NCBI RefSeq assembly: GCF_044647545.1
Contig: NZ_CP172818.1
DNA from: Escherichia coli
GTDB lineage: Bacteria; Pseudomonadota; Gammaproteobacteria; Enterobacterales; Enterobacteriaceae
DNA: 64,000 nt
Reading direction: 5' to 3' (one strand)
Shown: piece by piece, positions 1 to 64,000 of the stretch
Numbering within the stretch: position 1 is the stretch's first letter
Layout: the number at the start of each line of letters is the position of its first letter
Notes under the pieces: model-generated
Told to the model about the DNA's origin: nothing
Database searches by the model: none
The model's input: the letters and a program-made list of their open reading frames with translations, nothing else
Position numbers and translations under genes: made by a program

Positions 1-91
1 AAAAATCATGATTAACTATTTGATGTTATTAGATTAATTATTGACTAAGATTGTTGGTGTTTGTAATAAAAAAACCACTCAGGAGTCTGAT

Positions 92-946
92 ATGGATGCT
101 CTTAGCCGTTTGTTGATGCTTAACGCTCCACAAGGAACGATCGATAAGAATTGCGTGTTAGGAAGTGACTGGCAACTTCCACATGGTGCCGGGGAATTGT
201 CGGTTATTCGTTGGCATGCGTTAACGCAAGGAGCGGCGAAGCTGGAAATGCCGACGGGAGAGATTTTTACATTACGCCCGGGAAATGTGGTCCTGCTACC
301 ACAAAATTCAGCTCATCGCCTGAGTCATGTCGATAATGAATCGACCTGTATTGTCTGTGGCACTCTTCGACTGCAACATTCGGCGCGTTATTTTTTAACG
401 TCTTTGCCGGAAACGCTGTTTGTAGCACCAGTGAACCATAGCGTGGAATATAACTGGCTGAGGGAGGCGATCCCGTTTTTACAACAGGAATCCAGATCGG
501 CAATGCCGGGAGTGGATGCTCTGTGTAGCCAGATCTGCGCTACATTCTTTACCCTCGCGGTGCGTGAGTGGATTGCACAGGTTAATACAGAGAAAAACAT
601 TCTCAGTTTGCTTCTGCATCCACGTCTTGGTGCGGTAATACAGCAAATGCTGGAAATGCCAGGACACGCCTGGACCGTCGAATCGCTGGCCAGCATCGCC
701 CACATGTCCCGGGCAAGTTTTGCCCAGCTTTTCCGTGATGTTTCCGGAACCACGCCGCTGGCTGTATTAACAAAGTTGCGTCTACAAATAGCGGCCCAGA
801 TGTTTTCCCGGGAAACGCTCCCTGTTGTGGTGATCGCTGAGTCAGTAGGCTATGCCAGTGAATCATCTTTTCACAAGGCGTTTGTTCGCGAGTTTGGTTG
901 TACCCCGGGAGAATATCGGGAAAGGGTCAGACAGCTTGCACCCTGA
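92..946 (+). CDS. rclR: AraC-family transcriptional activator (reactive chlorine stress regulator RclR-like), 284 aa from internal ATG of track ORF 41..946
   Basis: ORF track 41..946; C-terminal AraC HTH region; ATG at 92 gives the expected length; synteny upstream of ykgEFG. Confidence 0.8.
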   Translation: MDALSRLLMLNAPQGTIDKNCVLGSDWQLPHGAGELSVIRWHALTQGAAKLEMPTGEIFTLRPGNVVLLPQNSAHRLSHVDNESTCIVCGTLRLQHSARYFLTSLPETLFVAPVNHSVEYNWLREAIPFLQQESRSAMPGVDALCSQICATFFTLAVREWIAQVNTEKNILSLLLHPRLGAVIQQMLEMPGHAWTVESLASIAHMSRASFAQLFRDVSGTTPLAVLTKLRLQIAAQMFSRETLPVVVIAESVGYASESSFHKAFVREFGCTPGEYRERVRQLAP

Positions 947-1471
947 ATAAAACCGCCAGAAATCAGGGCAAAGATAATCCGCATTCCGGGAGTTGTGAGC
1001 CTTTCAACTATTTCTATTTCCAACGGTGGTTTTGGGCTTTATATATTTTTTTGATGGACTCTAGCTCAGTTTTTAAATAAAAATGCAAACTAAATTGCTT
1101 CAATTAAATAAAATCCCGACTATTACTTGATGCGTGATTATTGTCGGTGATTTTTTTGTACACCATCAGTGTATATCTCAATAACCCCTGAATAAGTAGC
1201 TCTGAATAGGTATAAGGGGTGTAGCCTTTTTAAATGGATTTCTTATGCCAAAAATGATCGTCGATTTCCCTATAAAATGTGAGCGATGCCGAAAGAAATA
1301 AAATTAGTTATTGCATTTGAAGTTTAGATGAAAGATTATCATTTGTCATACAAATGAGGGGTGGTATGTTGCTAGCCAATTAAAAAAGAACGCCATATTT
1401 ATTGATGATTGATCCCCCGGAAGGGGGGAACCATCGGGCATAAATGGGCATGAAGTAATGGAGTATTAGTT

Positions 1472-2191
1472 GTGAATGTCAATTTCTTTGTCACCTGTAT
1501 TGGTGACGCCCTGAAATCAAGAATGGCACGAGACTCCGTGCTGCTACTGGAAAAACTCGGCTGTCGCGTAAATTTCCCGGAGAAACAGGGATGCTGCGGT
1601 CAGCCTGCGATCAATAGTGGTTATATCAAAGAAGCGATTCCAGGGATGAAAAATCTGATCGCCGCACTGGAGGATAACGACGCTCCCATTATTTCACCGG
1701 CTGGCTCTTGCACCTATGCCGTAAAAAGTTACCCGACGTATCTGGCGGATGAACCTGAATGGGCATCACGTGCCGAAAAGGTTGCCGCGCGTATGCAGGA
1801 TCTCACCTCTTTTATTGTTAATACATTAGGGGTAGTCGATGTAGGTGCCAGTTTGCAAGGGAGAGCGGTGTATCACCCATCTTGTAGCCTGGCCCGTAAG
1901 CTGGGGGTGAAGGACGAACCACTTACGCTGCTGAAAAATGTGCGTGGACTGGAGCTGTTGACCTTTGCTGAACAGGATACCTGCTGCGGATTTGGCGGCA
2001 CGTTCTCGGTCAAAATGGCCGAAATATCCGGCGAGATGGTGAAAGAAAAGGTTGTGCACCTGATGGAAGTCCGCCCTGAGTATTTAATTGGTGCTGACGT
2101 GAGTTGCCTGCTGAACATCAGTGGACGATTACAACGGGAAGGGCAGAAAGTCAAAGTGATGCATATTGCTGAAGTGCTGATGAGTCGCTGA
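1472..2191 (+). CDS. ykgE: LutA-like Fe-S oxidoreductase subunit (cysteine-rich CCG domains), GTG start
   Basis: ORF track 1472..2191, 239 aa; repeated CCG motifs; GGAG 8-11 nt upstream; forms ykgEFG operon. Confidence 0.85.
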   Translation: MNVNFFVTCIGDALKSRMARDSVLLLEKLGCRVNFPEKQGCCGQPAINSGYIKEAIPGMKNLIAALEDNDAPIISPAGSCTYAVKSYPTYLADEPEWASRAEKVAARMQDLTSFIVNTLGVVDVGASLQGRAVYHPSCSLARKLGVKDEPLTLLKNVRGLELLTFAEQDTCCGFGGTFSVKMAEISGEMVKEKVVHLMEVRPEYLIGADVSCLLNISGRLQREGQKVKVMHIAEVLMSR

Positions 2192-2201
2192 GGATATAAA
2201 G

Positions 2202-3629
2202 ATGTCGATCAAAACCAGTAATACAGATTTTAAGACACGCATCCGTCAGCAAATTGAAGATCCGATCATGCGCAAAGCGGTGGCAAACGCGCAGCAGCGT
2301 ATCGGGGCAAATCGGCAAAAAATGGTCGATGAATTGGGGCACTGGGAGGAATGGCGCGATCGGGCCGCCCAGATACGTGATCATGTTCTGAGTAATCTCG
2401 ACGCTTATCTGTACCAGCTCTCAGAAAAAGTGACGCAAAACGGCGGTCACGTCTATTTTGCAAAAACCAAAGAAGACGCTACCCGCTACATTTTACAGGT
2501 TGCCCAACGCAAAAATGCCCGGAAGGTGGTGAAATCTAAATCGATGGTGACCGAAGAGATTGGTGTCAATCATGTGTTGCAGGATGCTGGCATTCAGGTG
2601 ATTGAAACCGATCTGGGTGAATACATTCTCCAGCTGGATCAAGATCCGCCCTCTCATGTTGTGGTCCCGGCAATTCATAAAGATCGCCATCAGATCCGTC
2701 GAGTGCTACACGAACGTCTGGGCTATGAGGGGCCGGAAACGCCTGAAGCGATGACCTTATTCATTCGGCAAAAAATCCGCGAAGATTTCCTCAGTGCTGA
2801 AATAGGTATTACCGGCTGTAATTTCGCGGTGGCAGAGACCGGTTCGGTATGCCTGGTGACCAATGAAGGTAATGCGCGAATGTGTACCACGCTGCCTAAA
2901 ACGCATATTGCAGTGATGGGAATGGAGCGTATTGCCCCCACGTTTGCCGAGGTAGATGTATTGATCACCATGCTGGCGCGCAGTGCCGTTGGTGCACGTT
3001 TGACGGGATACAACACCTGGCTGACAGGACCGCGCGAAGCGGGGCACGTTGATGGTCCTGAAGAGTTTCATCTGGTTATTGTCGATAACGGGCGTTCTGA
3101 GGTGCTGGCCTCTGAATTTCGGGATGTGCTGCGCTGTATTCGCTGCGGGGCTTGTATGAATACTTGTCCGGCATATCGCCATATTGGCGGTCATGGATAT
3201 GGCTCTATTTATCCAGGGCCAATTGGTGCGGTGATTTCTCCGCTACTTGGCGGCTATAAAGATTTTAAAGATTTACCCTACGCCTGCTCTTTATGCACTG
3301 CTTGTGACAACGTGTGTCCGGTGCGTATTCCGCTGTCAAAACTGATTTTGCGTCATCGTCGGGTGATGGCTGAAAAAGGGATCACCGCAAAAGCAGAGCA
3401 ACGGGCGATAAAAATGTTCGCTTATGCCAATAGTCATCCAGGATTGTGGAAAGTCGGGATGATGGCCGGCGCTCATGCGGCAAGCTGGTTTATCAATGGC
3501 GGCAAAACACCACTCAAATTTGGCGCGATTAGCGACTGGATGGAAGCACGCGATCTTCCTGAAGCTGACGGAGAGAGTTTCCGTAGTTGGTTTAAGAAAC
3601 ATCAGGCGCAGGAGAAAAAGAATGGATAA
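2202..3629 (+). CDS. ykgF: LutB-like iron-sulfur protein (4Fe-4S ferredoxin-type, CxxCxxCxxxCP motifs)
   Basis: ORF track 2202..3629, 475 aa; two CxxCxxC clusters visible in translation. Confidence 0.85.
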   Translation: MSIKTSNTDFKTRIRQQIEDPIMRKAVANAQQRIGANRQKMVDELGHWEEWRDRAAQIRDHVLSNLDAYLYQLSEKVTQNGGHVYFAKTKEDATRYILQVAQRKNARKVVKSKSMVTEEIGVNHVLQDAGIQVIETDLGEYILQLDQDPPSHVVVPAIHKDRHQIRRVLHERLGYEGPETPEAMTLFIRQKIREDFLSAEIGITGCNFAVAETGSVCLVTNEGNARMCTTLPKTHIAVMGMERIAPTFAEVDVLITMLARSAVGARLTGYNTWLTGPREAGHVDGPEEFHLVIVDNGRSEVLASEFRDVLRCIRCGACMNTCPAYRHIGGHGYGSIYPGPIGAVISPLLGGYKDFKDLPYACSLCTACDNVCPVRIPLSKLILRHRRVMAEKGITAKAEQRAIKMFAYANSHPGLWKVGMMAGAHAASWFINGGKTPLKFGAISDWMEARDLPEADGESFRSWFKKHQAQEKKNG

Positions 3630-4317
3630 TCGGAGCGAATTTTTGAATAACGTTGCTCAGGCACTGGGTCGCCCGCAGCGACTTGAACCGCAAGCAGAAG
3701 ATGCGCCGCTAAACAACTATGCTAACGAGCGGCTTACCGAACTTAACCAACAGCAGCGCTGTGACGCGTTTATCCAGTTTGCCAGCGATGTTATGTTGAC
3801 GCGCTGTGAACTGACCAGCGAGGCGCAGGCCGCAGAAGCTGCAATACGTCTGTGTAAAGAGCTGGGAGATCAGTCGATCGTGATTAGCGGTGACACGAGG
3901 CTGGAGGAATTGGGGATTAGCGAACGTTTGCAGCAGGAATGCAATGTCGTTGTTTGGGATCCGGCGAAAGGTATTGAGAACATATCACAAGCAGAGCAGG
4001 CTAAAGTTGGCGTAGTGTATGCTGAATATGGTTTAACCGAATCGGGAGGCGTGGTTCTTTTTTCCGCCGCCGGGCGCGGGCGTTCATTGAGCCTGCTCCC
4101 GGAATCTTCTCTTTTTATCCTGCGTAAAAGCACTATCCTGCCGCGTGTAGCGCAACTCGCAGAAAAATTGCATCAGAAAGCGCAGGCCGGTGAACGAATG
4201 CCTTCCTGCATTAACATCATTAGCGGCCCCAGTTCAACGGCGGATATTGAGCTTATCAAAGTCGTCGGAGTTCATGGCCCGGTGAAAGCGGTGTATCTGA
4301 TTATTGAGGATTGTTGA
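3622..4317 (+). CDS. ykgG: LutC-like subunit, 231 aa from internal ATG overlapping ykgF stop by 8 bp
   Basis: ORF track 3475..4317; ATG at 3622 preceded by GGAG; operon context. Confidence 0.75.
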   Translation: MDNRSEFLNNVAQALGRPQRLEPQAEDAPLNNYANERLTELNQQQRCDAFIQFASDVMLTRCELTSEAQAAEAAIRLCKELGDQSIVISGDTRLEELGISERLQQECNVVVWDPAKGIENISQAEQAKVGVVYAEYGLTESGGVVLFSAAGRGRSLSLLPESSLFILRKSTILPRVAQLAEKLHQKAQAGERMPSCINIISGPSSTADIELIKVVGVHGPVKAVYLIIEDC

Positions 4318-4427
4318 GAGAGATATGAAGTCTGGACATAAACCTGAAGAAGGCATACGAGGTTGAAAATAGCGTTTAGGACAACCTGACTTAACCCCGT
4401 TCCGTCATGGTTATGCTGCTCTTCTGT

Positions 4428-4460
4428 AAATATCCTGGCATTACTAATGCCAGGATATTT
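4428..4460. other. Perfect 33-bp palindrome (15-bp arms, 3-bp loop) between convergent ykgG and ykgH
   Basis: AAATATCCTGGCATT-ACT-AATGCCAGGATATTT read directly; no U-rich tail on either strand. Confidence 0.6.
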
Positions 4461-4559
4461 AAAGTGAAAAAGACAGGCATCCATTCCTGAAAACGGGTTC
4501 CCTTCCCGGTCATTGTCACTTCAGCTTTATACAGGCACTCTCTATCAGAATGCTGTTTA

Positions 4560-5058
4560 TTACTGCCCAGAGTTTTGTTGGTATTCATCTACCATTTTTT
4601 TGACAAGGCAAAACATTACAGAAATCACAATGCTTAGAAAAAATCCCAGAATCAGGCAAATGGCAGCAGGATATTTACTTTTTATTTCCGGTGAGCTTAT
4701 GGTTACACAGTCATCACCGTTCGGATACAATGACCAGTTCCTGGTCAGGTATATCATTTTTGTATAAAGCTCACTGTTAATTGCTGAAGGTGTTTGTATC
4801 TCATCGAGAACTTGCCTGCCGTTATGGTATTCTGACGCATACCATTTGATAATAGACGCATGCACGCGAGATATTTCCGCTTCAGCAGTTGGTAAATCTC
4901 TCTTATCTCCTGACCATTCCAGCTTTATTTCTCGTATACAGAAACAACAGCACCATTGCCATACAGATAGCTATAATAAAAAGGATAATACGAATCTTTT
5001 TCTTCAGATAAAATAAAATCTCAATCAGATCGATATCCTGTTTGATTTGTTCACTCAT
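4560..5058 (-). pseudogene. ykgH: ykgH-like inner membrane protein, reading frame broken by a 1-bp shift near 4930-4945
   Basis: ATG at 5058 opens a 53-codon frame that stops at about 4900; C-terminal 101 aa are in another frame (track ORF 4560..4865); the two parts overlap around an A-run. Confidence 0.5.
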
Positions 5059-5251
5059 AATATATCCAGAAAATAAAATCTGCCGCAGATAAATGAATTA
5101 ATAGTCTGTATCAGGAATGTTCGGGTTAAATATCAGCAAAAAGCCAGCATCATGAATACTGGATATGAAGCATGAGAGTTACCTCAGTGTTTTATATAAG
5201 GATTCGGTCCTCATAGTAGAACGGTAACTCTCAATCTGATAGGTTCCTGAG

Positions 5252-6940
5252 TCAGTTCACATCACGACTCATTTTTTTCGCTCTCACCGGCATCCCATTT
5301 GCCACATAATATCCCGCCGTGCTCCTCGGCAACGCATCCTTCCCGCGAATCATATCCGCTATTTTCTCGCCAATCATAATGGTCGTGGCGTTCAAATTGC
5401 CGGTGATAATTTGCGGCATAATTGACGCATCCACCACGCGCAGGCCTTCCAGCCCGTGTACGCGGCCTTCGCCGTCAACCACTGCCATCTCGTCATAACC
5501 CATTTTGCAGGTACCGCACGGGTGGAAGGCGGTTTCGGCGTGGTTACGCACGAACTCATCGAGCTGCTCATCCGTCTGGCATTCGACACCGGGGCTGATT
5601 TCGCGGCCACGATACTGATCCAGCGCCGGTTGATGCATGATCTCCCGGGTGATGCGAATTGCGTCGCGGAACTCCTGCCAGTCCTGCTCGTGCGACATGT
5701 AGTTAAACAGAATCGCTGGATGCTGGTGCGGGGCGCGGGATTTAATCCGCACATGCCCACGGCTTGGCGAGCGCATCGATCCGACGTGGCACTGGAAGCC
5801 GTGCTCTTTCACTGCGTTCGAGCCGTTATAGTTAATCGCTACTGGCAGGAAATGGTACTGAATATTCGGCCACGCAAATTCCTCACGGCTGCGAATAAAT
5901 CCGCCTGCTTCAAAGTGGTTGCTGGCACCAATGCCGGTGCCGCCAAACAGCCACTCCGCACCGATTTTCGGCTGATTCCACCACTGCAGGGCAGGGTAGA
6001 GGGAAACCGGTTCTTTGCACTCATATTGCAGATACATCTCCAGGTGATCCTGAAGATTTTCGCCGACGCCAGGTAATTCATGCACCAGCGGAATATCAAA
6101 CTCCGCCAGCAGTTCAGCGTTGCCGACGCCGGAGCGTTGCAGGATCTGCGGTGAAGCAATCGCGCCTGCACATAACAGCACTTCTTTATTCGCCGCCGCG
6201 CGGGTCGGAATGGTGCTGTCGCCTTCCAGCCACTCGACGCCCACCGCGCGTTTGCCGTCAAAAATGATGTGATCGGTCATGGCGTGAGTACGAATAGTCA
6301 GGTTAGGGCGCGATTTGGCCTGATCGAGATAGCCACGCGCGGTGCTGGCGCGACGGCCATGCGGCGTGACGGTGCGATCCATCGGGCCAAAACCTTCTTG
6401 CTGATAGCCGTTGAGATCGTCCGTGCGCGGGTAGCCCGCCTGCACGCCCGCTTCAATCATCGCTTCAAACAGCGGATTGACGCCGGGTTTGGAGGTGGTG
6501 ACGCTCACCGGGCCATCACCGCCGTGGTAGTCGTTCTCGCCCACATCGCGAGTCTCGGCCTTGCGGTAGTAGGGCAGGCAGTCGAGATAACTCCAGTTCT
6601 CCAGACCAGGTTCTTGTGCCCAGTTATCGAGATCCAGCGCATTGCCACGGATGTAGCACATACCATTGATCAGCGATGAACCGCCCAGACCTTTGCCGCG
6701 TCCGCACTCCATGCGGCGGTTGTTCATAAACGGTTCGGGTTCCGTCTCATAGGCCCAGTTGTAGCGTTTGCCCTGTAACGGGAACGCCAGCGCGGCGGGC
6801 ATCTGGGTGCGGAAGTCAAAGCGATAGTCCGGGCCGCCTGCTTCAAGCAGCAGCACGGTTATGTTCGGATCTTCAGTCAGACGGGTAGCGAGGACGTTGC
6901 CGGCTGAGCCGGCACCAATAATGATGTAGTCAAATTGCAA
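5252..6940 (-). CDS. betA: Choline dehydrogenase (GMC oxidoreductase), TTG start 5 nt after AGGAGG
   Basis: ORF track 5252..6985; N-terminal FAD motif [11 protein letters not shown]; TTG at 6940 with strong SD. Confidence 0.9.
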
Positions 6941-6953
6941 ATAAACCTCCTGG

Positions 6954-8426
6954 TTAGAATATGGACTGGAATTTAGCCATCTCAACCTGGATGGACTTCA
7001 CCTGGGTGTAACTCTGGAGCGTCATCACGCCGTTCTCGCGACCAATGCCGGAGTGTTTGTAGCCGCCAACGGGCATCTCTGCCGGGGATTCGCCCCAGGT
7101 GTTGATCCAGCAAATACCCGCTTCCAGCTGATGAATGACGCGATGCGCGCGGTTCAGGTCCGCCGTCACGATACCCGCCGCCAGACCGTAGTCGGTATCG
7201 TTAGCGCGGCGAATGACTTCGTCTTCCGACTCGTAGGTCAGAATGGACATCACCGGCCCGAAAATCTCTTCGCGCACGATGGTCATTTCGTCGCGGCAAT
7301 CGGTGAACACGGTCGGTGCAACCCATGCGCCGTTATCGAAGCCATCGCCTTTCAGTACATCGCCGCCGCACAGTACGCGCGCGCCTTCCTCTTTGCCTTT
7401 GGCGATATAGCGCAGCACGTTATCGCGATGCGGGAAGCTGACCAGCGGGCCGAAGTTAGTTTGCGGATCGAAAACGTCGCCCGCGCGAATGCGCTCAACG
7501 CGCGCCAGAATCTTTTGTTCAAATGCGGCTTTGCATTTCGTCGGAACGAAGACGCGAGTGCCGTTGGTACACACCTGACCGGAGCTGAAGAAATTCGCCA
7601 TCATGGCGATATCGGCGGCGAGATCGAGATCCGCATCGTCAAAAACGATCAGCGGTGATTTACCGCCCAGCTCCATGGTCACTTCTTTCAGGGAAGAGGC
7701 CGCCGAGTTAGCCATCACTTTTTTGCCGCTGGCGACACCGCCGGTAAATGACACTTTGGCAATGCCCGGATGCTCGGTCAGATACTGCCCGGTTTCCGCA
7801 CCTACGCCCGGCAGCACGTTAAATACGCCGTCCGGCAGGCCCGCTTCGCTGTAAATGTCGGCCAGCTTTAACGCGGTAAGCGGGGTGACTTCGCTCGGTT
7901 TGAAAATCATCGCGTTGCCTGCCGCCAGCGCCGGTGCGGATTTCCACAAGGCAATCTGGATCGGGTAGTTCCATGCGCCAATCCCTGCCACTACGCCCAG
8001 CGGTTCGCGGCGGGTATAAACAAATGACGTCTCACGCAATGGGATCTGGCTGCCTTCCAGCGCCGGGATCAGCCCGGCGTAGTACTCCAGCACGTCCGCA
8101 CCGGTAACGATATCGACGGTTGATGTTTCCGAATACGCTTTTCCGGTGTCGAGGGTTTCCAGTTTTGCGAGTTCGTCATTGCGTTCACGCAGAATATCAA
8201 CGGCCCGACGCAGAATACGCGAGCGTTCCATAGCGGTCATCGCCGCCCAGATTTTTTGCCCCTGTTGGGCACTCTTCACGGCGCGATCGACATCCTCACG
8301 CCCGGCGGCCTGCACGGTCGCCAGCACGTTACCGTTGGCCGGGTTAATGGTCTCGAAGGTGCGACCGCTGGTGGCGGAGGTATAACCACCATGTATATAA
8401 AGCTGCTGTTCTGCCATTCGGGACAT
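6954..8426 (-). CDS. betB: Betaine aldehyde dehydrogenase
   Basis: ORF track 6954..8429, aldehyde dehydrogenase family sequence, 490 aa from second Met. Confidence 0.9.
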
Positions 8427-8439
8427 CACGTCTCCTCGG

Positions 8440-9027
8440 TTAATCGGTGGGTAAATGCTGAGTAATAAAGTGACGGGTCAGCGAGTGTGCGAGAGGTTTA
8501 TCCAGCGGTTTGCCGCTCAGTGCCGCGCGCAGCCATAATCCGTCAATCAGCGCGGCAAGGCCGTAGCCCGCTTCCTGTGCCTGGTGGCGCGGTAACTCGC
8601 GGTGAAATTCGCTCACCAGATTCGACAACAAGCGGCGGCTGCTCACCTGCTGCAAACGGTAAAGCATCGGCTGATGCATACTGCTGGCCCAAAACGCCAA
8701 CCAGGCTTTCATCGCAGCATTACTGACCTGCGTTTCATCGAAATTCCCGTCAACAATCGCCTGTAATCGCTGCTCTGGGCTACCATCCGTTAGCGCGTGT
8801 AATCGATTCAAAACCGCGTCACGCAGCTGACTGGTGATATCGCGCATGGTTGCTTCCAGCAGACCATTTTTGTCCCTGAAATAGTGGCTGATGATCCCCG
8901 TAGAAACGCCTGCACGGCGGGCGATCTGCGCGATCGTTGCATCGTGCATGCCCACTTCATTTATTGCTTCCAGCGTGGCGTCGATCAGTTGTCTGCGCCG
9001 GATCGACTGCATCCCCAATTTGGGCAT
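8440..9027 (-). CDS. betI: TetR-family repressor of the bet regulon
   Basis: ORF track 8440..9045; ATG at 9027 gives 195 aa; N-terminal HTH. Confidence 0.9.
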
Positions 9028-9071
9028 TTTCGCCACTCCATTCATCAGCGTTGTTTATCTATTAAAGCGGT

Positions 9072-9091
9072 TATTGATTGGACGTTCAATA
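9072..9091. promoter_or_regulatory. Inverted repeat TATTGA-N8-TCAATA in the divergent betI/betT promoter region; candidate BetI operator
   Basis: Palindrome read directly between divergent betI and betT starts. Confidence 0.4.
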
Positions 9092-9155
9092 TAAAATGTG
9101 TCTTAATTGTTACGAGTTTGATTTTAAATGGTAACAATAACAGTGGGGATACTGG

Positions 9156-11189
9156 ATGACAGACCTTTCACACAGCAGGGAAAAGGACAAAATCAATCCG
9201 GTGGTGTTTTACACTTCCGCCGGACTGATTTTGTTGTTTTCCCTGACAACGATCCTGTTTCGCGACTTCTCGGCCCTGTGGATTGGCCGCACGCTGGACT
9301 GGGTCTCTAAAACCTTCGGTTGGTACTATCTGCTGGCGGCAACGCTCTATATTGTCTTTGTGGTCTGTATCGCTTGTTCGCGTTTTGGTTCGGTGAAGCT
9401 CGGGCCAGAACAATCAAAACCGGAATTCAGTCTGCTGAGTTGGGCGGCGATGCTGTTTGCTGCCGGGATCGGTATCGACCTGATGTTCTTCTCCGTAGCC
9501 GAACCGGTCACGCAGTATATGCAGCCGCCGGAAGGCGCGGGTCAGACGATTGAGGCCGCGCGTCAGGCGATGGTCTGGACGCTGTTTCACTACGGCTTAA
9601 CCGGCTGGTCGATGTATGCGCTGATGGGCATGGCGCTCGGATACTTTAGCTATCGTTATAATTTGCCGCTCACCATCCGCTCAGCGCTGTACCCGATCTT
9701 CGGTAAACGGATTAACGGGCCGATAGGTCACTCAGTGGATATTGCAGCGGTGATCGGCACCATCTTCGGTATTGCCACTACGCTCGGTATTGGTGTGGTG
9801 CAGCTTAACTATGGCTTGAGCGTACTGTTTGATATTCCCGATTCAATGGCGGCGAAAGCGGCACTGATCGCCTTGTCGGTGATCATCGCAACGATCTCTG
9901 TCACCTCCGGTGTCGATAAGGGCATTCGCGTGTTATCGGAACTTAACGTTGCGCTGGCGCTGGGGTTGATCCTGTTTGTGCTGTTTATGGGCGACACCTC
10001 GTTCCTGCTTAATGCGCTGGTGCTGAACGTTGGCGACTATGTGAATCGCTTTATGGGCATGACGCTCAACAGTTTTGCCTTCGACCGTCCGGTTGAGTGG
10101 ATGAATAACTGGACGCTCTTCTTCTGGGCATGGTGGGTGGCATGGTCGCCGTTTGTCGGCTTGTTCCTGGCGCGTATCTCGCGTGGGCGTACCATTCGCC
10201 AGTTCGTGCTGGGCACGTTGATTATTCCGTTTACCTTCACGCTGTTATGGCTCTCGGTATTCGGCAATAGCGCGCTGTATGAAATCATCCACGGCGGCGC
10301 GGCATTTGCCGAGGAAGCGATGGTCCATCCGGAGCGCGGCTTCTACAGCCTGCTGGCGCAGTATCCGGCGTTTACCTTTAGCGCCTCCGTCGCCACCATT
10401 ACTGGCCTGCTGTTTTATGTGACCTCGGCGGACTCCGGGGCGCTGGTGCTGGGGAATTTCACCTCGCAGCTTAAAGATATCAACAGCGACGCCCCCGGCT
10501 GGCTGCGCGTCTTCTGGTCGGTGGCGATTGGCCTGCTGACGCTAGGCATGCTGATGACCAACGGGATATCCGCGCTGCAAAACACCACGGTGATTATGGG
10601 CCTGCCGTTCAGCTTTGTGATCTTCTTCGTGATGGCGGGGTTGTATAAATCTCTGAAGGTAGAAGATTACCGCCGTGAAAGTGCCAACCGCGATACCGCG
10701 CCGCGACCGCTGGGGCTTCAGGATCGCCTGAGCTGGAAAAAACGTCTCTCGCGCCTGATGAATTATCCGGGCACGCGTTACACTAAACAGATGATGGAGA
10801 CGGTCTGTTATCCGGCAATGGAAGAAGTGGCGCAGGAACTGCGGTTGCGCGGCGCGTACGTGGAGCTAAAAAACCTGCCGCCGGAAGAGGGACAACAGTT
10901 GGGGCATCTGGATTTGTTGGTGCATATGGGCGAAGAGCAAAACTTTGTCTATCAGATTTGGCCGCAGCAATATTCGGTGCCGGGCTTTACCTACCGCGCA
11001 CGTAGCGGGAAATCGACCTACTACCGGCTGGAAACCTTCCTGTTAGAAGGCAGCCAGGGCAACGACCTGATGGACTACAGCAAAGAGCAGGTGATCACCG
11101 ATATTCTTGACCAGTACGAGCGGCATCTTAACTTTATCCATCTCCATCGTGAAGCGCCGGGCCATAGCGTGATGTTCCCGGACGCGTGA
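9156..11189 (+). CDS. betT: Choline transporter (BCCT family)
   Basis: ORF track 9156..11189, 677 aa, multi-TM BCCT-like sequence. Confidence 0.9.
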   Translation: MTDLSHSREKDKINPVVFYTSAGLILLFSLTTILFRDFSALWIGRTLDWVSKTFGWYYLLAATLYIVFVVCIACSRFGSVKLGPEQSKPEFSLLSWAAMLFAAGIGIDLMFFSVAEPVTQYMQPPEGAGQTIEAARQAMVWTLFHYGLTGWSMYALMGMALGYFSYRYNLPLTIRSALYPIFGKRINGPIGHSVDIAAVIGTIFGIATTLGIGVVQLNYGLSVLFDIPDSMAAKAALIALSVIIATISVTSGVDKGIRVLSELNVALALGLILFVLFMGDTSFLLNALVLNVGDYVNRFMGMTLNSFAFDRPVEWMNNWTLFFWAWWVAWSPFVGLFLARISRGRTIRQFVLGTLIIPFTFTLLWLSVFGNSALYEIIHGGAAFAEEAMVHPERGFYSLLAQYPAFTFSASVATITGLLFYVTSADSGALVLGNFTSQLKDINSDAPGWLRVFWSVAIGLLTLGMLMTNGISALQNTTVIMGLPFSFVIFFVMAGLYKSLKVEDYRRESANRDTAPRPLGLQDRLSWKKRLSRLMNYPGTRYTKQMMETVCYPAMEEVAQELRLRGAYVELKNLPPEEGQQLGHLDLLVHMGEEQNFVYQIWPQQYSVPGFTYRARSGKSTYYRLETFLLEGSQGNDLMDYSKEQVITDILDQYERHLNFIHLHREAPGHSVMFPDA

Positions 11190-11203
11190 TTGTTTTTGCA
11201 TAA

Positions 11204-11240
11204 AACCGCGCCATGTCTGCATATGGCGCGGTTTCTCTTA
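11204..11240 (+). terminator. Rho-independent terminator downstream of betT
   Basis: GC-rich stem AACCGCGCCAT / ATGGCGCGGTT with 8-nt loop followed by TCTCTT, 15 nt after betT stop. Confidence 0.6.
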
Positions 11241-12064
11241 CCTCTTGATACGTTATATCTGTACAGTTAAGCCCTTAGTATCGATTGATGATTGCCAGGC
11301 AACAGATAATAAAAAAGAAAAGAACTATTGAAGCCCAAAACCTACGTTTGGACTGTTGTGAATGTTCAATAAGCTTAGTCTTATTTAATGTAAATATTGG
11401 TGCTAATTTGAAATGACGCTTTATTCATGGGGAACGCGTAGCGCAAATCAACTAAAATCAATGTAACCGTTTGTTGTTTAAGGTTTAATTGTCTGTGTCT
11501 GATATTTTATTGATTGTTTTAAATATTGTTTTTATTGTCATTGTTATAATGTTGGCTATCTATTGCTGAATGGATTCAGTCTTAAAAAGCAGGTTGTTAA
11601 GAGATAGGCATAGAGTAATGACGTGTATGCATAACCAACATCTTTACTCATTATGTCATTGAATGTTGACGCTATGTGTTTATGAGGTTGAGGTATTTTC
11701 AGTTGATCTGGATTGTTAAATTCATATAATGCGCCTTTACTCATGAATGGGCGTCAATACGTAGTGGGAAATTATAAATATCGAAATAGTCCAACTACTT
11801 CTTTATTACCAAAAATGAGTATCTGAATTTTAATATTGCATTCTTGCGTGATTATCTCCTGAGTTTGACTTGTGATTACCTTTTTAAGGTATTTAGCGTA
11901 ACTGTTTTTGAGCGAGCATCAGAGGTAAAGATAATCTTCTTGATAGTGATGTGGGATGTTATACGTATGGCATCGCTAATGTTTATGGTTACCCCTTATG
12001 TGTGCTCAGGAATCCACAGGTAATCACTCATACTGAACAGCGATAAAAGATAAAAGGTGTGTTC

Positions 12065-13153
12065 ATGAATTCATGTGATTTTCGTGTTTTTCTGCAAGAG
12101 TTCGGTACAACGGTTCATTTGTCATTGCCTGGTAGCGTATCCGAGAAAGAACGACTGCTACTCAAGCTGCTGATGCAGGGAATGTCTGTAACAGAAATAT
12201 CACAGTACAGAAATCGCAGTGCAAAGACCATTTCACATCAAAAGAAACAGCTCTTTGAGAAACTGGGGATTCAGAGCGATATTACTTTCTGGCGGGATAT
12301 TTTCTTTCAGTACAATCCGGAGATCATATCCGCCACGGGTAATAATAGTCACAAATATATTAATGATAATCACTATCACCATATCGTCACGCCTGAAGCC
12401 ATCAGTCTGGCGTTGGAAAACCATGAATTTAAACCGTGGATCCAACCGGTTTTCTGCGCGCAGACTGGGGTACTGACGGGCTGTGAGGTGCTTGTTCGCT
12501 GGGAACATCCGCAAACGGGAATTATCCCACCGGATCAGTTTATTCCTCTGGCGGAGTCATCTGGTCTTATCGTCATAATGACTCGCCAGCTGATGAAACA
12601 GACTGCGGATATTCTGATGCCAGTAAAACATTTGCTGCCGGATAATTTCCATATTGGTATCAACGTCTCGGCGGGCTGTTTTTTGGCTGCGGGATTTGAA
12701 AAAGAGTGTCTGAACCTGGTTAAGAAATTAGGTAACGATAAAATCAAACTGGTTCTCGAGTTAACGGAACGTAACCCTATTCCGGTAACGCCAGAAGCCA
12801 GAGCGATATTTGACAGCCTTCATCAGCACAACATTACCTTTGCGCTGGATGACTTTGGTACGGGTTATGCAACCTATCGTTACTTGCAGGCGTTCCCGGT
12901 CGATTTTATTAAGATCGATAAGTCATTTGTGCAAATGGCGAGCGTGGACGAAATATCCGGTCATATTGTGGACAATATTGTCGAACTGGCGCGTAAGCCT
13001 GGTCTGAGTATCGTGGCGGAAGGGGTAGAAACCCAGGAGCAGGCGGATTTAATGATCGGCAAAGGCGTTCACTTTTTGCAGGGCTATTTGTACTCTCCGC
13101 CAGTACCGGGTAATAAATTTATCTCTGAATGGGTAATGAAAGCCGGTGGTTGA
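12065..13153 (+). CDS. pdeL: c-di-GMP phosphodiesterase with LuxR-type HTH and EAL domain
   Basis: ORF track 12059..13153; ATG at 12065; EAL motif (ELTE) present; long AT-rich upstream region. Confidence 0.85.
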   Translation: MNSCDFRVFLQEFGTTVHLSLPGSVSEKERLLLKLLMQGMSVTEISQYRNRSAKTISHQKKQLFEKLGIQSDITFWRDIFFQYNPEIISATGNNSHKYINDNHYHHIVTPEAISLALENHEFKPWIQPVFCAQTGVLTGCEVLVRWEHPQTGIIPPDQFIPLAESSGLIVIMTRQLMKQTADILMPVKHLLPDNFHIGINVSAGCFLAAGFEKECLNLVKKLGNDKIKLVLELTERNPIPVTPEARAIFDSLHQHNITFALDDFGTGYATYRYLQAFPVDFIKIDKSFVQMASVDEISGHIVDNIVELARKPGLSIVAEGVETQEQADLMIGKGVHFLQGYLYSPPVPGNKFISEWVMKAGG

Positions 13154-13194
13154 TGTAAACCGCTATTCACAGCGCATCGGGAGGTTGGCAGCGA

Positions 13195-14127
13195 TTAATT
13201 CTCCCGATGCAGTAAATCCTGATAGATCCCCGTTAATATGCCATTTGGCGCAAATTGTTTTTTAATCCACTGCGTCACCTGACCGGTGGCAGAGTGCTGG
13301 GTCGCCAGTAACATGCGTGAATCCTGGCGCGGATTATGGATTTGTCGGGTAACCAGCAGGGATTGCGCCATCGCCTCACGGACCATGTAATCCGGCAAAA
13401 AACCAATTCCTTCGCCTAAAATCTGGCACTGACATTTGGTGTTGAAATCTGGCACCAGAATCGACTCCTGCCCATGCAGCAACCAGCCCACTTTTTTATT
13501 AATCGTATGCGCGGTGTCTTCCACCATGATATTAGGGTAGAGACGCAGCTGGCTTTCGGCGATGGGTTCCGGCACAAAGGCTAACGGGTGATCCGGGGCG
13601 ATAGCAAAAGCCCAGCGAATCGCGCCAATCTCCGTGTAATCAATGCCGCCGCCGTCCAGCAGTGTGTCGGGCGCGCCGATAGCAATATTCGCCTGATTAT
13701 TAATAATCGCATCCCAGACGCCGTTATACACTTCGGTGGTGACGGTAATCTGGCAGGTAGGAAACTGCTTTTTCAGCACCTGTAATAAGCGTGCGGTGTG
13801 TTTGGGCGTATAAAGCAGCTGATTAATACAAATGCGCACACGCGCTTCTATGCCCTGCGAAATAGTATCGATACTGCGTTTAATGGCATGAAAATCATTC
13901 AGCAGGTCGGTAGCTTTGCGGAAAAAATAACGCCCGGACTCCGTTAACTCAATGCTGCGGGTACTGCGAGTGAACAGCACCACATCCAGCCCCGTCTCCA
14001 TACGTTTAATGGTGTAGCTAATGGCGGAAGTGGTTAAACCCAACTCTTCTGCGGCTTTACTGAAGCTGCCAAAACGCGCAGCGGTAGTAAATGCCAACAG
14101 ATTCTCTTCGGTAAAAATTGAGTTCAT
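13195..14127 (-). CDS. yahB: LysR-family transcriptional regulator
   Basis: ORF track 13195..14127, 310 aa, N-terminal LysR HTH. Confidence 0.85.
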   Translation of the reverse strand: MNSIFTEENLLAFTTAARFGSFSKAAEELGLTTSAISYTIKRMETGLDVVLFTRSTRSIELTESGRYFFRKATDLLNDFHAIKRSIDTISQGIEARVRICINQLLYTPKHTARLLQVLKKQFPTCQITVTTEVYNGVWDAIINNQANIAIGAPDTLLDGGGIDYTEIGAIRWAFAIAPDHPLAFVPEPIAESQLRLYPNIMVEDTAHTINKKVGWLLHGQESILVPDFNTKCQCQILGEGIGFLPDYMVREAMAQSLLVTRQIHNPRQDSRMLLATQHSATGQVTQWIKKQFAPNGILTGIYQDLLHREN

Positions 14128-14218
14128 TGACCCGCTCCCGCCATTTTCGATTCTGAATTTCTCCAGCCATGACTGTAGAGGTATCCATTAAAGATGGATA
14201 ATCATTTTTGAATAACTT

Positions 14219-14716
14219 TTAATACCCGTCGCTTTTGGTCGTCGCTTCGCTTAATTTTTGTCCGCCGTATTCTGAAATTATCCCCACGCAGTTACCCGCC
14301 AGAAAACCCAGTAATGTCACCGTCCAGTTCATCCCGCTGGCAAAAAATAGCGTCATGCCGAGAAAGCCCCCGGGAATAAAAGACAGTAACCAGAAACGTC
14401 CTTGCCAGACCACCACCGCCGAGAAGGGTACAGTCATAATCACGCTCGCCCAGAACGTGGACAATCCACTCACCGAGGCCAGCCAACCGGCAGCCAGCGC
14501 GGCGAAAAACGCCCACACCATCCCGGAATAATTAACCGCCAGGCTTCTGATAAACCCCGATTTACCGCCGCCTGCGGCATAAAAACTGCAAAAGGCGACG
14601 AAGCCAATGGTTCCTAATAATTCCCATCCCTGAGAGAGCCCGACATGTGAAGACACTAACTGCCAAAGCCCTGCACAAATACCGACGGTGACACCCGTTG
14701 CCGTGAGTCCGTTCAT
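14219..14716 (-). CDS. yahC: Small inner membrane protein
   Basis: ORF track 14219..14716, 165 aa, hydrophobic. Confidence 0.75.
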   Translation of the reverse strand: MNGLTATGVTVGICAGLWQLVSSHVGLSQGWELLGTIGFVAFCSFYAAGGGKSGFIRSLAVNYSGMVWAFFAALAAGWLASVSGLSTFWASVIMTVPFSAVVVWQGRFWLLSFIPGGFLGMTLFFASGMNWTVTLLGFLAGNCVGIISEYGGQKLSEATTKSDGY

Positions 14717-14973
14717 CTTGTTCCCCTCTGGTTAGACATGGACGAAAGCTACTCTTACATGTGCAGACTATAGAGAAATAAAACCTGATTGAGTGAAAGG
14801 GTATCGGGTCAAAGAAACAAATATTGCACTACCGCACACTGCGAAAAGATTGTTGAACATCATTCAACAAAAAGGCGAAATACGGCGAATTAAATTTAAG
14901 CGGGTTCTTTTATCAGATTATCGTTGCTATTCGCAATTCATCGAAAACAGCCACAAAAACCAGGGGAATGTGA

Positions 14974-15575
14974 ATGAGTATAAAAAATCTACCTGCCGAC
15001 TATTTATTGGCTGCACAACAGGGTGATATCGATAAAGAAAAACCTGCCTTGCGCTGGGTGTCGATATTAATACCTGCGATCGTCAGGGGAAAACGGCAAT
15101 TACGCTGGCAAGTTTATATCAGCAATATGCTTGCGTTCAGGCATTAATTGATGCCGGAGCGGATATTAATAAGCAAGATCATACTGTTTAAATCCTTTTT
15201 TAATTAGCTGTCTGAACGATGATTTAACGCTACTACGAATTATTTTACCGGCTAACCCGATCTTAATTGCGTAACCCGTTTTGGCGGTGTCGGCCTGACG
15301 CCTGCCTGTGAAAAAGGCCATTTAAGTATTGTAAAAGAGCTTTTGGCGCATACGGAAATTAACGTTAACCAGACCAACCATGTAGGCTGGACGCCGCTAC
15401 TGGAAGCGATTGTGCTTAATGATGGCGGTATTAAACAGCAGGCGATTGTCCAGTATTGCTGGAACATGGTGCCAGTCCGCATCTGACGGATAAATATGGC
15501 AAAACGCCGCTGGAACTGGCGCGGGAACGGGGCTTTGAAGAGATTGCGCAGTTACTGATTGCCGCAGGCGCATAA
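14974..15575 (+). pseudogene. yahD: Ankyrin-repeat protein gene with about four 1-bp deletions
   Basis: ATG at 14974 reads MSIKNLPADYLLAAQQGDIDK then stops; ankyrin-repeat peptide segments recur in shifted frames up to TAA at 15573-15575; span is 602 bp, not a multiple of 3. Confidence 0.65.
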
Positions 15576-15585
15576 CCCGGGAGGC

Positions 15586-16465
15586 TTGCTATCAACACAC
15601 CAGAAAGACGGTGTGTGTGGGCCGCAACTGCGGATGCGGGATTTTCTGGCGCAGCGGGGGCAAGGACAGGTTGAACAGGTCTTTGCCAGAGCGGTAAATA
15701 TCGCACTCCCGGCCGCCAGCAGTTGCTGACGCTGCTTTGTGAAGAGTACGACAATGCGCCAAACAGTTGTCGGTTGGCATCACTCACTTTGATGTCTTTC
15801 GGCATGGTGATAAGGTTCAGTTTGACGATCAAGGCATTACGGTTGGTCAACATCTTCATATAGAGATACGAGTCGTTGTCGGCGTTGGCTGTCCCCAACC
15901 TTGCAAATGACCGCTGTGAATTTTCACCTTATCGCCTGGCTACAGTGGCACGACATTATTCATCAGCACCTGGGGGAAAATGAAACCCTGTTTAATTATC
16001 GCGGCGATAATCCGTTTTATCAGGCGTTAGGTAAAGAATTACATATTAAACGACGGGCAGTTATTCAGGCCGTAAACGATAAACAAAATATCGCCTCAGC
16101 GGTCGCCAGTATGATGGGGTTAGGGATTGGCCTTACGCCATCAGCCGACGATTATTTAACAGGTCTGGCGCTTATTTTATTTATTCCCGGCATCCGGCGG
16201 AAAAATACAAAGAGGAATTTTATCTCGGTCTGCAACGCGGCAAAAATAATACCACATTATTAAGTGCCATAACGCTGGAAGCCGCATTACAACAACGCTG
16301 CCGGGAAAATATTCATCGTTTTATTCACAACATTATTTATGACATCCCTGGGAAAAACCCCGAACTCAGGCAATAGAAAAAATTAAACATATTGGCTCCA
16401 GTTCCGGCTGCGACATGCTGTATGGCATGGCCGATGGTTGTGCGCTGAGCCAAACCTACGGAGGG
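15586..16465 (+). pseudogene. yahE: yahE-like gene, frame fragmented; boundaries approximate
   Basis: Only a 120-aa fragment (track ORF 15901..16263) survives between yahD and yahF; position matches yahE. Confidence 0.35.
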
Positions 16466-16469
16466 AATT

Positions 16470-18009
16470 ATGTCAGTTAAAATAGTCATTAAACCGAATA
16501 CCTATTTTGATTCTGTCTCGCTGATGTCTATCTCCACGCGTGCAAATAAACTCGACGGCGTCGAGCAGGCATTTGTGGCGATGGCGACCGAAATGAATAA
16601 AGGCGTGCTGAAGAATTTAGGACTGCTGACGCCGGAGCTGGAGCAGGCGAAAAACGGCGACCTGATGATTGTCATCAATGGTAAATCGGGTGCGGACAAC
16701 GAGCAGTTGCTGGTGGAGATTGAAGAACTGTTCAACACCAAAGCGCAAAGCGGCTCGCACGAGGCGCGTTACGCCACTATTGGCAGCGCCAAAAAGCATA
16801 TCCCGGAAAGTAACCTGGCGGTGATTTCGGTCAACGGTCTGTTTGCCGCTCGCGAAGCGCGTCAGGCGCTGCAAAACGATCTCAACGTGATGCTGTTTTC
16901 CGATAACGTCTCAGTTGAAGATGAACTGGCGCTCAAGCAACTGGCCCACGAAAAAGGGCTGCTGATGATGGTTAGACTGTGGCACGGCGATTATCAACGG
17001 CGCGGCGCTCTGTTTTGGTAACGCCGTGCGTCGCGGCAACATCGGTATTGTTGGCGCATCCGGCACCGGCAGTCAGGAGTTGAGCGTCCGCATTACTTAA
17101 TTTGGCGGCGGCGTTTCGCAACTGATCGGCACCGGCGGGCCAGCCTGAGCGAGAAATTGGCGGCCTGATGATGCTCGACGCCATCGGGATGCTGGAAAAC
17201 GATCCGCAAACTGAAATCATTGCGCTTATCTCCAAACCGCCTGCGCCTGCGGTGGCCCGCAAAGTGCTGGAACGTGCGCGCGCCTGCCGCAAGCCGGTGG
17301 TCGTCTGCTTCCTCGATCGTGGCGAAACGCCAGTGGATGAGCAGGGGCTACAGTTTGCCCGCGGCACCAAGAGGCAGCGCTAAAAGCGGTGATGCTCTCC
17401 GGCGTGAAACAGGAAAATCTCGACCTGCATACGCTTAACCAGCCGTTGATTGCGGATGTGCGTGCGCGTCTGCAACCGCAGCAGAAATACATTCGTGGCC
17501 TGTTCTGCGGCGGCACGCTGTGCGACGAAACCATGTTCGCGGTGATGGAAAAACATGGCGATGTCTACAGCAACATTCAGCCCGATCCGGAATTCCGCCT
17601 GAAAGATATCAACCGCAGCATCAAACACACCTTCCTCGACTTTGGCGATGACGACTTCACCAACGGCAAGCCGCACCCGATGATTGACCCCACCAACCGC
17701 ATCAGTCGCTTGATCGAAGAGGCGCGCGATCCAGAAGTGGCGGTGATCATGGATTTTGTGCTCGGATTTGGATCGCATGAAGATCCGGTCGGCTCCACCA
17801 TCGAGACGATCAAAGAAGCGAAAGCGATCGCCGCTGCCGAAGGACGCGAGTTGATCATTCTCGCCTATGTGCTGGGTACCGATCTTGATACGCCATCGTT
17901 AGAACAACAAAGCCAGATGCTGCTTGATGCCGGAGTGATTCTGGCGAGCAGCAGCACCAATACCGGATTGCTGGCGCGTGAATTTATCTGCAAAGGGGAG
18001 GAAGCCTGA
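16470..18009 (+). pseudogene. yahF: Succinyl-CoA synthetase alpha-like (CoA-binding) protein gene, split into at least 3 frames
   Basis: Track ORFs 16470..17021, 17168..17383 and 17389..18009 lie in frames 0, 2 and 1 and read as consecutive parts of one protein. Confidence 0.65.
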
Positions 18010-19427
18010 TGAGCCAGTCACTGTTTAGCCAACCATTGAACGTTATTAACGTCGGCATCGCCATGTTTAGCGATGACCTGAAAAAGCAGCATGTAGAAGT
18101 GACTCAACTCGACGGGACGCCGCCGGGGCAGGGCAATATGCAGGTGGTGCAGGCGCTGGATAACATTGCCGATCTTGCCGCTGGCGGACAAAATCGCCGC
18201 CGCTAACCAGCAGGCGCTGGAGCGTATTATCCAGTCGCATCCGGTGCTGATTGGTTTTGATCAGGCGATTAACGTGGTGCCGGGCATGACGGCGAAAACC
18301 ATTCTTCACGCCGGGCCGCCGATCACCTGGGAAAAAATGTGCGGCGCGATGAAAGGCGCGGTCACCGGAGCGCTGGTGTTCGAAGGACTGGCGAAGATCT
18401 CGACGAGGCGGCTGAACTGGCGGCTTCCGGGGAGATCACCTTCTCGCCGTGTCACGAGCACGACTGTGGGATCGATGGCGGGTGTTACCTCGGCCTCGAT
18501 GTTTATGCACATCGTAAAAAACAAAACCTACGGCAACATCGCTTATACCAACATGAGCGAGCAGATGGCGAAGATTTTGCGTATGGGCGCTAACGACCAG
18601 AGCGTGATTGACCGCCTGAACTGGATGCGTGATGTGCAGGGACCAATACTGCGCGACGCGATGAAAATTATCGGCGAAATCGATCTGCGCTTAATGCTGG
18701 CGCAGGCGCTGCGGATAGGGCGATGAGCGCCATAACCGCAATAACGCCGGGACGACACTGCTGATTCAGGCGCTGACGCCGGGGATTATTCAGGCGGGTT
18801 ATTCCGTCGAGCAACAGCGCGAAGTGTTTGAGTTTGTCGCCAGCAGCGACTACTTCTCCGGCCCGACGTGGATGGCGATGTGTAAAGCGGCGATGGATGC
18901 GGCGCATGGCATCGAATACAGCACCGCGGTCACCACCCATGGCGCGTAACGGCGTCGAGTTCGGCATGCGGGTCAGCGGCCTGCGGGGTAATGGTTCAAC
19001 CGGCCCGGCGCAGCAGGTGATCGGCCCGATGTTTGCCGGTTATAAGCCGGAAGATTCGGGGCTGGATATCGGCGACAGCGCCATCACCGAAACCTACGGT
19101 ATTGGCGGATTTGCTATGGCGACCGCGCCCGCTATCGTCGCGCTGGTGGGCGGCACGGTGGAAGAAGCTATTGATTTCTCCCGTCAGATGCGCGAAATCA
19201 CCCTCGGTGAAAACCCCAACGTCACCATTCCGCTGCTCGGTTTTATGGGCGTGCCGTCGGCAATCGACATCACCCGCGTGGGTAGCAGCGGCATTCTGCC
19301 GGTGATCAACACCGCCATCGCCCATAAAGATGCGGGCGTCGGCATGATTGGCGCGGGCATTGTGCATCCACCTTTTGCCTGCTTCGAGAAAGCCATTCTT
19401 GGCTGGTGCGAACGTTACGGCGTCTGA
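18009..19427 (+). pseudogene. yahG: yahG-like (DUF1116) gene with an internal +1 frame segment
   Basis: Track ORFs 18009..18206 (frame 0), 18166..18726 (frame 1) and 18828..19427 (frame 0); total span 1419 bp, a multiple of 3. Confidence 0.6.
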
Positions 19428-19440
19428 CCTACATGTTCAT

Positions 19441-19799
19441 GCCGGATGCGGCGTGAACGCCTTATCCGGCCTACGAATGGCGCAAGAATCTGTAGGCCTG
19501 ATAAGCGTAGCGCATCAGGCATTTGTCACCATTGCCGGATGCGGCGTGAACGCCTTATCCGGCCTACGAATGGCGCAAGAATCTGTAGGCCTGATAAGCG
19601 TAGCGCATCAGGCATTTGCCACCACTGCCGGATGCGGCGTGGACGCCTTATCCGGCCTACGAGTGGCGCGAGAATCTGTAGGCCTGATAAGCGTAGCGCA
19701 TCAGGCATTTGTCACCATTGCCGGATGCGGCGTGAACGCCTTATCCGGCCTACGAGTGGCGCGAGAATTGTAGGCCTGATAAGCGTAGCGCATCAGGCA
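19441..19799. repeat. BIME/REP array, about 3.9 tandem units of 93 bp, each with two REP palindromes
   Basis: Units begin at 19441, 19534, 19627 and 19720 with near-identical sequence GCCGGATGCGGCGTGAACGCCTTATCCGGCCTAC...GTAGGCCTGATAAGCGTAGCGCATCAGGC. Confidence 0.85.
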
Positions 19800-19848
19800 G
19801 TCTGGCGTTGGTCATAACCCCATCACCCTCTGTAGCGGACATAACAAC

Positions 19849-20803
19849 ATGAAAGAGCTTGTGGTCGTTGCCAATGGTGGCAACAGCATTATAGAAAGAT
19901 AACGCCAGCCAGTCGATTGAGCATCAGGCGGAGGCGGTGAAAGCCGTGGCCGATACGGTGCTGGAAATGCTGGCTTCCGATTACGACGTGCTGACCCACG
20001 GTAACGGGCCGCAGGTCGGCTAAGATACGCCGTGCGGAGATTGCCCACGAGCGCGAAGGGCTGCCCTTAACGCCGCTGGCGAACTGTGTGGCAGATACGC
20101 AGGGCGGCATCGGCTATCTGATCCAACAGGCGCTGAATAACCGGCTGGCGCGTCACGGCGAGAAAAAAGCCGTCACCGTGGTAACTCAGGTGGAAGTGGA
20201 TAAAAACGATCCAGGTTTTGCCCATCCACCAAGCCCATTGGTGCATTCTTCAGTGAAAGCCAGCGTGACAAACTACAAAAGGCAAACCCTGACTGGTGTT
20301 TTGTTGAAGATGCCGGACGGGGCTATCGCCGCGTGGTCGCCTCGCCGGAACCGAAACGTATTGTCGGCACCACCATCGCGCGCTGGAGAGATCCAACAAG
20401 GTTTTGTCGTAATTGGCGCGGGCGGCGGTGGAATTCCGGTAGTGCGTACTGAAGCGGGGGATTACCAGAGCGTGGACGCGGTTATTGACAAAGATCTCTC
20501 TACCGCGCTGCTTGTCGCCGTGAAATTCACGCCGACATTCTGGTGATCACCACCGGCGTCGAAAAAGTCTGTATCCACTTTGGTAAACCGCAGCAGCAGG
20601 CGCTGGATCGGGTGGATATTGCCACCATGACTCGCTATATGCAGGAAGGGCATTTTCCGCCCGGCGGCGTGTTGCCAAAAATCATCGCCAGCCTGACGTT
20701 CCTGGAGCAGGGCGGCAAAGAAGTGATTATCACCACGCCGGAATGCCTGCCTGCGGCGCTGCGCGGTGAAACGGGCACCCATATTCTAAACGTAAGGACG
20801 TAG
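19849..20803 (+). pseudogene. yahI: Carbamate kinase-like gene, frameshifted
   Basis: ATG at 19849 reads MKELVVVANGGNSIIER then stops; downstream fragments (track ORFs 20088..20546 and 20543..20803) carry carbamate kinase-like sequence in other frames. Confidence 0.6.
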
Positions 20804-20804
20804 G

Positions 20805-22214
20805 ATGAAAGAAAGCAATAGCCGCCGTGAATTTCTGAGCCAGAGCGGTAAGATGGTCACCGCCGCCGCGCTGTTCGGTACCTCTTTGCCGCTCGCCCAT
20901 GCGGCGGTAGCTGGCACCCTAAACTGCGAAGCGAACAACACCATGAAAATCACTGACCCGCATTACTATCTCGATAACATGCTGCTGGAAACCGGTTTTG
21001 ACTACGAAAACGGTGTGGCGGTGCAGACCCGCACGGCGCGCCAGACCGTGGAGATTCAGGACGGCAAAATTGTCGCCCTGCGCGAGAACAAGCAGCATCC
21101 GGACGCCACGCTGCCGCACTATGACGCTGGCGGTAAGTTGATGCTACCCACCACTCGCGACATGCATATTCATCTCGACAAAACCTTCTACGGCGGGCCG
21201 TGGCGCTCGCTCAATAGTCCGGCAGGCACCACTATCCAGGACATGATCAAGCTTGAGCAGAAAATGCTGCCGGATTACAACCGTATACGCAGGAGCGGGC
21301 GGAAAAACTGATCGATCTATTGCAGTCGAAAGGCACCACCATTGCCCGCAGCCACTGCAATATCGAACCGGTTTGCCGGCCTAAAAAATCTGCAAAATTT
21401 GCAGGCGGTGCTGGCGCGGCGTCGGGCCAGCTCGAGTGTGAAATCGTCGCCTTCCCGCAGCACGGTTTGCTGCTGTCGAGATCGGAACCCTTAATGCGCG
21501 AAGCGATGCAGGCGGGTGCGCATTACGTCGGCGGGCTGGACCCGACCAGTGTCGATGGCGCGATGGAAAGATCCCTCGACACCATGTTTCAGATTGCGCT
21601 GGACTACGACAAAGGTGTCGATATTCACCTGCACGAAACCACTCCATCAGGGCGTGGCAGCCATCAATTATATGGTTGAAACGGTAGAGAAAACGCCGCA
21701 ACTGAAAGGTAAGCTGACCATCAGCCACGCCTTTGCGCTGGCTACGCTCAACGAACAACAGGTCGATGCGCTCGGCGAATCGGATGGCGGCGCAGCAAAT
21801 TTCTATCGCCCTGACGGTGCCGATTGGCACGCTGCATATGCCGCTCAAACAGTTGCACGACAAAGGCGTAAAAGTGATCACTGGCACTGACAGCGTTATC
21901 GACCACTGGTCGCCTTATAGTATCGGCGACATGCTGGAAAAAGCCAATCTCTACGCGCAGCTCTATATTCGTCCTAACGAACAGAACCTCTCCCGTTCGC
22001 TGTTTCTAGCCACTGGCGATATATTGCCGCAATGAAAAAGGCGAGCGTGTATGGCCAAAAGCGCAGGATGATGCCAGCTTTGTGCTGGTGGACGCCTCCT
22101 GTTCCGCCGAGGCGGTGGCGCGTATCTCGCCGAGAACCGCAACGTTCCATAAAGGGCAACTGGTGTGGGGGAGTGTGGCAGGTTGATGCGCATTTGAAAC
22201 GCCTGCAACGGTGA
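20805..22214 (+). pseudogene. yahJ: Amidohydrolase/deaminase-family gene, split into at least 4 frames
   Basis: Track ORFs 20805..21311, 21320..21679, 21516..21890, 21733..22035 and 22032..22214 read as consecutive pieces; metal-binding HxH motif in the first piece. Confidence 0.55.
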
Positions 22215-22563
22215 ATTGTAAAGAGATTTAAGCCCCAGGGAGTGGGGCAATCTGAATATGAGTGTGTCGGCAGAAATGGACATTATCTTTGAGGAATATG
22301 CCCTTATTGACGTTGTGTAGATAACTATTTGTCTACGTGAAAAGATCATCAGTTTTGCCGATTTTAGTCTTTTACAGATAGCAAATATCACACTTACAGG
22401 CGCTCGCCTTATGGGGAACGTTGCTGCTCTGTTTCATTCAGGCTCGCGGCATGTTGGGGCTGGATCGGGTGGTTTAAATATTGGCTATATTCAATGGACG
22501 CGTTTTGCCGCGATGACATATCAGGCGTTGCCAAATACACATAGCTAATCAGGAGTAAACACA

Positions 22564-23613
22564 ATGAAGATCAAAGCTGTTGGTGCATATTCCGCTAAAC
22601 AACCACTTGAACCGATGGATATCACCCGGCGTGAACCGGGACCGAATGATGTCAAAATCGAAATCGCTTACTGTGGCGTTTGCCATTCCGATCTCCACCA
22701 GGTCCGTTCCGAGTGGGCGGGGACGGTTTACCCCTGCGTGCCGGGTCATGAAATTGTGGGGCGTGTGGTAGCCGTTGGTGATCAGGTAGAAAAATATGCG
22801 CCGGGCGATCTGGTCGGTGTCGGCTGCATTGTCGACAGTTGTAAACATTGCGAAGAGTGTGAAGACGGGTTGGAAAACTACTGTGATCACATGACCGGCA
22901 CCTATAACTCGCCGACGCCGGACGAACCGGGCCATACTCTGGGCGGCTACTCACAACAGATCGTCGTTCATGAGCGATATGTTCTGCGTATTCGTCACCC
23001 GCAAGAGCAGCTGGCGGCGGTGGCTCCTTTGTTGTGTGCAGGGATCACCACGTATTCGCCGCTACGTCACTGGCAGGCCGGGCCGGGTAAAAAAGTGGGC
23101 GTGGTCGGCATCGGCGGTCTGGGACATATGGGGATTAAGCTGGCCCACGCGATGGGGGCACATGTGGTGGCATTTACCACTTCTGAGGCAAAACGCGAAG
23201 CGGCAAAAGCCCTGGGGGCCGATGAAGTTGTTAACTCACGCAATGCCGATGAGATGGCGGCTCATCTGAAGAGTTTCGATTTCATTTTGAATACAGTAGC
23301 TGCGCCACATAATCTCGACGATTTTACCACCTTGCTGAAGCGTGATGGCACCATGACGCTGGTTGGTGCGCCTGCGACACCGCATAAATCGCCGGAAGTT
23401 TTCAACCTGATCATGAAACGCCGTGCGATAGCCGGTTCTATGATTGGCGGCATTCCAGAAACTCAGGAGATGCTCGATTTTTGCGCCGAACATGGCATCG
23501 TGGCTGATATAGAGATGATTCGGGCCGATCAAATTAATGAAGCCTATGAGCGAATGCTGCGCGGTGATGTGAAATATCGTTTTGTTATCGATAATCGCAC
23601 ACTAACAGACTGA
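22564..23613 (+). CDS. yahK: Zn-dependent NADPH aldehyde reductase (MDR family)
   Basis: ORF track 22564..23613, 349 aa; GHEIVG zinc motif and GIGGLG Rossmann motif; AGGAG upstream. Confidence 0.9.
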   Translation: MKIKAVGAYSAKQPLEPMDITRREPGPNDVKIEIAYCGVCHSDLHQVRSEWAGTVYPCVPGHEIVGRVVAVGDQVEKYAPGDLVGVGCIVDSCKHCEECEDGLENYCDHMTGTYNSPTPDEPGHTLGGYSQQIVVHERYVLRIRHPQEQLAAVAPLLCAGITTYSPLRHWQAGPGKKVGVVGIGGLGHMGIKLAHAMGAHVVAFTTSEAKREAAKALGADEVVNSRNADEMAAHLKSFDFILNTVAAPHNLDDFTTLLKRDGTMTLVGAPATPHKSPEVFNLIMKRRAIAGSMIGGIPETQEMLDFCAEHGIVADIEMIRADQINEAYERMLRGDVKYRFVIDNRTLTD

Positions 23614-23851
23614 AAAAATTAATAAATACCCTGTGGTTTAACATATTAACTTCGTTCTCCACTTAACTTTTTAGTTAAGGAGAGCGAAATAATATCAAAG
23701 TAGCAGTAAAACCTATAACGTAAATTTAAATTGTTAAATTAACGCCCTCCAGTACACAATACTTCACACGTTAGTTATGAGCGATTTCTGATAGTGCCTG
23801 GTTTAATCAGAGCTTTATTATCTGCGACGTTTATTTTTATTTAGAGATCGC

Positions 23852-24662
23852 GATGATATCATTAAAAGCTCCGCACAATAATTTGATGCCATATACGCAA
23901 CAAAGCATACTTAATACGGTTAAAAACAATCAGTTACCAGAGGATATCAAAAGCGCCTGGTTTCCTGTGTCGATATATTCAAGGTTTTGATTAAACAATA
24001 TTATGATTATCCTTATGATTGTCGTGATGATTTAGTCGATGACGACAAACTCATTCATCTCATGGCTGCCGTACGAGACTGTGAGTGGTCAGACGATAAC
24101 GCACTCACCATAAATGTGCAGTTTAATGATTTCCCTGGATTTTATGACTGGATGGATTACCCTGATCACCCGGTTAGGGTTACTTCATACTTGAAAATCA
24201 AAAAGGGACAGTTTGGGTATATGACCAGGATGATGCGTTTCTTGATATTAAAGCAAACGTGCAGGCTGGACGCTTTACCGGGCTTAAGAAATTAGTGCAG
24301 TTTATCGATTCAGTGCGAACAGATTGCAAATGTATTCTTCTTGAATACCATATGCCTTTGCTGAGAATTTTCCCTAAAGGGAAAGAGTGTATGCATGTGG
24401 AAAAATGGCTTCGCGAAATGTCGTCTATTCCGGAGACAGACGCGCCCATTAAGCAGGCGCTTGCGCATGGATTATTATTACACTTAAAAAATATCTACCC
24501 TGTTTTCCTGAATCACTGGTGATGTTATTGCTCTCTGTTCTGGACGTAAAAACATACAGAGATGATGCGCGATTAAATGAATGGATATCTAATAGAGTGC
24601 AGGAATTAGGTGACAGATATTATCCTGTAAATAAGCACGTTAAAATCCGCTACACTCTTTAG
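23852..24662 (+). pseudogene. yahL: yahL-like gene, frameshifted; boundaries approximate
   Basis: ATG at 23852 stops after about 45 codons; track ORFs 23987..24295 and 24259..24522 continue in other frames. Confidence 0.4.
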
Positions 24663-25176
24663 TTCAGAAAGGGTTCCACCTGCAAGTTGTTATTCCACCT
24701 GAGAGTGAATCGCAATGCAGGTAATCATTTCATCTGTATATCTGTATGCCAACTGGCATTCCATCTCTTTTTTCGCCGATATTTTGTGTGATCGGCGACA
24801 CTTCGCTTAAAAAAGCACCAGTAGTGGTTTCGCAGCCATGCGGTGTATAAAAAATGATCTCATGCAGATGTTTTGTGAATGTGTTGGTTGACATTCATAT
24901 GAAAAAAATCATAATTCCATCATGTTTGTGTGGGGTCTTTTCTGTATCTTACGCATCGCACTCAAGCCTGACAGAAAATATGCTGTAAGGCTCATATAAA
25001 AAACGCCATTAGCTCATCAGGAAGAGCAGACGACAACCAGGATTGTTGTATGGTACGGGGTTCGAGGCCTCGATGGCGGTCCAACTTTCAAAACTCTTCT
25101 GAATCAGATCCCCTTATTATCATCCCTGCAAAGTGGAACATTGCCATTGTTTGGCTATTCAGGATGGGGCAGACCA

Positions 25177-25356
25177 ATGAAAAAAGCCCACACAGGGGAG
25201 AGTGGGCTGAAATGGGAAGCTAAAGACTCAAGTAAACTTATCGGAAATAAGGACCACGCATCAGGGGCTATCATCGCCGATGGCCGTGATTCGGCAAATC
25301 AGGTTGATTACGTAGAGAGTAAATTATCTGCTCACCGCTGCGTCACCCCTTCGTAA
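25177..25356 (+). CDS. Small hydrophilic ORF (59 aa from ATG) in the yahM position; identity uncertain
   Basis: Part of track ORF 25141..25356; promoter-like TTGACA-N17-ATAATT at 24888-24916 lies upstream. Confidence 0.2.
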   Translation: MKKAHTGESGLKWEAKDSSKLIGNKDHASGAIIADGRDSANQVDYVESKLSAHRCVTPS

Positions 25357-26003
25357 ATCAGGCGTAGCGCGAATACACCAATAATTGCACCAATAACCCG
25401 ACTGGCAACGCGTTGCATACGCCCATAAGCACGACGCACAGCGGGCAAAGAAAACGCCTGACTAAGAAAAACTCGCCAGATAATTGATGCGAGCACAATC
25501 CCCGCCCAGGCCATTAAACGTGCCCATGTTGGTGTTTCGGCATTTAATGTTACTGAGAAAATACTGATAAAAAATAAAACGGTTTGCGGGTTAGAGAGAT
25601 CGGTAATTAATCCGCGGCGAAAAAAGACATACCAGGGGGCGCTAATCGGTTGTTGTAGTGTGCTCATTTGCGGTGTTGACTGGCGGCGCATGCTGCACCA
25701 CGCAAACCATAAGAGATAAGCGCCGCCGACGATTCTGATAAGCGAAAAAATCTCCTCACACTGCGTAATTAGCGTTGCAAGACCAAACAAACCCAACCCG
25801 GAATAAAATGCATCGCCCAGCGCCACGCCCAGCCCGGTCAGCACCCCTGCGCGTCGACCGGAAGCCAGGCTGGTTTGTACTACCACAAAGAGATTGGCTC
25901 CCGGATTAAAAAAAGTAATCACGAACAGTCCTACGGTCAGGTAAACGGCATGCAAAGGATCCATAGTGATTTCATCCATAAATAAGTGAACTAACTGCAT
26001 CAT
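25332..26003 (-). CDS. yahN: LysE/RhtB-family amino acid exporter
   Basis: ORF track 25332..26003, 223 aa, multi-TM. Confidence 0.85.
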   Translation of the reverse strand: MMQLVHLFMDEITMDPLHAVYLTVGLFVITFFNPGANLFVVVQTSLASGRRAGVLTGLGVALGDAFYSGLGLFGLATLITQCEEIFSLIRIVGGAYLLWFAWCSMRRQSTPQMSTLQQPISAPWYVFFRRGLITDLSNPQTVLFFISIFSVTLNAETPTWARLMAWAGIVLASIIWRVFLSQAFSLPAVRRAYGRMQRVASRVIGAIIGVFALRLIYEGVTQR

Positions 26004-26149
26004 ATTTCTACCAAAAATAATCGGGTGCGAGAGAGATCACAAAGTGTCTTATTTCCGGTTACTGGCGTTTATGCCCTGACTGAACTAATTATTAATCAAC
26101 CCAATAATGTGGGTGGGTGATAGTGTGATAACAACTCTGGAGCCGTAAT

Positions 26150-26425
26150 ATGAAAATAATCTCTAAAATGTTAGTCGGTGCGTTAGCGTTAGCCGTTACC
26201 AATGTCTATGCCGCTGAATTGATGACCAAAGCGGAATTTGAAAAAGTTGAATCGCAGTATGAAAAAATAGGTGATATTTCAACCAGCAATGAAATGTCGA
26301 CTGCAGATGCAAAAGAAGATTTGATCAAAAAAGCGGATGAAAAAGGGGCTGATGTGTTGGTACTGACCTCCGGTCAAACTGACAATAAGATCCACGGCAC
26401 GGCAAATATTTATAAGAAGAAGTAA
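26150..26425 (+). CDS. yahO: Small secreted protein (YdgH/BhsA/McbA-like, DUF1471)
   Basis: ORF track 26150..26425, 91 aa, signal peptide [21 protein letters not shown]. Confidence 0.8.
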
Positions 26426-26522
26426 TTCTGAATCCTATGTAAACATCTCCGATGCGTAAGTTTATCGGTGATCATCTATTGAAATTTATGCCGGATAAAG
26501 CGTTCGCGCTGCATTCGGCAGT

Positions 26523-28109
26523 TCAGCTTTTCAGCCGCCGCCAGAACGTCGTCCGGCTGATGCCTAAATAATTCGCCGCTGCTGTTTTATCGCCATTAAA
26601 TTTCTCCAGTGCCTGTTGTGGTGTCAGTAAGCGTGGAGCGGGAGTTTTCGCCGACTCGCGCGCCAGTTCCGGCAGTAGCAGTTGCATAAACTGCGGCGTT
26701 AAATCCGGCGTCGGTTCCACACTTAAAAACAGCGCCAGTCGTTCCATCATATTGCGCAGTTCACGAATATTGCCTGGCCAGTCGTAGTGCAGCAGCACAG
26801 TTTCACTTGCCTGTAACCCCTGGCGTAATGCAGCAGAAAATGGGGCGGAGAGCGCCGCCAGAGACACTTTCAAAAAGCTTTCCGCCAGCGGAAGAATATC
26901 CGCCACCCGCTCGCGCAGTGGTGGCAATTGCAGACGCAAAATACTCAGCCGATAAAACAGATCACGGCGAAAACGTCCTTGCTGCATATCTTCTTCCAGA
27001 TTGCAGTGAGTGGCGCTAATGACCCGTACATCTACCGGAACAGGCTGATGCCCGCCGACGCGGGTGACCTCTTTTTCTTCCAGCACCCGCAGCAGCCGGG
27101 TCTGCAAAGGTAGCGGCATTTCGCCAATCTCATCCAGAAACAGCGTACCGCCGTGGGCAATTTCGAACAGCCCGGCGCGACCTCCGCGTCGCGAGCCGGT
27201 AAACGCCCCTTCCTCATAGCCAAACAGTTCTGCTTCCAGCAGCGATTCGGCAATCGCCCCGCAGTTGACGGCAACAAACGGATGCGACTTTTTGCCCTGT
27301 CGCGCATCGTGGCGGGCAAAATATTCCCGATGAATCGCCTGGGCCGCCAGCTCTTTGCCCGTCCCCGTTTCCCCCTCAATCAACACCGCCGCACTGGAGC
27401 GGGCATACAGCAAAATAGTCTGCCGTACTTGTTCCATCTGTGGTGATTGACCGAGCATATCGCCCAGCACGTAACGAGTACGCAGGGCGTTGCGGGTGGC
27501 ATCGTGAGTGTTATGGCGTAACGACATGCGCGTCATATCCAGCGCATCGCTGAACGCCTGGCGCACGGTGGCGGCGGAATAGATAAAAATTCCGGTCATT
27601 CCGGCTTCTTCTGCCAAATCGGTAATCAGCCCTGCGCCGACCACCGCTTCGGTGCCGTTAGCTTTTAGCTCGTTAATCTGCCCGCGTGCGTCTTCCTCGG
27701 TAATGTAGCTACGTTGGTCGAGGCGCAAATTAAAGGTTTTTTGAAACGCCACCAGCGCTGGAATGGTTTCCTGATAGGTGACAACGCCGATAGAAGAGGT
27801 GAGTTTTCCGGCTTTTGCCAGTGCCTGTAACACATCGTAGCCGCTCGGTTTAATCAAAATAACTGGCACTGACAGGCGGCTTTTCAGGTACGCGCCGTTA
27901 GAGCCAGCCGCGATGATGGCGTCACAGCGTTCGTTTGCCAGTTTCTTGCGGATGTAGGTCACTGCTTTTTCAAAGCCAAGCTGAATAGGGGTAATGTTCG
28001 CCAGGTGATCAAACTCGAGGCTGATATCGCGAAACAGCTCGAACAGGCGCGTTACAGATACCGTCCAGATAACCGGTTTGTCGTCATTAAGCCGTGGTGG
28101 ATGTGCCAT
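26523..28109 (-). CDS. prpR: Sigma-54-dependent activator of the propionate operon (AAA+ enhancer-binding protein)
   Basis: ORF track 26523..28121; ATG at 28109; GAFTGA motif and Walker A GETGTGKE present. Confidence 0.9.
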
Positions 28110-28285
28110 AGCGCACCGCAAAGTTAAGAAACCGAATATTGGGTTTAGTCTTGTTTCATAATTGTTGCAATGAAACGCGGTGAAACATTGCCTGAAACGT
28201 TAACTGAAACGCATATTTGCGGATTAGTTCATGACTTTATCTCTAACAAATTGAAATTAAACATTTAATTTTATTAAGGCAATTG

Positions 28286-28301
28286 TGGCACACCCCTTGC
28301 T
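28286..28301 (+). promoter_or_regulatory. Sigma-54 (-24/-12) promoter TGGCAC-N5-TTGCT upstream of prpB
   Basis: TGGCACACCCCTTGCT read directly about 47 bp upstream of the prpB ATG; matches RpoN consensus. Confidence 0.65.
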
Positions 28302-28347
28302 TTGTCTTTATCAACGCAAATAACAAGTTGATAACAAAGGATGGGCT

Positions 28348-29304
28348 ATGTCTCTACACTCTCCAGGTAAAGCGTTTCGCGCTGCACTGACTAAAGAAAA
28401 TCCATTGCAGATTGTTGGCACCATCAACGCTAATCATGCGCTGTTGGCGCAGCGTGCCGGATATCAGGCAATTTATCTTTCTGGCGGTGGCGTGGCGGCA
28501 GGTTCGCTGGGGCTGCCCGATCTCGGTATTTCTACCCTTGATGATGTGCTGACCGACATTCGCCGTATCACCGACGTTTGTTCGCTGCCGCTGCTGGTGG
28601 ATGCGGATATCGGTTTTGGTTCTTCGGCCTTTAACGTGGCGCGCACCGTGAAATCGATGATTAAAGCCGGTGCGGCAGGATTGCATATTGAAGATCAGGT
28701 TGGTGCGAAACGCTGCGGTCATCGTCCGAATAAAGCGATCGTCTCGAAAGAAGAGATGGTGGATCGGATCCGCGCGGCGGTGGATGCGAAAACCGATCCT
28801 GATTTTGTGATCATGGCGCGCACCGATGCTCTGGCGGTAGAGGGGCTGGATGCGGCGATCGAGCGTGCGCAGGCCTATGTTGAAGCGGGTGCCGAGATGT
28901 TGTTCCCGGAGGCGATTACCGAACTCGCCATGTACCGCCAGTTTGCCGATGCGGTGCAGGTGCCGATCCTCGCCAATATTACCGAATTTGGCGCAACACC
29001 GCTGTTTACTACCGATGAATTACGCAGTGCCCATGTTGCAATGGCGCTGTACCCGCTTTCAGCGTTTCGCGCCATGAACCGCGCCGCCGAACATGTCTAC
29101 AACGTCCTGCGTCAGGAAGGCACGCAGAAAAGCGTCATCGACACCATGCAAACCCGCAACGAGCTGTACGAAAGCATCAATTACTACCAGTACGAAGAGA
29201 AGCTCGACGACCTGTTTGCCCGTAGCCAGGCGAACCCCCCCCCCCCCCCCCACAACGAAAAATATCTCGACCCTACAAAAAAAAAAATGACGAGGACAAT
29301 ATGA
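28348..29304 (+). CDS. prpB: 2-methylisocitrate lyase; the C-terminus runs through a C17 tract, giving an aberrant tail
   Basis: ORF track 28348..29304, 318 aa; sequence is lyase-like up to FARSQ, then [24 protein letters not shown] encoded by the homopolymer region. Confidence 0.7.
29235..29251. repeat. Homopolymer tract C17, followed by A11 at 29277-29287
   Basis: Counted directly in the sequence. Confidence 0.9.
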
Positions 29305-30468
29305 GCGACACAACGATCCTGCAAAACAGTACCCATGTCATTAAACCGAAAAAATCGGTAGCACTTTCTGGCGTTCCGGCGGGCAATACGGCGCTCTGCA
29401 CCGTGGGTAAAAGTGGCAATGACTTGCATTACCGTGGTTACGATATTCTTGATCTGGCGGAACATTGCGAATTTGAAGAAGTGGCGCATCTGCTGATCCA
29501 CGGCAAACTGCCGACCCGTGACGAACTCGCCGCCTACAAAACGAAACTGAAAGCCCTGCGCGGTTTACCGGCTAACGTGCGTACCGTGCTGGAAGCCTTA
29601 CCGGCGGCGTCGCACCCGATGGATGTTATGCGCACCGGCGTTTCCGCGCTCGGCTGCACGCTGCCAGAAAAAGAGGGGCATACCGTCTCTGGCGCGCGGG
29701 ATATTGCCGACAAACTGCTGGCGTCACTTAGCTCGATTCTTCTCTACTGGTATCACTACAGCCACAACGGCGAACGCATTCAGCCGGAAACCGATGACGA
29801 CTCCATCGGCGGTCACTTCCTGCATCTGCTGCATGGCGAAAAGCCGTCGCAAAGCTGGGAAAAGGCGATGGAGATCCGCTGGTGCTGTACGCCGAACACG
29901 AGTTTAACGCCTCCACCTTTACCAGCCGGGTGATCCGGCGGGCACCGGCTCTGATATGTATTCCGCGATTATTGGCGCGATTGGTGCACTGCGCGGCTGA
30001 AGCACGGCGGGGCGAATGAAGTGTCGCTGGAGATCCAGCAACGCGACGAAACGCCGGACGAAGCCGAAGCCGATATCCGCAAGCGGGTGGAAAACAAAGA
30101 AGTGGTCATTGGTTTTGGTCATCCGGTTTATACCATCGCCGACCCGCGTCATCAGGTGATCAAACGTGTGGCGAAGCAGCTCTCGCAGAAGGCGGCTCGC
30201 TGAAGATGTACAACATCGCCGATCGCCTGGAAACGGTGATGTGGGAGAGCAAAAGATGTTCCCCAATCTCGACTGGTTCTCCGCTGTTTCCTACAACATC
30301 AGGGGCTTTCCCACCGAGACGTTCACCCCACTGTTTGTTATCGCCCGCGTCACCGGCTGGGCGGCGCACATTATCGAACAACGTCAGGACAACAAAATTA
30401 TCCGTCCTTCCGCCAATTATGTTGGACCGGAAGCACGCCCGTTTGTCGCGCTGGATAAGCGCCAGTAA
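29301..30468 (+). pseudogene. prpC: 2-methylcitrate synthase gene, split into at least 3 frames
   Basis: Track ORFs 29301..29933, 30021..30203 and 30166..30468 read as consecutive citrate synthase-family segments; span 1168 bp. Confidence 0.7.
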
Positions 30469-30501
30469 ACCTCTACGAATAACAATAAGGAAACGTACCC
30501 A

Positions 30502-31952
30502 ATGTCAGCTCAAATCAACAACATCCGCCCGGAATTTGATCGTGAAATCGTTGATATCGTCGATTACGTCATGAACTACGAAATCAGCTCCAAAGCAGCC
30601 TACGACACCGCCCATTACTGCCTGCTCGACACGCTCGGCTGCGGTCTTGAAGCTCTCGAATACCCGGCCTGTAAAAAACTGCTGGGGCCAATTGTCCCCG
30701 GCACCGTCGTCCCCAACGGCGCGCGCGTCCCCGGAACTCAGTTCCAGCTCGACCCCGTCCAGGCGGCATTTAACATCGGCGCGATGATCCGCTGGCTCGA
30801 TTTCAACGATACCTGGCTGGCGGCGGAGTGGGGCCATCCTTCCGACAACCTCGGCGGCATTCTGGTACGGCGGACTGGCTTTCGCGCAACGCGGTCGCCA
30901 GCGGCAAAGCGCCGTTGACCATGAAACAGGTGCTGACCGCAATGATCAAAGCCCATGAAATTCAGGGCTGCATCGCGCTGGAAAACTCCTTTAACCGCGT
31001 CGGCCTCGACCACGTTCTGTTAGTGAAAGTGGCTTCCACCGCCGTGGTCGCCGAAATGCTCGGCCTGACCCGCGAGGAAATTCTCAACGCCGTTTCGCTG
31101 GCGTGGGTGGACGGTCAGCCGCTGCGCACCTATCGCCATGCGCCGTAACACCGGCACGCGTAAATCCTGGGCGGCGGGCGATGCCACTTCCCGCGCGGTA
31201 CGTCTGGCACTGACGGCGAAAACGGGCGAAATGGGTTACCCGTCAGCCCTGACTGCGCCGGTGTGGGGCTTCTACGACGTCTCCTTTAAAGGTGAGTCGT
31301 TCCGCTTCCAGCGCCCGTACGGTTCCTACGTTATGGAAAATGTGCTGTTCAAAATCTCCTTCCCGGCGGAGTTCCACTCCCAGACGGCAGTTGAAGCAGC
31401 GATGACGCTCTATGAACAGATGCAGGCAGCAGGCAAAACGGCGGCGGATATCGAAAAAGTGACCATTCGCACCCACGAAGCCTGTATTCGCATCATCGAC
31501 AAAAAAGGACCGCTCAATAACCCGGCAGACCGCGATCACTGCATTCAGTACATGGTGGCGATCCCGCTGCTGTTCGGGCGCTTAACGGCGGCAGATTACG
31601 AGGACAACGTTGCGCAAGATAAACGCATCGACGCCCTGCGCGAGAAGATCAATTGCTTTGAAGATCCGGCATTTACCGCTGACTACCACGACCCGGAAAA
31701 ACGCGCCATCGCCAATGCCATTACCCTTGAGTTCACCGACGGACGCGATTTGAAGAAGTGGTGGTGGAGTACCCCATTGGTCATGCTCGCCGCCGTCAGG
31801 ATGGTATTCCGAAACTGGTCGATAAATTCAAAATCAATCTCGCGCGCCAGTTCCCGACTCGCCAACAGCAGCGCATTCTGGAGGTTTCTCTCGACAGAGC
31901 TCGCCTGGAACAGATGCCGGTCAATGAGTATCTCGACCTGTACGTCATTTAA
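30502..31952 (+). pseudogene. prpD: 2-methylcitrate dehydratase gene, split into at least 3 frames
   Basis: Track ORFs 30502..30918, 30828..31148, 31138..31956 and 31758..31952; span 1451 bp. Confidence 0.7.
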
Positions 31953-31990
31953 GTAAACGGCGGTAAGGCGTAAGTCAACAGGAGACCATT

Positions 31991-33871
31991 ATGTTTTAGC
32001 GAATTTTATCAGCGTTCGATTAACGAACCGGAGCAGTTCTGGGCCGAGCAGGCCGTGTATTGACTGGCAGACGCCCTTTACGCAAACGCTCGATCACAGC
32101 AATCCGCCGTTTGCCCGTTGGTTTTGTGAAGGCTGAACCAACTTGTGCACAACGCTATCGACCGCTGGCTGGAGAAACAGCCAGAGGCGCTGGCGCTGAT
32201 TGCCGTCTCTTCGGAAACAGAAGAAGAGCGCACCTTTACCTTTCGTCAGCTGCATGACGAAGTGAACGCGGTGGCCTCAATGTTGCGTTCATTGGGCGTG
32301 CAGCGTGGCGATCGGGTGCTGGTGTATATGCCGATGATTGCCGAAGCGCATATTACTCTGCTGGCCTGCGCGCGCATTGGCGCTATTCACTCGGTGGTGT
32401 TTGGGGGATTTGCCTCGCACAGCGTGGCGGCGCGAATTGATGATGCTAAACCGGTGCTGATTGTCTCGGCTGATGCCGGAGCGCGCGGTGGCAAAATCAT
32501 TCCCTATAAAAAATTGCTCGACGATGCGATAAGTCAGGCGCAGCACCAGCCACGCCATGTTTTGCTGGTGGATCGCGGGCTGGCGAAAATGGCGCGCGTC
32601 AGCGGGCGGGATGTCGATTTCGCGTCGTTGCGCCATCAACACATCGGCGCGCGGGTACCGGTGGCGTGGCTGGAATCCAACGAAACCTCCTGCATTCTCT
32701 ACACCTCCGGCACGACCGGCAAACCTAAAGGCGTGCAGCGTGACGTCGGCGGATATGCGGTGGCGCTGGCGACCTCGATGGACACCATTTTTGGCGGCAA
32801 AGCGGGCGGTGTGTTCCTTTGTGCTTCGGATATCGGCTGGGTGGTGGGGCGTTCTATATCGTCTACGCGCCGCTGCTGGCGGGGATGGCGACTATCGTTT
32901 ACGAAGGATTACCGACCTGGCCGGACTGCGGCGTGTGGTGGAAAATCGTCGAGAAATATCAGGTTAGCCGGATGTTCTCAGCGCCGACCGCCATTCGCGT
33001 GCTGAAAAAATTCCCTACCGCTGAAATTCGCAAACACGATCTCTCGTCGCTGGAAGTGCTCTATCTGGCTGGAGAACCGCTGGACGAGCCGACCGCCAGT
33101 TGGGTGAGCAATACGCTGGATGTGCCGGTGATCGACAACTACTGGCAGACCGAATCCGGCTGGCCGATTATGGCGATTGCTCGCGGTCTGGACGACAGGC
33201 CGACGCGTCTGGGAAGCCCCGGTGTGCCGATGTATGGCTATAACGTGCAGTTGCTTAATGAAGTCACCGGCGAACCGTGTGGCGTCAACGAGAAAGGGAT
33301 GCTGGTGGTGGAAGGGCCGCTGCCGCCGGGGTGTATTCAGACCATCTGGGGCGACGACGGCCGCTTTGTGAAGACTTACTGGTCGCTGTTTTCCCGCCCG
33401 GTGTACGCCACCTTTGACTGGGGCATCCGTGACGCTGACGGTTATCACTTTATTCTCGGGCGCACTGACGATGTGATTAACGTTGCCGGGCATCGGCTGG
33501 GGACGCGCGAGATTGAAGAGAGTATCTCCAGCCATCCGGGCGTTGCCGAAGTGGCGGTGGTTGGGGTGAAAGATGCGCTGAAAGGGCAGGTGGCGGTGGC
33601 GTTTGTCATTCCGAAAGAGAGCGACAGTCTGGAAGATCGTGATGTGGCGCACTCGCAAGAGAAGGCGATTATGGCGCTGGTGGACAGCCAGATTGGCAAC
33701 TTTGGCCGCCCGGCGCACGTCTGGTTTGTCTCGCAATTGCCAAAAACGCGATCCGGAAAAATGCTGCGCCGCACGATCCAGGCGATTTGCGAAGGACGCG
33801 ATCCTGGAGATCTGACGACCATTGATGATCCTGCGTCGTTGGATCAGATCCGCCAGGCGATGGAAGAGTAG
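31991..33871 (+). pseudogene. prpE: Propionyl-CoA synthetase gene, frameshifted
   Basis: ATG at 31991 followed by TTT TAG; track ORFs 32145..33005 and 32819..33871 carry acyl-CoA synthetase sequence in different frames. Confidence 0.7.
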
Positions 33872-33876
33872 GTTAT

Positions 33877-34050
33877 TGTCGGATGCGTCGCGCGGCGCAT
33901 CCGGCACTGGTGCCGATGCCTGATGCGACGCTGACGCGTCTTATCATGCCTACGGACCTGAACCGTAGGTCGGATAAGGCGCTCGCGCCGCATCCGACAC
34001 CATGCTCAGATGCCTGATGCGACGCTGACGCGTCTTATCAGGCCTACCCA
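33877..34050. repeat. BIME cluster of about 4 REP palindromes between prpE and codB
   Basis: Repeated GCCTGATGCGACGCTGACGCGTCTTATCAGGCCTAC-type palindromes read directly. Confidence 0.7.
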
Positions 34051-34117
34051 CTGTTTTTACACCGATAATTTTTCCCCCACCTTTTTGCACTCATTCATAT
34101 AAAAAATATATTTCCCC

Positions 34118-34135
34118 ACGAAAACGATTGCTTTT
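34118..34135. promoter_or_regulatory. PUR-box-like sequence ACGAAAACGATTGCTTTT upstream of codB
   Basis: About 12 of 16 matches to the ACGCAAACGTTTGCGT PurR consensus; codBA is purine-regulated in E. coli. Confidence 0.3.
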
Positions 34136-34199
34136 TATCTTCAGATGAATAGAATGCGGCGGATTTTTTGGGTTTCAAACAGCAAAAAGGGGGAATTTC

Positions 34200-35455
34200 G
34201 TGTCGCAAGATAACAACTTTAGCCAGGGGCCAGTCCCGCAGTCGGCGCGGAAAGGGGTATTGGCATTGACGTTCGTCATGCTGGGATTAACCTTCTTTTC
34301 CGCCAGTATGTGGACCGGCGGCACTCTGGAACCGGTCTTAGCTATCATCAATTCTTTCCTCGCAGTTCTCATCGGTAATCTTCTCCTCGGTATTTACACT
34401 TGATTTCTCGGTTACATTGGCGCAAACCGGCCTGACCACTCATCTTCTTGCTCGCTTCTGGTTTGGTGTTAAAGGCTCATGGCTGCCTTCACTGCTACTG
34501 GGCGGAACTCAGGTTGGCTGGTTTGGCGTCGGTGTGGCGATGTTTGCCATTTCGGTGGGTAAGGCAACCGGGCTGGATATTAATTTGCTGATTGCCGTTT
34601 CCGGTTTACTGATGACCGTCACCGTCTTTTTTGGCATTTGGCGCTGACGGTTCTTTCGGTGATTGCGGTTCCGGCTATCGCCTGCCTGGGCGGTTATTCC
34701 GTGTGGCTGGCTGTTAACGGCATGGGCGGCCTGGACGCATTAAAAGCGGTCGTTCCCGCACAACCGTTAATTTCAATCTCGCGCTGGCGCTGGTTGTGGT
34801 CATTTTCTGGTGGGTACGCTCGCCGCTGGCGCCTTTTGTCCGGTTTGGTCGCAATGCCAAACTGGCGGTGCTGGTGGCGATGGTGGCCTTTTTCCTCGGC
34901 AACTGGTTGATGTTTATTTTCGGTGCAGCGGGCGCTGCGGCACTGCGCATGGCGGATATCTCTGATGTGATGATTGCTCAGGGCCTGCTGCTGCCTGCGA
35001 TTGTGGTGCTGGGGCTGAATATCTGGACCACCAACGATAACGCACTCTATGCGTCGGGTTTAGGTTTCGCCAACATTACCGGGATGTCGAGCAAAACCCT
35101 TTCGGTAATCAACGGTATTATCGGTACGGTCTGCGCATTATGGCTGTATAACAATTTTGTCGGCTGGTTGACCTTCCTTTCGGCAGCTATTCCTCCAGTG
35201 GGTGGCGTGATCATCGCCGACTATCTGATGAACCGTCGCCGCTATGAGCACTTTGCGACCACGCGTATGATGAGTGTCAATTGGGTGGCGATTCTGGCGG
35301 TCGCCTTGGGGATTGCTGCAGGCCACTGGTTACCGGGAATTGTTCCGGTCAACGCGGTATTAGGTGGCGCGCTGAGCTATCTGATCCTTAACCCGATTTT
35401 GAATCGTAAAACGACAGCAGCAATGACGCATGTGGAGGCTAACAGTGTCGAATAA
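34200..35455 (+). pseudogene. codB: Cytosine permease gene, split into 4 frame segments
   Basis: Track ORFs 34200..34403, 34417..34647, 34638..34910 and 34796..35455 read as consecutive permease segments; span 1256 bp. Confidence 0.7.
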
Positions 35456-36728
35456 CGCTTTACAAACAATTATTAACGCCCGGTTACCAGGCGAAGAGGG
35501 GCTGTGGCAGATTCATCTGCAGGACGGAAAAATCAGCGCCATTGATGCGCAATCCGGCGTGATGCCCATAACTGAAAACAGCCTGGATGCCGAACAAGGT
35601 TTAGTTATACCGCCGTTTGTGGAGCCACATATTCACCTGGACACCACGCAAACCGCCGGACAACCGAACTGGAATCAGTCCGGCACGCTGTTTGAAGGCA
35701 TTGAACGCTGGGCCGAGCGCAAAGCGTTATTAACCCATGACGATGTGAAACAACGCGCATGGCAAACGCTGAAATGGCAGATTGCCAACGGCATTCAGCA
35801 TGTGCGTACCCATGTCGATGTTTCGGATGCAACGCTAACTGCGCTGAAAGCAATGCTGGAAGTGAAGCAGGAAGTCGCGCCGTGGATTGATCTGCAAATC
35901 GTCGCCTTCCCTCAGGAAGGGATTTTGTCGTATCCCAACGGTGAAGCGTTGCTGGAAGAGGCGTTACGCTTAGGGGCAGATGTAGTGGGGGCGATTCCGC
36001 ATTTTGAATTTACCCGTGAATACGGCGTGGAGTCGCTGCATAAAACCTTCGCCCTGGCGCAAAAATACGACCGTCTCATCGACGTTCACTGTGATGAGAT
36101 CGATGACGAGCAGTCGCGCTTTGTCGAAACCGTTGCTGCCCTGGCGCACCATGAAGGCATGGGCGCGCGAGTCACCGCCAGCCACACCACGGCAATGCAC
36201 TCCTATAACGGGGCGTATACCTCACGCCTGTTCCGCTTGCTGAAAATGTCCGGTATTAACTTTGTCGCCAACCCGCTGGTCAATATTCATCTGCAAGGAC
36301 GTTTCGATACGTATCCAAAACGTCGCGGCATCACGCGCGTTAAAGAGATGCTGGAGTCCGGCATTAACGTCTGCTTTGGTCACGATGATGTCTTCGATCC
36401 GTGGTATCCGCTGGGAACGGCGAATATGCTGCAAGTGCTGCATATGGGGCTGCATGTTTGCCAGTTGATGGGCTACGGGCAGATTAACGATGGCCTGAAT
36501 TTAATCACCCACCACAGCGCAAGGACGTTGAATTTGCAGGATTACGGCATTGCCGCCGGAAACAGCGCCAACCTGATTATCCTGCCGGCTGAAAATGGGT
36601 TTGATGCGCTGCGCCGTCAGGTTCCGGTACGTTATTCGGTACGTGGCGGCAAGGTGATTGCCAGCACACAACCGGCACAAACCACCGTATATCTGGAGCA
36701 GCCAGAAGCCATCGATTACAAACGTTGA
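35445..36728 (+). CDS. codA: Cytosine deaminase, GTG start
   Basis: ORF track 35430..36728; GTG at 35445 gives 427 aa; HxH metal motif PHIHLD. Confidence 0.9.
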
Positions 36729-36750
36729 ACGACTGGGTTACAGCGAGCTT

Positions 36751-37150
36751 AGTTTATGCCGGATGCGGCGTGAACGCCTTATCCGGCCTACGTAGAGCAC
36801 TGAACTCGTAGGCCTGATAAGCGTAGCGCATCAGGCAATTCCAGCCGCTGATCTGTGTCAGCGGCTACCGTGATTCATTCCCGCCAACAACCGCGCATTC
36901 CTCCAACGCCATGTGCAAAAATGCCTTCGCAGCGGCTGTCTGCCAGCTGTAGTTTATGCCGGATGCGGCGTGAACGCCTTATCCGGCCTACGTAGAGCAC
37001 TGAACTCGTAGGCCTGATAAGCGTAGCGCATCAGGCAATTCCAGCCGCAGACCTGTGTCAGCGGCTACCGTGATTCATTTCCGCCAACAACCGCGCATTT
37101 ATCCAACGCCATGTGCAAAAATGCCTTCGCGGCGGCTGTCTGCCAGCTAT
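36751..37150. repeat. Tandem direct duplication, 2 x 200 bp at about 97% identity, each copy holding a REP element, a hairpin and the last ~85 bp of cynR
   Basis: Copy 1 at 36751..36950 and copy 2 at 36951..37150 aligned by eye; about 6 mismatches. Confidence 0.85.
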
Positions 37151-37964
37151 TTTTCCGCCGCAACAAAACCGCCGTTCTCTCCAGTAGTGGCGGGGCAAGA
37201 GAAATAGCTTTAAGCCCGTCATGTTGTGTGGCAATCGCTGCTGGTAACAATGTGGAAAGGGAAGTGCGGCGAATCAGCTCCAGAACCGCGCTAATTGAGT
37301 TCGCCTCAATGACCACCTGTGGATGTAGCCCCGCTTTCTCGCAGTAGTGGTCAATTTGCTCTCTGGTGGCAAATTCCGCGCTGAGCAGGACCAGTTTTTC
37401 ATCATGCAAGCGACTCAACGCCACCTGTTCATGGACGGCCAGCGGATGATGTTGCGCCACGACTAACGCTAAACTTTCTGTCAGTAAAGGAATTGCCTCC
37501 AGCTCCGGCGAATGCACAGGCGCGAAGGCAATCCCAACGTCCAACTCGTCGCGGCAAAGCATATCCTCGATTTTCTCCTGCGACATTTCCTGTAGCTGGA
37601 GCGTGATGCTGGGATAGCGCGCATAGAAATCCGCCATTAAGGGGCCGATAAAGTAGCTCGTAAAGGTGGGGGTGACGGCGATACGCAGCGATCCTCGCGT
37701 CAGATCGGCAACATCATGAATCGCCCGTTTACCCGCCCCCAGTTCCTGTAACGCCCGGCTGGCGTACTGTCGCCAGACTTCTCCTGCATCAGTGAGACGA
37801 ATCGTTCGCCCGCTACGGTCAAACAGCGGCACGCCTAAACTCTCCTCTAACTGGCGAATCTGCTGGGAAAGCGCAGGTTGGGAGACGTGCAACGCACTGG
37901 CGGCACGGGTGAAGCTGCCATGTTCAGCCACGGCAAGAAAATAATTGATATGTCGAGAGAGCAT
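37065..37964 (-). CDS. cynR: LysR-family activator of the cyn operon
   Basis: ORF track 37065..38048; ATG at 37964 gives 299 aa. Confidence 0.9.
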
Positions 37965-38072
37965 TCGCAACCTATAAGTAAATCCAATGGAACTCATCAT
38001 AAATGAGACTTTTACCTTATGACAATCGGCGAGTAGTCTGCCTCTCATTCCAGAGACAGACAGAGGTTAACG

Positions 38073-38732
38073 GTGAAAGAGATTATTGATGGATTCCTTA
38101 AATTCCAGCGCGAGGCATTTCCGAAGCGGGAAGCCTTGTTTAAACAGCTGGCGACACAGCAAAGCCCGCGCACACTTTTTATCTCCTGCTCCGACAGCCG
38201 TCTGGTCCCTGAGCTGGTGACGCAACGTGAGCCTGGCGATCTGTTCGTTATTCGCAACGCGGGCAATATCGTCCCTTCCTACGGGCCGGAACCCGGTGGC
38301 GTTTCTGCTTCGGTGGAGTATGCCGTCGCTGCGCTTCGGGTATCTGACATTGTGATTTGTGGTCATTCCAACTGTGGCGCGATGACCGCCATTGCCAGCT
38401 GTCAGTGCATGGACCATATGCCTGCCGTCTCCCACTGGCTGCGTTATGCCGATTCAGCCCGCGTCGTTAATGAGGCGCGCCCGCATTCCGATTTACCGTC
38501 AAAAGCTGCGGCGATGGTACGTGAAAACGTCATTGCTCAGTTGGCTAATTTGCAAACTCATCCATCGGTGCGCCTGGCGCTCGAAGAGGGGCGGATCGCC
38601 CTGCACGGCTGGGTCTACGACATTGAAAGCGGCAGCATCGCAGCTTTTGACGGCGCAACCCGCCAGTTTGTGCCACTGGCCGCTAATCCTCGCGTTTGTG
38701 CCATACCGCTACGCCAACCGACCGCAGCGTAA
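38073..38732 (+). CDS. cynT: Beta-class carbonic anhydrase
   Basis: ORF track 38073..38732, 219 aa. Confidence 0.9.
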
Positions 38733-38744
38733 CCTTATTTTTAA

Positions 38745-39233
<489 letters not shown>

Positions 39234-39265
39234 CAGCCATGCGCAACCATCAAAAGACGTTCACG

Positions 39266-40420
39266 ATGCTGCTGGTACTGGTGCTGATTGGTCTTAATAT
39301 GCGACCACTGCTCACCTCCGTCGGGCCACTGCTACCGCAATTGCGCCAGGCGAGCGGAATGAGCTTTAGCGTGGCTGCCCTGTTGACCGCTCTGCCGGTG
39401 GTTACCATGGGCGGGCTGGCGCTGGCCGGAAGCTGGCTTCATCAGCATGTCAGCGAACGTCGCAGTGTCGCCATCAGTCTGTTGCTGATTGCCGTCGGTG
39501 CATTGATGCGTGAGCTTTACCCGCAAAGTGCGCTGCTGCTTAGCAGCGCACTGCTTGGTGGGGTGGGGATCGGCATCATTCAGGCGGTGATGCCTTCGGT
39601 GATTAAACGGCGGTTTCAGCAGCGCACGCCACTGGTGATGGGGCTGTGGTCCGCGGCTCTGATGGGCGGCGGTGGGCTTGGTGCCGCCATAACGCCCTGG
39701 TTAGTTCAACATAGCGAAACCTGGTATCAAACACTCGCCTGGTGGGCGCTGCCTGCCGTTGTTGCGCTCTTTGCCTGGTGGTGGCAAAGCGCCCGCGAGG
39801 TCGCCTCTTCCCACAAGACAACAACCACTCCGGTTCGCGTGGTATTCACTCCCCGCGCGTGGACGCTGGGTGTTTACTTCGGTCTGATTAACGGCGGTTA
39901 CGCCAGCCTGATTGCCTGGTTACCCGCTTTCTATATTGAGATTGGTGCCAGCGCGCAGTACAGCGGTTCCTTACTGGCATTGATGACGCTTGGGCAAGCC
40001 GCAGGAGCTTTGCTGATGCCTGCTATGGCTCGCCATCAGGATCGGCGCAAACTGTTAATGCTGGCGCTGGTGTTACAACTGGTGGGGTTCTGCGGCTTTA
40101 TCTGGCTGCCGATGCAATTGCCGGTATTGTGGGCGATGGTGTGTGGGTTAGGTCTGGGCGGCGCGTTTCCGCTCTGTTTGCTGCTGGCGCTCGATCACTC
40201 TGTGCAACCGGCTATTGCTGGCAAGCTGGTGGCGTTTATGCAGGGAATCGGTTTTATCATCGCCGGGCTTGCCCCGTGGTTTTCTGGCGTGCTGCGTAGT
40301 ATCAGCGGCAATTACCTGATGGACTGGGCATTTCATGCGCTGTGCGTCGTTGGGCTGATGATCATAACCCTGCGTTTTGCACCAGTACGTTTTCCGCAGC
40401 TGTGGGTCAAAGAGGCATGA
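39266..40420 (+). CDS. cynX: MFS cyanate transporter
   Basis: ORF track 39239..40420; ATG at 39266 gives 384 aa. Confidence 0.85.
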   Translation: MLLVLVLIGLNMRPLLTSVGPLLPQLRQASGMSFSVAALLTALPVVTMGGLALAGSWLHQHVSERRSVAISLLLIAVGALMRELYPQSALLLSSALLGGVGIGIIQAVMPSVIKRRFQQRTPLVMGLWSAALMGGGGLGAAITPWLVQHSETWYQTLAWWALPAVVALFAWWWQSAREVASSHKTTTTPVRVVFTPRAWTLGVYFGLINGGYASLIAWLPAFYIEIGASAQYSGSLLALMTLGQAAGALLMPAMARHQDRRKLLMLALVLQLVGFCGFIWLPMQLPVLWAMVCGLGLGGAFPLCLLLALDHSVQPAIAGKLVAFMQGIGFIIAGLAPWFSGVLRSISGNYLMDWAFHALCVVGLMIITLRFAPVRFPQLWVKEA

Positions 40421-40447
40421 TGCGACGCTTGTTCCTGCGCTTTGTTC

Positions 40448-40512
40448 ATGCCGGATGCGGCTAATGTAGATCGCTGAACTTGTAGGCCTGATAAGCGCAG
40501 CGTATCAGGCAA
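40448..40512. repeat. REP element between cynX and lacA
   Basis: GCCGGATGCGGC...GTAGGCCTGATAAGCGCAGCGTATCAGGC read directly. Confidence 0.6.
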
Positions 40513-40522
40513 TTTTTATAAT

Positions 40523-41134
40523 TTAAACTGACGATTCAACTTTATAATCTTTGAAATAATAGTGCTTATCCCGGTCGTTTATTTCGCGAATAACCCGACA
40601 AGGAACGCCAGCCGCCACGACGTTTGGTGGAATGTCTTTTGTGACGATACTACCCGCGCCAATAACAGAATTATCCCCGATGGTGACGCCTGGATTAATA
40701 ACCACATGACTTCCGATCCAGACGTTATTGCCAATCGTTATCGGAAAAGAGTACATCTCGCCGTTTTTTCTCAATTCATGGTGTACAGGGTGTCCCGTAA
40801 CGGAAAGAGTAACGTTGGGTGCAATCAGTACGTTATCACCGATTGTTACCGTGTAGTCATCGACAATGGTTAAATTGAAATTTGCATAAAAATTGCGGCC
40901 TATATGGATGTTGGAACCGTAAGAGAAATAGACAGGCGGTTCTACCCAGGCGTTTTCCCCTACCGTGGCAAACATTTCTTTAATCAGGCTTTCTCTTTTT
41001 TCAACTTCTGATGGATGCGAGTGATTAAACTCATACATTAACGTTTTCCCACGAAGTCTTTTTTCCGGTAAGCCTTCGCACATATCGGTAAATAGCTTGC
41101 CTGCTCTTATTCTTTCGGTCATTGGCATGTTCAA
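40523..41134 (-). CDS. lacA: Galactoside O-acetyltransferase, TTG start
   Basis: ORF track 40523..41185; hexapeptide-repeat acetyltransferase; TTG at 41134 gives 203 aa. Confidence 0.9.
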   Translation of the reverse strand: MNMPMTERIRAGKLFTDMCEGLPEKRLRGKTLMYEFNHSHPSEVEKRESLIKEMFATVGENAWVEPPVYFSYGSNIHIGRNFYANFNLTIVDDYTVTIGDNVLIAPNVTLSVTGHPVHHELRKNGEMYSFPITIGNNVWIGSHVVINPGVTIGDNSVIGAGSIVTKDIPPNVVAAGVPCRVIREINDRDKHYYFKDYKVESSV

Positions 41135-41160
41135 TGCGATCACTCCGTTATGATATGTTG

Positions 41161-41190
41161 GTCGGATAAGGCGCTCGCGCCGCATCCGAC
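41161..41190. repeat. REP element between lacA and lacY
   Basis: GTCGGATAAGGCGCTCGCGCCGCATCCGAC palindrome. Confidence 0.55.
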
Positions 41191-41199
41191 ATTGATTGC

Positions 41200-42498
<1,299 letters not shown>

Positions 42499-42504
42499 TT
42501 ATTA

Positions 42505-45617
<3,113 letters not shown>

Positions 45618-45622
45618 TCACA

Positions 45623-45686
45623 CAACATACGAGCCGGACGCATAAAATGTAAAGCCTGGGGTGCCTAATGAGTGAGCTGACTCACA
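45623..45686 (-). promoter_or_regulatory. lac promoter: -10 TATGTT (45623-45629), -35 TTTACA (45648-45653) and CAP site (45668-45686)
   Basis: Reverse complement reads TGTGAGTCAGCTCACTCATTAGGCACCCCAGGCTTTACATTTTATGCGTCCGGCTCGTATGTTGTGTG. Confidence 0.85.
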
Positions 45687-45701
45687 TTAATTGCGTTGCG
45701 C

Positions 45702-46784
45702 TCACTGCCCGCTTTCCAGTCGGGAAATTTGTCGCGCCAGCTGCATTAAAGAATCTGCCAACGCCTGGGGAGAAGCGGTTTGCGTATTGGACGGAAGGGT
45801 GGTTTTTCTTTTCACCAGTGAGACGGGCAACAGCTGATTGCCCTTCACCGCCTGGCCCTGAGAGAGTTGCAGCAAGCGGTCCACGCTGGTTTGCCCCAGC
45901 AGGCGAAAATCCTGTTTGATGGTGGTTAACGGCGGGATATAACACGAGCTGTCTTCGGTATCGTCGTATCCCACTACCGAGATATCCGCACCAACGCGCA
46001 GCCCGGACTCGGTAATGGCGCGCATTGCGCCCAGCGCCATCTGATCGTTGGCAACCAGCATCGCAGTGGGGACGATGCCCTCATTCAGCATTTGCATGGT
46101 TTGTTGAAAACCGGACATGGCACTCCAGTCGCCTTCCCGTTCCGCTATCGGCTGAATTTGATTGCGTGTGAGATATTTATGCCAGCCCGCCAGACGCAGA
46201 CGCGCCGAGACAGAACTTAATGGACCTGCTAACAGCGCGATTTGCTGGTGACCCAATGCGACCAGATGCTCCACGCCCAGTCGCGTACCGTCTTCATGGG
46301 AGAAAATAATACTGTTGATGGGTGTCTGGTCAGAGACATCAAGAAATAAAGCCGGAACATTAGCGCAGGCAGCTTCCACAGCAATGGCATCCTGGTCATC
46401 CAGCGGATAGTTAATGATCAGCCCACTGACGCGTTGCGCGAGAAGATTGTGCACCGCCGCTTTACAGGCTTCGACGCCGCTTCGTTCTACCATCGACACC
46501 ACCACGCTGGCACCCAGTTGATCAGCGCGAGATTTAATCGCCGCGACAATTTGCGACGGCGCGTGCAGGGCCAGACTGGAAGTGGCAACGCCAATCAGCA
46601 ACGACTGTTTGCCCGCCAGTTGTTGTGCCACGCGGTTGGGAATGTAATTCAGCTCCGCCATCGCCGCTTCCACTTTTTCCCGCGTTTTCGCAGAAACGTG
46701 GCTGGCCTGGTTCACCACGCGGGAAACGGTCTGATAAGAGACACCGGCATATTCTGCGACATCGTATAGCGTTACTGGTTTCAC
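45702..46784 (-). CDS. lacI: Lactose repressor, GTG start
   Basis: ORF track 45702..46793; GTG at 46784 gives 360 aa beginning VKPVTLYDVAEYAGVSYQTVSRVVNQ. Confidence 0.95.
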   Translation of the reverse strand: MKPVTLYDVAEYAGVSYQTVSRVVNQASHVSAKTREKVEAAMAELNYIPNRVAQQLAGKQSLLIGVATSSLALHAPSQIVAAIKSRADQLGASVVVSMVERSGVEACKAAVHNLLAQRVSGLIINYPLDDQDAIAVEAACANVPALFLDVSDQTPINSIIFSHEDGTRLGVEHLVALGHQQIALLAGPLSSVSARLRLAGWHKYLTRNQIQPIAEREGDWSAMSGFQQTMQMLNEGIVPTAMLVANDQMALGAMRAITESGLRVGADISVVGYDDTEDSSCYIPPLTTIKQDFRLLGQTSVDRLLQLSQGQAVKGNQLLPVSLVKRKTTLPSNTQTASPQALADSLMQLARQISRLESGQ

Positions 46785-46860
46785 ATTCACCACCCTGAAT
46801 TGACTCTCTTCCGGGCGCTATCATGCCATACCACGAAAGGTTTTGCGCCATTCGATGGTT

Positions 46861-47694
46861 TCAGCGTAAATGCACGCCGCTTCGCCTTCCCGCTACCAGA
46901 ATAGCCTGCGATTCAACCCCTTCTTCGATCTGTTTTGCCACCCGTTGCAGCGCCGGAAGATGCTTTTCCGCTGCCTGTTCGATGGTCATTGCGCTCGCCA
47001 TATACACCAGATTCAGACAGCCAATCACCCGTTGTTCACTGCGCAGCGGTACGGCGATAGAGGCGATCTTCTCCTCCTGATCCCAGCCGCGGTAGTTCTG
47101 TCCGTACCCCTCTTTGCGCGCGCGCGCCAGAATGGCTTCCAGCTTTAACGGTTCTCGTGCCAGTTGATAGTCATCACCGGGGCGGGAGGCTAACATCTCG
47201 ATTAATTCCTTGCGTTCTTGTTCCGGGCAAAAGGCCAGCCAGGTCAGGCCCGAGGCGGTTTTCAGAAGCGGTAACCGTCGCCCGACCATTGCCCGGTGAA
47301 AAGATAAGCGGCTGAAACGATGGGTGGTTTCGCGTACCACCATTGCATCAACATCCAGCGTGGACACATCTGTCGGCCATACCACTTCGCGCAACAGATC
47401 GCCCAGCAGTGGGGCCGCCAGTGCAGAAATCCACTGTTCGTCACGAAATCCTTCGCTTAATTGCCGCACTTTGATGGTCAGACGAAAACTGTCATCGGAG
47501 GTACTGCGCCGGACATATCCCTCTTCCAGTAACGTCTCCAGCAGTCGCCGCACAGTGGTGCGATGCAGGCCGCTGAGTTCCGCCAGCAGCCCGACGCTGG
47601 CACCGCCGTCAAGTTTATTTAACATATTTAATAACATTAGACCGCGGGTTAAGCCGCGCACGGTTTTGTATTCCGTCTGCTCATTGTTCTGCAT
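46861..47694 (-). CDS. mhpR: IclR-family activator of the mhp operon
   Basis: ORF track 46861..47706; ATG at 47694 gives 277 aa. Confidence 0.85.
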   Translation of the reverse strand: MQNNEQTEYKTVRGLTRGLMLLNMLNKLDGGASVGLLAELSGLHRTTVRRLLETLLEEGYVRRSTSDDSFRLTIKVRQLSEGFRDEQWISALAAPLLGDLLREVVWPTDVSTLDVDAMVVRETTHRFSRLSFHRAMVGRRLPLLKTASGLTWLAFCPEQERKELIEMLASRPGDDYQLAREPLKLEAILARARKEGYGQNYRGWDQEEKIASIAVPLRSEQRVIGCLNLVYMASAMTIEQAAEKHLPALQRVAKQIEEGVESQAILVAGRRSGVHLR

Positions 47695-47726
47695 ATTAAT
47701 TGACATTTATATAGTTAAAACAACGT

Positions 47727-47743
47727 TGTGCACCTGGTGCACA
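47727..47743. promoter_or_regulatory. Perfect 17-bp palindrome TGTGCACCTGGTGCACA in the mhpR/mhpA divergent region; candidate MhpR operator
   Basis: Read directly; lies between the divergent mhpR and mhpA starts. Confidence 0.5.
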
Positions 47744-47884
47744 TTCGGGCATGTTTTGATTGTAGCCGAAAACACCCTTCCTATACTGAGCGCACAATAA
47801 AAAATCATTTACATGCTTTTAACAAAATAAGTTGCGCTGTACTGTGCGCGCAACGGCATTTTGTCCGAGTCGTGAGGTACTGAA

Positions 47885-49549
47885 ATGGCAATACAACACC
47901 CTGACATCCAGCCTGCTGTTAACCATAGCGTTCAGGTGGCGATCGCTGGTGCCGGTCCGGTCGGGCTGATGATGGCGAACTATCTCGGCCAGATGGGCAT
48001 TGACGTGCTGGTGGTGGAGAAACTCGATAAGTTGATCGACTACCCGCGTGCGATTGGTATTGATGACGAGGCGCTGCGCACCATGCAGTCGGTTGGCCTG
48101 GTCGATAATGTTCTGCCGCACACTACGCCGTGGCACGCGATGCGTTTTCTCACCCCAAAAGGTCGCTGTTTTGCTGATATTCAGCCAATGACCGATGAAT
48201 TTGGCTGGCCGCGCCGTAACGCCTTTATTCAGCCTCAGGTCGATGCGGTAATGCTGGAAGGATTGTCGCGTTTTCCGAATGTGCGCTGCCTGTTTTCCCG
48301 CGAGCTGGAGGCCTTCAGCCAGCAAGATGACGAAGTGACCGTGCACCTGAAAACGGCAGAAGGGCAGCGGGAAACGGTCAAAGCCCAGTGGCTGGTGGCC
48401 TGTGATGGTGGGGCAAGTTTTGTCCGTCGCACCCTGAATGTGCCGTTTGAAGGTAAAACTGCGCCAAATCAGTGGATTGTGGTAGATATCGCCAACGATC
48501 CGTTAAGTACGCCGCATATCTATTTGTGTTGTGATCCGGTGCGCCCGTATGTTTCTGCCGCGCTGCCTCATGCGGTACGTCGCTTTGAATTTATGGTGAT
48601 GCCGGGAGAAACCGAAGAACAGCTGCGTGAGCCGCAAAATATGCGCAAGCTGTTAAGCAAAGTGCTGCCTAATCCGGACAATGTTGAATTGATTCGCCAG
48701 CGTGTCTACACCCACAACGCGCGACTGGCGCAACGTTTTCGTATTGATCGCGTACTGCTGGCGGGCGATGCCGCGCACATCATGCCGGTGTGGCAGGGGC
48801 AGGGCTATAACAGTGGTATGCGCGACGCCTTTAACCTCGCATGGAAACTGGCGTTGGTTATCCAGGGGAAAGCCCGCGATGCGCTGCTCGATACCTATCA
48901 ACAAGAACGTCGCGATCACGCCAAAGCGATGATTGACCTGTCCGTGACGGCGGGCAACGTGCTGGCTCCGCCGAAACGCTGGCAGGGTACGTTACGTGAC
49001 GGCGTTTCCTGGCTGCTGAATTATCTGCCGCCAGTAAAACGCTACTTCCTCGAAATGCGCTTCAAGCCGATGCCGCAATATTACGGCGGTGCGCTGGTGC
49101 GTGAGGGCGAAGCGAAGCACTCTCCGGTCGGCAAGATGTTTATTCAGCCGAAAGTCACGCTGGAAAACGGCGACGTGACGCTGCTCGATAACGCGATCGG
49201 CGCGAACTTCGCGGTAATTGGCTGGGGATGCAATCCACTGTGGGGGATGAGCGACGAGCAAATCCAGCAGTGGCGCGCGTTGGGCACACGCTTCATTCAG
49301 GTGGTGCCGGAAGTGCAAATTCATACCGCACAGGATAACCACGACGGCGTACTACGCGTGGGGGATACGCAAGGTCGCCTGCGTAGCTGGTTCGCGCAAC
49401 ACAATGCTTCGCTGGTGGTGATGCGCCCGGATCGCTTTGTTGCCGCCACCGCCATTCCGCAAACCCTGGGCAAGACCCTGAATAAACTGGCGTCGGTGAT
49501 GACGCTGACCCGCCCTGATGCCGACGTTTCTGTCGAAAAGGTAGCCTGA
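47885..49549 (+). CDS. mhpA: 3-(3-hydroxyphenyl)propionate hydroxylase (FAD monooxygenase)
   Basis: ORF track 47885..49549, 554 aa, GAGPVG FAD motif. Confidence 0.9.
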
Positions 49550-49550
49550 T

Positions 49551-50495
49551 ATGCACGCTTATCTTCACTGTCTTTCCCACTCGCCGCTGGTGGGGTATGT
49601 CGACCCGGCACAAGAGGTACTCGATGAGGTCAATGGCGTGATTGCCAGCGCCCGCGAGCGTATTGCGGCTTTCTCCCCTGAACTGGTGGTGCTGTTTGCG
49701 CCAGATCACTACAACGGCTTTTTCTATGACGTGATGCCACCGTTCTGTTTAGGCGTTGGAGCGACGGCAATTGGTGATTTCGGCAGTGCGGCAGGTGAGC
49801 TGCCCGTGCCTGTGGAGCTGGCGGAGGCCTGTGCGCATGCCGTCATGAAGAGCGGGATCGATCTTGCCGTTTCTTACTGTATGCAGGTGGACCACGGGTT
49901 CGCCCAGCCGCTGGAGTTCCTGCTCGGTGGGCTGGATAAGGTGCCAGTTCTGCCTATGTTCATCAACGGTGTCGCCACGCCGCTGCCCGGTTTCCAGCGT
50001 ACCCGCATGTTGGGGGAAGCCATTGGACGTTTCACCAGCACTCTCAATAAACGCGTGCTGTTCCTTGGGTCCGGTGGGCTTTCCCATCAGCCGCCGGTGC
50101 CAGAACTGGCGAAAGCCGATGCCCATATGCGCGACCGTCTATTGGGGAGCGGGAAAGATTTACCCGCCAGTGAGCGCGAATTGCGTCAGCAACGGGTGAT
50201 TAGCGCCGCTGAGAAGTTTGTTGAGGATCAGAGAACGCTGCATCCGCTCAACCCGATTTGGGATAACCAGTTCATGACTTTGCTGGAGCAGGGACGCATA
50301 CAGGAACTGGATGCCTTCAGTAACGAAGAGCTTTCCGCCATTGCCGGAAAGTCGACACATGAAATCAAAACCTGGGTCGCCGCTTTTGCCGCTATTTCTG
50401 CGTTTGGCAACTGGCGTAGCGAAGGGCGTTATTACCGCCCAATCCCGGAGTGGATTGCCGGATTTGGCTCGTTAAGCGCCAGAACAGAGAACTGA
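49551..50495 (+). CDS. mhpB: 2,3-dihydroxyphenylpropionate 1,2-dioxygenase (extradiol)
   Basis: ORF track 49551..50495, 314 aa. Confidence 0.9.
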
Positions 50496-50512
50496 ATATG
50501 CAGGAGAAGATG

Positions 50513-51379
50513 ATGAGTTATCAGCCACAAACCGAAGCCGCCACCAGCCGTTTTCTGAATGTAGAAGAAGCGGGTAAAACGCTGCGCATCCATTTTAATG
50601 ACTGCGGACAAGGCGACGAAACTGTTGTCCTGCTGCATGGTTCCGGCCCGGGTGCTACTGGCTGGGCGAACTTCAGCCGCAATATCGATCCGCTGGTAGA
50701 GGCGGGCTATCGGGTGATCCTGCTGGATTGTCCGGGTTGGGGCAAGAGCGATTCGATCGTTAATAGTGGTTCGCGATCGGATCTTAATGCACGAATCCTG
50801 AAAAGCGTGGTGGATCAACTGGATATCGCCAAAATCCACCTGCTGGGCAACTCGATGGGTGGCCATAGTTCTGTGGCGTTCACCCTTAACTGGCCGGAGC
50901 GCGTCGGCAAACTGGTGCTGATGGGCGGCGGTACGGGCGGCATGAGTTTGTTTACGCCGATGCCAACCGAAGGTATTAAGCGACTGAATCAGCTTTATCG
51001 TCAGCCGACTATCGAAAACCTGAAGCTGATGATGGATATCTTCGTTTTTGATACCAGCGATTTGACCGACGCCCTGTTTGAAGCGCGTCTGAATAATATG
51101 CTGTCGCGCCGCGATCACCTGGAAAACTTCGTTAAGAGCCTGGAAGCCAATCCGAAACAGTTCCCGGATTTTGGCCCACGGCTGGCGGAAATCAAAGCGC
51201 AAACCCTGATTGTCTGGGGGCGCAACGACCGCTTTGTGCCGATGGATGCGGGTCTGCGTCTGCTGTCCGGCATTGCCGGTTCTGAACTGCATATCTTCCG
51301 CGACTGTGGTCACTGGGCGCAGTGGGAACATGCCGACGCTTTCAATCAACTGGTGCTGAATTTCCTCGCACGCCCTTAA
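50513..51379 (+). CDS. mhpC: Alpha/beta hydrolase acting on the ring-cleavage product
   Basis: ORF track 50450..51379; ATG at 50513 after GGAG gives 288 aa; GNSMGG nucleophile motif. Confidence 0.9.
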
Positions 51380-53141
<1,762 letters not shown>

Positions 53142-53145
<4 letters not shown>

Positions 53146-54155
53146 ACGATAAAAAACTTTATATCTCGGACGTCACGTTGCGTGATGGTATGCACGCCAT
53201 TCGTCATCAGTATTCATTGGAAAACGTTCGCCAGGTTGCCAAAGCACTGGACGATGCCCGCGTGGATTCGATTGAAGTGGCCCACGGCGACGGTTTGCAA
53301 GGTTCCAGCTTTAACTATGGTTTCGGCGCACATAGCGACCTTGAATGGATTGAAGCGGCGGCGGATGTGGTGAAGCACGCCAAAATCGCGACGTTGTTGC
53401 TGCCTGGAATCGGCACTATTCACGATCTGAAAAATGCCTGGCAGGCTGGCGCGCGGGTGGTTCGTGTGGCTACGCACTGTACCGAAGCTGATGTTTCCGC
53501 CCAGCATATTCAGTATGCCCGCGAGCTCGGAATGGACACCGTTGGCTTTCTGATGATGAGCCATATGACCACGCCGGAGAATCTCGCAAAGCAGGCAAAG
53601 CTGATGGAAGGCTACGGTGCGACCTGTATTTATGTGGTGGATTCTGGCGGTGCGATGAACATGAGCGATATCCGTGACCGTTTCCGCGCCCTGAAAGCAG
53701 TGCTGAAACCAGAAACGCAAACCGGCATACACGCTCACCATAACCTGAGTCTTGGCGTGGCGAACTCTATCGCGGCGGTGGAAGAGGGCTGCGACCGAAT
53801 CGATGCCAGTCTCGCGGGAATGGGCGCGGGCGCAGGTAACGCGCCGCTGGAAGTGTTTATTGCCGCCGCGGATAAACTGGGTTGGCAGCATGGGACCGAT
53901 CTCTATGCGTTAATGGATGCCGCTGACGACCTGGTGCGTCCGTTGCAGGATCGTCCGGTACGAGTCGATCGCGAAACGCTGGCGCTGGGATACGCCGGTG
54001 TTTACTCCAGCTTCCTGCGTCACTGTGAAACGGCGGCGGCGCGTTATGGCTTAAGCGCGGTGGATATTCTCGTTGAGTTGGGCAAACGCCGGATGGTTGG
54101 CGGTCAGGAGGATATGATCGTCGATGTGGCGCTGGATCTGCGCAACAACAAATAA
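53142..54155 (+). CDS. mhpE: 4-hydroxy-2-oxovalerate aldolase
   Basis: ORF track 53142..54155, 337 aa. Confidence 0.9.
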
Positions 54156-54329
54156 TGATGACTGCCGAGAACGTGCATTTTGTATGCCCATCCCAGCACG
54201 ACTGCCGGATGTAAACGCCTTGTTCGGCCTACATTTTCTTCGCCTGTAGGCAGTCATTAAATGGTTCTGATTACGCGGCTGGCAATGTATCAGCCGCGAT
54301 TCACCTGCACTCGCAACGAGGTTCATCTT

Positions 54330-55541
54330 ATGTCGACTCGTATCCCTTCATCATCTTCATCCCGCCTGATGCTGACCATCGGGCTTTGTTTTTTGGTCGC
54401 TCTGATGGAAGGACTGGATCTTCAGGCGACTGGCATTGCGGCGGGTGGCATCGCCCAGGCTTTCGCACTCGATAAAATGCAAATGGGCTGGATATTCAGC
54501 GCCGGAATACTCGGTTTGCTACCCGGCGCGCTGGTTGGCGGAATGCTGGCGGACCGTTATGGTCGTAAGCGTATTTTAATTAGCTCAGTTGCGCTGTTTG
54601 GTTTGTTCTCACTGGCAACGGCGATTGCCTGGGATTTCCCCTCACTGGTCTTTGCGCGGCTGATGACCGGTGTCGGGCTGGGGGCGGCGTTGCCGAATCT
54701 TATCGCCCTGACGTCTGAAGCCGCAGGGCCACGTTTTCGTGGGACGGCAGTGAGCCTGATGTATTGCGGTGTTCCCATTGGCGCGGCGCTGGCGGCGACG
54801 CTGGGTTTCGCGGGGGCAAACTTAGCATGGCAAATGGTGTTTTGGGTCGGTGGTGTGGTGCCGTTGATTCTGGTGCCGCTATTAATGCGCTGGCTGCCGG
54901 AGTCGGCGGTGTTCGCTGGCGAAAAACAGGCTGCGCCACCACTGCGTGCGTTATTTGCGCCAGAAACGGCTACCGCGACGCTGCTGCTGTGGTTGTGTTA
55001 TTTCTTCACTCTGCTGGTGGTCTACATGTTGATCAACTGGCTACCGCTGCTTTTGGTGGAGCAAGGATTGCAGCCATCGCAGGCGGCAGGGGTGATGTTT
55101 GCACTGCAAATGGGTGCGGCAAGCGGGACGTTAATGTTGGGCGCATTGATGGATAAGCTGCGTCCAGTAACCATGTCGCTACTGATTTATAGCGGCATGT
55201 TAGCTTCGCTGCTGGCGCTGGGAACGGTGTCGTCATTTAACGGTATGTTGCTGGCGGGATTCGTCGCGGGGTTGTTTGCGACAGGTGGGCAAAGCGTTTT
55301 GTATGCCCTGGCACCGTTGTTTTACAGTTCGCAGATCCGCGCAACAGGTGTGGGAACAGCCGTGGCGGTAGGGCGTCTGGGGGCTATGAGCGGTCCGTTA
55401 CTGGCCGGGAAAATGCTGGCATTAGGCACTGGCACGGTTGGCGTAATGGCCGCTTCTGCGCCGGGTATTCTTGTTGCCGGCCTGGCAGTGTTTATTTTGA
55501 TGAGCCGGAGATCACGAATGCAGCCGTGTGCAGATGCCTGA
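54330..55541 (+). CDS. mhpT: MFS transporter for 3-hydroxyphenylpropionate
   Basis: ORF track 54261..55541; ATG at 54330 gives 403 aa. Confidence 0.85.
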   Translation: MSTRIPSSSSSRLMLTIGLCFLVALMEGLDLQATGIAAGGIAQAFALDKMQMGWIFSAGILGLLPGALVGGMLADRYGRKRILISSVALFGLFSLATAIAWDFPSLVFARLMTGVGLGAALPNLIALTSEAAGPRFRGTAVSLMYCGVPIGAALAATLGFAGANLAWQMVFWVGGVVPLILVPLLMRWLPESAVFAGEKQAAPPLRALFAPETATATLLLWLCYFFTLLVVYMLINWLPLLLVEQGLQPSQAAGVMFALQMGAASGTLMLGALMDKLRPVTMSLLIYSGMLASLLALGTVSSFNGMLLAGFVAGLFATGGQSVLYALAPLFYSSQIRATGVGTAVAVGRLGAMSGPLLAGKMLALGTGTVGVMAASAPGILVAGLAVFILMSRRSRMQPCADA

Positions 55542-55642
55542 CGCGCCTTATTAAGCAGGGGCGAAAGGGACTTCCCCCCAATACACCTACGGCGTTTACA
55601 GGTATACTCGCTAAAAATTATTCAGCGGGTTTGGAAACAAAG

Positions 55643-56182
55643 ATGGCAAAACTTACCTTACAAGAGCAGTTGCTCAAAGCAGGATTAGTCACCAGCAAAA
55701 AAGCGGCGAAGGTCGAGAGAACGGCGAAAAAATCGCGCGTTCAGGCGCGTGAAGCTCGGGCGGCGGTAGAAGAAAATAAAAAGGCACAGCTTGAGCGTGA
55801 TAAACAGCTTAGTGAGCAGCAAAAACAAGCGGCGTTGGCGAAAGAATATAAAGCTCAGGTGAAGCAGCTTATCGAAATGAACCGGATCACCATTGCCAAT
55901 GGCGATATCGGTTTTAACTTTACCGATGGCAATCTGATTAAGAAGATTTTTGTCGATAAGCTCACACAAACGCAGTTGATTAATGGTCGTCTGGCGATTG
56001 CACGTTTGCAGATCGATAACAATAGCGAAGGTGAATACGCCATTATTCCCGCCAGCGTTGCCGATAAAATTGCTCAGCGTGATGCCAGCAGTATTGTGTT
56101 GCACAGCGCGCTCAGCGCCGAAGAGCAGGATGAAGACGATCCGTATGCTGACTTCAAAGTGCCTGATGATTTGATGTGGTAA
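55643..56182 (+). CDS. yaiL: DUF2058-family protein
   Basis: ORF track 55526..56182; ATG at 55643 gives 179 aa. Confidence 0.8.
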   Translation: MAKLTLQEQLLKAGLVTSKKAAKVERTAKKSRVQAREARAAVEENKKAQLERDKQLSEQQKQAALAKEYKAQVKQLIEMNRITIANGDIGFNFTDGNLIKKIFVDKLTQTQLINGRLAIARLQIDNNSEGEYAIIPASVADKIAQRDASSIVLHSALSAEEQDEDDPYADFKVPDDLMW

Positions 56183-56223
56183 ACATTGATAAATCGTGTG
56201 CAGCACCCACACCAGCCAGCAAG

Positions 56224-56329
56224 AGCGGATAAGGCGTCCGCCCACCGGCAGCGTGCATCCTGATGACGCTTTGCATCTATCATCCTAGTTTCCAGAAATA
56301 GGATAAGGCGTTCACGCCGCATCCGGCAG
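56224..56329. repeat. REP elements between yaiL and frmB
   Basis: GCGGATAAGGCGTCCGCC... and GGATAAGGCGTTCACGCCGCATCCGGCAG palindromes. Confidence 0.5.
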
Positions 56330-56342
56330 TCGTGCACTATTA

Positions 56343-57176
56343 TCAACGCATATTCAGTTTATTGGCGTGGTACGCAATATGCTCGCCAATAAAACTGGAG
56401 ACAAAATAATAGCTGTGATCATAACCCTCGTGATAACGGATTAACGTCTTGATATTCATCTCCTGGCAGATCTTTTCAAGATTTGAAGTCCGCAGCTGTT
56501 CTGCGTAAAAATCATCACTCAACCCCTGATCAACCATTATTTCCGCAACGCGTTGACCTTGTGAAATAAGGCTCACCGGATCGTAATCCAACCAGGCTTC
56601 TTTATTTTCACCAAGATACGCGGCAAAGGCTTGCTGTCCCCACGGTACTTGCGATGGGGAGACAATGGGCGAAAACGCCGAGACGCTGGCATATTCATCT
56701 GGGTTACGTAACGCCAGCACCAGCGCGCCCAGCCCGCCCATAGAATGACCCGATATCGACTTTCTTGCCGTTGCTGGAAAATGTTTCAGCACTAAATCTG
56801 GTAGCTCGCTGCGGATGTAGTCATACATTTTGAAATGTTCATTCCACGGCGCTTGTGTTGCGTTCAGGTAGAACCCGGCACCTTGCCCGAGATCGTAACG
56901 GTCGGCATCTGCGACATGACTGCCTCGCGGACTGGTGTCTGGCGCAACAACAATAATGTTGTGCTCCGCCGCGTAACGTTGCATCCCCGATTTAGTAATG
57001 AAATTCTGCTCGTTGCAGGTCAGGCCCGAAAGCCAGTACAGCACCGGTAATTTTTCATTCCCGGCTTTTGGTGGGAGATAGACGCCGACATTCATTTCAC
57101 ATTTCAGTGATTGGGAATAATGCCGATACACATTTTGCCAGCCGCCAAAGCTGGCATGTTTTTCAATGAGTTCCAT
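56343..57176 (-). CDS. frmB: S-formylglutathione hydrolase (esterase D family)
   Basis: ORF track 56343..57176, 277 aa, GHSMGG motif. Confidence 0.9.
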   Translation of the reverse strand: MELIEKHASFGGWQNVYRHYSQSLKCEMNVGVYLPPKAGNEKLPVLYWLSGLTCNEQNFITKSGMQRYAAEHNIIVVAPDTSPRGSHVADADRYDLGQGAGFYLNATQAPWNEHFKMYDYIRSELPDLVLKHFPATARKSISGHSMGGLGALVLALRNPDEYASVSAFSPIVSPSQVPWGQQAFAAYLGENKEAWLDYDPVSLISQGQRVAEIMVDQGLSDDFYAEQLRTSNLEKICQEMNIKTLIRYHEGYDHSYYFVSSFIGEHIAYHANKLNMR

Positions 57177-57267
57177 CAGTCATTATCTCACGGTTAATCC
57201 CCCGGACGGCTGCCCGGGGAGAGTATTAAGAACCCCGTCTGAACTGGACGGGTAAACCTGCGGGAAA

Positions 57268-58407
<1,140 letters not shown>

Positions 58408-58411
58408 TCAG

Positions 58412-58687
58412 CTATTTAAGATAGGCACGAACCAGTTCAATAGTGTCGTCAACGGATTGGCTGACTTCGCGGCTGTAGCAGTCATTTCGGTCAAACGTTT
58501 CCCGGATATGGCTTTCAAGCACTTCTGCCATCAGCCCGTTAGCCGCGCCCCGAACGGCAGCGATCTGTTGGAGTATGGCACGGCATTCGGCATCACCCTC
58601 CAGCGACCGTTCCAGAGCATCAATTTGCCCCCGAATACGACGAACTCGAGTAAGGACCTTTTTCTTCTCTTCCGGAGTACTGGGCAT
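58412..58687 (-). CDS. frmR: Formaldehyde-responsive repressor (CsoR/RcnR family)
   Basis: ORF track 58412..58708; ATG at 58687 gives 91 aa. Confidence 0.85.
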
Positions 58688-58713
58688 TTCGCACCTCATC
58701 ATCTGCACGCAAT

Positions 58714-58762
58714 ATACTATAGGGGGGTATGCTATATGTCAATGCATACCCCCCTATAGTAT
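58714..58762. promoter_or_regulatory. Inverted repeat ATACTATAGGGGGGTAT-N15-ATACCCCCCTATAGTAT just upstream of frmR; candidate FrmR operator
   Basis: 17-bp arms with G6/C6 tracts read directly; G/C tract flanked by AT-rich arms is typical of RcnR/FrmR-family operators. Confidence 0.55.
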
Positions 58763-58871
58763 ATAACACTGGAGAATAAAATTTATCCGGTGAATGTAGT
58801 CGGATAACAAAAAGGAAAGAGGGGCCTAATCGACAGGGAAGGCCGCCCCGGATAGCGGGCGGCAGAAGCAA

Positions 58872-59645
58872 TCAGAATTTCCAGGTCAGATGGGCTGCAA
58901 GTTGCAGACCGTTATAATCATCGGTTGGGGTGTCGTACCACACTTTACCTGCCGTCAGCCCGAGATTAAGTTGCTCAGTCAGCGGTTGAATACGTTGCAG
59001 ACTGACGCTCTTCATGCTGCCGTAGCGTGTTTCTGGCGTCCAGTCATAGGTGTAAGCGCCTGTTCCGCGGCTTAGCCATAGTTGCGTATAACCAGTGCCG
59101 CGCGGGTCATTCAGACGCACGGAAATCATATTGCTGTAACTACCACCTGCATCGCTGGAGTCATAATGGGTATAGCGGTAGCTGGAGATCACCGGGCCAG
59201 TATAGAGGGATACGCCGCCTTGCCAGGCATCGACTTCGACATCATCGTAATATTTAGTGTAGCGATAACCGGTCGTGAAAAGCGTTTTTGGCAACAGGGC
59301 CAGGTTAATATCCTGACGAAAATCCTGGCGGGCAAAGACCGGCGTATTATCCGCAAAGGCAATACCCGTTCGGGTTGTCAGCCAGTTATTCCATTTATAC
59401 CAGACCGCACCCTGACCGCGAGTGGCATTGAAATGTTCAGTTTCATAATCACGACGCCCCTGGGAAAGATTAAAAAGCAGCGTTGCGTTTTCAACTTTCG
59501 CCACCAGTTCAGCATACGCTAAATTACGATTGCCATGATCGCCAGAATAATCGGTAAAATCGTAGCCCGCGGTAATGGAAGTTAACCCGGCATAAGCGGG
59601 CAATGTGCTAAAAATGGCCGCCGCTAATAACGTCCGTTTTATCAT
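58872..59645 (-). CDS. yaiO: Outer membrane beta-barrel protein
   Basis: ORF track 58872..59645, 257 aa, signal peptide, terminal F. Confidence 0.85.
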   Translation of the reverse strand: MIKRTLLAAAIFSTLPAYAGLTSITAGYDFTDYSGDHGNRNLAYAELVAKVENATLLFNLSQGRRDYETEHFNATRGQGAVWYKWNNWLTTRTGIAFADNTPVFARQDFRQDINLALLPKTLFTTGYRYTKYYDDVEVDAWQGGVSLYTGPVISSYRYTHYDSSDAGGSYSNMISVRLNDPRGTGYTQLWLSRGTGAYTYDWTPETRYGSMKSVSLQRIQPLTEQLNLGLTAGKVWYDTPTDDYNGLQLAAHLTWKF

Positions 59646-59646
59646 T

Positions 59647-60200
59647 TTAATCTCCTGTACGGATAAGTTCTTGTCGGAGTGAATAAGTTCCGGTAGGTAA
59701 ATTACGTTCTACAATCACGCGCGGGCCAAGTTGCGTGTTCGGGGAAATAATTCGCCCAGGCAAAATAATAACTTGTACGCCAAGGCGTGAACGCTGTCCG
59801 ATATAACAACCTAATTTATCGCATCCGGTAGCGATAATTCCCTCTGGAGTTCGAACAGACACGGGCTGTTCATCCAGACGATGATTACTGGTACGTACTT
59901 GTGCGCCCAAATATGCCTGGTTTGCGACTACCGAGTCGGCAATAAAACATTGCGGACCAATCGTTGCTTCCGCTTCAATAACCGCATTTTTAATTTCGGT
60001 GGCGAAACCAATTTTTACGCCATTGCTGATTATTGTGCCAGGACGAATAAACGAAATTACCTATCAGGCAGTTTGCGCCAATCACTACCGGACCCTGAAT
60101 AACGGCACCGTGACAAATACGGGTATTCGCGCCGATAACAACTTCACCTGCAGTTTCATCAATAATTACCTGGTCTGCAATCTGAATATTTTTCTCTTTA
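59647..60200 (-). pseudogene. yaiX: Hexapeptide-repeat acetyltransferase gene with a single frameshift near 60050-60060; start approximate
   Basis: Track ORFs 59990..60355 and 59647..59910; re-reading one frame over from about 60055 restores a continuous hexapeptide protein down to 59647. Confidence 0.5.
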
Positions 60201-60203
60201 ACA

Positions 60204-61400
60204 TTAAGCTTCAGAAAGTTTTTCAGTTCCTGTGACAGAAGGTTGGGAATAAGCGGTTGACGCTTCCACCAGTGCGGAATAGCGGGTGGGTTTGTCGCGC
60301 TGAGGTTCGCGTCCAGTAAAAAAGGCAATAAGTCCATAAATAATCCAGATGGCATAAGCTAATAATACATACACAACGGAAAGCGGCGCTAAAGGCACCA
60401 ACAACCAGCAACGATGAAACCAGGCGCTAAAAGCACCAATAACACAAACTACGCCGACCCAGATAAGCGGAAACATTGCCAACACCACACCATGCGGCCC
60501 GGTGGTGATGAATTCATTAAACCAGGTAGTGAGATAAATCCCAACGCCATAAAGCACAACCAACAGCATAGGAAATATACTGAAGATACCGAAGCGGCTA
60601 AATAAAAGTCTTTTATGCAGGCGCATACAGACCGCGTAGCCCACAATCCAACGCCGCCAGCGACGCCATTCCTCACGCGGGCTGTTGCATTCCTGTGGGT
60701 ATACGATGCAGCGATTCGCCTGCCGAATACGATAGCCGTTTGCCACCAATGTCCAGGTGAGATCAAGGTCTTCGACTTTAGTACGATCAGAGAAACCGAA
60801 CTTACGCAATACATCAGTACGGAACATCCCGCAGGCACCGCTGATAATAAACGGTGCGCCGCCCAGGAGCTGCTGTAGCGTGCGCTTCATAACAATCATC
60901 GGCAACTTTACGGTCGCGCGGATGTGCGGTAACAGCCCCGCGCCTTTCAACGCAGTAGAGGGAATGCCGCCTACGGCATCAGCACCGCGCTCAATTTCTG
61001 CCAGCATATAGCCCATTCCGTCTTGATCGGGCGGAACATAGGTGTCGGCATCACTTAAAAAAACCTGGTCGCAGGTGGCGTAATTGAGGCCATTCATCAG
61101 CGCACCACCTTTACCGGTATTTTTTTGCGTGACGGCAACAAAGCGGTCGCCCCATTTGCGTTTGACTTCCGCCATGACCGCTTCGGTATTGTCCGTGGAG
61201 CCGTCGTTAACGCAAATTACCCGGCAAAAATAAGGGTTACGCAGCAGATTATCCAGTGACTGCGCCAGACACGGGCCTTCGTTATAAGCAGGTATAATGG
61301 CGTCAATACAGCCTTTTTTTTGGCTGGGCTTACGCCTTAACGTACTCAGGAACCATAGCAATATTGCTACGGCCATACAGATAAATATCCAGGTTTTCAT
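60204..61400 (-). CDS. yaiP: Family 2 glycosyltransferase with C-terminal membrane region
   Basis: ORF track 60204..61400, 398 aa. Confidence 0.85.
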   Translation of the reverse strand: MKTWIFICMAVAILLWFLSTLRRKPSQKKGCIDAIIPAYNEGPCLAQSLDNLLRNPYFCRVICVNDGSTDNTEAVMAEVKRKWGDRFVAVTQKNTGKGGALMNGLNYATCDQVFLSDADTYVPPDQDGMGYMLAEIERGADAVGGIPSTALKGAGLLPHIRATVKLPMIVMKRTLQQLLGGAPFIISGACGMFRTDVLRKFGFSDRTKVEDLDLTWTLVANGYRIRQANRCIVYPQECNSPREEWRRWRRWIVGYAVCMRLHKRLLFSRFGIFSIFPMLLVVLYGVGIYLTTWFNEFITTGPHGVVLAMFPLIWVGVVCVIGAFSAWFHRCWLLVPLAPLSVVYVLLAYAIWIIYGLIAFFTGREPQRDKPTRYSALVEASTAYSQPSVTGTEKLSEA

Positions 61401-61409
61401 GCAATTTGC

Positions 61410-62081
61410 TCAAAGAATCATTTTATGAATTACAAAGCCTTCACCCAGATCGCTATTGACCTGTTGCCCGCGAAATTGTGCAACTGCACGCAGGCGATCA
61501 TGACGCATATAATCGCGTCGTTCCTGGCTTTTATGTTTTTTTAATGCAGCAAGTTTGACTGTGAAATATTCTTCTTTAACGGATTCAAAAACCTGAGGCA
61601 TAAATGAAAGCCAGGTACTCGGGGTTTCGTAGCCGAGAATTTGTGGAATAGTTCGGCAGGCAACCATTGAGGCTTGATAGACTGCAAGATGATCCTGATG
61701 GCGGTCAGCATCATGCATGGTGTATACACGAATGATTTCTACATCAGACGGAATTTGATTTTTAATGATGTCTTCCAGGGCGGAAATCATATCATTGAGC
61801 TGTAAATGAGCGCGGGTGTCAGCAAAATTAAGATGAATAGTTTGGTGGCACCCTAATATCTTTAGGGCGTTGCGCGATTCTTCATGGCGATCGATTATTC
61901 CATCTGTGCCAGAGTTGCCGGTAGTCATCACCACGGCTGCGATATAAATTCCTTTTTGCGCAAGACGAGCAAGCGATGCGCCACAGCCTAATTCTATATC
62001 GTCAGGATGTGCGCCAATAGCAAGGATACCCTTTCTTTTATTTGCCGAAGAAAGGAGGGCTGAATCTAAAACCTTATCCAC
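61410..62081 (-). CDS. yaiS: PIG-L family (LmbE-like) deacetylase
   Basis: ORF track 61410..62081, 223 aa; AHPDDIE motif near N-terminus; exact start uncertain. Confidence 0.7.
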   Translation of the reverse strand: MDKVLDSALLSSANKRKGILAIGAHPDDIELGCGASLARLAQKGIYIAAVVMTTGNSGTDGIIDRHEESRNALKILGCHQTIHLNFADTRAHLQLNDMISALEDIIKNQIPSDVEIIRVYTMHDADRHQDHLAVYQASMVACRTIPQILGYETPSTWLSFMPQVFESVKEEYFTVKLAALKKHKSQERRDYMRHDRLRAVAQFRGQQVNSDLGEGFVIHKMIL

Positions 62082-62696
62082 TTAATGACACTCCATTTTA
62101 TTTATTATACTACAAGCACAACGATGCACTCAGAGACGTAATCTCTGGCGCAGCCAGATGCTAATTTATAAGTGTTAAATGTTGCTAATAATTGAAAAGC
62201 CAGGGCTTTCAGATCCGGGGGGGCGACTGGTTAATGTTTTTATGCAATTCATATGTTAAGTGTTTGTATGTTTGGTATGTATAGTTATTTTGTTTTATAC
62301 ATTGTATTTAGATGTGATTTAGTTTGTCAATTAATTGCATTTAAAAAATATGTTCTGTGAACAAGTATTGTTTATATACATTATGTGAATGTAATATGCG
62401 AGTGATTGAGAATGATACAGTGATATATATAATGCGAATATAATAGTTTTATTATATGTATTGATATTGATAGAAATAATGAAGTAATAAATCTCGTAAT
62501 GTGGTTGTTTATGCATCACTAAAATGAAGTGTAGTAATTTTCCCAATTGTTAGAACGGAGTAATTGCATATTTAATCTTTCCTTTGCCGTTTTTTTGCTA
62601 AGAATAAAATCATCTGTGCGATAACGACTAATTCTTTTAATGAATGTTTTTATTCCTGAATACTGCTCCCATAACAAGACAGGGGAGCAGACAATC

Positions 62697-63659
62697 ATGG
62701 CAATTTCATCGCGTAACACACTTCTTGCCGCACTGGCATTCATCGCTTTTCAGGCACAGGCGGTGAACGTCACCGTGGCGTATCAAACCTCAGCCGAACC
62801 GGCGAAAGTGGCTCAGGCCGACAACACCTTTGCTAAAGAAAGCGGAGCAACCGTGGACTGGCGTAAGTTTGACAGCGGAGCCAGCATCGTGCGGGCGCTG
62901 GCTTCAGGCGACGTGCAAATCGGCAACCTCGGTTCCAGCCCGTTAGCGGTTGCAACCAGCCAACAGGTGCCGATTGAAGTCTTCTTGCTGGCGTCAAAAC
63001 TGGGTAACTCCGAAGCGCTGGTGGTAAAGAAAACTATCAGTAAACCGGAAGACTTGATTGGTAAACGCATCGCCGTACCGTTTATCTCCACCACCCACTA
63101 CAGCCTGCTGGCGGCGCTGAAACACTGGGGTATTAAACCCGGGCAAGTGGAGATTGTGAACCTGCAGCCGCCCGCGATTATCGCCGCATGGCAGCGGGGA
63201 GACATTGATGGTGCTTATGTCTGGGCACCGGCGGTTAACGCCATGGAAAAAGATGGCAAGGTGCTGACCGATTCTGAACAGGTCGGGCAGTGGGGCGCGC
63301 CGACACTGGACGTCTGGGTCGTGCGGAAAGATTTTGCCGAGAAACATCCAGAGGTCGTGAAAGCGTTCGCCAAAAGCGCCATCGATGCTCAGCAACCGTA
63401 CATTGCTAACCCAGACGTGTGGCTGAAACAGCCGGAAAACATCAGCAAACTGGCGCGTTTAAGCGGCGTGCCTGAAGGTGACGTTCCGGGGCTGGTGAAG
63501 GGGAATACCTATCTGACGCAGCAGCAACAAACGGCAGAACTGACCGGACCGGTGAATAAAGCGATCATCGATACCGCGCAGTTTTTGAAAGATCAGGGCA
63601 AAGTCCCTGCCGTGGCGAATGATTACAGCCAGTACGTGACCTCGCGCTTCGTGCAATAA
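62697..63659 (+). CDS. tauA: Taurine ABC transporter periplasmic binding protein
   Basis: ORF track 62640..63659; ATG at 62697 after AGGGGAG gives 320 aa with a signal peptide. Confidence 0.9.
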   Translation: MAISSRNTLLAALAFIAFQAQAVNVTVAYQTSAEPAKVAQADNTFAKESGATVDWRKFDSGASIVRALASGDVQIGNLGSSPLAVATSQQVPIEVFLLASKLGNSEALVVKKTISKPEDLIGKRIAVPFISTTHYSLLAALKHWGIKPGQVEIVNLQPPAIIAAWQRGDIDGAYVWAPAVNAMEKDGKVLTDSEQVGQWGAPTLDVWVVRKDFAEKHPEVVKAFAKSAIDAQQPYIANPDVWLKQPENISKLARLSGVPEGDVPGLVKGNTYLTQQQQTAELTGPVNKAIIDTAQFLKDQGKVPAVANDYSQYVTSRFVQ

Positions 63660-63671
63660 AAGGAGGCGCAG

Positions 63672-64000
63672 ATGCTGCAAATCTCTCATCTTTACGCCGA
63701 TTATGGCGGCAAACCGGCACTGGAAGATATCAACCTGACGCTGGAAAGCGGCGAGCTTCTGGTAGTTCTGGGGCCGTCTGGCTGCGGCAAAACTACGTTG
63801 CTGAATTTGATTGCCGGTTTTGTGCCTTATCAGCATGGCAGCATTCAACTGGCGGGTAAGGGTATTCAGGGACCGGGGGCAGAGCGTGGCGTAGTTTTTC
63901 AGAATGAAGGGCTACTACCGTGGCGCAATGTACAGGACAACGTGGCATTCGGCCTGCAACTGGCAGGCGTAGAGAAAATGCAGCGACTGGAAATCGCGCA
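63672..64000 (+). CDS. tauB: Taurine ABC transporter ATPase, 5' part only (runs off the window)
   Basis: ATG at 63672 after AGGAGG; translation [42 protein letters not shown] contains Walker A. Confidence 0.85.

Follow-up and report, generated by a model that had tools for sequence, protein, structure and literature searches.

Broken prpC, prpD and prpE genes in an Escherichia coli assembly: probably a low-quality consensus stretch, not pathway loss

An intact activator next to broken enzyme genes

The 2-methylcitrate cycle is encoded by the prpR-prpBCDE locus, which is activated by PrpR together with sigma-54 and the co-activator 2-methylcitrate. In contig NZ_CP172818.1 of the Escherichia coli assembly GCF_044647545.1, prpR appears intact next to several broken enzyme genes, which raises the question of whether this strain has lost the pathway or the breaks are errors in the record. 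We addressed this question in a stretch of 64,000 nucleotides that includes the locus (the window). Taken literally, the record describes a strain in which the sigma-54 activator and the promoter persist but the enzymes that they control are lost; such a strain would extend the convergent loss of prp and cod functions reported for Shigella. The evidence favours a data-quality problem, and the observation almost certainly does not represent a real biological feature.

The regulatory half of the locus conforms to expectation. The prpR gene (positions 26526-28109, minus strand) encodes a sigma-54-dependent activator of 528 aa that is 100% identical to K-12 PrpR in a tblastn comparison, and there are no mismatches to K-12 in 26001-28000 or in the promoter region, 28000-28800. 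As in the prp loci of E. coli K-12 and Salmonella, prpR is divergent from prpB-C-D-E, the codBA genes lie downstream, and the -24/-12 promoter is identical. A divergent activator with the PrpR_N, Sigma54_activat and HTH_8 Pfam architecture is seen in ten related loci as well. The promoter TGGCAC-N5-TTGCT (TGGCACACCCCTTGCT; 28286-28301, plus strand), located upstream of prpB, is the single match in the whole window, with 0.01 expected by chance. Thus, the sequence-only reading, which described both prpR and the promoter as intact, was correct on this point. An Rfam scan of the window produced matches to the REP-associated naRNA4 only, none of which bears on prp.

In contrast to the K-12 locus, the prpB stop codon is lost in this record and prpC, prpD and prpE are frame-broken. 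With the indels bridged, however, each segment of PrpD, of PrpE and of most of PrpC aligns at 94-100%. Alignment to intact prpBCDE located the individual lesions. The prpC gene (2-methylcitrate synthase; 29301-30468, plus strand) is spread over three frames by five indel events, at 29876 (-1), 29935-7 (+2), 29994 (-1), 30187 (-1) and 30250 (-1), and contains clusters of substitutions at 29871-3, 30300-30320 and 30434-5. Part of its product reads NIRGFPTET, in place of the NMMGVPTEM that is found in K-12 and in six further strains; this cluster, which the sequence-only reading had pointed out, consists of four substitutions within 21 bases, with no indel. The prpD gene (2-methylcitrate dehydratase; 30502-31956, plus strand) falls into four frame segments separated by three indel events, at 30866 (-1), 31146 (+1) and 31742 (-1). 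Four deletion events are present in prpE (propionyl-CoA synthetase; 31989-33871, plus strand), at 31993 (-2, immediately behind the ATG), 32054 (-2), 32147 (-1) and 32854 (-1), and the final 1000 bases of this gene are clean. All three genes are, then, frameshifted as originally claimed, each with several changes of frame. Instead of intact PrpB, PrpC, PrpD and PrpE of 296, 389, 483 and 628 aa, the record contains a prpB frame of 318 aa and three to five indels in each of the other genes; the prp genes are intact in all ten loci that carry the same PrpB allele.

Two further lesions had escaped the sequence-only reading. The body of prpB (28348-29304, plus strand) is intact, with 294 of its 296 aa aligning at 99.7% identity, but its stop codon is lost in a tract of 17 cytosines, and the resulting read-through ORF ends inside the prpC start (the reference tail is ARSQVK followed by the stop). 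The codB gene (cytosine permease; 34200-35455, plus strand) is hit harder than the prp genes, with at least nine indel events at 34327-34834. The last private substitution in codB is at 34946, the remainder of the gene is clean, and codA shows 100% identity.

The C17 and A11 tracts

None of the 15 reference loci contains the C17 tract (29235-29251, plus strand). The prpB-prpC spacer is of the short, 44-bp REP-less type found in strains 1500 and EcPF15, as opposed to the 440-bp form of K-12; the reference spacer reads …GTGAAATAAAACACAACG…ACAAATGACG…, and C17 takes the place of ATAAAAC, which includes the TAA stop codon of prpB. The second tract, A11 (29277-29287, plus strand), lies 14 bases before the prpC ATG where the short-spacer references have A3. 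Homopolymer runs of eight or more are missing from three reference loci of 45-49 kb, the exact C17 junction has no match in the GTDB species-representative genomes, and none of the references has a run at the C17 site that would point to a phase-variable (contingency) tract.

The sequence-only reading had suggested that, if artefactual, the damage would share a cause with the poly-C tract. The artefact part of this suggestion fits our results, and the damaged block does begin with C17, but the tract does not appear to be the cause. The 580 bases just 3' of the tracts (29288-29870) contain no private differences, that is, none that set the record apart from the references, and we therefore rejected disturbance of the downstream reads by poly-C. 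Neither of the other two damaged blocks (see below) is bordered by a long tract; one of these, block 1, contains only a small A5/C4 expansion well inside it (16355-16362; GAATTC to GAAAAACCCCG).

Three blocks of lesions private to one record

The lesions in and around prp form one of three damaged blocks, which together cover about 23% of the 64-kb window. Block 3 (29235-34946; 5.7 kb) extends from the prpB stop to the middle of codB. Besides C17 and A11, its private differences, as judged against the 15 reference loci, amount to about 34 substitutions and, counted as events, 17 deletions and about 5 insertions. Damage of the same type upstream, which had not been noted before, makes up the other two. 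In block 1 (15037-22220), yahD, yahE, yahF, yahG, yahI and yahJ are frame-broken, with 51 gap openings against strain 1500; its private substitutions are 32 transitions and 27 transversions, and its private indels comprise 9 inserted bases and 18 deletions. In block 2 (23655-25264), yahL and yahM are frame-broken, whereas yahK and yahN, which precede and follow the block, respectively, show 100% identity to K-12. The three blocks touch 14 unrelated genes, so that the damage follows stretches of sequence and not gene function, and block 3 ends mid-codB, at no operon limit. Several of the edges do lie near the limits of genes: the left edge of block 3 coincides exactly with the prpB stop, block 1 extends from about 60 bases inside yahD to about 35 bases past the yahJ coding sequence, and block 2 runs from shortly after yahK to before yahN.

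Between and beyond the blocks, the sequence is clean. Against the 15 reference loci, the flanks 25301-29200 and 34951-38000 show no private differences; in comparisons with three to fifteen references, indels are confined to the three blocks, with none in 25301-29200 or 34951-53319. There are no mismatches to K-12 at 35-41 kb. This identity does not require that the clean segments come from a K-12 laboratory strain, because wild strains, such as EC931, are likewise identical to the window there.

None of the lesions recurs elsewhere. The 15 reference loci carry not a single one, where evolutionary pseudogenes would be expected to share some, and, among about 15 billion proteins, exact matches to the broken forms of PrpB, PrpC and PrpD come from one NCBI contig only. 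The lesions are absent from 5,400 genomes. The best match to prpCD among 5,219 RefSeq complete E. coli genomes is 98.3%; the source record is itself missing from this set, which may reflect exclusion for too many frameshifted proteins. A search with the LacZ allele of the window led to ERR3372659, which is identical to the window over 41302-45577 and lacks every lesion. We rejected it as a sister genome because it diverges by 2-4% in cyn, cod and prpE.

The spectrum of the private changes is equally unusual. In block 3, private transitions and transversions number 15 and 25 (14 and 20 outside the tracts), compared with 221 and 62 among the shared polymorphisms (Fisher p = 4e-7). The private changes lack the third-position bias of the shared ones (13, 12 and 6 at codon positions 1, 2 and 3 versus 20, 8 and 239), and by class AT>GC (15) and G<->C (9) changes dominate over GC>AT (only 8), contrary to the AT-directed bias of bacterial mutation. 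Indels are about as common as substitutions (about 22 events and 34, respectively), there is one transposition of adjacent bases (AC>CA at 30434-5), and lesions cluster at densities of up to about 9 per 40 bases, as at 34799-34834. Of the 25 bases deleted, 17 were in runs of 1-2, and homopolymer slippage, whether from a mismatch-repair defect or as pyrosequencing- or nanopore-type error, was therefore rejected as the main cause. The natural background under these lesions consists of known alleles, which resemble EcPF15 at 28.8-30.0 kb and K-12 further on. Not all of the 40 mismatches per kb that separate prpC from K-12 are errors: most belong to the natural EcPF15-like allele, and the private subset alone is anomalous.

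Consensus error or genuine loss

Judged from the sequence, the broken prp genes are very probably a sequencing or assembly artefact, a low-quality stretch of consensus. We infer that the lesions originated as follows. The locus would be an ordinary E. coli prpR/prpBCDE operon, in which PrpR and sigma-54 drive prpB, prpC, prpD and prpE, and 29235-34946 would be one of three places in the assembly where the consensus is of poor quality over multiple kilobases. Miscalled, dropped, inserted and transposed bases, along with the two runaway homopolymer calls (C17 and A11), would have entered the consensus and broken each reading frame that they touched, leaving neighbours based on good data free of errors. 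Candidate origins include single-pass or low-coverage gap fill or an unpolished long-read consensus. If the frameshifts are consensus errors, they are uninformative on the use of propionate by the strain.

The principal alternative is that the lineage, perhaps a Shigella-like or host-restricted one, has dropped the use of propionate and cytosine, so that prpCDE and codB decayed while prpR and prpB were kept. The frames are truly broken in the sequence, the excess of deletions over insertions (17 against about 5) resembles bacterial pseudogene decay, and the proximity of some block edges to gene ends would also fit lost selection on particular genes. However, E. coli mutation-accumulation rates imply roughly ten substitutions per indel in real decay, whereas here each gene has 3-9 indels with about as many substitutions, and these substitutions are transversion-rich and AT>GC-biased, not transition-rich and GC>AT-biased as in natural decay. 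About 7 kb of flanking genes show no private change, even a synonymous one, where functional neighbours should have diverged during the time that decay takes. Because lesions at a density of about 1% adjoin such flanks, neutral decay is ruled out; with a background of sampled alleles and flanks 100% identical to K-12, there was no time for it. Precedent for real loss does exist: prpBCDER and codBA, the same two functions as here, are among those convergently lost in Shigella (Touchon et al. 2009, PMC2617782, Table 6), and the source chromosome, at 4.50 Mb, is small and Shigella-sized. Unlike in Shigella, where loss occurred by deletions, IS insertions or single hits, the window contains many small private indels, no IS element in 64 kb and an intact lacIZYA operon; prpR, prpB (except for its stop) and codA are preserved, and the yah genes are hit as well. 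With the block ending in the middle of codB and its lesions being singletons among the 15 billion proteins, we consider genuine pseudogenes unlikely. The proposal in the sequence-only reading that the 2-methylcitrate cycle was lost and its regulator kept is thus not supported: the lesions are not prp-specific, are private to one record, and have a density and spectrum that mutation could not produce next to genes free of private change.

Other explanations would take some or all of the lesions as real. Long homopolymers degrade downstream Sanger and Illumina signal, and C17 and A11 coincide with the left edge of block 3, as would be expected if the tracts were real, for example, slippage-grown spacer runs, with the remaining lesions being artefacts, perhaps of tract-disturbed chemistry. 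This is highly unlikely, given the clean 580 bases right after the tracts, the 5.7 kb of damage, far longer than one read, and the lack of a long edge tract in blocks 1 and 2; no reference has a run there, and C17 is not slippage-grown from the ancestral sequence because the ATAAAAC that it stands for is non-repetitive. Slightly harder still to credit is the possibility that all lesions are real and that, in the living strain, extreme mutagenesis confined to kilobase patches (substitutions, frameshifts and runaway homopolymers) destroyed prpCDE, codB and yahD-J but left their neighbours untouched; if true, this would point to an unknown process of patchwise error-prone DNA synthesis in E. coli. 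A specific version of this, in which three patches of 2-7 kb acquired their many substitutions and frameshifts through error-prone repair or the action of a targeted mutator, draws on the sharp blocks of differences with dense clusters, such as 34799-34834, and on the -1 frameshifts that result from DinB-type synthesis. We know of no bacterial process that produces about 1% lesions over kilobases together with G<->C swaps, transpositions and 10-base homopolymer insertions; with the lesions being unique to one record, this version is barely credible.

The practical value of an artefactual origin is a warning: the three blocks are unreliable and, without the reads, no pseudogene, frameshift or homopolymer call from this record should be taken as biology, which applies to C17 as well as to the disrupted yah genes and codB. 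The damage resembles that in assemblies flagged for "many frameshifted proteins", with record-private lesions, indels about as numerous as substitutions, no codon-position or transition bias, blockwise damage across unrelated genes and homopolymer overcalls. A further point counts against an artefact: to our knowledge, no platform has an error profile that combines non-homopolymer deletions with a C17 overcall. Typical long-read and pyrosequencing artefacts are concentrated in homopolymers and occur genome-wide, whereas here most deleted bases lie outside runs and 18 kb stretches are perfectly clean, so the assembly appears to be based only partly on poor data.

Frames and background of the prp locus

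The window covers the E. coli yah-prp-cod-cyn-lac-mhp region. As the sequence-only reading had it, the regulatory end of the prp locus is in order: prpR (28109-26526, minus strand) encodes a 528-aa product identical to K-12 PrpR, and the sigma-54 promoter TGGCACACCCCTTGCT is present at 28286-28301, with no second match in the window. The frameshifts reported in the structural genes are also there; alignment to the references reveals 5 indel events in prpC, 3 in prpD and 4 in prpE, with each gene spread over several frames. prpB, which starts at 28348, is intact through residue 294; its TAA stop falls within a stretch that reads as a C17 homopolymer tract (29235-29251), so that the ORF extends 22 codons into the start of prpC. 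An A11 run follows 3' of C17 (29277-29287).

Most of the divergence in the first part of prpC (40 mismatches per kb from K-12) is natural: at about 28.8-30.0 kb, the allele in the window resembles that of strain EcPF15, and elsewhere the locus is K-12-like. The prpB-prpC spacer (29200-29300) is part of this allele; it has the short, 44-bp REP-less form found in strains 1500 and EcPF15, in contrast to the REP-containing K-12 spacer of roughly 440 bp. The substitution cluster noticed earlier in PrpC is confirmed in the sequence, with NIRGFPTET produced by four substitutions in 21 bases compared to NMMGVPTEM in seven other strains.

Three damaged blocks and their private lesions

When the window was aligned to strains 1500, EC931 and K-12 MG1655, indels were confined to three blocks, with none between or beyond them. 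Block 1 (15037-22220) is larger than the prp-containing block 3; here, about 50 small indels together with private substitutions, that is, those absent from every reference locus compared, break the frames of yahD, E, F, G, I and J alike. Block 2 (about 23655-25264) affects yahL and yahM and is flanked by yahK and yahN. Block 3 (29235-34946) encompasses the prpB stop, prpC, prpD, prpE and the first 60% of codB (34200-35455), in which at least 9 indel events lie within 34327-34834. The damage ends inside codB, at no operon limit: CodA, whose gene overlaps the broken codB, is 100% identical to its K-12 counterpart, as are YahK, YahN, YahO, PrpR and CynR, and 34951-53319 shows zero indels compared to EC931 or K-12. 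Blocks 1 and 2 resemble block 3 in the character of the lesions; thus, the damage extends beyond prp and is not specific to it. Just to the left of block 1, at 14129-14237 (start of yahB and the yahB-yahC spacer), roughly twelve closely spaced substitutions, with no indels among them, are absent from the four references and could be either an unsampled natural allele or the onset of a poor stretch.

The lesions of block 3 were compared with 15 reference loci (four RefSeq genomes, one Logan contig that spans only prpE and codB among these genes, and ten NCBI loci encoding the same PrpB allele). Wherever covered, prpC, prpD, prpE and codB are intact in all 15. Besides the C17 and A11 expansions themselves, 34 substitutions outside these two tracts are private to the window, together with 17 deletion and about 5 insertion events; the flanks (25301-29200 and 34951-38000) contain no private differences from the same panel. 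The prpCD match is at best 98.3% across the 5,219 complete E. coli genomes in RefSeq; in a collection of 15 billion proteins, exact copies of the broken products (PrpB at 318 aa, PrpC at 210 aa, PrpD at 138 aa) come from a single contig, an NCBI record of 4,499,902 bp.

The poly-C tract had been suspected of sharing a cause with the frameshifts. The lesions of block 3 begin with C17, which therefore belongs to the same damaged stretch, and to that extent the suspicion stands; as the origin of the remaining damage C17 is rejected, given that the 580 bases directly 3' of the tracts are clean and that blocks 1 and 2 have no comparable tract at their edges. Nor can C17 have grown by slippage, because the ATAAAAC that it replaces is non-repetitive. 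A small A-run and C-run expansion resembling C17 and A11 is found within block 1, where GAAAAACCCCG (16355-16362) replaces the GAATTC of all references.

Artefact or gene loss

Genuine decay of the prp-codB genes is the principal alternative. Both prpBCDER and codBA are among the functions convergently lost in Shigella (Touchon et al., PMC2617782); furthermore, the chromosome of origin is small, there are more deletions than insertions, and several block edges lie close to gene ends. The lesion spectrum argues otherwise. The private substitutions of block 3 comprise 15 transitions and 25 transversions (14 and 20 outside the tracts), against 221 and 62 among the shared polymorphisms (Fisher p = 4e-7), and are distributed over codon positions 1, 2 and 3 as 13, 12 and 6, compared to 20, 8 and 239. 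Bacterial mutation is naturally biased toward GC>AT transitions, and natural private variants at 41-47 kb include 22 GC>AT and 10 AT>GC changes; the private changes of block 3 are 15 AT>GC, 9 G<->C, 8 GC>AT and 2 A<->T. Some of the lesions form tight clusters (four deletions, one 4-base insertion and five substitutions within 34799-34834), and AC>CA at 30434-5 is a swap of adjacent bases.

Timing is adverse as well. With about 4 indels per kb accumulated at wild-type E. coli mutation rates, roughly ten times as many substitutions would be expected, whereas they barely outnumber the indels, and such a span of decay would have let neighbouring functional genes gain private synonymous changes; yet about 7 kb of flanks show no private change against the full panel, and identity to K-12 is complete at 26-28 kb and 35-41 kb. 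Had the block been imported in decayed form from a lineage not yet sampled, many private, transition-rich substitutions would be expected; a clone-wide pseudogene, as in Shigella, predicts recurrence in other assemblies. Neither is seen, and the background of block 3 equals alleles already sampled. The yah genes are damaged too, lacIZYA is intact, and the 64 kb contain no IS elements. These spectrum and timing arguments outweigh the points for real loss, which is left with a small probability, and they count, along with the damage in yah and codB, against the option, raised earlier, that the strain lost the 2-methylcitrate cycle and kept its regulator.

The other option raised from the sequence, an artefact, is favoured by the non-prp-specific blocks, the private lesions, and a spectrum and timing unlike those of real decay: very probably, the prp locus is itself ordinary and the breaks come from a poor-quality stretch of consensus, with no real biological feature behind them. 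The blockwise pattern would be consistent with single-pass gap filling, or with an unpolished long-read consensus, in an assembly that is accurate elsewhere. Slippage-type mutation or a homopolymer-type platform error is rejected as the main cause because 17 of the 25 deleted bases sit in runs of one or two, and we know of no platform profile that accounts for both the non-homopolymer deletions and the C17 overcall.

Mosaic and repeats in the rest of the window

Outside the blocks, the window is a mosaic, with about 22.3-28.8 kb and 35-41 kb identical to K-12 and the outer parts diverging from it by 1-6%. The K-12 IS2 in yaiX is missing (junction near 60055), and lacZ with part of lacY (41302-45577) shows full identity to a contig from run ERR3372659. 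REP/BIME arrays occupy 19440-19799 (3.9 copies of a 93-bp unit) and 36746-37148 (two copies of a 200-bp unit), and a single copy lies 3' of prpE (33968-34044); four matches to Rfam naRNA4 (RF02564) fall within the first array and the prpE-adjacent site.

Follow-up and report, generated by a model that had tools for sequence, protein, structure and literature searches.

The breaks that interrupt codB in this stretch of Escherichia coli DNA are, with a probability of roughly 80%, errors of the sequence record that would be absent from the organism; judged from the sequence, a low-quality or patched consensus appears to have entered the record in blocks. The differences concerned have a block structure, are private, bear neither a selective nor a mutational signature, and affect every gene of the noisy blocks. 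The window, that is, the whole stretch of 64,000 nt that was analysed, comprises the E. coli chromosome from rclR to tauA and matches K-12 at ~320-386 kb.

All comparisons with K-12 MG1655 were made with NC_000913.3. This record was used in place of NZ_CP032667.1, also an 'MG1655' record, because the latter is engineered: it carries aac(3)-Ia together with cat/integrase fragments between lacI and lacZ (25196-26078), and its lacZ is altered.

The codB remnant and codA

In K-12, b0336 encodes CodB, the cytosine transporter of the NCS1 family with 419 aa, and b0337 encodes CodA, the cytosine/isoguanine deaminase with 427 aa and a GTG start. The corresponding features of the window are:

34200..35455, + strand: codB (cytosine permease) remnant, 1256 nt compared with 1260 nt in K-12
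34328..34946, + strand: damaged part of codB, with 8 indel events, the nonsense change S68>TGA and 14 further substitutions
35445..36728, + strand: codA (cytosine deaminase), GTG start, 427 aa, 100% nucleotide identity to MG1655

The arrangement is that of K-12 codBA, as the genes are found at the same locus, with prpE upstream, cynR downstream and an 11-nt overlap between the end of codB and the start of codA. Unlike in K-12, all the indel events and substitutions named above fall within the first 750 nt of codB, so that no 419-aa CodB is possible. Over its full length the remnant is 97.9% identical to MG1655 codB at the nucleotide level, which identifies it as the homologous gene at the codBA locus, and CodB residues 1-191 and 191-419 could be recovered by tblastn in two frames. 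The NCS1 domain PF02133 is present on fragments of the same gene from other assemblies.

Base-by-base alignment with MG1655 resulted in eight indel events with a net change of -4, namely -1 at 34328, +1 at 34349, -2 at 34424, -1 at 34640, -1 at 34770, -2 at 34798, -2 at 34812 and +4 at 34831; by the BLAST count there are 10 gap openings. Since the initial -1/+1 pair restores the frame, the first break is a nonsense change and not a frameshift: a C>G substitution at 34402 converts TCA to TGA and thereby Ser68 to a stop codon at 34401-34403. An uninterrupted reading frame of ~419 codons is lost through this in-frame stop, and the length of 1256 nt is not a multiple of 3. Together with the nonsense change, 15 substitutions were counted (13 nonsynonymous and 2 synonymous), which are distributed over codon positions 1, 2 and 3 as 7/6/2 and of which 5 are C<->G changes. 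Of the 14 other substitutions, 12 change the amino acid if each is considered on its own in the K-12 reading frame. Programmed frameshifting or recoding of codB was considered and rejected, given the 8 indels, the nonsense codon and the lack of conservation.

In the list of open reading frames the gene appears as four pieces, at 34200-34403 (67 aa), 34417-34647 (76 aa), 34638-34910 (90 aa) and 34796-35455 (219 aa), which are spread over three reading frames. The earlier note on this DNA had described a permease gene broken into four frames by at least three frameshifts. The gene is indeed broken and there are four pieces, but one strand has only three frames, and the damage amounts to at least 8 indel events, the first break being a nonsense substitution. 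The same note had called codA intact, which was confirmed: with its GTG start, its 427 aa and its 11-nt overlap with codB, it is identical to MG1655 codA at every nucleotide. Every lesion of codB is confined to 34328-34946, and the final 509 nt are 100% identical to MG1655. As codA lies in a block that is base-for-base MG1655, it is clean for this reason and not through selective sparing.

Noisy and K-12-identical blocks in a mosaic window

The window has a chimeric or mosaic make-up, with ST648-like flanks that enclose a centre of 26 kb (14934-41300, yahD to lacA) that is not ST648-like and in which K-12-exact stretches alternate with noisy blocks. From left to right, and without assignment to a strand, the segments are:

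1..14933: left flank, ~MS6198 (ST648-like), 1 substitution and 2 deleted bases in 14.9 kb
14934..22219: noisy block 1, with yahD, yahE, yahF, yahG, yahI and yahJ, each broken
18998..19874: MG1655-identical clean island within noisy block 1
22220..23655: MG1655-identical block, with yahK
23656..25263: noisy block 2, with yahL and yahM, both broken
25264..28977: MG1655-identical block, with the yahM 3' end, yahN, yahO, prpR and the prpB 5' part
28978..34946: noisy block 3, with the prpB 3' end, prpC, prpD, prpE and the codB 5' half
34947..41300: K-12 MG1655-identical block, 0 differences in 6354 nt, with the codB 3' end, codA, a K-12-type REP spacer, cynR, cynTSX and lacA
41301..64000: right flank, identical to MS6198 apart from REP-element lengths, 0 substitutions

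MS6198 (NZ_CP015834) differs from the right flank, which has 0 substitutions over ~19.8-22 kb, solely in the lengths of REP-type intergenic repeats at 54210, 56204-56300 and 60053. The right junction of the centre falls inside 41301-41578 (278 nt, lacA/lacY), where both parents have the same sequence. The 26-kb centre may have arisen by genuine recombination or may be a patch introduced during assembly.

Differences were scored as private when they occurred in none of seven genomes (K-12, MS6198, BHUCD02, 33-6, 14EC047, 2012C-4221 and E2865). The noisy stretches 14934-18997, 19875-22219, 23656-25263 and 28978-34946, together 13,986 nt, hold ~166 private differences (~12 per kb), compared with 1 in the 31,014 nt elsewhere, where the count was taken up to position 45000 (Fisher's exact p=3e-83). 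In noisy block 3 there are ~80. All 13 genes that touch a noisy block are broken (yahD, E, F, G, I, J, L and M, prpB, C, D and E, and codB), whatever their function; the yah genes (14974-22186 and 23853-25315) are frameshifted like prp and codB and show 4-20 gap columns each when aligned with K-12. Outside the noisy blocks 38 of 40 genes are intact, the exceptions being betA and yaiS in the flanks that match MS6198. The blocks are sharp-edged and their edges disregard gene boundaries, as they are situated inside codB (34946/34947) and inside prpB (28977), and the neighbouring sequence has 0 differences from MG1655. The noise is restricted to the non-ST648 segment of 26 kb and begins exactly at its left edge (14933/14934).

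The codB break had previously been assigned, together with the prp block, to one indel-rich stretch from about 29.2 to 35.4 kb. The codB damage is continuous with that in prp, but the stretch runs from 28978 to 34946 and ends in the middle of codB. It is also not a single stretch but one of three such regions, since yahD-yahJ and yahL-yahM are damaged likewise.

As to the two exceptions, betA (5269-6940) has a 1-nt insertion relative to K-12, and yaiS (61524-62081) is without an in-frame stop, in a frame unlike that of K-12. In the MS6198 record betA is longer (1689 nt) and a PIG-L deacetylase pseudogene is found at the yaiS position. Because the window matches MS6198 at both genes, their state seems to reflect natural variation between lineages and not noise.

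The four MG1655-identical blocks sum to 12.4 kb with 0 internal differences, and yahK, yahN, yahO and prpR, which lie between damaged genes, are 100% identical to K-12. Natural isolates commonly have codBA alleles of the K-12 type, and MG1655 shares the rank of best match with many wild strains; exact identity with K-12 is therefore no proof of patching from a reference. Two repeat arrays were observed in these blocks, namely tandem REP/BIME-like arrays with ~93-nt units 3' of yahG (within 19435-19800) and a REP/BIME-like duplication of ~200 nt between codA and cynR (36743-37148). Both are identical to K-12 and are mostly missing from MS6198.

Beneath the noise, the blocks carry coherent natural haplotypes, so that actual DNA from some E. 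coli strain underlies them. The yahI-yahJ stretch (19875-22219) is nearest to BHUCD02, 14EC047 and E2865 (~97.3%) and is ~94% identical to both K-12 and MS6198; 30-39 substitutions separate it from the three nearest genomes, and 108 from K-12. As this constitutes a third natural background, the central segment is itself a mosaic of several lineages. The prpB 3' end and prpC track 2012C-4221 almost perfectly from 28977 to ~30330, and the other noisy blocks have a K-12-like or 33-6-like background. Along noisy block 3 the background thus shifts from 2012C-4221-like to 33-6/K-12-like.

Compared with K-12, 82 indels (59 deletions and 23 insertions) were counted in the noisy blocks, of which 61 are 1 nt long. 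Because 21 of 49 single-base-type deletions take out a non-repeated base, slippage is not the driver of the deletions. Set against about 100 private substitutions, this corresponds to ~0.8 indels per private substitution, an indel share roughly ten times that expected from spontaneous E. coli mutation. The spectrum of the private substitutions is near-uniform, with a transition to transversion ratio of 46:42; 24% of them are located at most 5 nt from an indel, and 27% of neighbouring pairs are at most 3 nt apart. Natural divergence in the clean flanks has a ratio of ~3-4:1 and is biased towards third positions and synonymous changes, as seen in betA (64 of 76 at position 3, ratio 59:17) and betT (35 of 38 at position 3). 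The transition bias and the few indels, mostly at repeats, of a spectrum like that of spontaneous mutation were not observed in the noisy blocks. Lesions are enriched only ~2x at GATC sites and at homopolymers of at least 4, and no association with Dcm sites was found for the noisy-block lesions.

Two homopolymer tracts stand out in noisy block 3:

29235..29251, + strand: C17 homopolymer, replacing 'ATAAAA' including the prpB stop codon
29277..29287, + strand: A11 homopolymer where the natural sequence is AAA, just upstream of the prpC start

The C17 tract lengthens the prpB reading frame to 318 aa, with a tail that contains a proline run. Neither tract was present in any of 5,218 complete E. 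coli genomes, where the best match had 90.4% identity over 251 nt. Both tracts could mark contig ends or read artefacts. If the region is an artefact, the prpB-prpC spacer of the strain would be expected to read 'ATAAAACACAACG...ACAAATG'.

Lesions in other genomes and known losses of the locus

The densest lesion cluster of codB (34740-34880) was compared with 5,426 E. coli genomes by megablast. Among 5,221 E. coli genomes, all of which carry codB, the identity to the cluster did not exceed 90.4%. A single record with at least 99% identity probably matches only over a short part, within the perfect 3' end of codB. In exact scans with a 50-mer across the cluster, no match was obtained in the genome representatives or in 241 M metagenome contigs. 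The lesions were not detected in PLSDB either, where F-prime plasmids have a normal K-12 codB, and for the exact products of two aberrant reading frames no entry was found in the indexed public assemblies. Sharing by relatives or by independent samples, as would be expected of heritable lesions, was not seen in the E. coli genomes, the genome representatives, the metagenome contigs or PLSDB. When the out-of-frame piece of 90 aa was used as query for a homology search, only CodB fragments that had been broken independently were retrieved; one of these (P0001) has the same wrong-frame tail, reached via a different frameshift. Multiply frameshifted CodB fragments are also held by other public assemblies (P0008, P0010).

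With its blockwise, gene-blind errors that are rich in single-base deletions, lie beside perfect sequence and break all covered reading frames, the window resembles under-polished or draft assemblies. Homopolymer and methylation-motif errors are typical of nanopore, 454 and Ion Torrent data. The errors of the window, unlike those of typical under-polished assemblies, are not mainly found at homopolymers or methylation motifs, and the mixture of exact K-12 blocks with several natural backgrounds is unusual.

A natural counterpart is known from Shigella, in which prpBCDER, codBA and lacY have been convergently lost (Touchon et al., 2009; PMC2617782, Table 6). The window is similar in that prp and codB, which are chromosomally adjacent, are both affected. 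It differs from the Shigella case (PMC2617782) in that its flanks are of the ST648-type E. coli, it retains intact codA and lacY genes, its lesions are dense, private 1-nt noise at ~12 per kb, and unrelated yah genes are damaged as well.

A further damaged locus was observed in L013 (GCA_000397345.1, AOQH01000086.1, 2194-17517), which is ~96% identical to K-12 here. Duplications and deletions of several bases interrupt prpR, prpB, prpD, lacA and lacZ in this assembly, as well as codB, which is in three pieces, and there is no cyn operon between codA and lacA. This region looks like genuine decay of the Shigella type.

Origin of the lesions and consequences

On the preferred reading, good flanks of the ST648 type would surround a region between yahC and lacY in which K-12-identical segments alternate with a consensus of ~1.2% error, the errors being randomly placed deletions of single bases, a smaller number of insertions, and substitutions without bias. 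codB would span the junction at 34946/34947, with its 5' 60% in a low-accuracy segment and its 3' 40%, together with codA, in a perfect one; the former would be why codB reads as four fragments, and the latter why codA looks clean. As candidate causes of the record error we infer a low-depth or unpolished long-read consensus, the stitching of small, poor contigs with gaps filled by K-12-type sequence, or some other corruption of the record. In addition, the flanks differ from MS6198 by 0-1 substitutions over ~37 kb, which leaves no time for ~166 real mutations to have accumulated in 14 kb.

Some observations count against an error of the record. The noise starts exactly at the edge of the foreign segment, which hints that foreign origin and damage are linked beyond a simple story of low coverage. 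The natural backgrounds are coherent (B1-like in yahIJ, 2012C-4221-like in prpC), the error profile fits no single platform cleanly, and the deletion bias and the codon-blind substitutions are also expected of neutral pseudogene decay. Moreover, prpBCDER, codBA and lacY are precisely those functions for which convergent loss in Shigella has been reported (PMC2617782).

Several specific sources were tried and rejected. Old K-12 sequence of the Sanger era does not account for noisy blocks that carry natural alleles other than those of K-12, and base transpositions make up only 3 of the 12 adjacent double substitutions. A collapse of native ST648 and K-12 haplotypes is contradicted by noisy blocks without MS6198 alleles and by a codB that is noisy without natural polymorphism. 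Nanopore errors at methylation motifs do not agree with the missing Dcm enrichment and the only ~2x enrichment at GATC and homopolymers, and directed mutagenesis of the deaminase or DGR type is contradicted by the near-uniform spectrum.

It appears quite unlikely that the record was composed or altered in silico, by merging K-12 gap fill with simulated, model-generated or corrupted sequence that was never based on reads. The exact MG1655 sequence over 12.4 kb within a non-K-12 chromosome, the near-uniform substitutions and homopolymer-independent single-base indels, as produced by naive error simulation, the unnatural C17 and A11 runs and the reading-frame products without entry in the indexed public assemblies would all suit such an origin. 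The wild strains with K-12-type codBA weaken the first of these points, and simple corruption of one template could not have produced coherent haplotypes of several lineages. As both readings put the lesions outside the organism, this one overlaps with the main verdict. Genuine pseudogenes are very unlikely. According to this explanation, yahD-lacA was recombined in from long-decaying donors, as in Shigella or EIEC, and was partly repatched by K-12-type alleles, a later patching that left codA functional and codB dead. It agrees with the convergent absence of prpBCDER, codBA and lacY in Shigella (PMC2617782), with the split genes of L013, with the deletion bias of 59:23 and the codon-position-blind substitutions, which fit neutral decay, and with coherent backgrounds and kb-scale mosaic junctions that resemble ordinary E. 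coli recombination. Against it, no counterpart of the codB lesion cluster was found in ~5,200 E. coli genomes, among 241 M metagenome contigs or in PLSDB plasmids, the C17 and A11 tracts occur in 0 of 5,218 E. coli genomes, most of the ~0.8 indels per substitution lie away from repeats, and the transition to transversion ratio is ~1 compared with 3-4 for natural divergence in the same window. The decay in L013 is also different in kind, with multi-base duplications and deletions on a background of 96% identity, and a private divergence of ~1.2%, which would presuppose a lineage of the same age as the species, borders directly on K-12 sequence with 0 differences and on MS6198 flanks with 0-1.

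Highly improbable is a real and recent localised hypermutation of imported DNA, either by error-prone repair synthesis or by integration of damaged, error-prone-amplified or uncorrected synthetic DNA, in which only newly synthesised tracts were scarred and neighbouring tracts stayed pristine. The restriction of the noise to the 26-kb foreign segment, from its left junction onwards, its sharp alternation with perfect sequence and the private lesions, which fit a single recent event, speak for it, and a spectrum dominated by 1-nt deletions resembles that of uncorrected oligonucleotide-synthesis errors. We know of no bacterial process, however, that leaves 14 kb of DNA with lesions at ~12 per kb, 0.8 indels for each substitution and a near-uniform spectrum, and break-associated mutagenesis is weaker by orders of magnitude. 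The strand or base bias of a deaminase or reverse-transcriptase (DGR) mechanism is absent, the C17 and A11 tracts look artefactual, and traces of engineering such as FRT sites, markers or vector sequence were not apparent in the list of open reading frames for 28-38 kb. It is hardly credible that the lesions are real in the particular form of a 26-kb import into an ST648 E. coli that was scarred by error-prone DNA synthesis during or after integration; if this were true, kb-scale tracts of extreme local hypermutation, with ~1.2% indel-rich change, would alternate with unaffected ones, and codB would have been inactivated in a single burst together with the prp operon and the yah cluster.

For real lesions, established codBA biology would predict that no CodB is made and that the uptake of cytosine and 5-fluorocytosine is lowered; given the overlap of the codA start with the end of codB, a stop at codon 68 would probably also have a polar effect on codA. 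An assay with 5-fluorocytosine would be meaningful only in this case, against which the evidence argues, and the locus would be biologically remarkable only if reads confirmed the lesions.

Most likely, the codB break described here is thus not a real pseudogene or biological feature, and 14.9-41.3 kb of the record, the exact K-12 segments included, is flagged as unreliable. If the record were accepted as it stands, 13 false pseudogenes (yahDEFGIJLM, prpBCDE and codB) would be attributed to an ST648-type E. coli, which would also seem to have undergone a loss of propionate catabolism and cytosine uptake that mimics the prp and codBA loss of Shigella.

Follow-up and report, generated by a model that had tools for sequence, protein, structure and literature searches.

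An inherited 200-bp tandem duplication of a BIME and the 3′ end of cynR in the codA-cynR spacer of Escherichia coli

The spacer between the convergent genes codA and cynR in the stretch of Escherichia coli DNA that we analysed (64,000 nt, termed the window) carries a head-to-tail duplication of 200 bp in which each unit comprises a pair of inverted REP sequences (a BIME), a short hairpin and the end of cynR. This duplication is ordinary and inherited, and it was already known. It is present in the K-12 reference genome, its partial gene is annotated as a pseudogene by PGAP, and the locus is cited in the Discussion and Supplementary Fig. S7 of Ton-Hoang et al. (2012; NAR 40:3596, PMC3333891) as a BIME unit with a captured gene fragment. 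We consider it quite likely that the array is a near-neutral polymorphism, which would have been founded by one non-homologous duplication beside a BIME and then reshaped by unequal exchange and by shuffling between alleles, with cynR left intact.

The original prediction, made from the letters of the window, had described two adjacent 200-bp copies at about 97% identity, and these proved to be a genuine tandem duplication. Tandem Repeats Finder reports a single array at 36746-37148 (period 200, 2.0 copies, 96% matches, 0 indels, score 755), and a repeat finder pairs 36750-36948 with 36950-37148 at 97%. By direct count, the two head-to-tail units (Table 1) agree at 193 of 200 positions (96.5%), a match that cannot have arisen by chance over such a length. 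The seven mismatches, given as the letter in copy 1 followed by that in copy 2, are at 36749 (T, G), 36849 (T, A), 36852 (T, C), 36880 (C, T), 36900-36901 (CC, TA) and 36931 (A, G). Each unit runs in order through 9 nt, a Y REP, a 16-nt linker, a Z2 REP, a 24-nt hairpin and the last 84 bp of cynR.

Table 1. Features of the codA-cynR spacer and its surroundings, in window coordinates. Positions in the RefSeq K-12 record were converted as window = record - 319950. A slash within a sequence marks the join.
Feature	Position	Strand	Basis
codA (cytosine deaminase), convergent with cynR; stop TGA 36726-36728	35445-36728	+	RefSeq K-12 355395-356678; ORF end 36728
Unique left spacer ACGACTGGGTTACAGCGAGC, the K-12-type left flank, co-inherited with the duplication	36729-36748		Allele comparison
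Copy 1, distal 200-bp unit	36749-36948		Tandem Repeats Finder, repeat finder, direct count
BIME of copy 1, head to head: Y REP 36758-36791 (end CTAC), 16-nt linker, Z2 REP 36808-36836 (start GTAG)	36758-36836		Sequence reading
Hairpin of copy 1, AGCCGCTGATCTGTGTCAGCGGCT; 10-pair stem as + strand RNA	36843-36866		Repeat finder and folding
Dead cynR 3′ fragment, 28 codons including the stop	36865-36948	-	Translation; PGAP pseudogene, record 356815-356898
Novel junction CCAGCT/GTAGTTT; in-register microhomology absent	36948-36949		Direct reading
Copy 2, proximal 200-bp unit, running on into the remainder of cynR	36949-37148		Tandem Repeats Finder, repeat finder, direct count
BIME of copy 2: Y REP 36958-36991, linker, Z2 REP 37008-37036	36958-37036		Sequence reading and folding
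Hairpin of copy 2, AGCCGCAGACCTGTGTCAGCGGCT; overlaps the cynR stop codon, internal A-A mismatch	37043-37066		Repeat finder and folding
Intact cynR, LysR-type regulator of the cyn operon, 299 aa; stop TAG 37065-37067	37065-37964	-	RefSeq 357015-357914, WP_000952503.1

The architecture of the units is that of a BIME with additional flanking DNA. The two REPs of each unit are inverted, are separated by a short linker and carry the GTAG and CTAC tetranucleotides, and the whole arrangement is repeated at +200. They belong to a dispersed, high-copy family, as a REP-containing query was found at a median of at least 21 places per E. coli genome, and the BIMEs of the array are extragenic, between the convergent codA and cynR genes. 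Each copy had been predicted to hold a REP palindrome, a hairpin (AGCCGC..GCGGCT) and about 85 bp from the end of cynR. The hairpin and the cynR end (84 bp) are both there, but the number of REPs required correction to two inverted REPs per unit. The predicted fold of the BIME together with the hairpin is strong (z = -5.0). A known RNA family in the spacer was considered and rejected: Rfam naRNA4, which is REP325-derived, reached only a sub-threshold score of 39 bits against a gathering score of 59.5. Upstream of the array, the start of codA shows a routine difference between a mechanical ORF, which begins with ATG at 35430, and RefSeq, which uses a GTG 15 nt downstream at 35445 (protein VSNNALQ).

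The cynR gene is unaffected by the duplication. Because the duplicated segment includes the end of cynR, the gene is whole in the proximal copy, which contains its last 84 bp (37065-37148). Furthermore, cynR is annotated at full length and with an identical protein accession across strains with one, two and three copies. The distal copy was predicted to leave a pseudo-3′ fragment of cynR on the codA side of the real cynR stop, and exactly such a fragment is labelled in RefSeq as an incomplete pseudogene (‘hypothetical protein, missing N-terminus’). It lacks a start codon, and stops in its frame are located just upstream inside the REP, features that rule out a coding role. The 41-aa and 46-aa ORFs that overlap it in other frames are mechanical ORFs through REP sequence.

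Relative to the distal fragment, the true end of cynR carries two synonymous changes and two adjacent base changes that turn EE into DK. The C-terminus of K-12 CynR reads ..ALDKC.. (37100-37101), as against ..ALEEC.. in the distal fragment and in the single-copy E. coli alleles that were translated or inspected; the corresponding residues of E. whittamii CynR read ..ALDEC... Since EE is encoded both by the distal fragment and by the single-copy alleles, the functional cynR on the duplication haplotype is a two-residue C-terminal variant.

A 901-bp query around the array matches E. coli K-12 MG1655 and many further genomes at 100% identity. To count the duplication itself, we searched 5426 complete E. 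coli genomes with a 60-mer across the junction (36919-36978) and found it in 1540 of them (~28%), including K-12 MG1655 and B/BL21. Carriers of the junction make up 40% of the cynR-bearing genomes, and these frequencies are confounded by the heavy sampling of K-12 and B laboratory strains and of clonal lineages. The 60-mer occupies 1740 places over 1542 records, such that approximately 198 records have two junctions and hence three copies. The non-REP part of the unit (36837-36948) is found at 5548 places in 3840 genomes. This number of places does not exceed 3840 genomes plus 1740 junctions, and there is therefore no sign of duplications with a different junction; independent duplications of that kind were rejected on this count. 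In an evenly spaced sample of matches to the non-REP part, 24 of 60 records have at least two copies and 5 of 60 have three.

Some matches fall on plasmid records (7 places for the junction and 16 for the unit), which we take to be F′ lac-pro episomes of laboratory strains. The per-genome maximum is four unit places, and plasmid copies may account for it. At the megablast threshold, the 3′ end of cynR went unmatched in approximately 1586 of the 5426 complete genomes, among them some in which the query matched through its codA part alone (for example, hits H32-H38). The cyn region downstream of codA appears to be missing or replaced in a sizeable share of E. coli.

Comparison with the codA-cynR spacers of other E. 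coli strains, which had been suggested as a check on the duplication, revealed alleles with zero to three BIMEs and a single junction, CCAGCT/GTAGTTT, common to every multi-copy allele. The shortest class is free of BIMEs and has a 39-bp spacer with the hairpin alone (loci L004 and L014); in these two loci the hairpin is a perfect 10-pair palindrome, AGCCACTGACCTGTGTCAGTGGCT. Alleles with a single BIME have spacers of 132-146 bp (L002, L003, L012 and L015). Two copies are carried by K-12, TB354, D6 and MB06022, and also by Cn5 and GPEC1040, whose units are 186 bp long and both lack a 14-bp piece of the hairpin. Three copies are present in L005 and L006.

Several further variants of the spacer were observed. 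The 14-bp sequence CCAGCCGCAGACCT, the left arm of the hairpin that overlaps the cynR stop, is absent in some lineages, including O157:H7 (L003, L008 and L015). In GPEC1040 (L016/L019, NZ_CM142794.1), the 2 x 186 bp array is interrupted by IS621, an IS110-family element, exactly after the GTAG of the Z2 REP in the proximal unit (L016, ~950-1000; ..CTCGTAG/ATACTG..). This insertion parts cynR from the array and is consistent with REP targeting by IS621, which is a known habit of the element. Strain HS-01 (L010, NZ_CP172817.1) has a single unit and the K-12 flank, with an unrelated 32-nt string, CGCTAGTTAGATGCTACCCTTACGGCCACAAG, in place of the Y REP and the first part of the linker. Its CodA and CynR proteins are identical to those of K-12, and the replacement could be a scar, the mark of an engineered strain or an assembly error.

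These distributions suggest how the array began. On one ancestral haplotype, a segment that starts 9 nt before the codA-cynR BIME and takes in the final 84 bp of cynR would have been doubled head to tail once by a non-homologous join, in which CCAGCT of the cynR coding sequence would have met GTAGTTT, ahead of the Y REP, without microhomology. A 66-mer from the K-12-type left flank is present in 1513 genomes, compared with 1540 for the junction. As these numbers are nearly equal, the flank and the junction mark one haplotype and most simply one origin, which indicates that the duplication probably arose a single time on this left-flank haplotype. Whereas the structure of the array, its frequency among genomes, its one junction and the reciprocal products of exchange are observed directly, the manner in which the first join formed is inferred.

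The letters at the join are informative when alleles are compared. GAGC/GTAG is the left edge of the two-copy D6 allele and of alleles with one copy from both E. coli and E. whittamii. The last of these represents thin outgroup sampling, as E. whittamii, whose left flank is of the D6/K-12 type, was the sole genuine further match in a scan of species representatives, together with one chance match in a Planctomycete MAG. Because this edge is shared by all three, the G at the junction is ancestral and the T of K-12 at 36749 is derived. An apparent AGCT microhomology at the join was rejected, since its appearance in K-12 is owed to the derived T and it misses the 200-bp register by 1 nt. The comparison therefore favours an original join that formed without microhomology. 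A join by REP-REP recombination was also rejected: neither side of the junction falls in a REP, one being cynR coding DNA and the other a site 9 nt away from the Y REP. The original prediction had viewed the array as a REP-flanked tandem duplication and a route to local amplification. Amplification is borne out by the existence of three-copy arrays, but the repeats are neither flanked nor joined by REPs, which are inside the unit. The location of the join site beside a BIME may nonetheless be no coincidence.

Ton-Hoang et al. (2012; PMC3333891), who name codA-cynR as a BIME unit that captured a gene fragment, propose the involvement of the REP-associated transposase TnpAREP and state that mechanism and frequency are unknown. 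On such an account, the Y1 transposase TnpAREP (RAYT, the yafM product) would have cut single-stranded DNA at sites between C and T (C/T) away from the BIME and rejoined the ends, thereby amplifying the BIME with approximately 120 bp of flank that includes the cynR fragment. In vitro, the enzyme requires a GTAG-bearing REP and cleaves at C/T, both in linkers and at a distance (PMC3333891). Each unit of the array does hold a complete head-to-head Y/Z2 BIME that places GTAG near the breakpoints on both strands (Z2 REP on the plus strand, Y REP on the minus strand), and the right-hand breakpoint is 1 nt from a C/T (CCAGC/T, then A). However, this reaction needs C/T in register at both parental sites and at the junction, and the ancestral left edge, GAGC/GTAG, is without CT. 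Starting instead from the derived T of K-12 (GAGC/TTAG), the predicted junction is CCAGC/TTAGTTT with a 199-bp period, whereas CCAGCTGTAGTTT and a 200-bp period are observed. On the minus strand, the nearest C/T sites (AAAC/TAC and AGC/TGG) are 3 nt off on both sides. A simple C/T-to-C/T join by TnpAREP was thus rejected after both strands were checked, as neither provides C/T in register, and activity of the enzyme in vivo is not established in the available part of the same paper (PMC3333891).

Given these observations, we regard amplification by TnpAREP as rather unlikely. It is unlikely, too, that the array is a natural in vivo footprint of this enzyme, in which cutting away from the BIME would have been followed by end processing and by rejoining with capture of the cynR piece. 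If such a reading were true, the locus would be a tractable natural assay substrate for REP/BIME mobility.

Under the preferred reading of one non-homologous duplication followed by unequal exchange, the 200-bp repeats would, once formed, have served as substrates for homologous unequal exchange or slippage and given rise to three-copy and collapsed one-copy derivatives. The three-copy arrays (L005 and L006) are composed of copy 1, a unit with the G start and the body of copy 1, and then copy 2. The corresponding loss is seen in strain JNE151685 (L013), whose one unit follows the K-12 left flank and combines the T start with the body of copy 2. Gain and loss form exactly the reciprocal pair expected of an unequal crossover between the two copies, and both place the exchange within unit positions 2-100, a stretch of 99 bp with perfect identity that contains the BIME. 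The later changes in copy number are consistent with unequal homologous exchange in this 99-bp part of the unit. As at VNTR loci, a single junction is found with one, two or three copies, and the products of gain and of loss map to an identical stretch.

Recombination with other alleles would, in addition, have produced mosaic units. For example, the distal Cn5 unit shares its variants with the single unit of O157:H7, and in MB06022 the proximal unit is similar to the distal one of K-12. Several sites of mismatch between the two copies are polymorphic in single-copy alleles too. Because of these variable sites and mosaic units, the 3.5% divergence between the copies is no simple measure of age. 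The mismatches had earlier been taken to speak against a very recent assembly collapse; that the array is no collapse or artefact stands, but the mismatch count does not serve as a clock.

With the duplication, the convergent codBA and cynR transcripts share a 3′ region of 336 bp rather than 136 bp, which contains a second BIME and a second hairpin. This lengthening is likely to be the sole physiological consequence. According to one report (bioRxiv 10.64898/2026.03.23.713779), REPs located between convergent genes serve as bidirectional terminators or as blocks to decay, and for this reason the extra BIME could have a small effect. The duplication might even have been kept because it is useful, with the additional BIME and hairpin aiding termination or insulation, or stabilising the codBA and cynR 3′ ends, and with copy number tuning expression. 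In this position, REPs are associated with increased expression of the two genes and are often found at bidirectional terminators (bioRxiv 10.64898/2026.03.23.713779), the fold of the unit is strong (z ~ -5), and the allele is common and persisted until its copies differed at seven sites. However, no promoter-like sites were found inside the units, and no canonical intrinsic terminator was found in them, and terminator-like matches occur only at 37131-37148, inside the cynR coding sequence. Moreover, alleles with zero, one, two and three BIMEs and with half of the hairpin coexist in E. coli while cynR is intact, which argues against strong constraint. The 40% frequency could reflect selection, and could equally reflect clonal sampling, as laboratory strains of K-12 and B and clonal lineages confound it. 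On balance, a role that is maintained by selection seems quite unlikely, and we infer that the array is selectively near-neutral.

It is vanishingly improbable that the repeat is an assembly or sequencing artefact in one record, either as a spurious duplication or as a mis-collapsed array, as nothing favours this apart from the general risk of mis-assembly at tandem repeats, and the identical structure is present in 1540 independent complete genomes, is known in one-, two- and three-copy forms with consistent unit types and is annotated in RefSeq. The recurrence of one junction across so many genomes agrees with the earlier view that the array is not an assembly collapse. Long reads with one copy only had been named as the outcome that would speak against the duplication; this is not what was found, and the array is real and inherited.

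The practical value of the array is modest. It provides a clean 200-bp copy-number marker (one, two or three units) for the K-12/B-like spacer haplotype, and its use as a typing marker was not found in searchable papers. The repeat is also a possible trap for short-read assembly, for variant calling, and for the design of primers or recombineering substrates near the lac-cyn region. Finally, natural isolates preserve both reciprocal products of an unequal crossover at this locus, which makes it a worked example of the process.

The array has features in common with several known classes of repeats. BIME-2 arrays, which are said to have been described by Bachellier, Gilson, Hofnung and co-workers as tandem Y/Z2 REP pairs with short linkers and a strain-variable number, share with it the inverted Y and Z2 REPs, the extragenic location between convergent genes and the variation in copy number among strains. 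Unlike these arrays, the codA-cynR unit is 200 bp long with a BIME of just 79 bp, and its boundaries are outside the REPs. A BIME-2 unit consists of REPs and linker motifs only, whereas each unit here includes 121 bp of non-REP DNA, among it a non-REP hairpin and 84 bp of cynR coding sequence. Large tandem duplications of the chromosome mediated by REPs were reportedly described by Shyamala, Schneider and Ames in 1990, with the join point inside two distant REPs. These likewise involve REPs in tandem duplication and yield copies that are able to recombine. They differ in that they are large and joined from REP to REP, whereas the codA-cynR array is joined between cynR coding DNA and a non-REP site and holds its REPs internally.

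Bacterial minisatellite or VNTR loci and tandem duplications of partial genes resemble the array in their head-to-tail order, in a copy number that varies among strains (here 1, 2 or 3) through unequal exchange or slippage, and in the presence of a dead partial gene. Relative to minisatellite and VNTR loci, the codA-cynR array has a long period (200 bp) and few copies. No paper in the searchable literature was found that pairs ‘cynR’ with ‘tandem repeat’ for this locus. The codA-cynR repeat of Ton-Hoang et al. (2012; PMC3333891), in which a BIME and its flank, including a gene fragment, are repeated, is the same object at the same locus, with no structural difference from the array as that paper presents it in its available part. 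To that account, the present analysis adds the frequency of the duplication in the population, its range of one to three copies, the exact junction and the negative result for a simple C/T join.

Follow-up and report, generated by a model that had tools for sequence, protein, structure and literature searches.

A perfect 17-bp palindrome in the mhpR–mhpA gap of an Escherichia coli genome very probably is the known MhpR operator in its commoner, fully symmetric allele

The DNA analysed here, a stretch of 64,000 nucleotides from Escherichia coli that we call the window, contains the mhp genes together with their regulator. The regulator gene mhpR (46861..47694, minus strand) is intact; its open reading frame of 834 nt has no internal stop and codes for an IclR-family protein of 277 amino acids in which Pfam recognizes the domains HTH_IclR (residues 15-63) and IclR_C (residues 89-256), and the RefSeq annotation likewise reads mhpR. 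The protein has 273 of its 277 residues in common with MhpR of K-12. The four exchanges are Q56L, P65T, D160E and M274V, and of these Q56L falls in the HTH_IclR domain, where the predicted recognition helix ends. On the plus strand follows mhpA (47885..49549), with which the activated operon begins; it encodes a 3-(3-hydroxyphenyl)propionate hydroxylase of 554 amino acids (Pfam FAD_binding_3, E = 8e-85), 549 of them identical to K-12 MhpA. According to the list of open reading frames, mhpB (49551-50495), mhpC (50513-51379), mhpD (51389-52198), mhpF (52195-53145), mhpE (53142-54155) and mhpT (54330-55541) come next on the same strand and are all intact.

A preliminary description of this DNA, made from the letters alone, had named mhpR and mhpA and had called all mhp genes intact in contrast to the prp block. 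The gene names agree with Pfam and with the RefSeq annotation of an identical region, and mhpR, A, B, C, D, F, E and T have the lengths known from K-12 with proper starts and stops. A codon-by-codon comparison with K-12 showed no internal stops in any of these genes, and 98-99% amino-acid identity for mhpR to mhpE. The contrast with the prp genes was found as described, since these are fragmented in the window: between 28348 and 35455 the prp operon is split into many short reading frames (fragments of prpB, C, D and E), and codB looks truncated. Compared with E. coli FDAARGOS_497, the closest complete genome, in which prp is intact, the prp region shows about 96% identity and many gaps. A further difference concerns the interval between mhpE and mhpT, where K-12 has about 400 bp of extra repeat-element DNA (L001 8882-9460) that is missing from 54155-54330 of the window. 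Repeats related to this K-12 element stand in tandem at 19440-19783 of the window.

The gap between mhpR and mhpA is 190 bp long, exactly as in K-12, and the perfect 17-bp palindrome that had been described at 47727-47743 between the two divergent genes was recovered by direct reading and by a script. It has the sequence TGTGCACCTGGTGCACA, with two arms of 8 bp and a single central T, so that bases 10-17, read on the opposite strand, repeat bases 1-8. The symmetry ends there, the next bases outward (T47726 and T47744) being unpaired; the local sequence reads AACG TTGTGCACCTGGTGCACATTCGGG. From the palindrome it is 32 bp to the ATG of mhpR (47694, minus strand) and 141 bp to the ATG of mhpA (47885). 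Within it the hexamer GTGCAC occurs twice, at 47728-47733 and 47737-47742, separated by a 3-bp centre and flanked by T and A. Since GTGCAC is self-complementary, the site can be read as an inverted repeat and equally as a direct repeat of 9-bp period. The hexamer is also the recognition sequence of ApaLI, and we consider the two ApaLI sites within the palindrome incidental.

A palindrome of this kind is by itself no more than is to be expected by chance in 64 kb. Perfect palindromes with 8-bp arms and a centre of zero or one base were found four times in the window, compared with 2.7 +/- 1.6 in dinucleotide-preserving shuffles, and the chance of one falling into this particular gap is about 0.008 (2.7 x 190/64000). 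The core GTGCAC-N3-GTGCAC, with its 12 specified bases, occurs a single time in the window. The scan for further MhpR sites in the window gave none, the two matches with two mismatches being at chance level.

For E. coli the MhpR site is given in Table 1 of PMC8222616 as GGTGCACCTGGTGCACA and is attributed there to Torres et al. 2003 (Torres, Porras, Garcia, Diaz 2003, J Biol Chem 278:27575). In K-12 MG1655 this sequence is found at 368,458-368,474, which aligns with 47727-47743, and 16 of the 17 bases are the same, the single mismatch being the outermost base. Locus, position and neighbouring promoter hexamers are shared between the K-12 operator of Pa and the window; at three more bases the gap differs from that of K-12. 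The earlier proposal that the palindrome is the likely binding site of MhpR is supported by this comparison, and the published operator, as the table quotes it, does not turn out to be a different sequence. The attribute perfect, which the preliminary description had used, is correct for the allele of this strain, whereas the published K-12 site carries a G at position 1 and is imperfect. As to the regulator, a passage in PMC8753852 describes MhpR as a 3HPP-dependent activator of Pa that is essential for CRP binding, and a fusion to the mhpR promoter was constitutive toward 3HPP and phenylpropionate (PMC11237407). We assign a probability of roughly 0.93 to the reading that MhpR, the activator of the IclR family whose gene lies alongside, uses the palindrome as its operator. 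The identity of the operator rests on the second-hand citation of footprinting and on the cross-species footprint made here; the binding evidence concerns the K-12 allele, next to which the T allele of the window is placed by its sequence.

With MhpR as query and one genome per species we collected 80 mhpR loci comprising 295,344 bases. They belong to Escherichia, Citrobacter, Kluyvera, Edaphovirga, Shimwellia, Pluralibacter, Pseudomonas and Azotobacter, and further to Azomonas, Marinobacterium, Nitrincola, Zobellella, Oceanospirillum, Xanthobacter and Vibrio, and at most of them mhpA is divergent from mhpR. Upstream of mhpR the core GTGCAC-N3-GTGCAC is present in 78 of the 80 species, in 68 exactly and in 10 with one mismatch; the exact upstream core usually lies 22-45 bp from the start of mhpR (68 loci). 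Altogether 73 exact cores were counted in the 295,344 bases, where about 0.02 are expected. It is therefore the conservation of the core across species, not the palindrome alone, that gives the site its significance. Only at two Vibrio loci of the 80 is the core absent within 3.8 kb (V. cincinnatiensis and V. furnissii, L028 and L036). The MhpR homologues found there are 69-74% identical and have no adjoining mhpA; they may regulate another target or recognise another site. In three Marinobacterium species and one Pseudomonas the core is also found just 3' of mhpR (L047, 2356; L052, 2301; L064, 2323; L086, 2343). In L047, L052 and L064 this downstream core is a second site, and in L086, where the upstream copy has one mismatch, it is the sole exact one. 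The downstream cores suggest that at these loci the genes are arranged differently and the regulated ones follow mhpR.

In a logo of the 78 upstream sites the hexamer positions are identical in 75-78 of the sites. The outermost bases are less uniform (T at position 1 in 57 sites, A at position 17 in 53), and the three central bases vary freely (TTA in 25 sites, CTG in 12, CTA in 7, and others). Only 21 of the 78 sites are perfect 8+1+8 palindromes. Positions 1 and 17 are complementary in 41 of 75 cases, compared with 38.7 expected from the composition of the two columns (p = 0.24), thus showing no covariation; positions 8 and 10 show some symmetry (p = 0.001, species relatedness being ignored in this value). 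As far as the alignment tells, this conservation profile is that of a site whose bases would be read one by one by a symmetric protein dimer, and not that of an RNA helix. Two blocks outside the palindrome are conserved as well: TAAAACAA at 47717..47724 in the interval between operator and mhpR start (logo positions -10 to -3; 67-75 of 78 species at most positions) and the T run TTTT at 47754..47757 between the operator and the -35 hexamer of Pa (logo positions +28 to +31; T28 in 78 of 78). Both stand at fixed distances in enteric and non-enteric species, and the region from one block to the other, palindrome included, measures about 42 bp. Given these conserved flanking blocks, the functional element may exceed 17 bp.

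The site can also be compared with the operators of related regulators. For group 1 of the IclR family a TGT-11-ACA motif of the form TGTYCRYW3RYGRACA has been described, and the MhpR sites of Burkholderia xenovorans, TGTGCAT-N3-ATGCACA, fall into this subgroup (PMC8222616). The window site shares with the subgroup the odd palindrome of 17 bp, the location in a divergent gap between regulator and operon, and the control of aromatic catabolism. The ends of the motif are present (TGT GCACCTGGTGC ACA), and the GGT end of the K-12 site departs from the pattern. In the inner part the window has GCAC-CTG-GTGC where the consensus has YCRY-W3-RYGR. Only the middle base of the CTG centre is W, whereas the cross-species consensus centre TTA fits W3; where the subgroup consensus has Y and R at positions 4 and 14, the window has G and C. 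Positions 7 and 11, which are C and G in the enteric and Pseudomonas sites, are T and A in Burkholderia. On sequence comparison the resemblance of the window site to the TGT-11-ACA subgroup is thus partial.

Promoter elements were sought in a gap-free stack of 73 species anchored on the palindrome. At stack positions 34-39, and thus at a fixed distance from the operator, the hexamer TTGT.G is found in at least 80% of the 73 species, in the enteric as well as in the non-enteric groups. It corresponds in the window to TTGTAG at 47760..47765 (plus strand), the putative -35 hexamer of Pa, which begins 16 bp past the operator. As -10 hexamer we propose TATACT at 47782..47787 (plus strand), 16 bp from TTGTAG and present in 22 enteric species at stack positions 56-61. 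TTGTAG, with three of six matches to TTGACA, would be a weak -35, and TATACT, with five of six, a good -10. A generic sigma-70 scan of 47600-47950 returned no promoter, the Pa hexamers being below the threshold of the scan. That a generic scan misses them fits an activator-dependent promoter, just as the fixed spacing to TTGT.G fits an activator site adjoining a promoter. From the hexamers we infer a Pa start near 47793/47794, which would put the palindrome centre, 47735, at -58/-59. The 2003 study by Torres and colleagues is reported to place the MhpR site at -58 and the CRP site at -95.5, and the geometry of the sequence would agree with the first of these values.

A consensus scan of the gap for CRP sites gave weak candidates only, with centres at 47850.5, 47768.5 and 47697.5. 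The third-best of them in consensus score is the 22-mer TTCTGCATATTAATTGACATTT at 47687..47708, which has six of the ten core positions. Its centre, 47697.5, would be at -95.5 from a start at 47793, in agreement with the value reported for CRP, and the 22-mer is a candidate for the CRP site that is said to need MhpR for its occupancy.

Published data on transcription in the gap concern both directions. The mhpR promoter is CRP-activated, with a site annotated at -38 to -59 of mhpRp2 (PMC12132413). In the supplements of PMC12132413 and PMC5772556 the mhpR CRP site is not listed, and the mhpR start is absent from the table of transcription start sites of Kim et al. 2012 (PMC3415461 supplement). 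The latter table gives a weak plus-strand start at 47867, 18 nt before the ATG of mhpA, under non-inducing conditions. This start is distinct from the MhpR-dependent start proposed near 47793. Ahead of the mhpR ATG at 47694 the minus strand (47692-47726) has no sequence resembling a Shine-Dalgarno site, and an in-frame ATG lies 12 nt upstream of this ATG at 47706.

Within E. coli, position 47727 is polymorphic. The T of the window makes the palindrome perfect and the G of K-12 makes it imperfect. Exact 40-mers centred on the site were found for the T allele in about 2823 records and for the K-12 G allele in about 1495, out of about 4900 with the locus; the corresponding exact 64-mer counts are 2442 and 1434. 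In terms of complete E. coli genomes the perfect allele has a share of about 58% and the K-12 allele of about 30%. Over 391 bp around the palindrome the window and FDAARGOS_497 are 100% identical, and 4896 of the 5426 complete E. coli genomes contain this stretch, invariably annotated as mhpR and mhpA. Other alleles are TGTGCACCTAGTGCACA in O157:H7 (A at position 10, window 47736) and TGTGCACTTGGTGCACA in APEC O2-211 (T at position 8, window 47734). Among the E. coli alleles no change within the GTGCAC hexamers was seen, the changes being confined to outer or central positions. T at 47727 is the majority base across species, and close outgroups (among them Escherichia sp. E1V33, Citrobacter and Kluyvera) have it too. 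This makes it probable that the perfect palindrome is the ancestral state and that the G of K-12 is derived. Moreover, T at this position restores the family-typical TGT...ACA ends, and judged by these ends the T allele should be bound no less well than the K-12 site with which the experiments were done. The element is thus the MhpR operator already described, here in its commoner, fully symmetric allele.

The operator also varies in length. From 47726 to 47743 it consists of tandem copies of a 9-bp unit, TGGTGCACC, which vary in number within E. coli, and the direct repeat extends further on the K-12-type G allele (TGGTGCACC TGGTGCACA). Three units are present in 15 complete E. coli genomes on at least two flanking haplotypes (loci L006, L007 and L088 are involved in the copy variation) and four units in one complete genome. 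All of these expansions (16 genomes, about 0.3%) are on the K-12-type G allele, and with every added unit the distance between Pa and the mhpR side of the gap grows by 9 bp. One could imagine that the operator is a slippage-prone tandem unit that tunes regulation by its copy number, or, in a related form, that palindrome and flanking blocks make up a larger element of about 42 bp. If this were true, an added unit would move the weak CRP site 9 bp farther from Pa and would give a second, overlapping MhpR site, so that extra units could weaken or rewire the control by 3HPP and CRP; the 42-bp element could be a site that a tetramer wraps or a structure in the mhpR leader and could underlie the post-transcriptional rise of mhpR in acid. 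We regard these proposals as unlikely.

A second possibility is that the palindrome acts in RNA, instead of or besides its role as operator, namely as a hairpin followed by a U-rich stretch in the mhpR sense, which would make it an element of the terminator or attenuator type in a leader of mhpR. A consensus scan of the minus strand indeed reports a terminator-like arrangement of a 7-bp stem, a 3-nt loop and then ACGTTGTTTT, and the T-rich block behind the hairpin (TTG.TTTa, minus strand) is conserved in about 78 species. At pH 4.4 mhpR mRNA was up 15-fold with unchanged promoter activity, and post-transcriptional control was concluded (PMC11237407). However, the fold of the 66-nt RNA is ordinary (-10.9 kcal/mol, z = -0.78; 38 of 200 shuffles are equally good), the run of U is not continuous and is displaced by 3 nt, and the bases of the stem are invariant and do not covary, as the outermost pair described above exemplifies. 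Taken together, the short stem, the interrupted and offset tract and the z-value do not amount to an intrinsic terminator. Furthermore, the palindrome would enter a transcript only if the mhpR promoter were suitably placed, and a role as DNA operator is already documented in the table of PMC8222616. We therefore judge an action in RNA to be very improbable.

Still less probable is that the palindrome is a cAMP-CRP site, by virtue of its TGTG....CACA ends, which would serve the CRP-dependent promoter of mhpR and not MhpR. Its ends, TGTGc and gCACA, resemble the half-sites TGTGA and TCACA, a 22-mer centred at 47735.5 is among the CRP-like matches in the gap, and the CRP activation of mhpR with the site annotated for mhpRp2 would be in line with such a role. 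In the required register with a 6-bp spacer (TGTGA-N6-TCACA), however, only five of the ten core positions agree, the likeness being obtained only with a spacer of 7 bp, and the conserved GTGCAC departs from the CRP consensus at important positions. The motif is conserved beside mhpR equally well in Pseudomonas, Azotobacter and Marinobacterium. Since in the non-enteric genera it always adjoins mhpR, it tracks MhpR and not the enteric CRP, and the published assignment, as tabulated in PMC8222616, is to MhpR. That the palindrome is a functionless chance sequence, as the chance-level number of such palindromes in the window might suggest, is excluded by the conservation data (the core keeps its place relative to mhpR in 78 of the 80 species, thousands-fold over expectation), and the footprint of Torres 2003, as cited in PMC8222616, covers the site.

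With the palindrome as MhpR operator, activation of the mhp genes could proceed as follows. Judging from the family, a dimer of MhpR would occupy the two GTGCAC hexamers, the centres of which are 9 bp apart, with one winged helix-turn-helix domain on each. Located at about -58 of Pa and stimulated by 3-hydroxyphenylpropionate, MhpR would offset the poor -35 and recruit RNA polymerase, and it would additionally help or stabilise cAMP-CRP on the weak upstream site. The outcome would be transcription of mhpABCDFE only with substrate and without glucose, that is, substrate induction combined with catabolite control. Promoters that depend jointly on a specific activator and CRP are known in E. coli from MelR/CRP at melAB and MalT/CRP at malK. 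The mhp promoter would be analogous in that a promoter-adjacent specific activator is needed for cAMP-CRP at a weak upstream site, as a passage of PMC8753852 describes for MhpR. It would differ from these two examples in having a specific activator of the IclR type, situated between CRP and RNA polymerase if one goes by the reported positions and the geometry of the sequence. In this scheme the identity of the site, the role of MhpR as 3HPP-dependent activator and the requirement of MhpR for CRP binding are published and quoted second-hand from the sources named above. The present analysis contributes the position and sequence of the site, the intact cognate regulator, the deep conservation of the hexamers and the fixed spacing to the conserved -35. 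The -58/-95.5 geometry, the contact of one dimer per palindrome and the mode of contact with RNA polymerase are the inferred parts of the scheme.

To a large extent this work locates the known activator site of MhpR on the sequence of this strain; it is mainly a correct annotation with little beyond. It does show an intact mhp pathway with an intact control region in the neighbourhood of prp genes that have decayed. It also puts the K-12 operator, on which all experiments were done, into perspective as a minority and probably derived allele, the natural majority allele being the perfect palindrome, which is closer to the cross-species consensus. The truly constrained bases are those of the two GTGCAC hexamers and not the whole 17-mer, and operators with three or four hexamers occur in rare natural strains. 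These points on allele, hexamers and copy number may serve researchers working on Pa and builders of biosensors for 3HPP or phenylpropionate.

Follow-up and report, generated by a model that had tools for sequence, protein, structure and literature searches.

Two 17-bp FrmR units in the palindrome before frmR of an Escherichia coli strain: the very probable operator-promoter of frmRAB

Described operators of FrmR and related repressors

Work on synthetic methylotrophy makes routine use of the frmRAB promoter of E. coli, Pfrm, as a formaldehyde biosensor, and this promoter has reportedly been dissected by sort-seq (by Rohlhill, in 2017). Its inverted repeat was described by Denby et al. (2016, Sci Rep 6:38879, PMC5146963, Fig. 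6a) as tandem type I sites of the CsoR/RcnR family, a type I operator of this family being an uninterrupted G/C tract of 3-8 bp with a flanking AT-rich inverted repeat (PMC5146963). FrmR binds a Pfrm fragment with a Kd of ~220 nM as compared to ~3,600 nM for a control promoter, and BLItz measurements on the K-12 promoter fragment revealed that formaldehyde leads to loss of this binding and to dissociation of the complex (PMC5146963). Transcription of frmRAB in vitro is inhibited by FrmR and the inhibition is reversed by formaldehyde, and in the crystal structure of FrmR the residues Lys10, Arg14, Arg16 and Arg17 are shifted apart by methylene bridges between Pro2 and Cys35 (PMC5146963).

The Salmonella Typhimurium operator, frmRAPro (Osman et al. 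2015, PMC4528141; 2016, PMC5016687), has been studied on a 33-bp probe with a C6 tract in a T/A-rich inverted repeat, which binds two FrmR tetramers at ~1e-7 M (PMC4528141, PMC5016687). Mutation of one flanking arm of the probe abolished binding (PMC5016687, PMC4528141). The mutated probe, frmRAPro*, reads TTCTGGTTCAACACCCCCCTATAGTATATGGAG, and its unmutated 16 nt CCCCCCTATAGTATAT are identical to the proximal unit of the locus presented here. More recently, ATACN9GTAT sites were moved into the promoter J23100, where they conferred FrmR-dependent repression which was relieved by aldehyde, with 40-fold induction (2024 paper, PMC11127321). In the same study a Pfrm truncated a short way upstream of the sites, both of them still present, was no longer repressed (PMC11127321), and because of this truncated promoter the units alone may be insufficient for repression in the native context. 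RcnR operators, from the rcnR-rcnA intergenic region of E. coli and Salmonella (Iwig and Chivers 2009, cited in PMC5146963), consist of two type I units as does the operator here.

No base-resolution footprint, no ChIP-exo, ChIP-seq or gSELEX study of FrmR and no FrmR-DNA crystal structure was found in the papers and search results covered here (neither Denby 2016 nor Osman 2016 uses the word "footprint"), and nothing on the operator of frmRAB was found in a 2026 methenamine/formaldehyde-resistance paper or in an isoprenol evolution paper. We infer the exact-base assignment presented below from sequence logic, the Salmonella oligonucleotide with the mutated arm and the transplant of the sites into another promoter.

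The frmRAB operator-promoter of the window

The window analysed here is a 64-kb stretch of DNA from an E. coli strain. It carries frmR (58412-58687, 91 aa; NCBIfam equivalog NF008464, 189 bits versus a cut-off of 133), frmA for S-(hydroxymethyl)glutathione dehydrogenase (57268-58377, 369 aa; TIGR02818, 743 bits versus 544) and frmB for S-formylglutathione hydrolase (56343-57176, 277 aa; TIGR02821, 397 bits versus 282), all on the minus strand, with yaiO (58872-59645, also minus) upstream of frmR. Since frmA and frmB are full length and all three products score above their equivalog cut-offs, the formaldehyde detoxification operon is intact, as an earlier note on this DNA had suggested. FrmR is 100% identical to that of K-12 (91/91 residues), with Pro2, Cys35 and His60 present, and the formaldehyde response of this strain appears intact and normally wired. 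Over a 701-bp stretch the locus is 100% identical to E. coli strain FDAARGOS_497, and RefSeq genomes carry the annotation frmA-frmR-yaiO for this stretch.

A repeat search placed a perfect inverted repeat at 58712-58764, upstream of frmR where the earlier note had seen one. Its 21-nt arms, ATATACTATAGGGGGGTATGC (58712-58732) and GCATACCCCCCTATAGTATAT (58744-58764), are 100% complementary and are separated by an 11-nt non-palindromic spacer, so that the + strand reads ATATACTATAGGGGGGTATGC-TATATGTCAAT-GCATACCCCCCTATAGTATAT. Among the perfect inverted repeats of the window with a spacer of up to 20 nt this is the longest, and its 21-nt arms exceed the maxima of 9-13 nt obtained when the window was simulated 30 times with a first-order Markov model. 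The 17-nt arms and 15-nt spacer given earlier (58714-58730 and 58746-58762) are a correct sub-description of this repeat but not the maximal one, perfect pairing going 2 nt beyond both ends of each arm. The 17+15+17 layout (58714-58762) nevertheless coincides exactly with two ATAC-N9-GTAT units, one with a G6 and one with a C6 tract. The description "immediately upstream of frmR" also proved accurate, with 24 nt between the proximal end of the repeat at 58712 and the frmR ATG at 58687 (minus strand).

A motif scan of the window found exactly these two copies of ATAC-N9-GTAT and none elsewhere in the 64 kb. The promoter-distal FrmR site (58746-58762, minus strand) reads ATAC-TATAGGGGG-GTAT on the gene strand and the promoter-proximal site (58714-58730, minus strand) reads ATAC-CCCCCTATA-GTAT, both being exact matches. 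On the + strand, the G6 tract lies at 58722-58727 in the proximal unit and the C6 tract at 58749-58754 in the distal unit. The two units are mirror images with their centres 32 bp apart, which corresponds to ~3.05 turns of B-DNA. Both tracts are uninterrupted and within the 3-8 bp of a type I operator, both are flanked by AT-rich ATAC...GTAT arms with a further outer extension ATAT/ATAT, and the pair is located in the promoter of an operon which encodes a DUF156 repressor, the FrmR equivalog gene starting 24 nt downstream. The motif is moreover the exact ATAC-N9-GTAT used in PMC5146963 and PMC11127321, and it recurs upstream of frmR orthologues. Both units thus bear out the G/C-tract-in-AT-context architecture of the CsoR/RcnR family proposed in the earlier note, the same repeat being described in PMC5146963.

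The gene strand reads ATAT-ATACTATAGGGGGGTAT-GCA-TTGACA-TATAGC-ATACCCCCCTATAGTAT-AT-TGCGTGCAGATGATGAGGTGCGAA-ATG, in which ATACTATAGGGGGGTAT is the distal and ATACCCCCCTATAGTAT the proximal unit. A consensus promoter scan identified one sigma-70-like promoter in it, with 10/12 consensus positions and 17-nt spacing. The predicted -35 hexamer TTGACA (58737-58742, minus) is situated inside the palindrome spacer, 3 nt after the distal unit. Six nucleotides separate the -35 from the proximal unit, which takes up the remainder of the interval between the hexamers and contains the predicted -10 hexamer TAGTAT (58714-58719, minus), whose last four bases are the GTAT arm of this unit. Transcription is predicted to start at 58707-58709 on the minus strand, at 58709 because PMC5146963 puts the palindrome centre (58738) at -29 of its predicted start, and at 58707 because 7 nt are counted after the -10 hexamer. 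Both starts are predictions; the units overlap the consensus hexamers, and their position fits the "-29" centre given in PMC5146963. A Shine-Dalgarno sequence, GAGGT (58693-58697, minus), assigned from the sequence, ends 5 nt before the frmR ATG (6 nt for the GAGG core).

Upstream of the distal site and adjoining it is the block CCGGATAAATTTTATTCTCCAGTGTT (gene strand; 58765-58790, minus), which an alignment found to be largely kept across Escherichia, even beside a different neighbour gene. This block may be a contributor to promoter or repressor function, as an UP element or as DNA wrapped by the repressor, and removal of DNA upstream of the sites is what cost the truncated Pfrm its repression (PMC11127321). 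A part of it, TTTATTCT, recurs in the loci of the Edwardsiella plasmid, Enterobacter and Morganella described in the following section.

In comparison to the described systems, K-12 Pfrm is the same locus with the same gene order, FrmR protein, units, G6/C6 tracts, intervening TTGACA and spacing. Salmonella frmRAPro resembles the window in its C6 tract and T/A-rich inverted repeat but was reported as one C6 unit, on the 33-bp probe, and its operon lacks frmB (PMC5016687). RcnR responds to Ni/Co whereas FrmR responds to formaldehyde, and its units are 19 bp apart (PMC5146963) as compared to 32 bp for the FrmR units here. The core of the RcnR site, TACT-G6/7-N-AGTA, is of the form TACT-N7-AGTA, and the FrmR consensus ATAC-TCCCCTATA-GTAT holds the same frame as TACT-CCCCTAT-AGTA. 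Likewise, the wider FrmR consensus ATACTCCCCTATAGTAT contains TACT-N7-AGTA in the frame of the RcnR motif TACTGGGGGGNAGTA (motif quoted in PMC5146963). However, the G-run of RcnR fills the gap between the arms, whereas the run in the FrmR unit is off-centre and followed by TATA, and in E. coli FrmR, unlike RcnR, the run reaches into one arm (TACC / GGTA). Both units also fall within the definition of CsoR type I operators (Tan et al. 2014, summarised in PMC5146963), while many FrmR relatives outside Escherichia, with tracts such as GTGGAG and CTCCAC, are nearer to the CsoR type II description.

Conservation in Escherichia and among FrmR loci

The repeat had been called well preserved, and this is confirmed by 3,554 E. 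coli records with the identical 53-mer and 1,581 more that differ at no more than three positions (1,578 at 95-99% identity, with one or two differences, and 3 at 90-95%, with three). Of 5,426 complete E. coli genomes, 5,415 contain a 103-bp stretch of the promoter, at 95% identity or more in all but one, and the RefSeq annotation of this stretch contains no feature. K-12 has a gene-strand A for C at 58731, so that its arms pair perfectly over 19 nt instead of 21 nt, and a second difference at 58708, in the leader, neither of them being inside a 17-bp unit. The K-12 DNA used in the published binding assays consequently differs from the window at 58731, outside the units (PMC5146963 fragment). 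Among the other E. coli variants inspected, strain 112 has a change in the palindrome spacer, 06-00048 has CAGGGG for GGGGGG in the distal unit, the sole distal-unit change among the E. coli strains inspected, and G5 has C7 for C6 in the proximal unit, which could be a homopolymer sequencing error. The ATAC/GTAT arms are intact in all four variants.

The distal unit is unchanged in 8/8 Escherichia sequences aligned. In E. albertii, GGGGGGTATAT stands opposite ATACTCCCC, an arm change which is not compensated. With ATACTCCCC in the proximal unit and TATAT for TATGC in the distal arm extension, this species keeps both units and has a broken palindrome. Because both K-12 and E. albertii break the palindrome and yet keep the units, the comparison argues that the 17-bp unit ATAC-N9-GTAT, rather than the long palindrome, is the conserved functional unit.

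The genomic neighbourhood upstream of the operator is variable. In about 1,136 of 5,416 E. coli genomes, the match to the frmA-frmR-promoter stretch ends at ~58790. The O157:H7 strain Z1815, for example, has fbpC instead of yaiO beside Pfrm, with the flank junction ~25 bp upstream of the operator.

For a wider comparison, 80 loci encoding FrmR relatives with 52-100% identity were scanned, with one genome per species. An exact ATAC-N9-GTAT is present within 120 nt upstream of the start codon in 65 of the 80 frmR loci, against 3 motif matches in the other 244 kb of these loci (~0.0015 expected per 120 nt), an enrichment of ~500-fold. One unit is present in 47/80 loci and two units in 18/80, but these counts are inflated by related species, such as the many Brucella and Ochrobactrum loci, and are to be read qualitatively. 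The commoner form among the 80 loci is one unit between the -35 and the -10, typically right after TTGACA (e.g. TTGACATACTCCCCCATAGTATATAG in Brucella and Ochrobactrum), and the two-unit form is found mainly in Enterobacterales and a few other genera. Most two-unit loci have the mirror-image arrangement seen in the window, and their start-to-start spacing is 32 bp (n=7), 33 bp (n=1), 34 bp (n=8), 35 bp (n=1) or 23 bp (n=1), that is 32-35 bp in 17/18. The interior positions, which the search left unfixed, lean to T-C-C-C-C-T-A-T-A (55, 56, 54, 44, 46, 44, 46, 44 and 56 of 65, respectively).

An alignment of 13 genera showed conservation of only the two units, TTGAC, the -10 and the Shine-Dalgarno GAGGT; TTGAC, the -10 sequence TATAGTAT and GAGGT are each kept in most of the 13. 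The conservation of the proximal unit could come partly from its role as -10 and not from FrmR. Among the loci compared, only those of Escherichia have the uninterrupted G6/C6 run, and interrupted runs such as GTGGAG/CTCCAC are seen in Edwardsiella, Providencia, Pantoea, Aeromonas and Serratia.

In two groups of loci the region upstream of frmR is shared between genera. It is identical or nearly so in a Citrobacter MAG, Klebsiella grimontii and Maribrevibacterium, which are unrelated genera, and a second such group consists of an Edwardsiella anguillarum plasmid, an Enterobacter sp. and Morganella. The occurrence of near-identical frmR upstream regions in unrelated genera points to mobile frmR-linked formaldehyde-resistance modules, each of which would bring along an operator of its own, with two units and interrupted G/C tracts.

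Proposed regulation, alternative explanations and neighbouring features

We consider it very probable that the palindrome is the operator-promoter of frmRAB (Pfrm), with two FrmR units that bracket the -35 and cover the -10. Binding, repression and release by formaldehyde are published for identical or near-identical DNA and protein; what we infer is which bases FrmR contacts, how many tetramers occupy the double site of E. coli and where transcription starts. Without formaldehyde, tetrameric FrmR (CsoR/RcnR, DUF156 family) would occupy the units by reading the AT-rich sequence of their arms together with the shape of the G/C tract, and RNA polymerase would be kept off the promoter. Formaldehyde would cross-link Pro2 to Cys35 of neighbouring subunits and so move the basic DNA-contacting residues apart, whereupon FrmR would leave the DNA and frmR, frmA and frmB would be transcribed. 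As frmR is the first gene of the operon, such a circuit represses itself. The element is already known, being the FrmR double site over the frmRAB promoter published in 2016, and the finding is real but ordinary. Modest additions are the reading of a 17-bp unit over a palindrome, the G6/C6 tract peculiar to Escherichia and the one-unit form as the commoner one.

Within an operator reading, one FrmR tetramer, or two of them stacked, may join the two units through both faces and loop out the -35, which we regard as unlikely. Bridging was raised as possible in PMC5146963, where the centres are given as 31 bp apart versus 19 bp for RcnR, and it would suit the mirror-image layout and the narrow 32-35 bp spacing in 17/18 two-unit loci, a distance that is held across Enterobacterales and Aeromonas. 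Two tetramers bind to the single Salmonella unit on 33 bp, so that a plain ratio of one tetramer to one unit does not hold. On the other hand, spacings between 32 and 35 bp can deviate from each other by as much as one third of a turn of the helix, and this speaks against a need for exact phasing. Moreover, one unit is enough in 47/80 frmR loci, and the 15-bp loop between the units would need a very tight bend. From the spacing range and the one-unit majority, we lean towards units that act independently of each other. A further version, in which the mirror pair is a single clamp with one FrmR tetramer sandwiching the -35 between both of its faces and the block 58765-58790 adding wrapped DNA for native repression, seems to us quite improbable; if true, it would be a way of binding DNA that no CsoR/RcnR protein has been shown to use.

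The palindrome could otherwise act as an RNA hairpin, either as a terminator or processing signal for read-through from yaiO, which is upstream on the same strand as frmRAB, or as a structure in the frmRAB 5'-UTR. Minus-strand RNA of 58875-58695 does fold the palindrome as a 21-bp stem (MFE -69.6 kcal/mol, z = -6.4 versus shuffles), but such a fold is expected of any perfect DNA palindrome and the z-score therefore adds no information. The predicted frmRAB start is downstream of the stem, so the operon mRNA would not include the hairpin. Arm changes in relatives are uncompensated (E. albertii; K-12 breaks one pair) with the ATAC/GTAT arms fixed anyway, and in the 47/80 homologous loci with a single unit a long stem is impossible. 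Neither strand has a T-run after the stem, a terminator scan found no terminator-like site, and Rfam at a permissive E-value returned only sub-threshold matches to eukaryotic miRNA hairpin models. With the stem itself trivial, an RNA element or intrinsic terminator was rejected on these grounds, and we hold an RNA role to be very improbable. Least credible of all is a repeat with no regulatory role, arisen by chance or as a structural palindrome (recombination scar, cruciform). An alternative-flank junction (fbpC for yaiO) does lie ~25 bp from the repeat, at ~58790, in ~1,100 genomes, as might suit a scar. However, the arms are far longer than the simulated maxima, on which a chance origin was rejected, and they overlap near-consensus promoter hexamers; a palindrome with no role is further opposed by the ~500-fold recurrence of the motif before frmR in distant genera and by the published binding and repression.

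Two more hairpins are located between the yaiO stop codon and the operator, at 58783-58807 and 58842-58863. One of them, GCCGCCC/GGGCGGC, is found a few nt past the yaiO stop codon. The other, TTATCCG/CGGATAA, has an 11-nt loop and is followed by ATTTTATT on the minus strand, and strain M15 lacks it. Both are candidate yaiO terminators, neither being called by a simple terminator scan.

Elsewhere in the window, the second longest perfect inverted repeat is at 4428-4461, with 17-nt arms and a 1-nt spacer (AAATATCCTGGCATTA-C-TAATGCCAGGATATTT). An ORF on the + strand ends at 4317, ~110 nt before this repeat, which could be a terminator or a protein-binding site. The lac promoter-operator region (45590-45625, in the context of 45480-45720) contains a 13-nt perfect inverted repeat, TGTGTGAAATTGT / ACAATTTCACACA, and the lac O1 core reads AATTGTGAGCGAATAACAATT on the lacZ strand. 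We take the K-12 counterparts to be GCGGATAAC and GTGGAATTG, in which case the strain here would carry a variant, more symmetric operator, presumably along with changes in the CAP site and the -35 region relative to K-12. Just upstream of yaiO, two minus-strand ORFs (59647-59910, 87 aa, and 59990-60355, 121 aa) encode hexapeptide-repeat-like sequences, e.g. VIGANTRICHGAVIQGPVVIGANCLIG, and look like pieces of one disrupted gene.

Follow-up and report, generated by a model that had tools for sequence, protein, structure and literature searches.

[quoted passage not shown] An abstract that EcoGene 3.0 cites (PMC3531124) reports that repair of the K-12 gene, yaiX′, results in clumping that depends on yaiP. 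In the genomes of the K-12 strains W3110 and J53 yaiX is split by a 1,331-bp copy of IS2, as a first-pass annotation had stated for K-12, and the element is accompanied by a 5-bp duplication of its ATTAC target (1,336 bp together). In strain DETEC-P61 the gene is interrupted by IS1, and in the natural relatives L73 and D9 it is intact and free of IS2.

Here we describe the copy of yaiX that is found in a 64-kb stretch of E. coli DNA (referred to hereafter as the window, meaning the whole of the stretch that was analysed). This copy resembles yaiX′ of K-12 in that the gene and its neighbours (frmR, yaiO, yaiX, yaiP and yaiS) are the same, the points of disruption lie within 1–4 nt of each other, and in both cases the β-helix is cut at about residue 57–60 of the 193-aa form of the protein. 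However, the window has no IS2, and ATTAC occurs in it without duplication; the gene is broken there by the loss of two bases, and the flanks of the lesion are of the FDAARGOS_497 haplotype, which differs from K-12 by about 1.4% on the yaiO side. From the pattern of lesions across the record we infer that the yaiX frameshift is probably a scar of consensus building or assembly, as opposed to a mutation that the organism carries.

Results

The neighbourhood of the lesion reads frmR–yaiO–yaiX–yaiP–yaiS, with every gene on the minus strand (Table 1). The intact (or repaired) 193-aa YaiX matches the Pfam Hexapep model PF00132 with an E-value of 1.6e-18 (66 bits, where the curated cut-off is 27) and is, by this family model, a hexapeptide-repeat (left-handed β-helix) acyltransferase. 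The closest matches of the intact protein are to the C-terminal acetyltransferase domain of the archaeal-type bifunctional GlmU. In particular, the GlmU models TIGR03992 (8.7e-38 and 130 bits, below the curated cut-off of 292) and NF041173 (121 bits, cut-off 600) are matched over their C-terminal positions 233–393 only, and the structures 2GGO and 5Z09 in the PDB match at about 7e-23. We rejected GlmU itself as an identity for YaiX, since the scores fall under the cut-offs and the acetyltransferase domain alone is matched; as judged by these models, YaiX is a stand-alone left-handed β-helix acetyltransferase. The ATG of yaiO lies 1 nt past the yaiX stop codon (GGAGATTAAAATG), and this spacing suggests that the two genes are translationally coupled.

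The first-pass annotation had placed the end of the gene at 60200, which is too short: yaiX runs to 60226 in the 193-aa model or to 60355 in the 236-aa form. The RefSeq 193-aa model uses a CTG at 60226 as the start codon of the intact gene. The 236-aa form begins with the ATG at 60355, overlaps yaiP by 152 nt and, according to PMC13058169, has no Shine–Dalgarno sequence. Between 60328 and 60085 yaiX has no ATG, GTG or TTG with which to start. As a separate observation, yaiS in the window is an ORF of 223 aa, whereas in K-12 it stops at codon 186 (window 61524–61526) and the annotated YaiS is of 185 aa; a single SNP, at window position 61526, makes the K-12 stop codon. In FDAARGOS_497, L73 and D9 the long form of yaiS is labelled by PGAP as an incomplete PIG-L pseudogene.

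Table 1 Coordinates of the features described in the window
Feature	Position	Strand	Evidence or remark
ykgH-like ORF (166 aa in FDAARGOS_497), frameshift	4933..4934	.	TGTT>GT (−2), at a 168-bp extra segment of K-12
Haplotype switch, yahC–yahD spacer	near 14.93 kb	.	three-way alignment
Noisy segment 1, yahD to yahJ	14933..22220	.	K-12 backbone with dense private 1–2-bp indels and substitutions
Noisy segment 2, yahL and yahM	23655..25263	.	K-12 backbone with private indels
Noisy segment 3, prpB 3′ end to codB	28977..34946	.	K-12 backbone with private indels
prpB–prpC spacer (fifth case)	29234..29290	.	K-12-only insertion of ~395 bp mostly removed
Haplotype switch inside lacY, K-12-type to FDAARGOS_497-type	41302..41500	.	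three-way alignment
Private 5-bp deletion (GCGGC) in REP	54205..54233	.	slidable breakpoint of a 398-bp K-12-only tandem REP cluster
Garbled BIME between yaiL and fghA	56204..56300	.	K-12-only BIME of about 100 bp; extra bases lost
yaiO, outer-membrane β-barrel	58872..59645	-	PF19413; downstream neighbour of yaiX
yaiX, hexapeptide (left-handed β-helix) acetyltransferase, out of frame	59647..60226	-	RefSeq 193-aa model coordinates
C-terminal remnant of yaiX	59647..60052	-	intact residues 58–193, in another frame
N-terminal remnant ORF of yaiX	59990..60226	-	57 native residues and a 21-residue out-of-frame tail; stop at 59990–59992
yaiX lesion, net −2	60053..60054	.	intact ...AAACGCATAATTACC..., window ...AAACGAAATTACC...; at the 1,336-bp IS2 and duplication of K-12
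ATTAC, target duplicated by the K-12 IS2, single copy in the window	60056..60060	.	junction alignment
yaiP, family-2 glycosyltransferase	60204..61400	-	Pfam; upstream neighbour of yaiX; intact, 100% identical to FDAARGOS_497
yaiS, PIG-L family deacetylase, 223-aa form	61410..62081	-	Pfam

When the window was aligned with intact alleles of yaiX, it differed from them only at 60053/60054. Across positions 59400–60500 the sole difference from FDAARGOS_497 is that the latter reads CGCATAATTAC where the window reads CG--AAATTAC (CGAAATTAC), and the next difference between the two lies 3.8 kb away, placing the lesion in a stretch that is locally clean. Put another way, the intact allele at the lesion is GCATAATTACC and the window allele at 60053–60060 is GAAATTACC; GCATAA has become GAAA, so that the missing bases can be described as a C and a T or, equally, as a replacement of CAT by A. 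In FDAARGOS_497 yaiX is annotated as an intact gene of 582 nt that encodes WP_072146072.1 (193 aa), and restoring the C and the T to the window yields exactly this protein, with 100% identity to intact YaiX (the 236-aa form of which is that of PMC13058169). The first-pass annotation had proposed that the gene reads continuously if one base is restored near 60055. This proved incorrect, for two bases are missing and the insertion of one leaves 6 stop codons in place; it is the removal of one base that reopens the frame. As written, the window copy contains no contiguous ORF that spans the whole β-helix: the reading frame is lost after residue 57, and the original frame contains 6 stops beyond that point. 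The ORF that begins with the ATG at 60355 encodes 121 aa, and the sole ORF with a canonical start in the C-terminal remnant is 59647–59910 (87 aa, TTG). At the level of the sequence, then, the window copy is what would be called a frameshift pseudogene, in that it carries a frame-disrupting lesion and its orthologues are intact.

We used megablast to compare positions 59400–60500 with 5,426 complete RefSeq genomes of E. coli, a set to which the record behind the window does not itself belong (nor is that record among the GTDB representatives). The region is present in 4,921 of these genomes and uninterrupted in 4,459; the uninterrupted matches that we sampled (36/36) span 1,103 nt, compared with 1,101 nt in the window. 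An 80-mer containing the lesion had no match at 99% identity or more in any of the 4,861 matching complete RefSeq records, the best matches being of 97.6% identity and spanning 82 nt of the subject against the 80 nt of the query. Consistent with this, a 41-mer containing the lesion was absent from the GTDB species representatives and the JGI metagenomes, and the frameshifted YaiX product, in each of three start variants, was absent from a collection of 15 billion proteins.

One reading of the lesion is that it represents a genuine and recent loss of function (CAT>A or two 1-nt deletions) in a strain resembling FDAARGOS_497, with YaiX truncated after residue 57 and the yaiS–yaiP–yaiX–yaiO surface-polysaccharide (clumping) operon inactivated by a route other than IS2. 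The bases are as described and the surrounding 3.8 kb is free of error relative to FDAARGOS_497; moreover, yaiX is non-essential, is already dead in K-12 and has received an IS1 insertion in another strain, and numerous partial yaiX products are present in NCBI. If the lesion is real, YaiX would be inactivated, with its β-helix interrupted after 57 of the 193 residues and most of the helix lost, and translation of yaiO would probably be uncoupled from that of yaiX, as the 1-nt spacing of stop and start suggests. However, the allele is shared by none of about 4,900 genomes, and a compound replacement of this sort, or a pair of 1-nt deletions two bases apart, is rare in nature but recurs in the unreliable parts of the record. 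Together with the distribution of the other private lesions (see below), these findings make a genuine mutation unlikely.

The position of the lesion points to K-12. The K-12 junction reads ...GCATAATTAC, followed by IS2 (1,331 bp) and then by ATTACCTATC..., and the bases missing from the window lie 1–4 nt to the left of ATTAC, the target of this IS2. We estimate the chance that the yaiX lesion would fall no more than 5 nt from the IS2 junction at about 3e-4. Yet the window copy is not of the IS2-interrupted K-12 type, for there is no copy of IS2 and ATTAC occurs once, and the nearest SNPs on either side that discriminate K-12 from FDAARGOS_497 (59995, 60004 and 60110) all carry the FDAARGOS allele. 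Furthermore, the window junction is not derivable from K-12 by a single contiguous deletion; deletions of 1,337 bp and of 1 nt would both be needed. The first-pass annotation had stated that the whole 64-kb window is without a transposase, and this we confirmed: the window is colinear with annotated stretches of three references that contain no IS elements, with 85 nt in all left unaligned, of which at most 55 nt are contiguous. Its proposal that yaiX carries a point frameshift in place of an IS element stands in so far as the gene is broken without an IS; there is no support for an independent mutation in a real strain.

IS3-family elements such as IS2 transpose by a copy-out/paste-in mechanism and do not excise, and host-mediated excision between the duplicated targets either restores the sequence or leaves remnants of the target or the element. 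A lesion that abuts the ATTAC at which IS2 inserted in K-12 could nonetheless be viewed as the footprint of a real insertion of IS2 (or of another IS) and its imprecise excision, at a target hot spot that is common to K-12. Several features of the window run counter to this explanation in addition to the established inability of IS3-family elements to excise. ATTAC is present once and undamaged, the bases that were lost lie outside it, the window contains no IS remnant, and the same −2 signature is found at a 168-bp K-12-only segment that is not an IS, with related scars at REP and BIME arrays. We regard an excision footprint as highly improbable.

A three-way alignment of the window with K-12 J53 and FDAARGOS_497 revealed that the window is a mosaic. 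The blocks from 1 to 14.9 kb and from 41.4 to 64 kb are of the FDAARGOS_497 type, and that from 15.0 to 41.4 kb has a K-12 backbone (the two switches between haplotypes are given in Table 1). The FDAARGOS-type parts (37.4 kb) carry the FDAARGOS allele at every discriminating site, including 532 of 532 discriminating SNPs between 41.5 and 64 kb, and they contain no private SNPs. Within the K-12 tract, stretches that are 100.0% identical to K-12 (22.25–23.5, 25.5–28.75 and 35.0–41.5 kb) alternate with noisy segments. The clean K-type stretches match many natural isolates of phylogroup A as well, at 100% identity, and the window matches K-12 at 3 of the 3 sites at which K-12 differs from L73 or D9; that K-12 itself is the source of the tract rests mainly on these three sites and on the coincidence of the yaiX lesion with IS2.

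In the noisy segments each of at least 12 genes (yahD, yahE, fdrA, yahG, yahI, yahJ, yahL, yahM, prpC, prpD, prpE and codB) contains several small private indels and premature stop codons, and yaiX is therefore not the sole broken gene in the window; the ykgH-like ORF is frameshifted as well as the 12. The changes in the noisy segments are common to no complete E. coli genome, the best identities being 98.5%, 98.0% and 97.6%. Two of the noisy segments together contain 45 indel events and 122 substitutions (23:36 in one, 22:86 in the other). Most of the indel events (34/45) are deletions, of 1 bp in 25 cases, 2 bp in 7 and 3 bp in 2, and 14 of the 45 have a substitution no more than 3 nt away, compared with an expectation of 3.7. 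Private deletions fall within homopolymers of at least 3 bases in 31 of 82 cases, against 12.8 expected. The truncated products of fdrA, yahJ, prpC, prpD, codB and yahG are each found on one NCBI contig of 4,499,902 bp. This replicon is smaller than that of K-12 and far smaller than the genomes of strains like FDAARGOS_497 (5.0–5.3 Mb), and its size is that expected of a K-12 scaffold from which strain-specific insertions have been deleted.

Several candidate sources of the noisy segments and the K-type tract were considered and set aside. Natural, old pseudogenes do not account for the noisy segments: the ratios of indels to substitutions are too high, the neighbouring sequence is 100% K-12 and the changes are unshared. 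Nor do errors at nanopore methylation motifs, since private events show no enrichment at GATC (Dam) or CCWGG (Dcm). Cross-mapping of reads from a yahI paralogue on an IncF plasmid was rejected because only 2 of the 36 private alleles of the window yahI match; conjugative IncF plasmids of E. coli do carry a carbamate-kinase homologue of yahI, with 85.8% nucleotide identity to that gene (19850–20835). The F′ lac-pro plasmids of K-12 carry the region but span far beyond the 26-kb K-type tract, leaving its ends unexplained. Finally, a Shigella source, which the genome size and the pseudogenes had suggested, was rejected: the sequence is 100% identical to E. coli haplotypes, its lac operon is intact and it lacks IS elements.

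The deletion bias of the many indels, and their excess in homopolymers, would also fit a low-quality long-read assembly in which the yaiX lesion is a generic, random error of the consensus with no involvement of K-12. The errors, however, are not uniformly distributed, and 37 kb of the window is base-perfect except at the sites of K-12-only insertions. The GCATAA of the reference leaves no homopolymer to contract at yaiX, Dam and Dcm motifs are not enriched, and the placement of the lesion at the IS2 junction would be a rare accident. We consider a random error extremely improbable.

What decides among these readings is where the private lesions of the clean sequence lie. The 37.4 kb of clean FDAARGOS-type sequence contains four private lesions only (4933/34, ~54210, 56204–56300 and 60053/54), and each coincides with one of the K-12-only insertions of at least 100 bp in those parts (4/4), with none elsewhere in them. 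Small indels that distinguish K-12 from FDAARGOS_497 (1–3 bp) have been converted cleanly. The lesion in the ykgH-like ORF takes the same form as that in yaiX, a −2 change in which the first and third bases of a 4-mer are lost. In the BIME between yaiL and fghA, ~50 K-12-only bases that are absent from FDAARGOS_497 have been kept in degraded form (56213–56262), amid FDAARGOS-type sequence. The spacer between prpB and prpC provides a fifth case; here 24 K-12-only bases remain and 6 shared bases are gone. By our estimate, four lesions placed at random in 37.4 kb would have a chance of ~1e-8 of all lying no more than 25 nt from four specified sites. The absence of private SNPs from 37 kb that nonetheless holds four private lesions of the indel type would be unexpected of a natural lineage, and it is at K-12-only insertions that all four of these lie despite flanks that are not those of K-12; both points argue against a genuine mutation. 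Because every private lesion of the clean parts lies at a K-12-only insertion, we favour a scar over a mutation.

Discussion

Our analyses suggest that the frameshift in yaiX marks the place at which the IS2 of K-12 was removed from the sequence during consensus building or assembly. The privacy of the allele, its position at the IS2 junction, the non-K-12 flanks and the dense private indels in other genes all point to such a scar, and the lesion lies at the breakpoint of a reference-specific insertion that is missing from the flanking haplotype. The record would have arisen if sequence derived from K-12, whether as a reference that served as the template or in the form of K-12 reads, had been merged with data from a strain like FDAARGOS_497. 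Where conversion to the haplotype of the sample succeeded, the outcome would be base-perfect FDAARGOS-type sequence; regions without support would have been kept as untouched K-12, and poorly supported regions would remain as half-converted K-12, noisy with small indels. Sizeable K-12-only insertions would have been excised imprecisely, and in yaiX the removal of IS2 and the 5-bp duplication (1,336 bp) would have taken two further bases, the C and the T in GCATA, from immediately beyond ATTAC. The process behind the scar may have been template polishing or the formation of a consensus from mixed strains. The window has in common with consensus artefacts of these reference-templated or mixed-strain kinds that its lesions lie only at K-12-only insertions, that K-12-only bases are partly kept, that untouched K-12 alternates with perfectly converted stretches and that the replicon is smaller than the reference; "reference-templated or mixed-strain consensus artefact" is the label that the record would seem to merit.

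Some features of the locus sit less easily with a scar. The window junction is more than one deletion away from that of K-12, and the sequence immediately around the lesion is clean. We have found no explanation for the patchiness of coverage or conversion. In addition, yaiX is dispensable and has been disrupted in nature by other means (IS2 in K-12, IS1 in DETEC-P61), making a real loss plausible a priori. A variant of that idea is that the lesion is a real and independent knockout of yaiX in a lineage of clinical type, at exactly the nucleotides that IS2 hit in K-12, and that the AT-rich sequence GCATAATTAC is a hot spot for mutation or insertion. Recurrent selection against the YaiX-dependent clumping polysaccharide would then be suggested; we think this quite doubtful, more so than a genuine mutation in general.

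The first-pass annotation was right that the reading frame of yaiX changes near 60053/60054, but the independent point mutation in a real strain that it implied is not supported. Were the lesion to be taken as an allele, it would amount to no more than a trivial private pseudogene allele, in a known gene that is already prone to becoming a pseudogene. At face value, it would be a second, independent route to the loss of yaiX and could enter analyses of convergent gene loss in that guise. The evidence points instead to a record that is chimeric, templated in part on K-12 and rich in false pseudogenes, and the frameshifts, the absence of IS elements and the small size of the record should be given no biological reading before the reads have been checked. 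More generally, a private indel that lies exactly at the site of an insertion specific to a reference genome may serve as a warning sign of an artefact.

Follow-up and report, generated by a model that had tools for sequence, protein, structure and literature searches.

The AT-rich DNA between yaiS and tauA of Escherichia coli probably combines an H-NS-silenced core of the yaiS cassette with a separate tauABCD promoter module

We wanted to investigate which gene the AT-rich DNA directly upstream of tauA serves in Escherichia coli. The window that we analysed was a stretch of 64,000 nucleotides of E. coli DNA. A prediction made from its letters had described about 400 bp in it, at 62240-62640 (below, the box), as curved, H-NS-bound regulatory DNA that probably holds the tauABCD promoter. 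We consider it very likely that two things meet here, namely the AT-rich core of the yaiS cassette, silenced by H-NS and carrying a promoter for yaiS, and a separate, adjacent tauABCD promoter module.

Composition and identity of the yaiS/tauA spacer

The box lies in a 615-bp spacer (62082-62696, 69.6% AT) between yaiS on the minus strand and tauA on the plus strand, the neighbours that the original prediction had named. The left neighbour, yaiS (61410..62081, minus strand), encodes a PIG-L family deacetylase of 223 aa (Pfam PIG-L match, E 4e-25) and is the first gene of the yaiS-yaiP-yaiX-yaiO cassette. On the right, tauA (62697..63659, plus strand) encodes the taurine ABC transporter binding protein. 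Its RefSeq-annotated start is the ATG at 62697, and an in-frame ATG at 62640 is not used as a start in that annotation. The spacer was 100% identical to that of E. coli FDAARGOS_497. The original prediction had proposed a comparison with the K-12 tauA upstream region, and this gave 97.9% identity over a query of 616 bases and the same genes on either side (window coordinates equal NC_000913.3 coordinates minus 322,535). RefSeq annotates no feature inside the K-12 spacer. The 223 aa of yaiS correspond to the full length of its E. fergusonii and Citrobacter homologues; the K-12 annotation gives the gene 185 aa and has ykiC overlap its end, and in FDAARGOS_497 RefSeq labels it an incomplete pseudogene.

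The AT content had been given as about 75%, and we measured 74.8% over the 401 bp of the box (A130 C33 G68 T170), compared with 47.8% AT for the window as a whole. Only 0.04% of 401-bp windows were equally AT-rich, and every one of them overlapped the box; the runner-up stretch reached 69.8% AT. We counted 24 A/T runs of at least 5 bases and just 9 homopolymer runs of at least 4. TpA steps made up 13.5% of the box and 4.4% of the window. Both AT content and TpA frequency were thus well above the window average, as is expected of H-NS-silenced DNA.

Other properties of the box did not exceed what its base composition gives. Intrinsic curvature from helically phased A-tracts is often cited for H-NS-silenced DNA, although it does not strictly define it. 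We did not observe any 10-11.5 bp peak in the periodogram of A-tract centres (96.6% of shuffles reached the observed power). Because helical phasing of the A-tracts was absent, the description of the DNA as curved found no support in this test. Promoter-like sites and H-NS-like motifs were both numerous in the box compared with the rest of the window, but neither exceeded its count in composition-matched shuffles. As a simple proxy for promoter-island density we counted TANNNT on both strands, and found 31 in the box against a window mean of 7.5 and 40.6 +/- 6.6 in composition-matched shuffles. Since the motif counts equal those of the shuffles, most of the "island" character is just AT content.

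The box mixes two units. The first is the AT-rich core (62240..62558, assigned to no strand; 75.5% AT, with G58 against C20 on the plus strand). The second is the left part of the tauABCD promoter module (62559..62696, plus strand), which comprises the 138 bp that directly precede the tauA ATG and is 66.7% AT. The plus strand of the core had a GC skew of +0.49 (binomial p 2e-5), with T135 against A106; in the other AT-rich stretches of the window the skew ranged from -0.12 to +0.21. In direction this skew agrees with the leading strand, but it is about tenfold greater in magnitude, and this strong asymmetry of G over C is left unaccounted for by a model of two units. An exact 11-bp direct repeat, AATGTTTTTAT, stands at both edges of the box (62233-62243 and 62643-62653, 410 bp apart) and is probably a chance occurrence in AT-rich DNA; the repeats in the region were only short ones, at chance level.

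Promoter islands are reportedly defined by the Ozoline group as at least 8 PlatProm-predicted start points per 100 bp across at least 300 bp, with in vivo binding of RNA polymerase and H-NS, little full-length transcript and an association with horizontally acquired genes. The acquisition of the neighbouring genes is borne out here by the patchy occurrence of the cassette across E. coli genomes and at the tauA loci of other species. The K-12 equivalent of the spacer is promoter island 383994_309, yaiS(-)/tauA(+), in U00096.2 coordinates (Panyukov & Ozoline 2013, Table 1, PMC3661553), one of 78 islands in the published list. According to that source every ChIP study that it took into account found H-NS on the island, which adjoins a gene called foreign by three methods, and promoter islands yield short RNA oligonucleotides (PMC3661553). 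We mapped it to about 62235-62543 of the window, and a second published K-12 sequence from this locus, P12, falls inside this interval, which cross-checks the mapping.

P12 is a 150-bp parent sequence of Fuqua & Wagner 2024, given in their supplement (PMC11661796). Its equivalent in the window is 62291..62440 (both strands), with 148 of 150 bases identical; the two mismatches are T in the window and C in K-12, at 62366 and 62430. Further, a peak of RpoD-holoenzyme SELEX, flagged HNS, was reported in the spacer, and the accompanying table lists the hexamer pairs TTGACA-18-TACAAT toward yaiS and TTGAGA-16-TACAAT toward tauA (Shimada et al. 2014, PMC3946193). Both pairs are the two 11/12 matches found in our own consensus scan. 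An RpoS SELEX peak is likewise inside the spacer.

The predicted binding of H-NS is therefore borne out by all ChIP studies considered for the island (PMC3661553), the HNS flag of the SELEX peak (PMC3946193) and repression in cis in P12 (PMC11661796). The AT-rich feature between yaiS and tauA is real but already known, being the H-NS-bound promoter island of K-12. As a discovery it carries little weight, as the locus is in the promoter-island list, is bound by H-NS and has had its central 150 bp mutagenised in depth. What is new here is small: the link between the core and the cassette, and the presence of the tau promoter module in two deep haplotypes.

The tauABCD promoter module and the distribution of the core

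We aligned the spacers of the window, K-12, an E. coli allele of 87% identity and E. whittamii, and obtained a mosaic of conservation. Segment 62082-62151 was conserved, 62152-62250 diverged, 62251-62350 again conserved and 62351-62450 intermediate. Conservation was lowest in 62452-62560, where divergence was heavy and included a 9-bp deletion as well as indels of 1 bp, and 62562-62696 was almost invariant. Of the 135 bp of this last segment, 2 differed between the K-12-type allele and the 87% one. It directly adjoins the diverged stretch, and this places the module at 62559-62696. For the B2 strain EC958 and O157, the shared sequence in front of the tauA ATG is exactly 138 bp long, so their comparison yields the same boundary as that of the alleles.

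The module contains a conserved block, CCTTTGCCGTTTTTTTGCTAAGAA (62581..62604, plus strand; consensus form CCwTTGCCGwTTTTTTkCTAArAA), which matched the module of O157, B2 and other genera at 20 of 24 positions, at an identical distance of 78 bp to AATACT. The alignment score was reached by 1 of 300 shuffles. Farther downstream, a putative tauA core promoter can be read at 62636..62664 (plus strand), with a weak -35 TTTAAT (62636-62641), a 17-bp spacer and a -10 AATACT (62659-62664). From these hexamers, which like the start site itself we infer from the sequence, transcription would begin at about 62671. TAATTCnTTTA (in the form TAATTCyTTTA) and (G/A)AATACTGC were kept in all lineages compared.

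The 1997 work of van der Ploeg reportedly found a single Cbl footprint at -112..-68 and binding of CysB to several sites that lie upstream of the tau promoter. If transcription starts at 62671, the Cbl footprint would cover 62559-62603, which we take to match the module edge and the conserved block. The block is accordingly a probable core for the site bound by Cbl. Some CysB sites could lie in 62450-62558, and part of the core would then be related to tauA. Local alignment of the ssuE upstream region with the tau module revealed no shared motif above shuffles (scores reached by 118/500 and 444/500 shuffles).

The prediction that the box holds the tauABCD promoter was thus right in one part only. 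The upstream 82 bp of the module, with the block of the probable Cbl site, lie inside the box; the inferred -35 straddles its right end, and the -10 and the start (about 62671) lie beyond 62640, which leaves the core promoter outside 62240-62640. The approximately 320 bp that make the box AT-rich were missing at every tauA locus that lacks yaiS.

We surveyed 5,426 complete E. coli genomes for the DNA upstream of tauA. The yaiS-type spacer was present in 4,254 of them (approximately 78%, including K-12). An "empty" frmR/tauA spacer of 305 bp, with frmR directly upstream of tauA, was found in 594 genomes (for example EC958), and 451 genomes, O157:H7 and its relatives, carried a different island (response regulator, histidine kinase, uhpC). 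The O157:H7 spacer upstream of tauA was 55.6% AT, and the AT-rich core was absent from B2 and O157 E. coli.

A similar distribution was seen outside E. coli. Among 80 TauA loci, one genome per species, 77 had the O157/B2-type module, CTAACcATTGCCGnTTTTTTTCTAAAAACG...TTTTAATTCCTTTATCAAA...GAAATACTGC...CATAACAA...GGGGAGCAGAC. The three exceptions were E. whittamii, K. michiganensis, whose upstream sequence was unrelated, and a Klebsiella contig that breaks off 63 bp upstream of tauA. The interval -460..-60 was 39-60% AT in 75 of the 76 tauA loci with enough upstream sequence. The remaining one was E. whittamii (73.5% AT), which was also the sole locus of the 80 with yaiS upstream; the cassette was absent at the other 79. 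In E. fergusonii the genes yaiS-yaiP-yaiX-yaiO stand beside tauA, with an AT-rich spacer of 667 bp that is approximately 70% identical. The core was therefore present where the cassette adjoins tauA, in most E. coli, in E. whittamii and in E. fergusonii. Conservation wherever tauABCD occurs was seen for 62559-62696, and 62240-62558 was found only with yaiS. The core co-occurs with yaiS rather than with tauA, and from this distribution it follows that the AT-rich core travels with the yaiS cassette and not with tauA.

The chromosomal site of the cassette differs among enterobacteria. It lies at another locus in C. braakii, and a contig with the label Y. enterocolitica carries it as well. Its genes encode a PIG-L deacetylase, a GT2 glycosyltransferase, a hexapeptide acyltransferase and the YaiO barrel, and it looks like a module for modification of surface polysaccharide. 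As for a remnant of a mobile element, there was no phage match, and the sole "plasmid" matches were E. coli records of megabase size.

These results bear on the reading closest to the original prediction, that the whole AT-rich block is regulatory DNA of tauABCD, with distal CysB sites and H-NS acting on the tau promoter and the core needed for it. The block does lie directly upstream of tauA, H-NS beside the Cbl site could plausibly spread, and the multiple upstream CysB sites mentioned above would suit such an arrangement, as would the activation of tauABCD by Cbl and its repression by CysB given in RegulonDB-derived text. However, the AT-rich -460..-60 interval occurs only at the one yaiS-bearing locus among 80, 77 of the 80 loci keep the approximately 140-bp module without the core, and E. 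coli of the B2 and O157 types live without it. Moreover, conservation in the spacer is lowest right beside the module, at 62452-62560, and the tauA-directed strand of 62291-62440 had no promoter activity (PMC11661796). We therefore regard this explanation as unlikely.

The module itself exists as two deeply diverged haplotypes of equal length and register. The yaiS-linked one is found in most E. coli, in E. whittamii and in E. fergusonii, and the other in B2/O157 E. coli and E. albertii, out to Citrobacter, Klebsiella, Enterobacter and Pantoea. The K-12 type was identical to EC958 and O157 over the last 38 bp only, from AATACT onward. Over -140..-39 it shared 48 of 102 positions in register with the other form, while shuffles gave 28.5 +/- 4.3 (maximum 43 in 2000). 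With only 48/102 positions in register, the studied K-12 promoter is a derived, yaiS-linked version. This is relevant to studies of CysB and Cbl, since the footprinted tau promoter of K-12 is the one of this haplotype. The positions common in register (AA.TGC, CT..C..TTG....TTTTTT.CTAA.AA, T.ATTC.TTTA and AATACTGC) point to bases relevant for activation. K-12 and O157:H7 have one TauA protein accession (WP_001018417.1), and their DNA was identical over at least 38 bp before the ATG and over the first 23 bp of tauA.

Three independent IS1 events were observed in the spacer, at 62461-62469, 62589 and 62663. Strain TL012 has a simple IS1 insertion with a 9-bp duplication. In BL21 an IS1 is present and yaiX-yaiS is deleted; the junction, at 62589, falls within the conserved (probable Cbl) block, and tau regulation may be altered in BL21-type strains. 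In strain 19SZHZ886Rt the IS1 junction is at 62663, within the tauA -10.

Promoters, open reading frames and folds in the core and leader

The core contains a sigma-70 promoter directed toward yaiS (62330..62301, minus strand), with the -35 TTGACA at 62330..62325, an 18-bp spacer and the -10 TACAAT at 62306..62301, in agreement with the consensus at 11 of 12 positions. Judged from these hexamers, the yaiS transcript would be expected to start near 62294 and to have a leader of approximately 213 nt. TTGACA-18-TACAAT was unchanged in K-12, the 87%-identity allele, E. whittamii and E. fergusonii. The top match of the box to the H-NS consensus, TCAATTAATT at 62327-62336, overlaps the yaiS-directed -35.

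Activity of this promoter was shown with P12. The mutations quoted in that study correspond to the A6 run at 62343-62348 (TTTTTT->TTTwwT) and to GATTTA at 62316-62321 (TAAATC->TAAATT), and these sites identify the bottom strand unambiguously. P12-RFP (bottom strand, toward yaiS) was an active promoter whose -35 and -10 were mapped by mutagenesis; when the boxes were scrambled, expression fell 62.6- and 49.7-fold, and it rose when the -10 TACAAT was changed to TATAAT (PMC11661796). Repression of P12-RFP by H-NS acts in cis, by way of motifs that lie upstream of its -35 and -10, and loss of either motif raised expression (+0.53 and +0.51 a.u., respectively). In the delta-hns strain expression rose from approximately 444-506 to approximately 775-828 units, a modest change of about 1.5-1.8-fold, measured on a plasmid (PMC11661796).

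There is also a promoter-like site directed toward tauA (62406..62433, plus strand; TTGAGA-16-TATAAT, 11/12). Its -10 differs among alleles, being TATAAT, TACAAT, TGCAAT or TGTAAT. At 62430, exact 28-mers identified the T allele in 139 and the C allele in 3,079 of the 5,426 genomes, and the change from C to T turns the TACAAT of K-12 into the consensus TATAAT in the minority allele, which the window carries. The K-12 form was inactive, as P12-GFP (top strand, toward tauA) was classed as a non-promoter (PMC11661796). In the supplementary files of P12 that we examined there was no daughter with the TATAAT variant of the window on the GFP strand.

It is conceivable that in yaiS-linked E. coli (approximately 78%) the H-NS island beside the Cbl promoter adds a further control of taurine use, and that the site with T at 62430 is a Cbl-independent promoter of tauABCD, and we hold this to be quite improbable. 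If it were true, B2, O157 and other enterobacteria would miss a layer of taurine-use control.

Equally doubtful, in our opinion, is the view that insertion of the cassette left the core behind as AT-rich filler without function, its sites being by-products of base composition. The motif counts equal to those of composition-matched shuffles favour this view. In C. braakii and on the Y. enterocolitica-labelled contig approximately 300 bp upstream of the cassette are 69-77% AT without any homology to the E. coli sequence, and IS1 inserts into the core without obvious cost. Filler would not be expected, however, to contain the segment of the core that differs least among E. coli alleles (62251-62350, which includes the yaiS-directed promoter), nor 34 bp around the -35, TTTAGTTTGTCAATTAATTGCATTTAAAAAATAT, that are identical in E. 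fergusonii together with TTGACA-18-TACAAT in spite of 70% identity of the spacer. The approximately 50-60-fold cost in expression of the scrambled boxes (PMC11661796) also speaks against it.

We did not observe any credible gene in the box, in line with the original prediction. The 71-aa ORF at 62331..62546 (minus strand, TTG start, rich in I/Y/N) is not a gene: no Pfam family matched it, the 87%-identity allele had no ORF of at least 40 aa, and in E. whittamii a different frame was open. Rfam 15, searched over 61800-63000 on both strands, gave 0 matches at E<=1, the sequence scan revealed no terminator-like sites, and a 225-nt yaiS leader folded no better than shuffles (z -0.59). Although the ORF is intact in K-12 and short RNA oligonucleotides were reported from promoter islands (PMC3661553), the loss of its frame in two diverged alleles and the blank Pfam, Rfam, terminator and folding results make a hidden gene, other small protein or small RNA hardly credible. 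The proximal part of the presumed yaiS leader (62082..62151, minus strand) is conserved in the allele alignment and carries a hairpin, CAGAGA-CGTAA-TCTCTG, at 62131-62147. The hairpin has a perfect stem of 6 bp and is unchanged in K-12, in the 87% allele and in E. whittamii, and it could not be aligned in E. fergusonii.

Proposed mechanism and comparison with known systems

In the reading that we prefer, a silenced cassette core next to a tau module, the yaiS-yaiP-yaiX-yaiO cassette, itself acquired horizontally, would be regulated from 62240-62558 upstream of it. This AT- and TpA-rich core would be occupied by H-NS and RNA polymerase, the near-consensus sigma-70 promoter at 62330..62301 (minus strand) would fire toward yaiS, and the flanking and overlapping H-NS sites would damp it, which amounts to xenogeneic silencing. 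The tau module at 62559-62696 would work separately: an activator, most likely Cbl, would bind its upstream site and make up for the weak -35, and the -10 AATACT and a short leader would follow. Published experiments have shown the binding of H-NS and RNA polymerase, the repression of the yaiS promoter by H-NS and the inactivity of the tauA-directed strand of the K-12 core. The useful outcome is that the box can be parsed correctly, into control DNA of a silenced cassette and a tau module of approximately 140 bp.

The closest known system is the K-12 promoter island with P12. It is the same locus (97.9% spacer identity, 148/150 for P12), AT-rich, bound by H-NS and RNA polymerase, next to a foreign gene and with a yaiS-strand promoter repressed by H-NS. 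The window differs from it by the minority T at 62430 and by the second difference, at 62366.

H-NS is known to silence the AT-rich regulatory regions of acquired genes, for example at the bgl, proU, LEE or SPI promoters. The yaiS core resembles such regions in its high AT and TpA content beside acquired genes of lower GC, in its occupancy by H-NS, in a promoter overlapped by H-NS sites and in derepression without H-NS. It is unlike them in that the derepression, measured on a plasmid, was small and that no phased A-tract curvature was detected. For yaiS-yaiO we know of no anti-silencer or inducing condition.

With respect to the Cbl/CysB-dependent tauABCD promoter (van der Ploeg et al. 1997; Bykowski et al. 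2002), most of the box 62240-62640 lies outside the promoter module, and the K-12-type module is deeply diverged, with 48/102 positions in register against the form that extends from Citrobacter to Pantoea. In its layout the module nevertheless agrees with the known promoter, in that a weak -35 and a -10 follow the upstream site for an activator and the leader is short.
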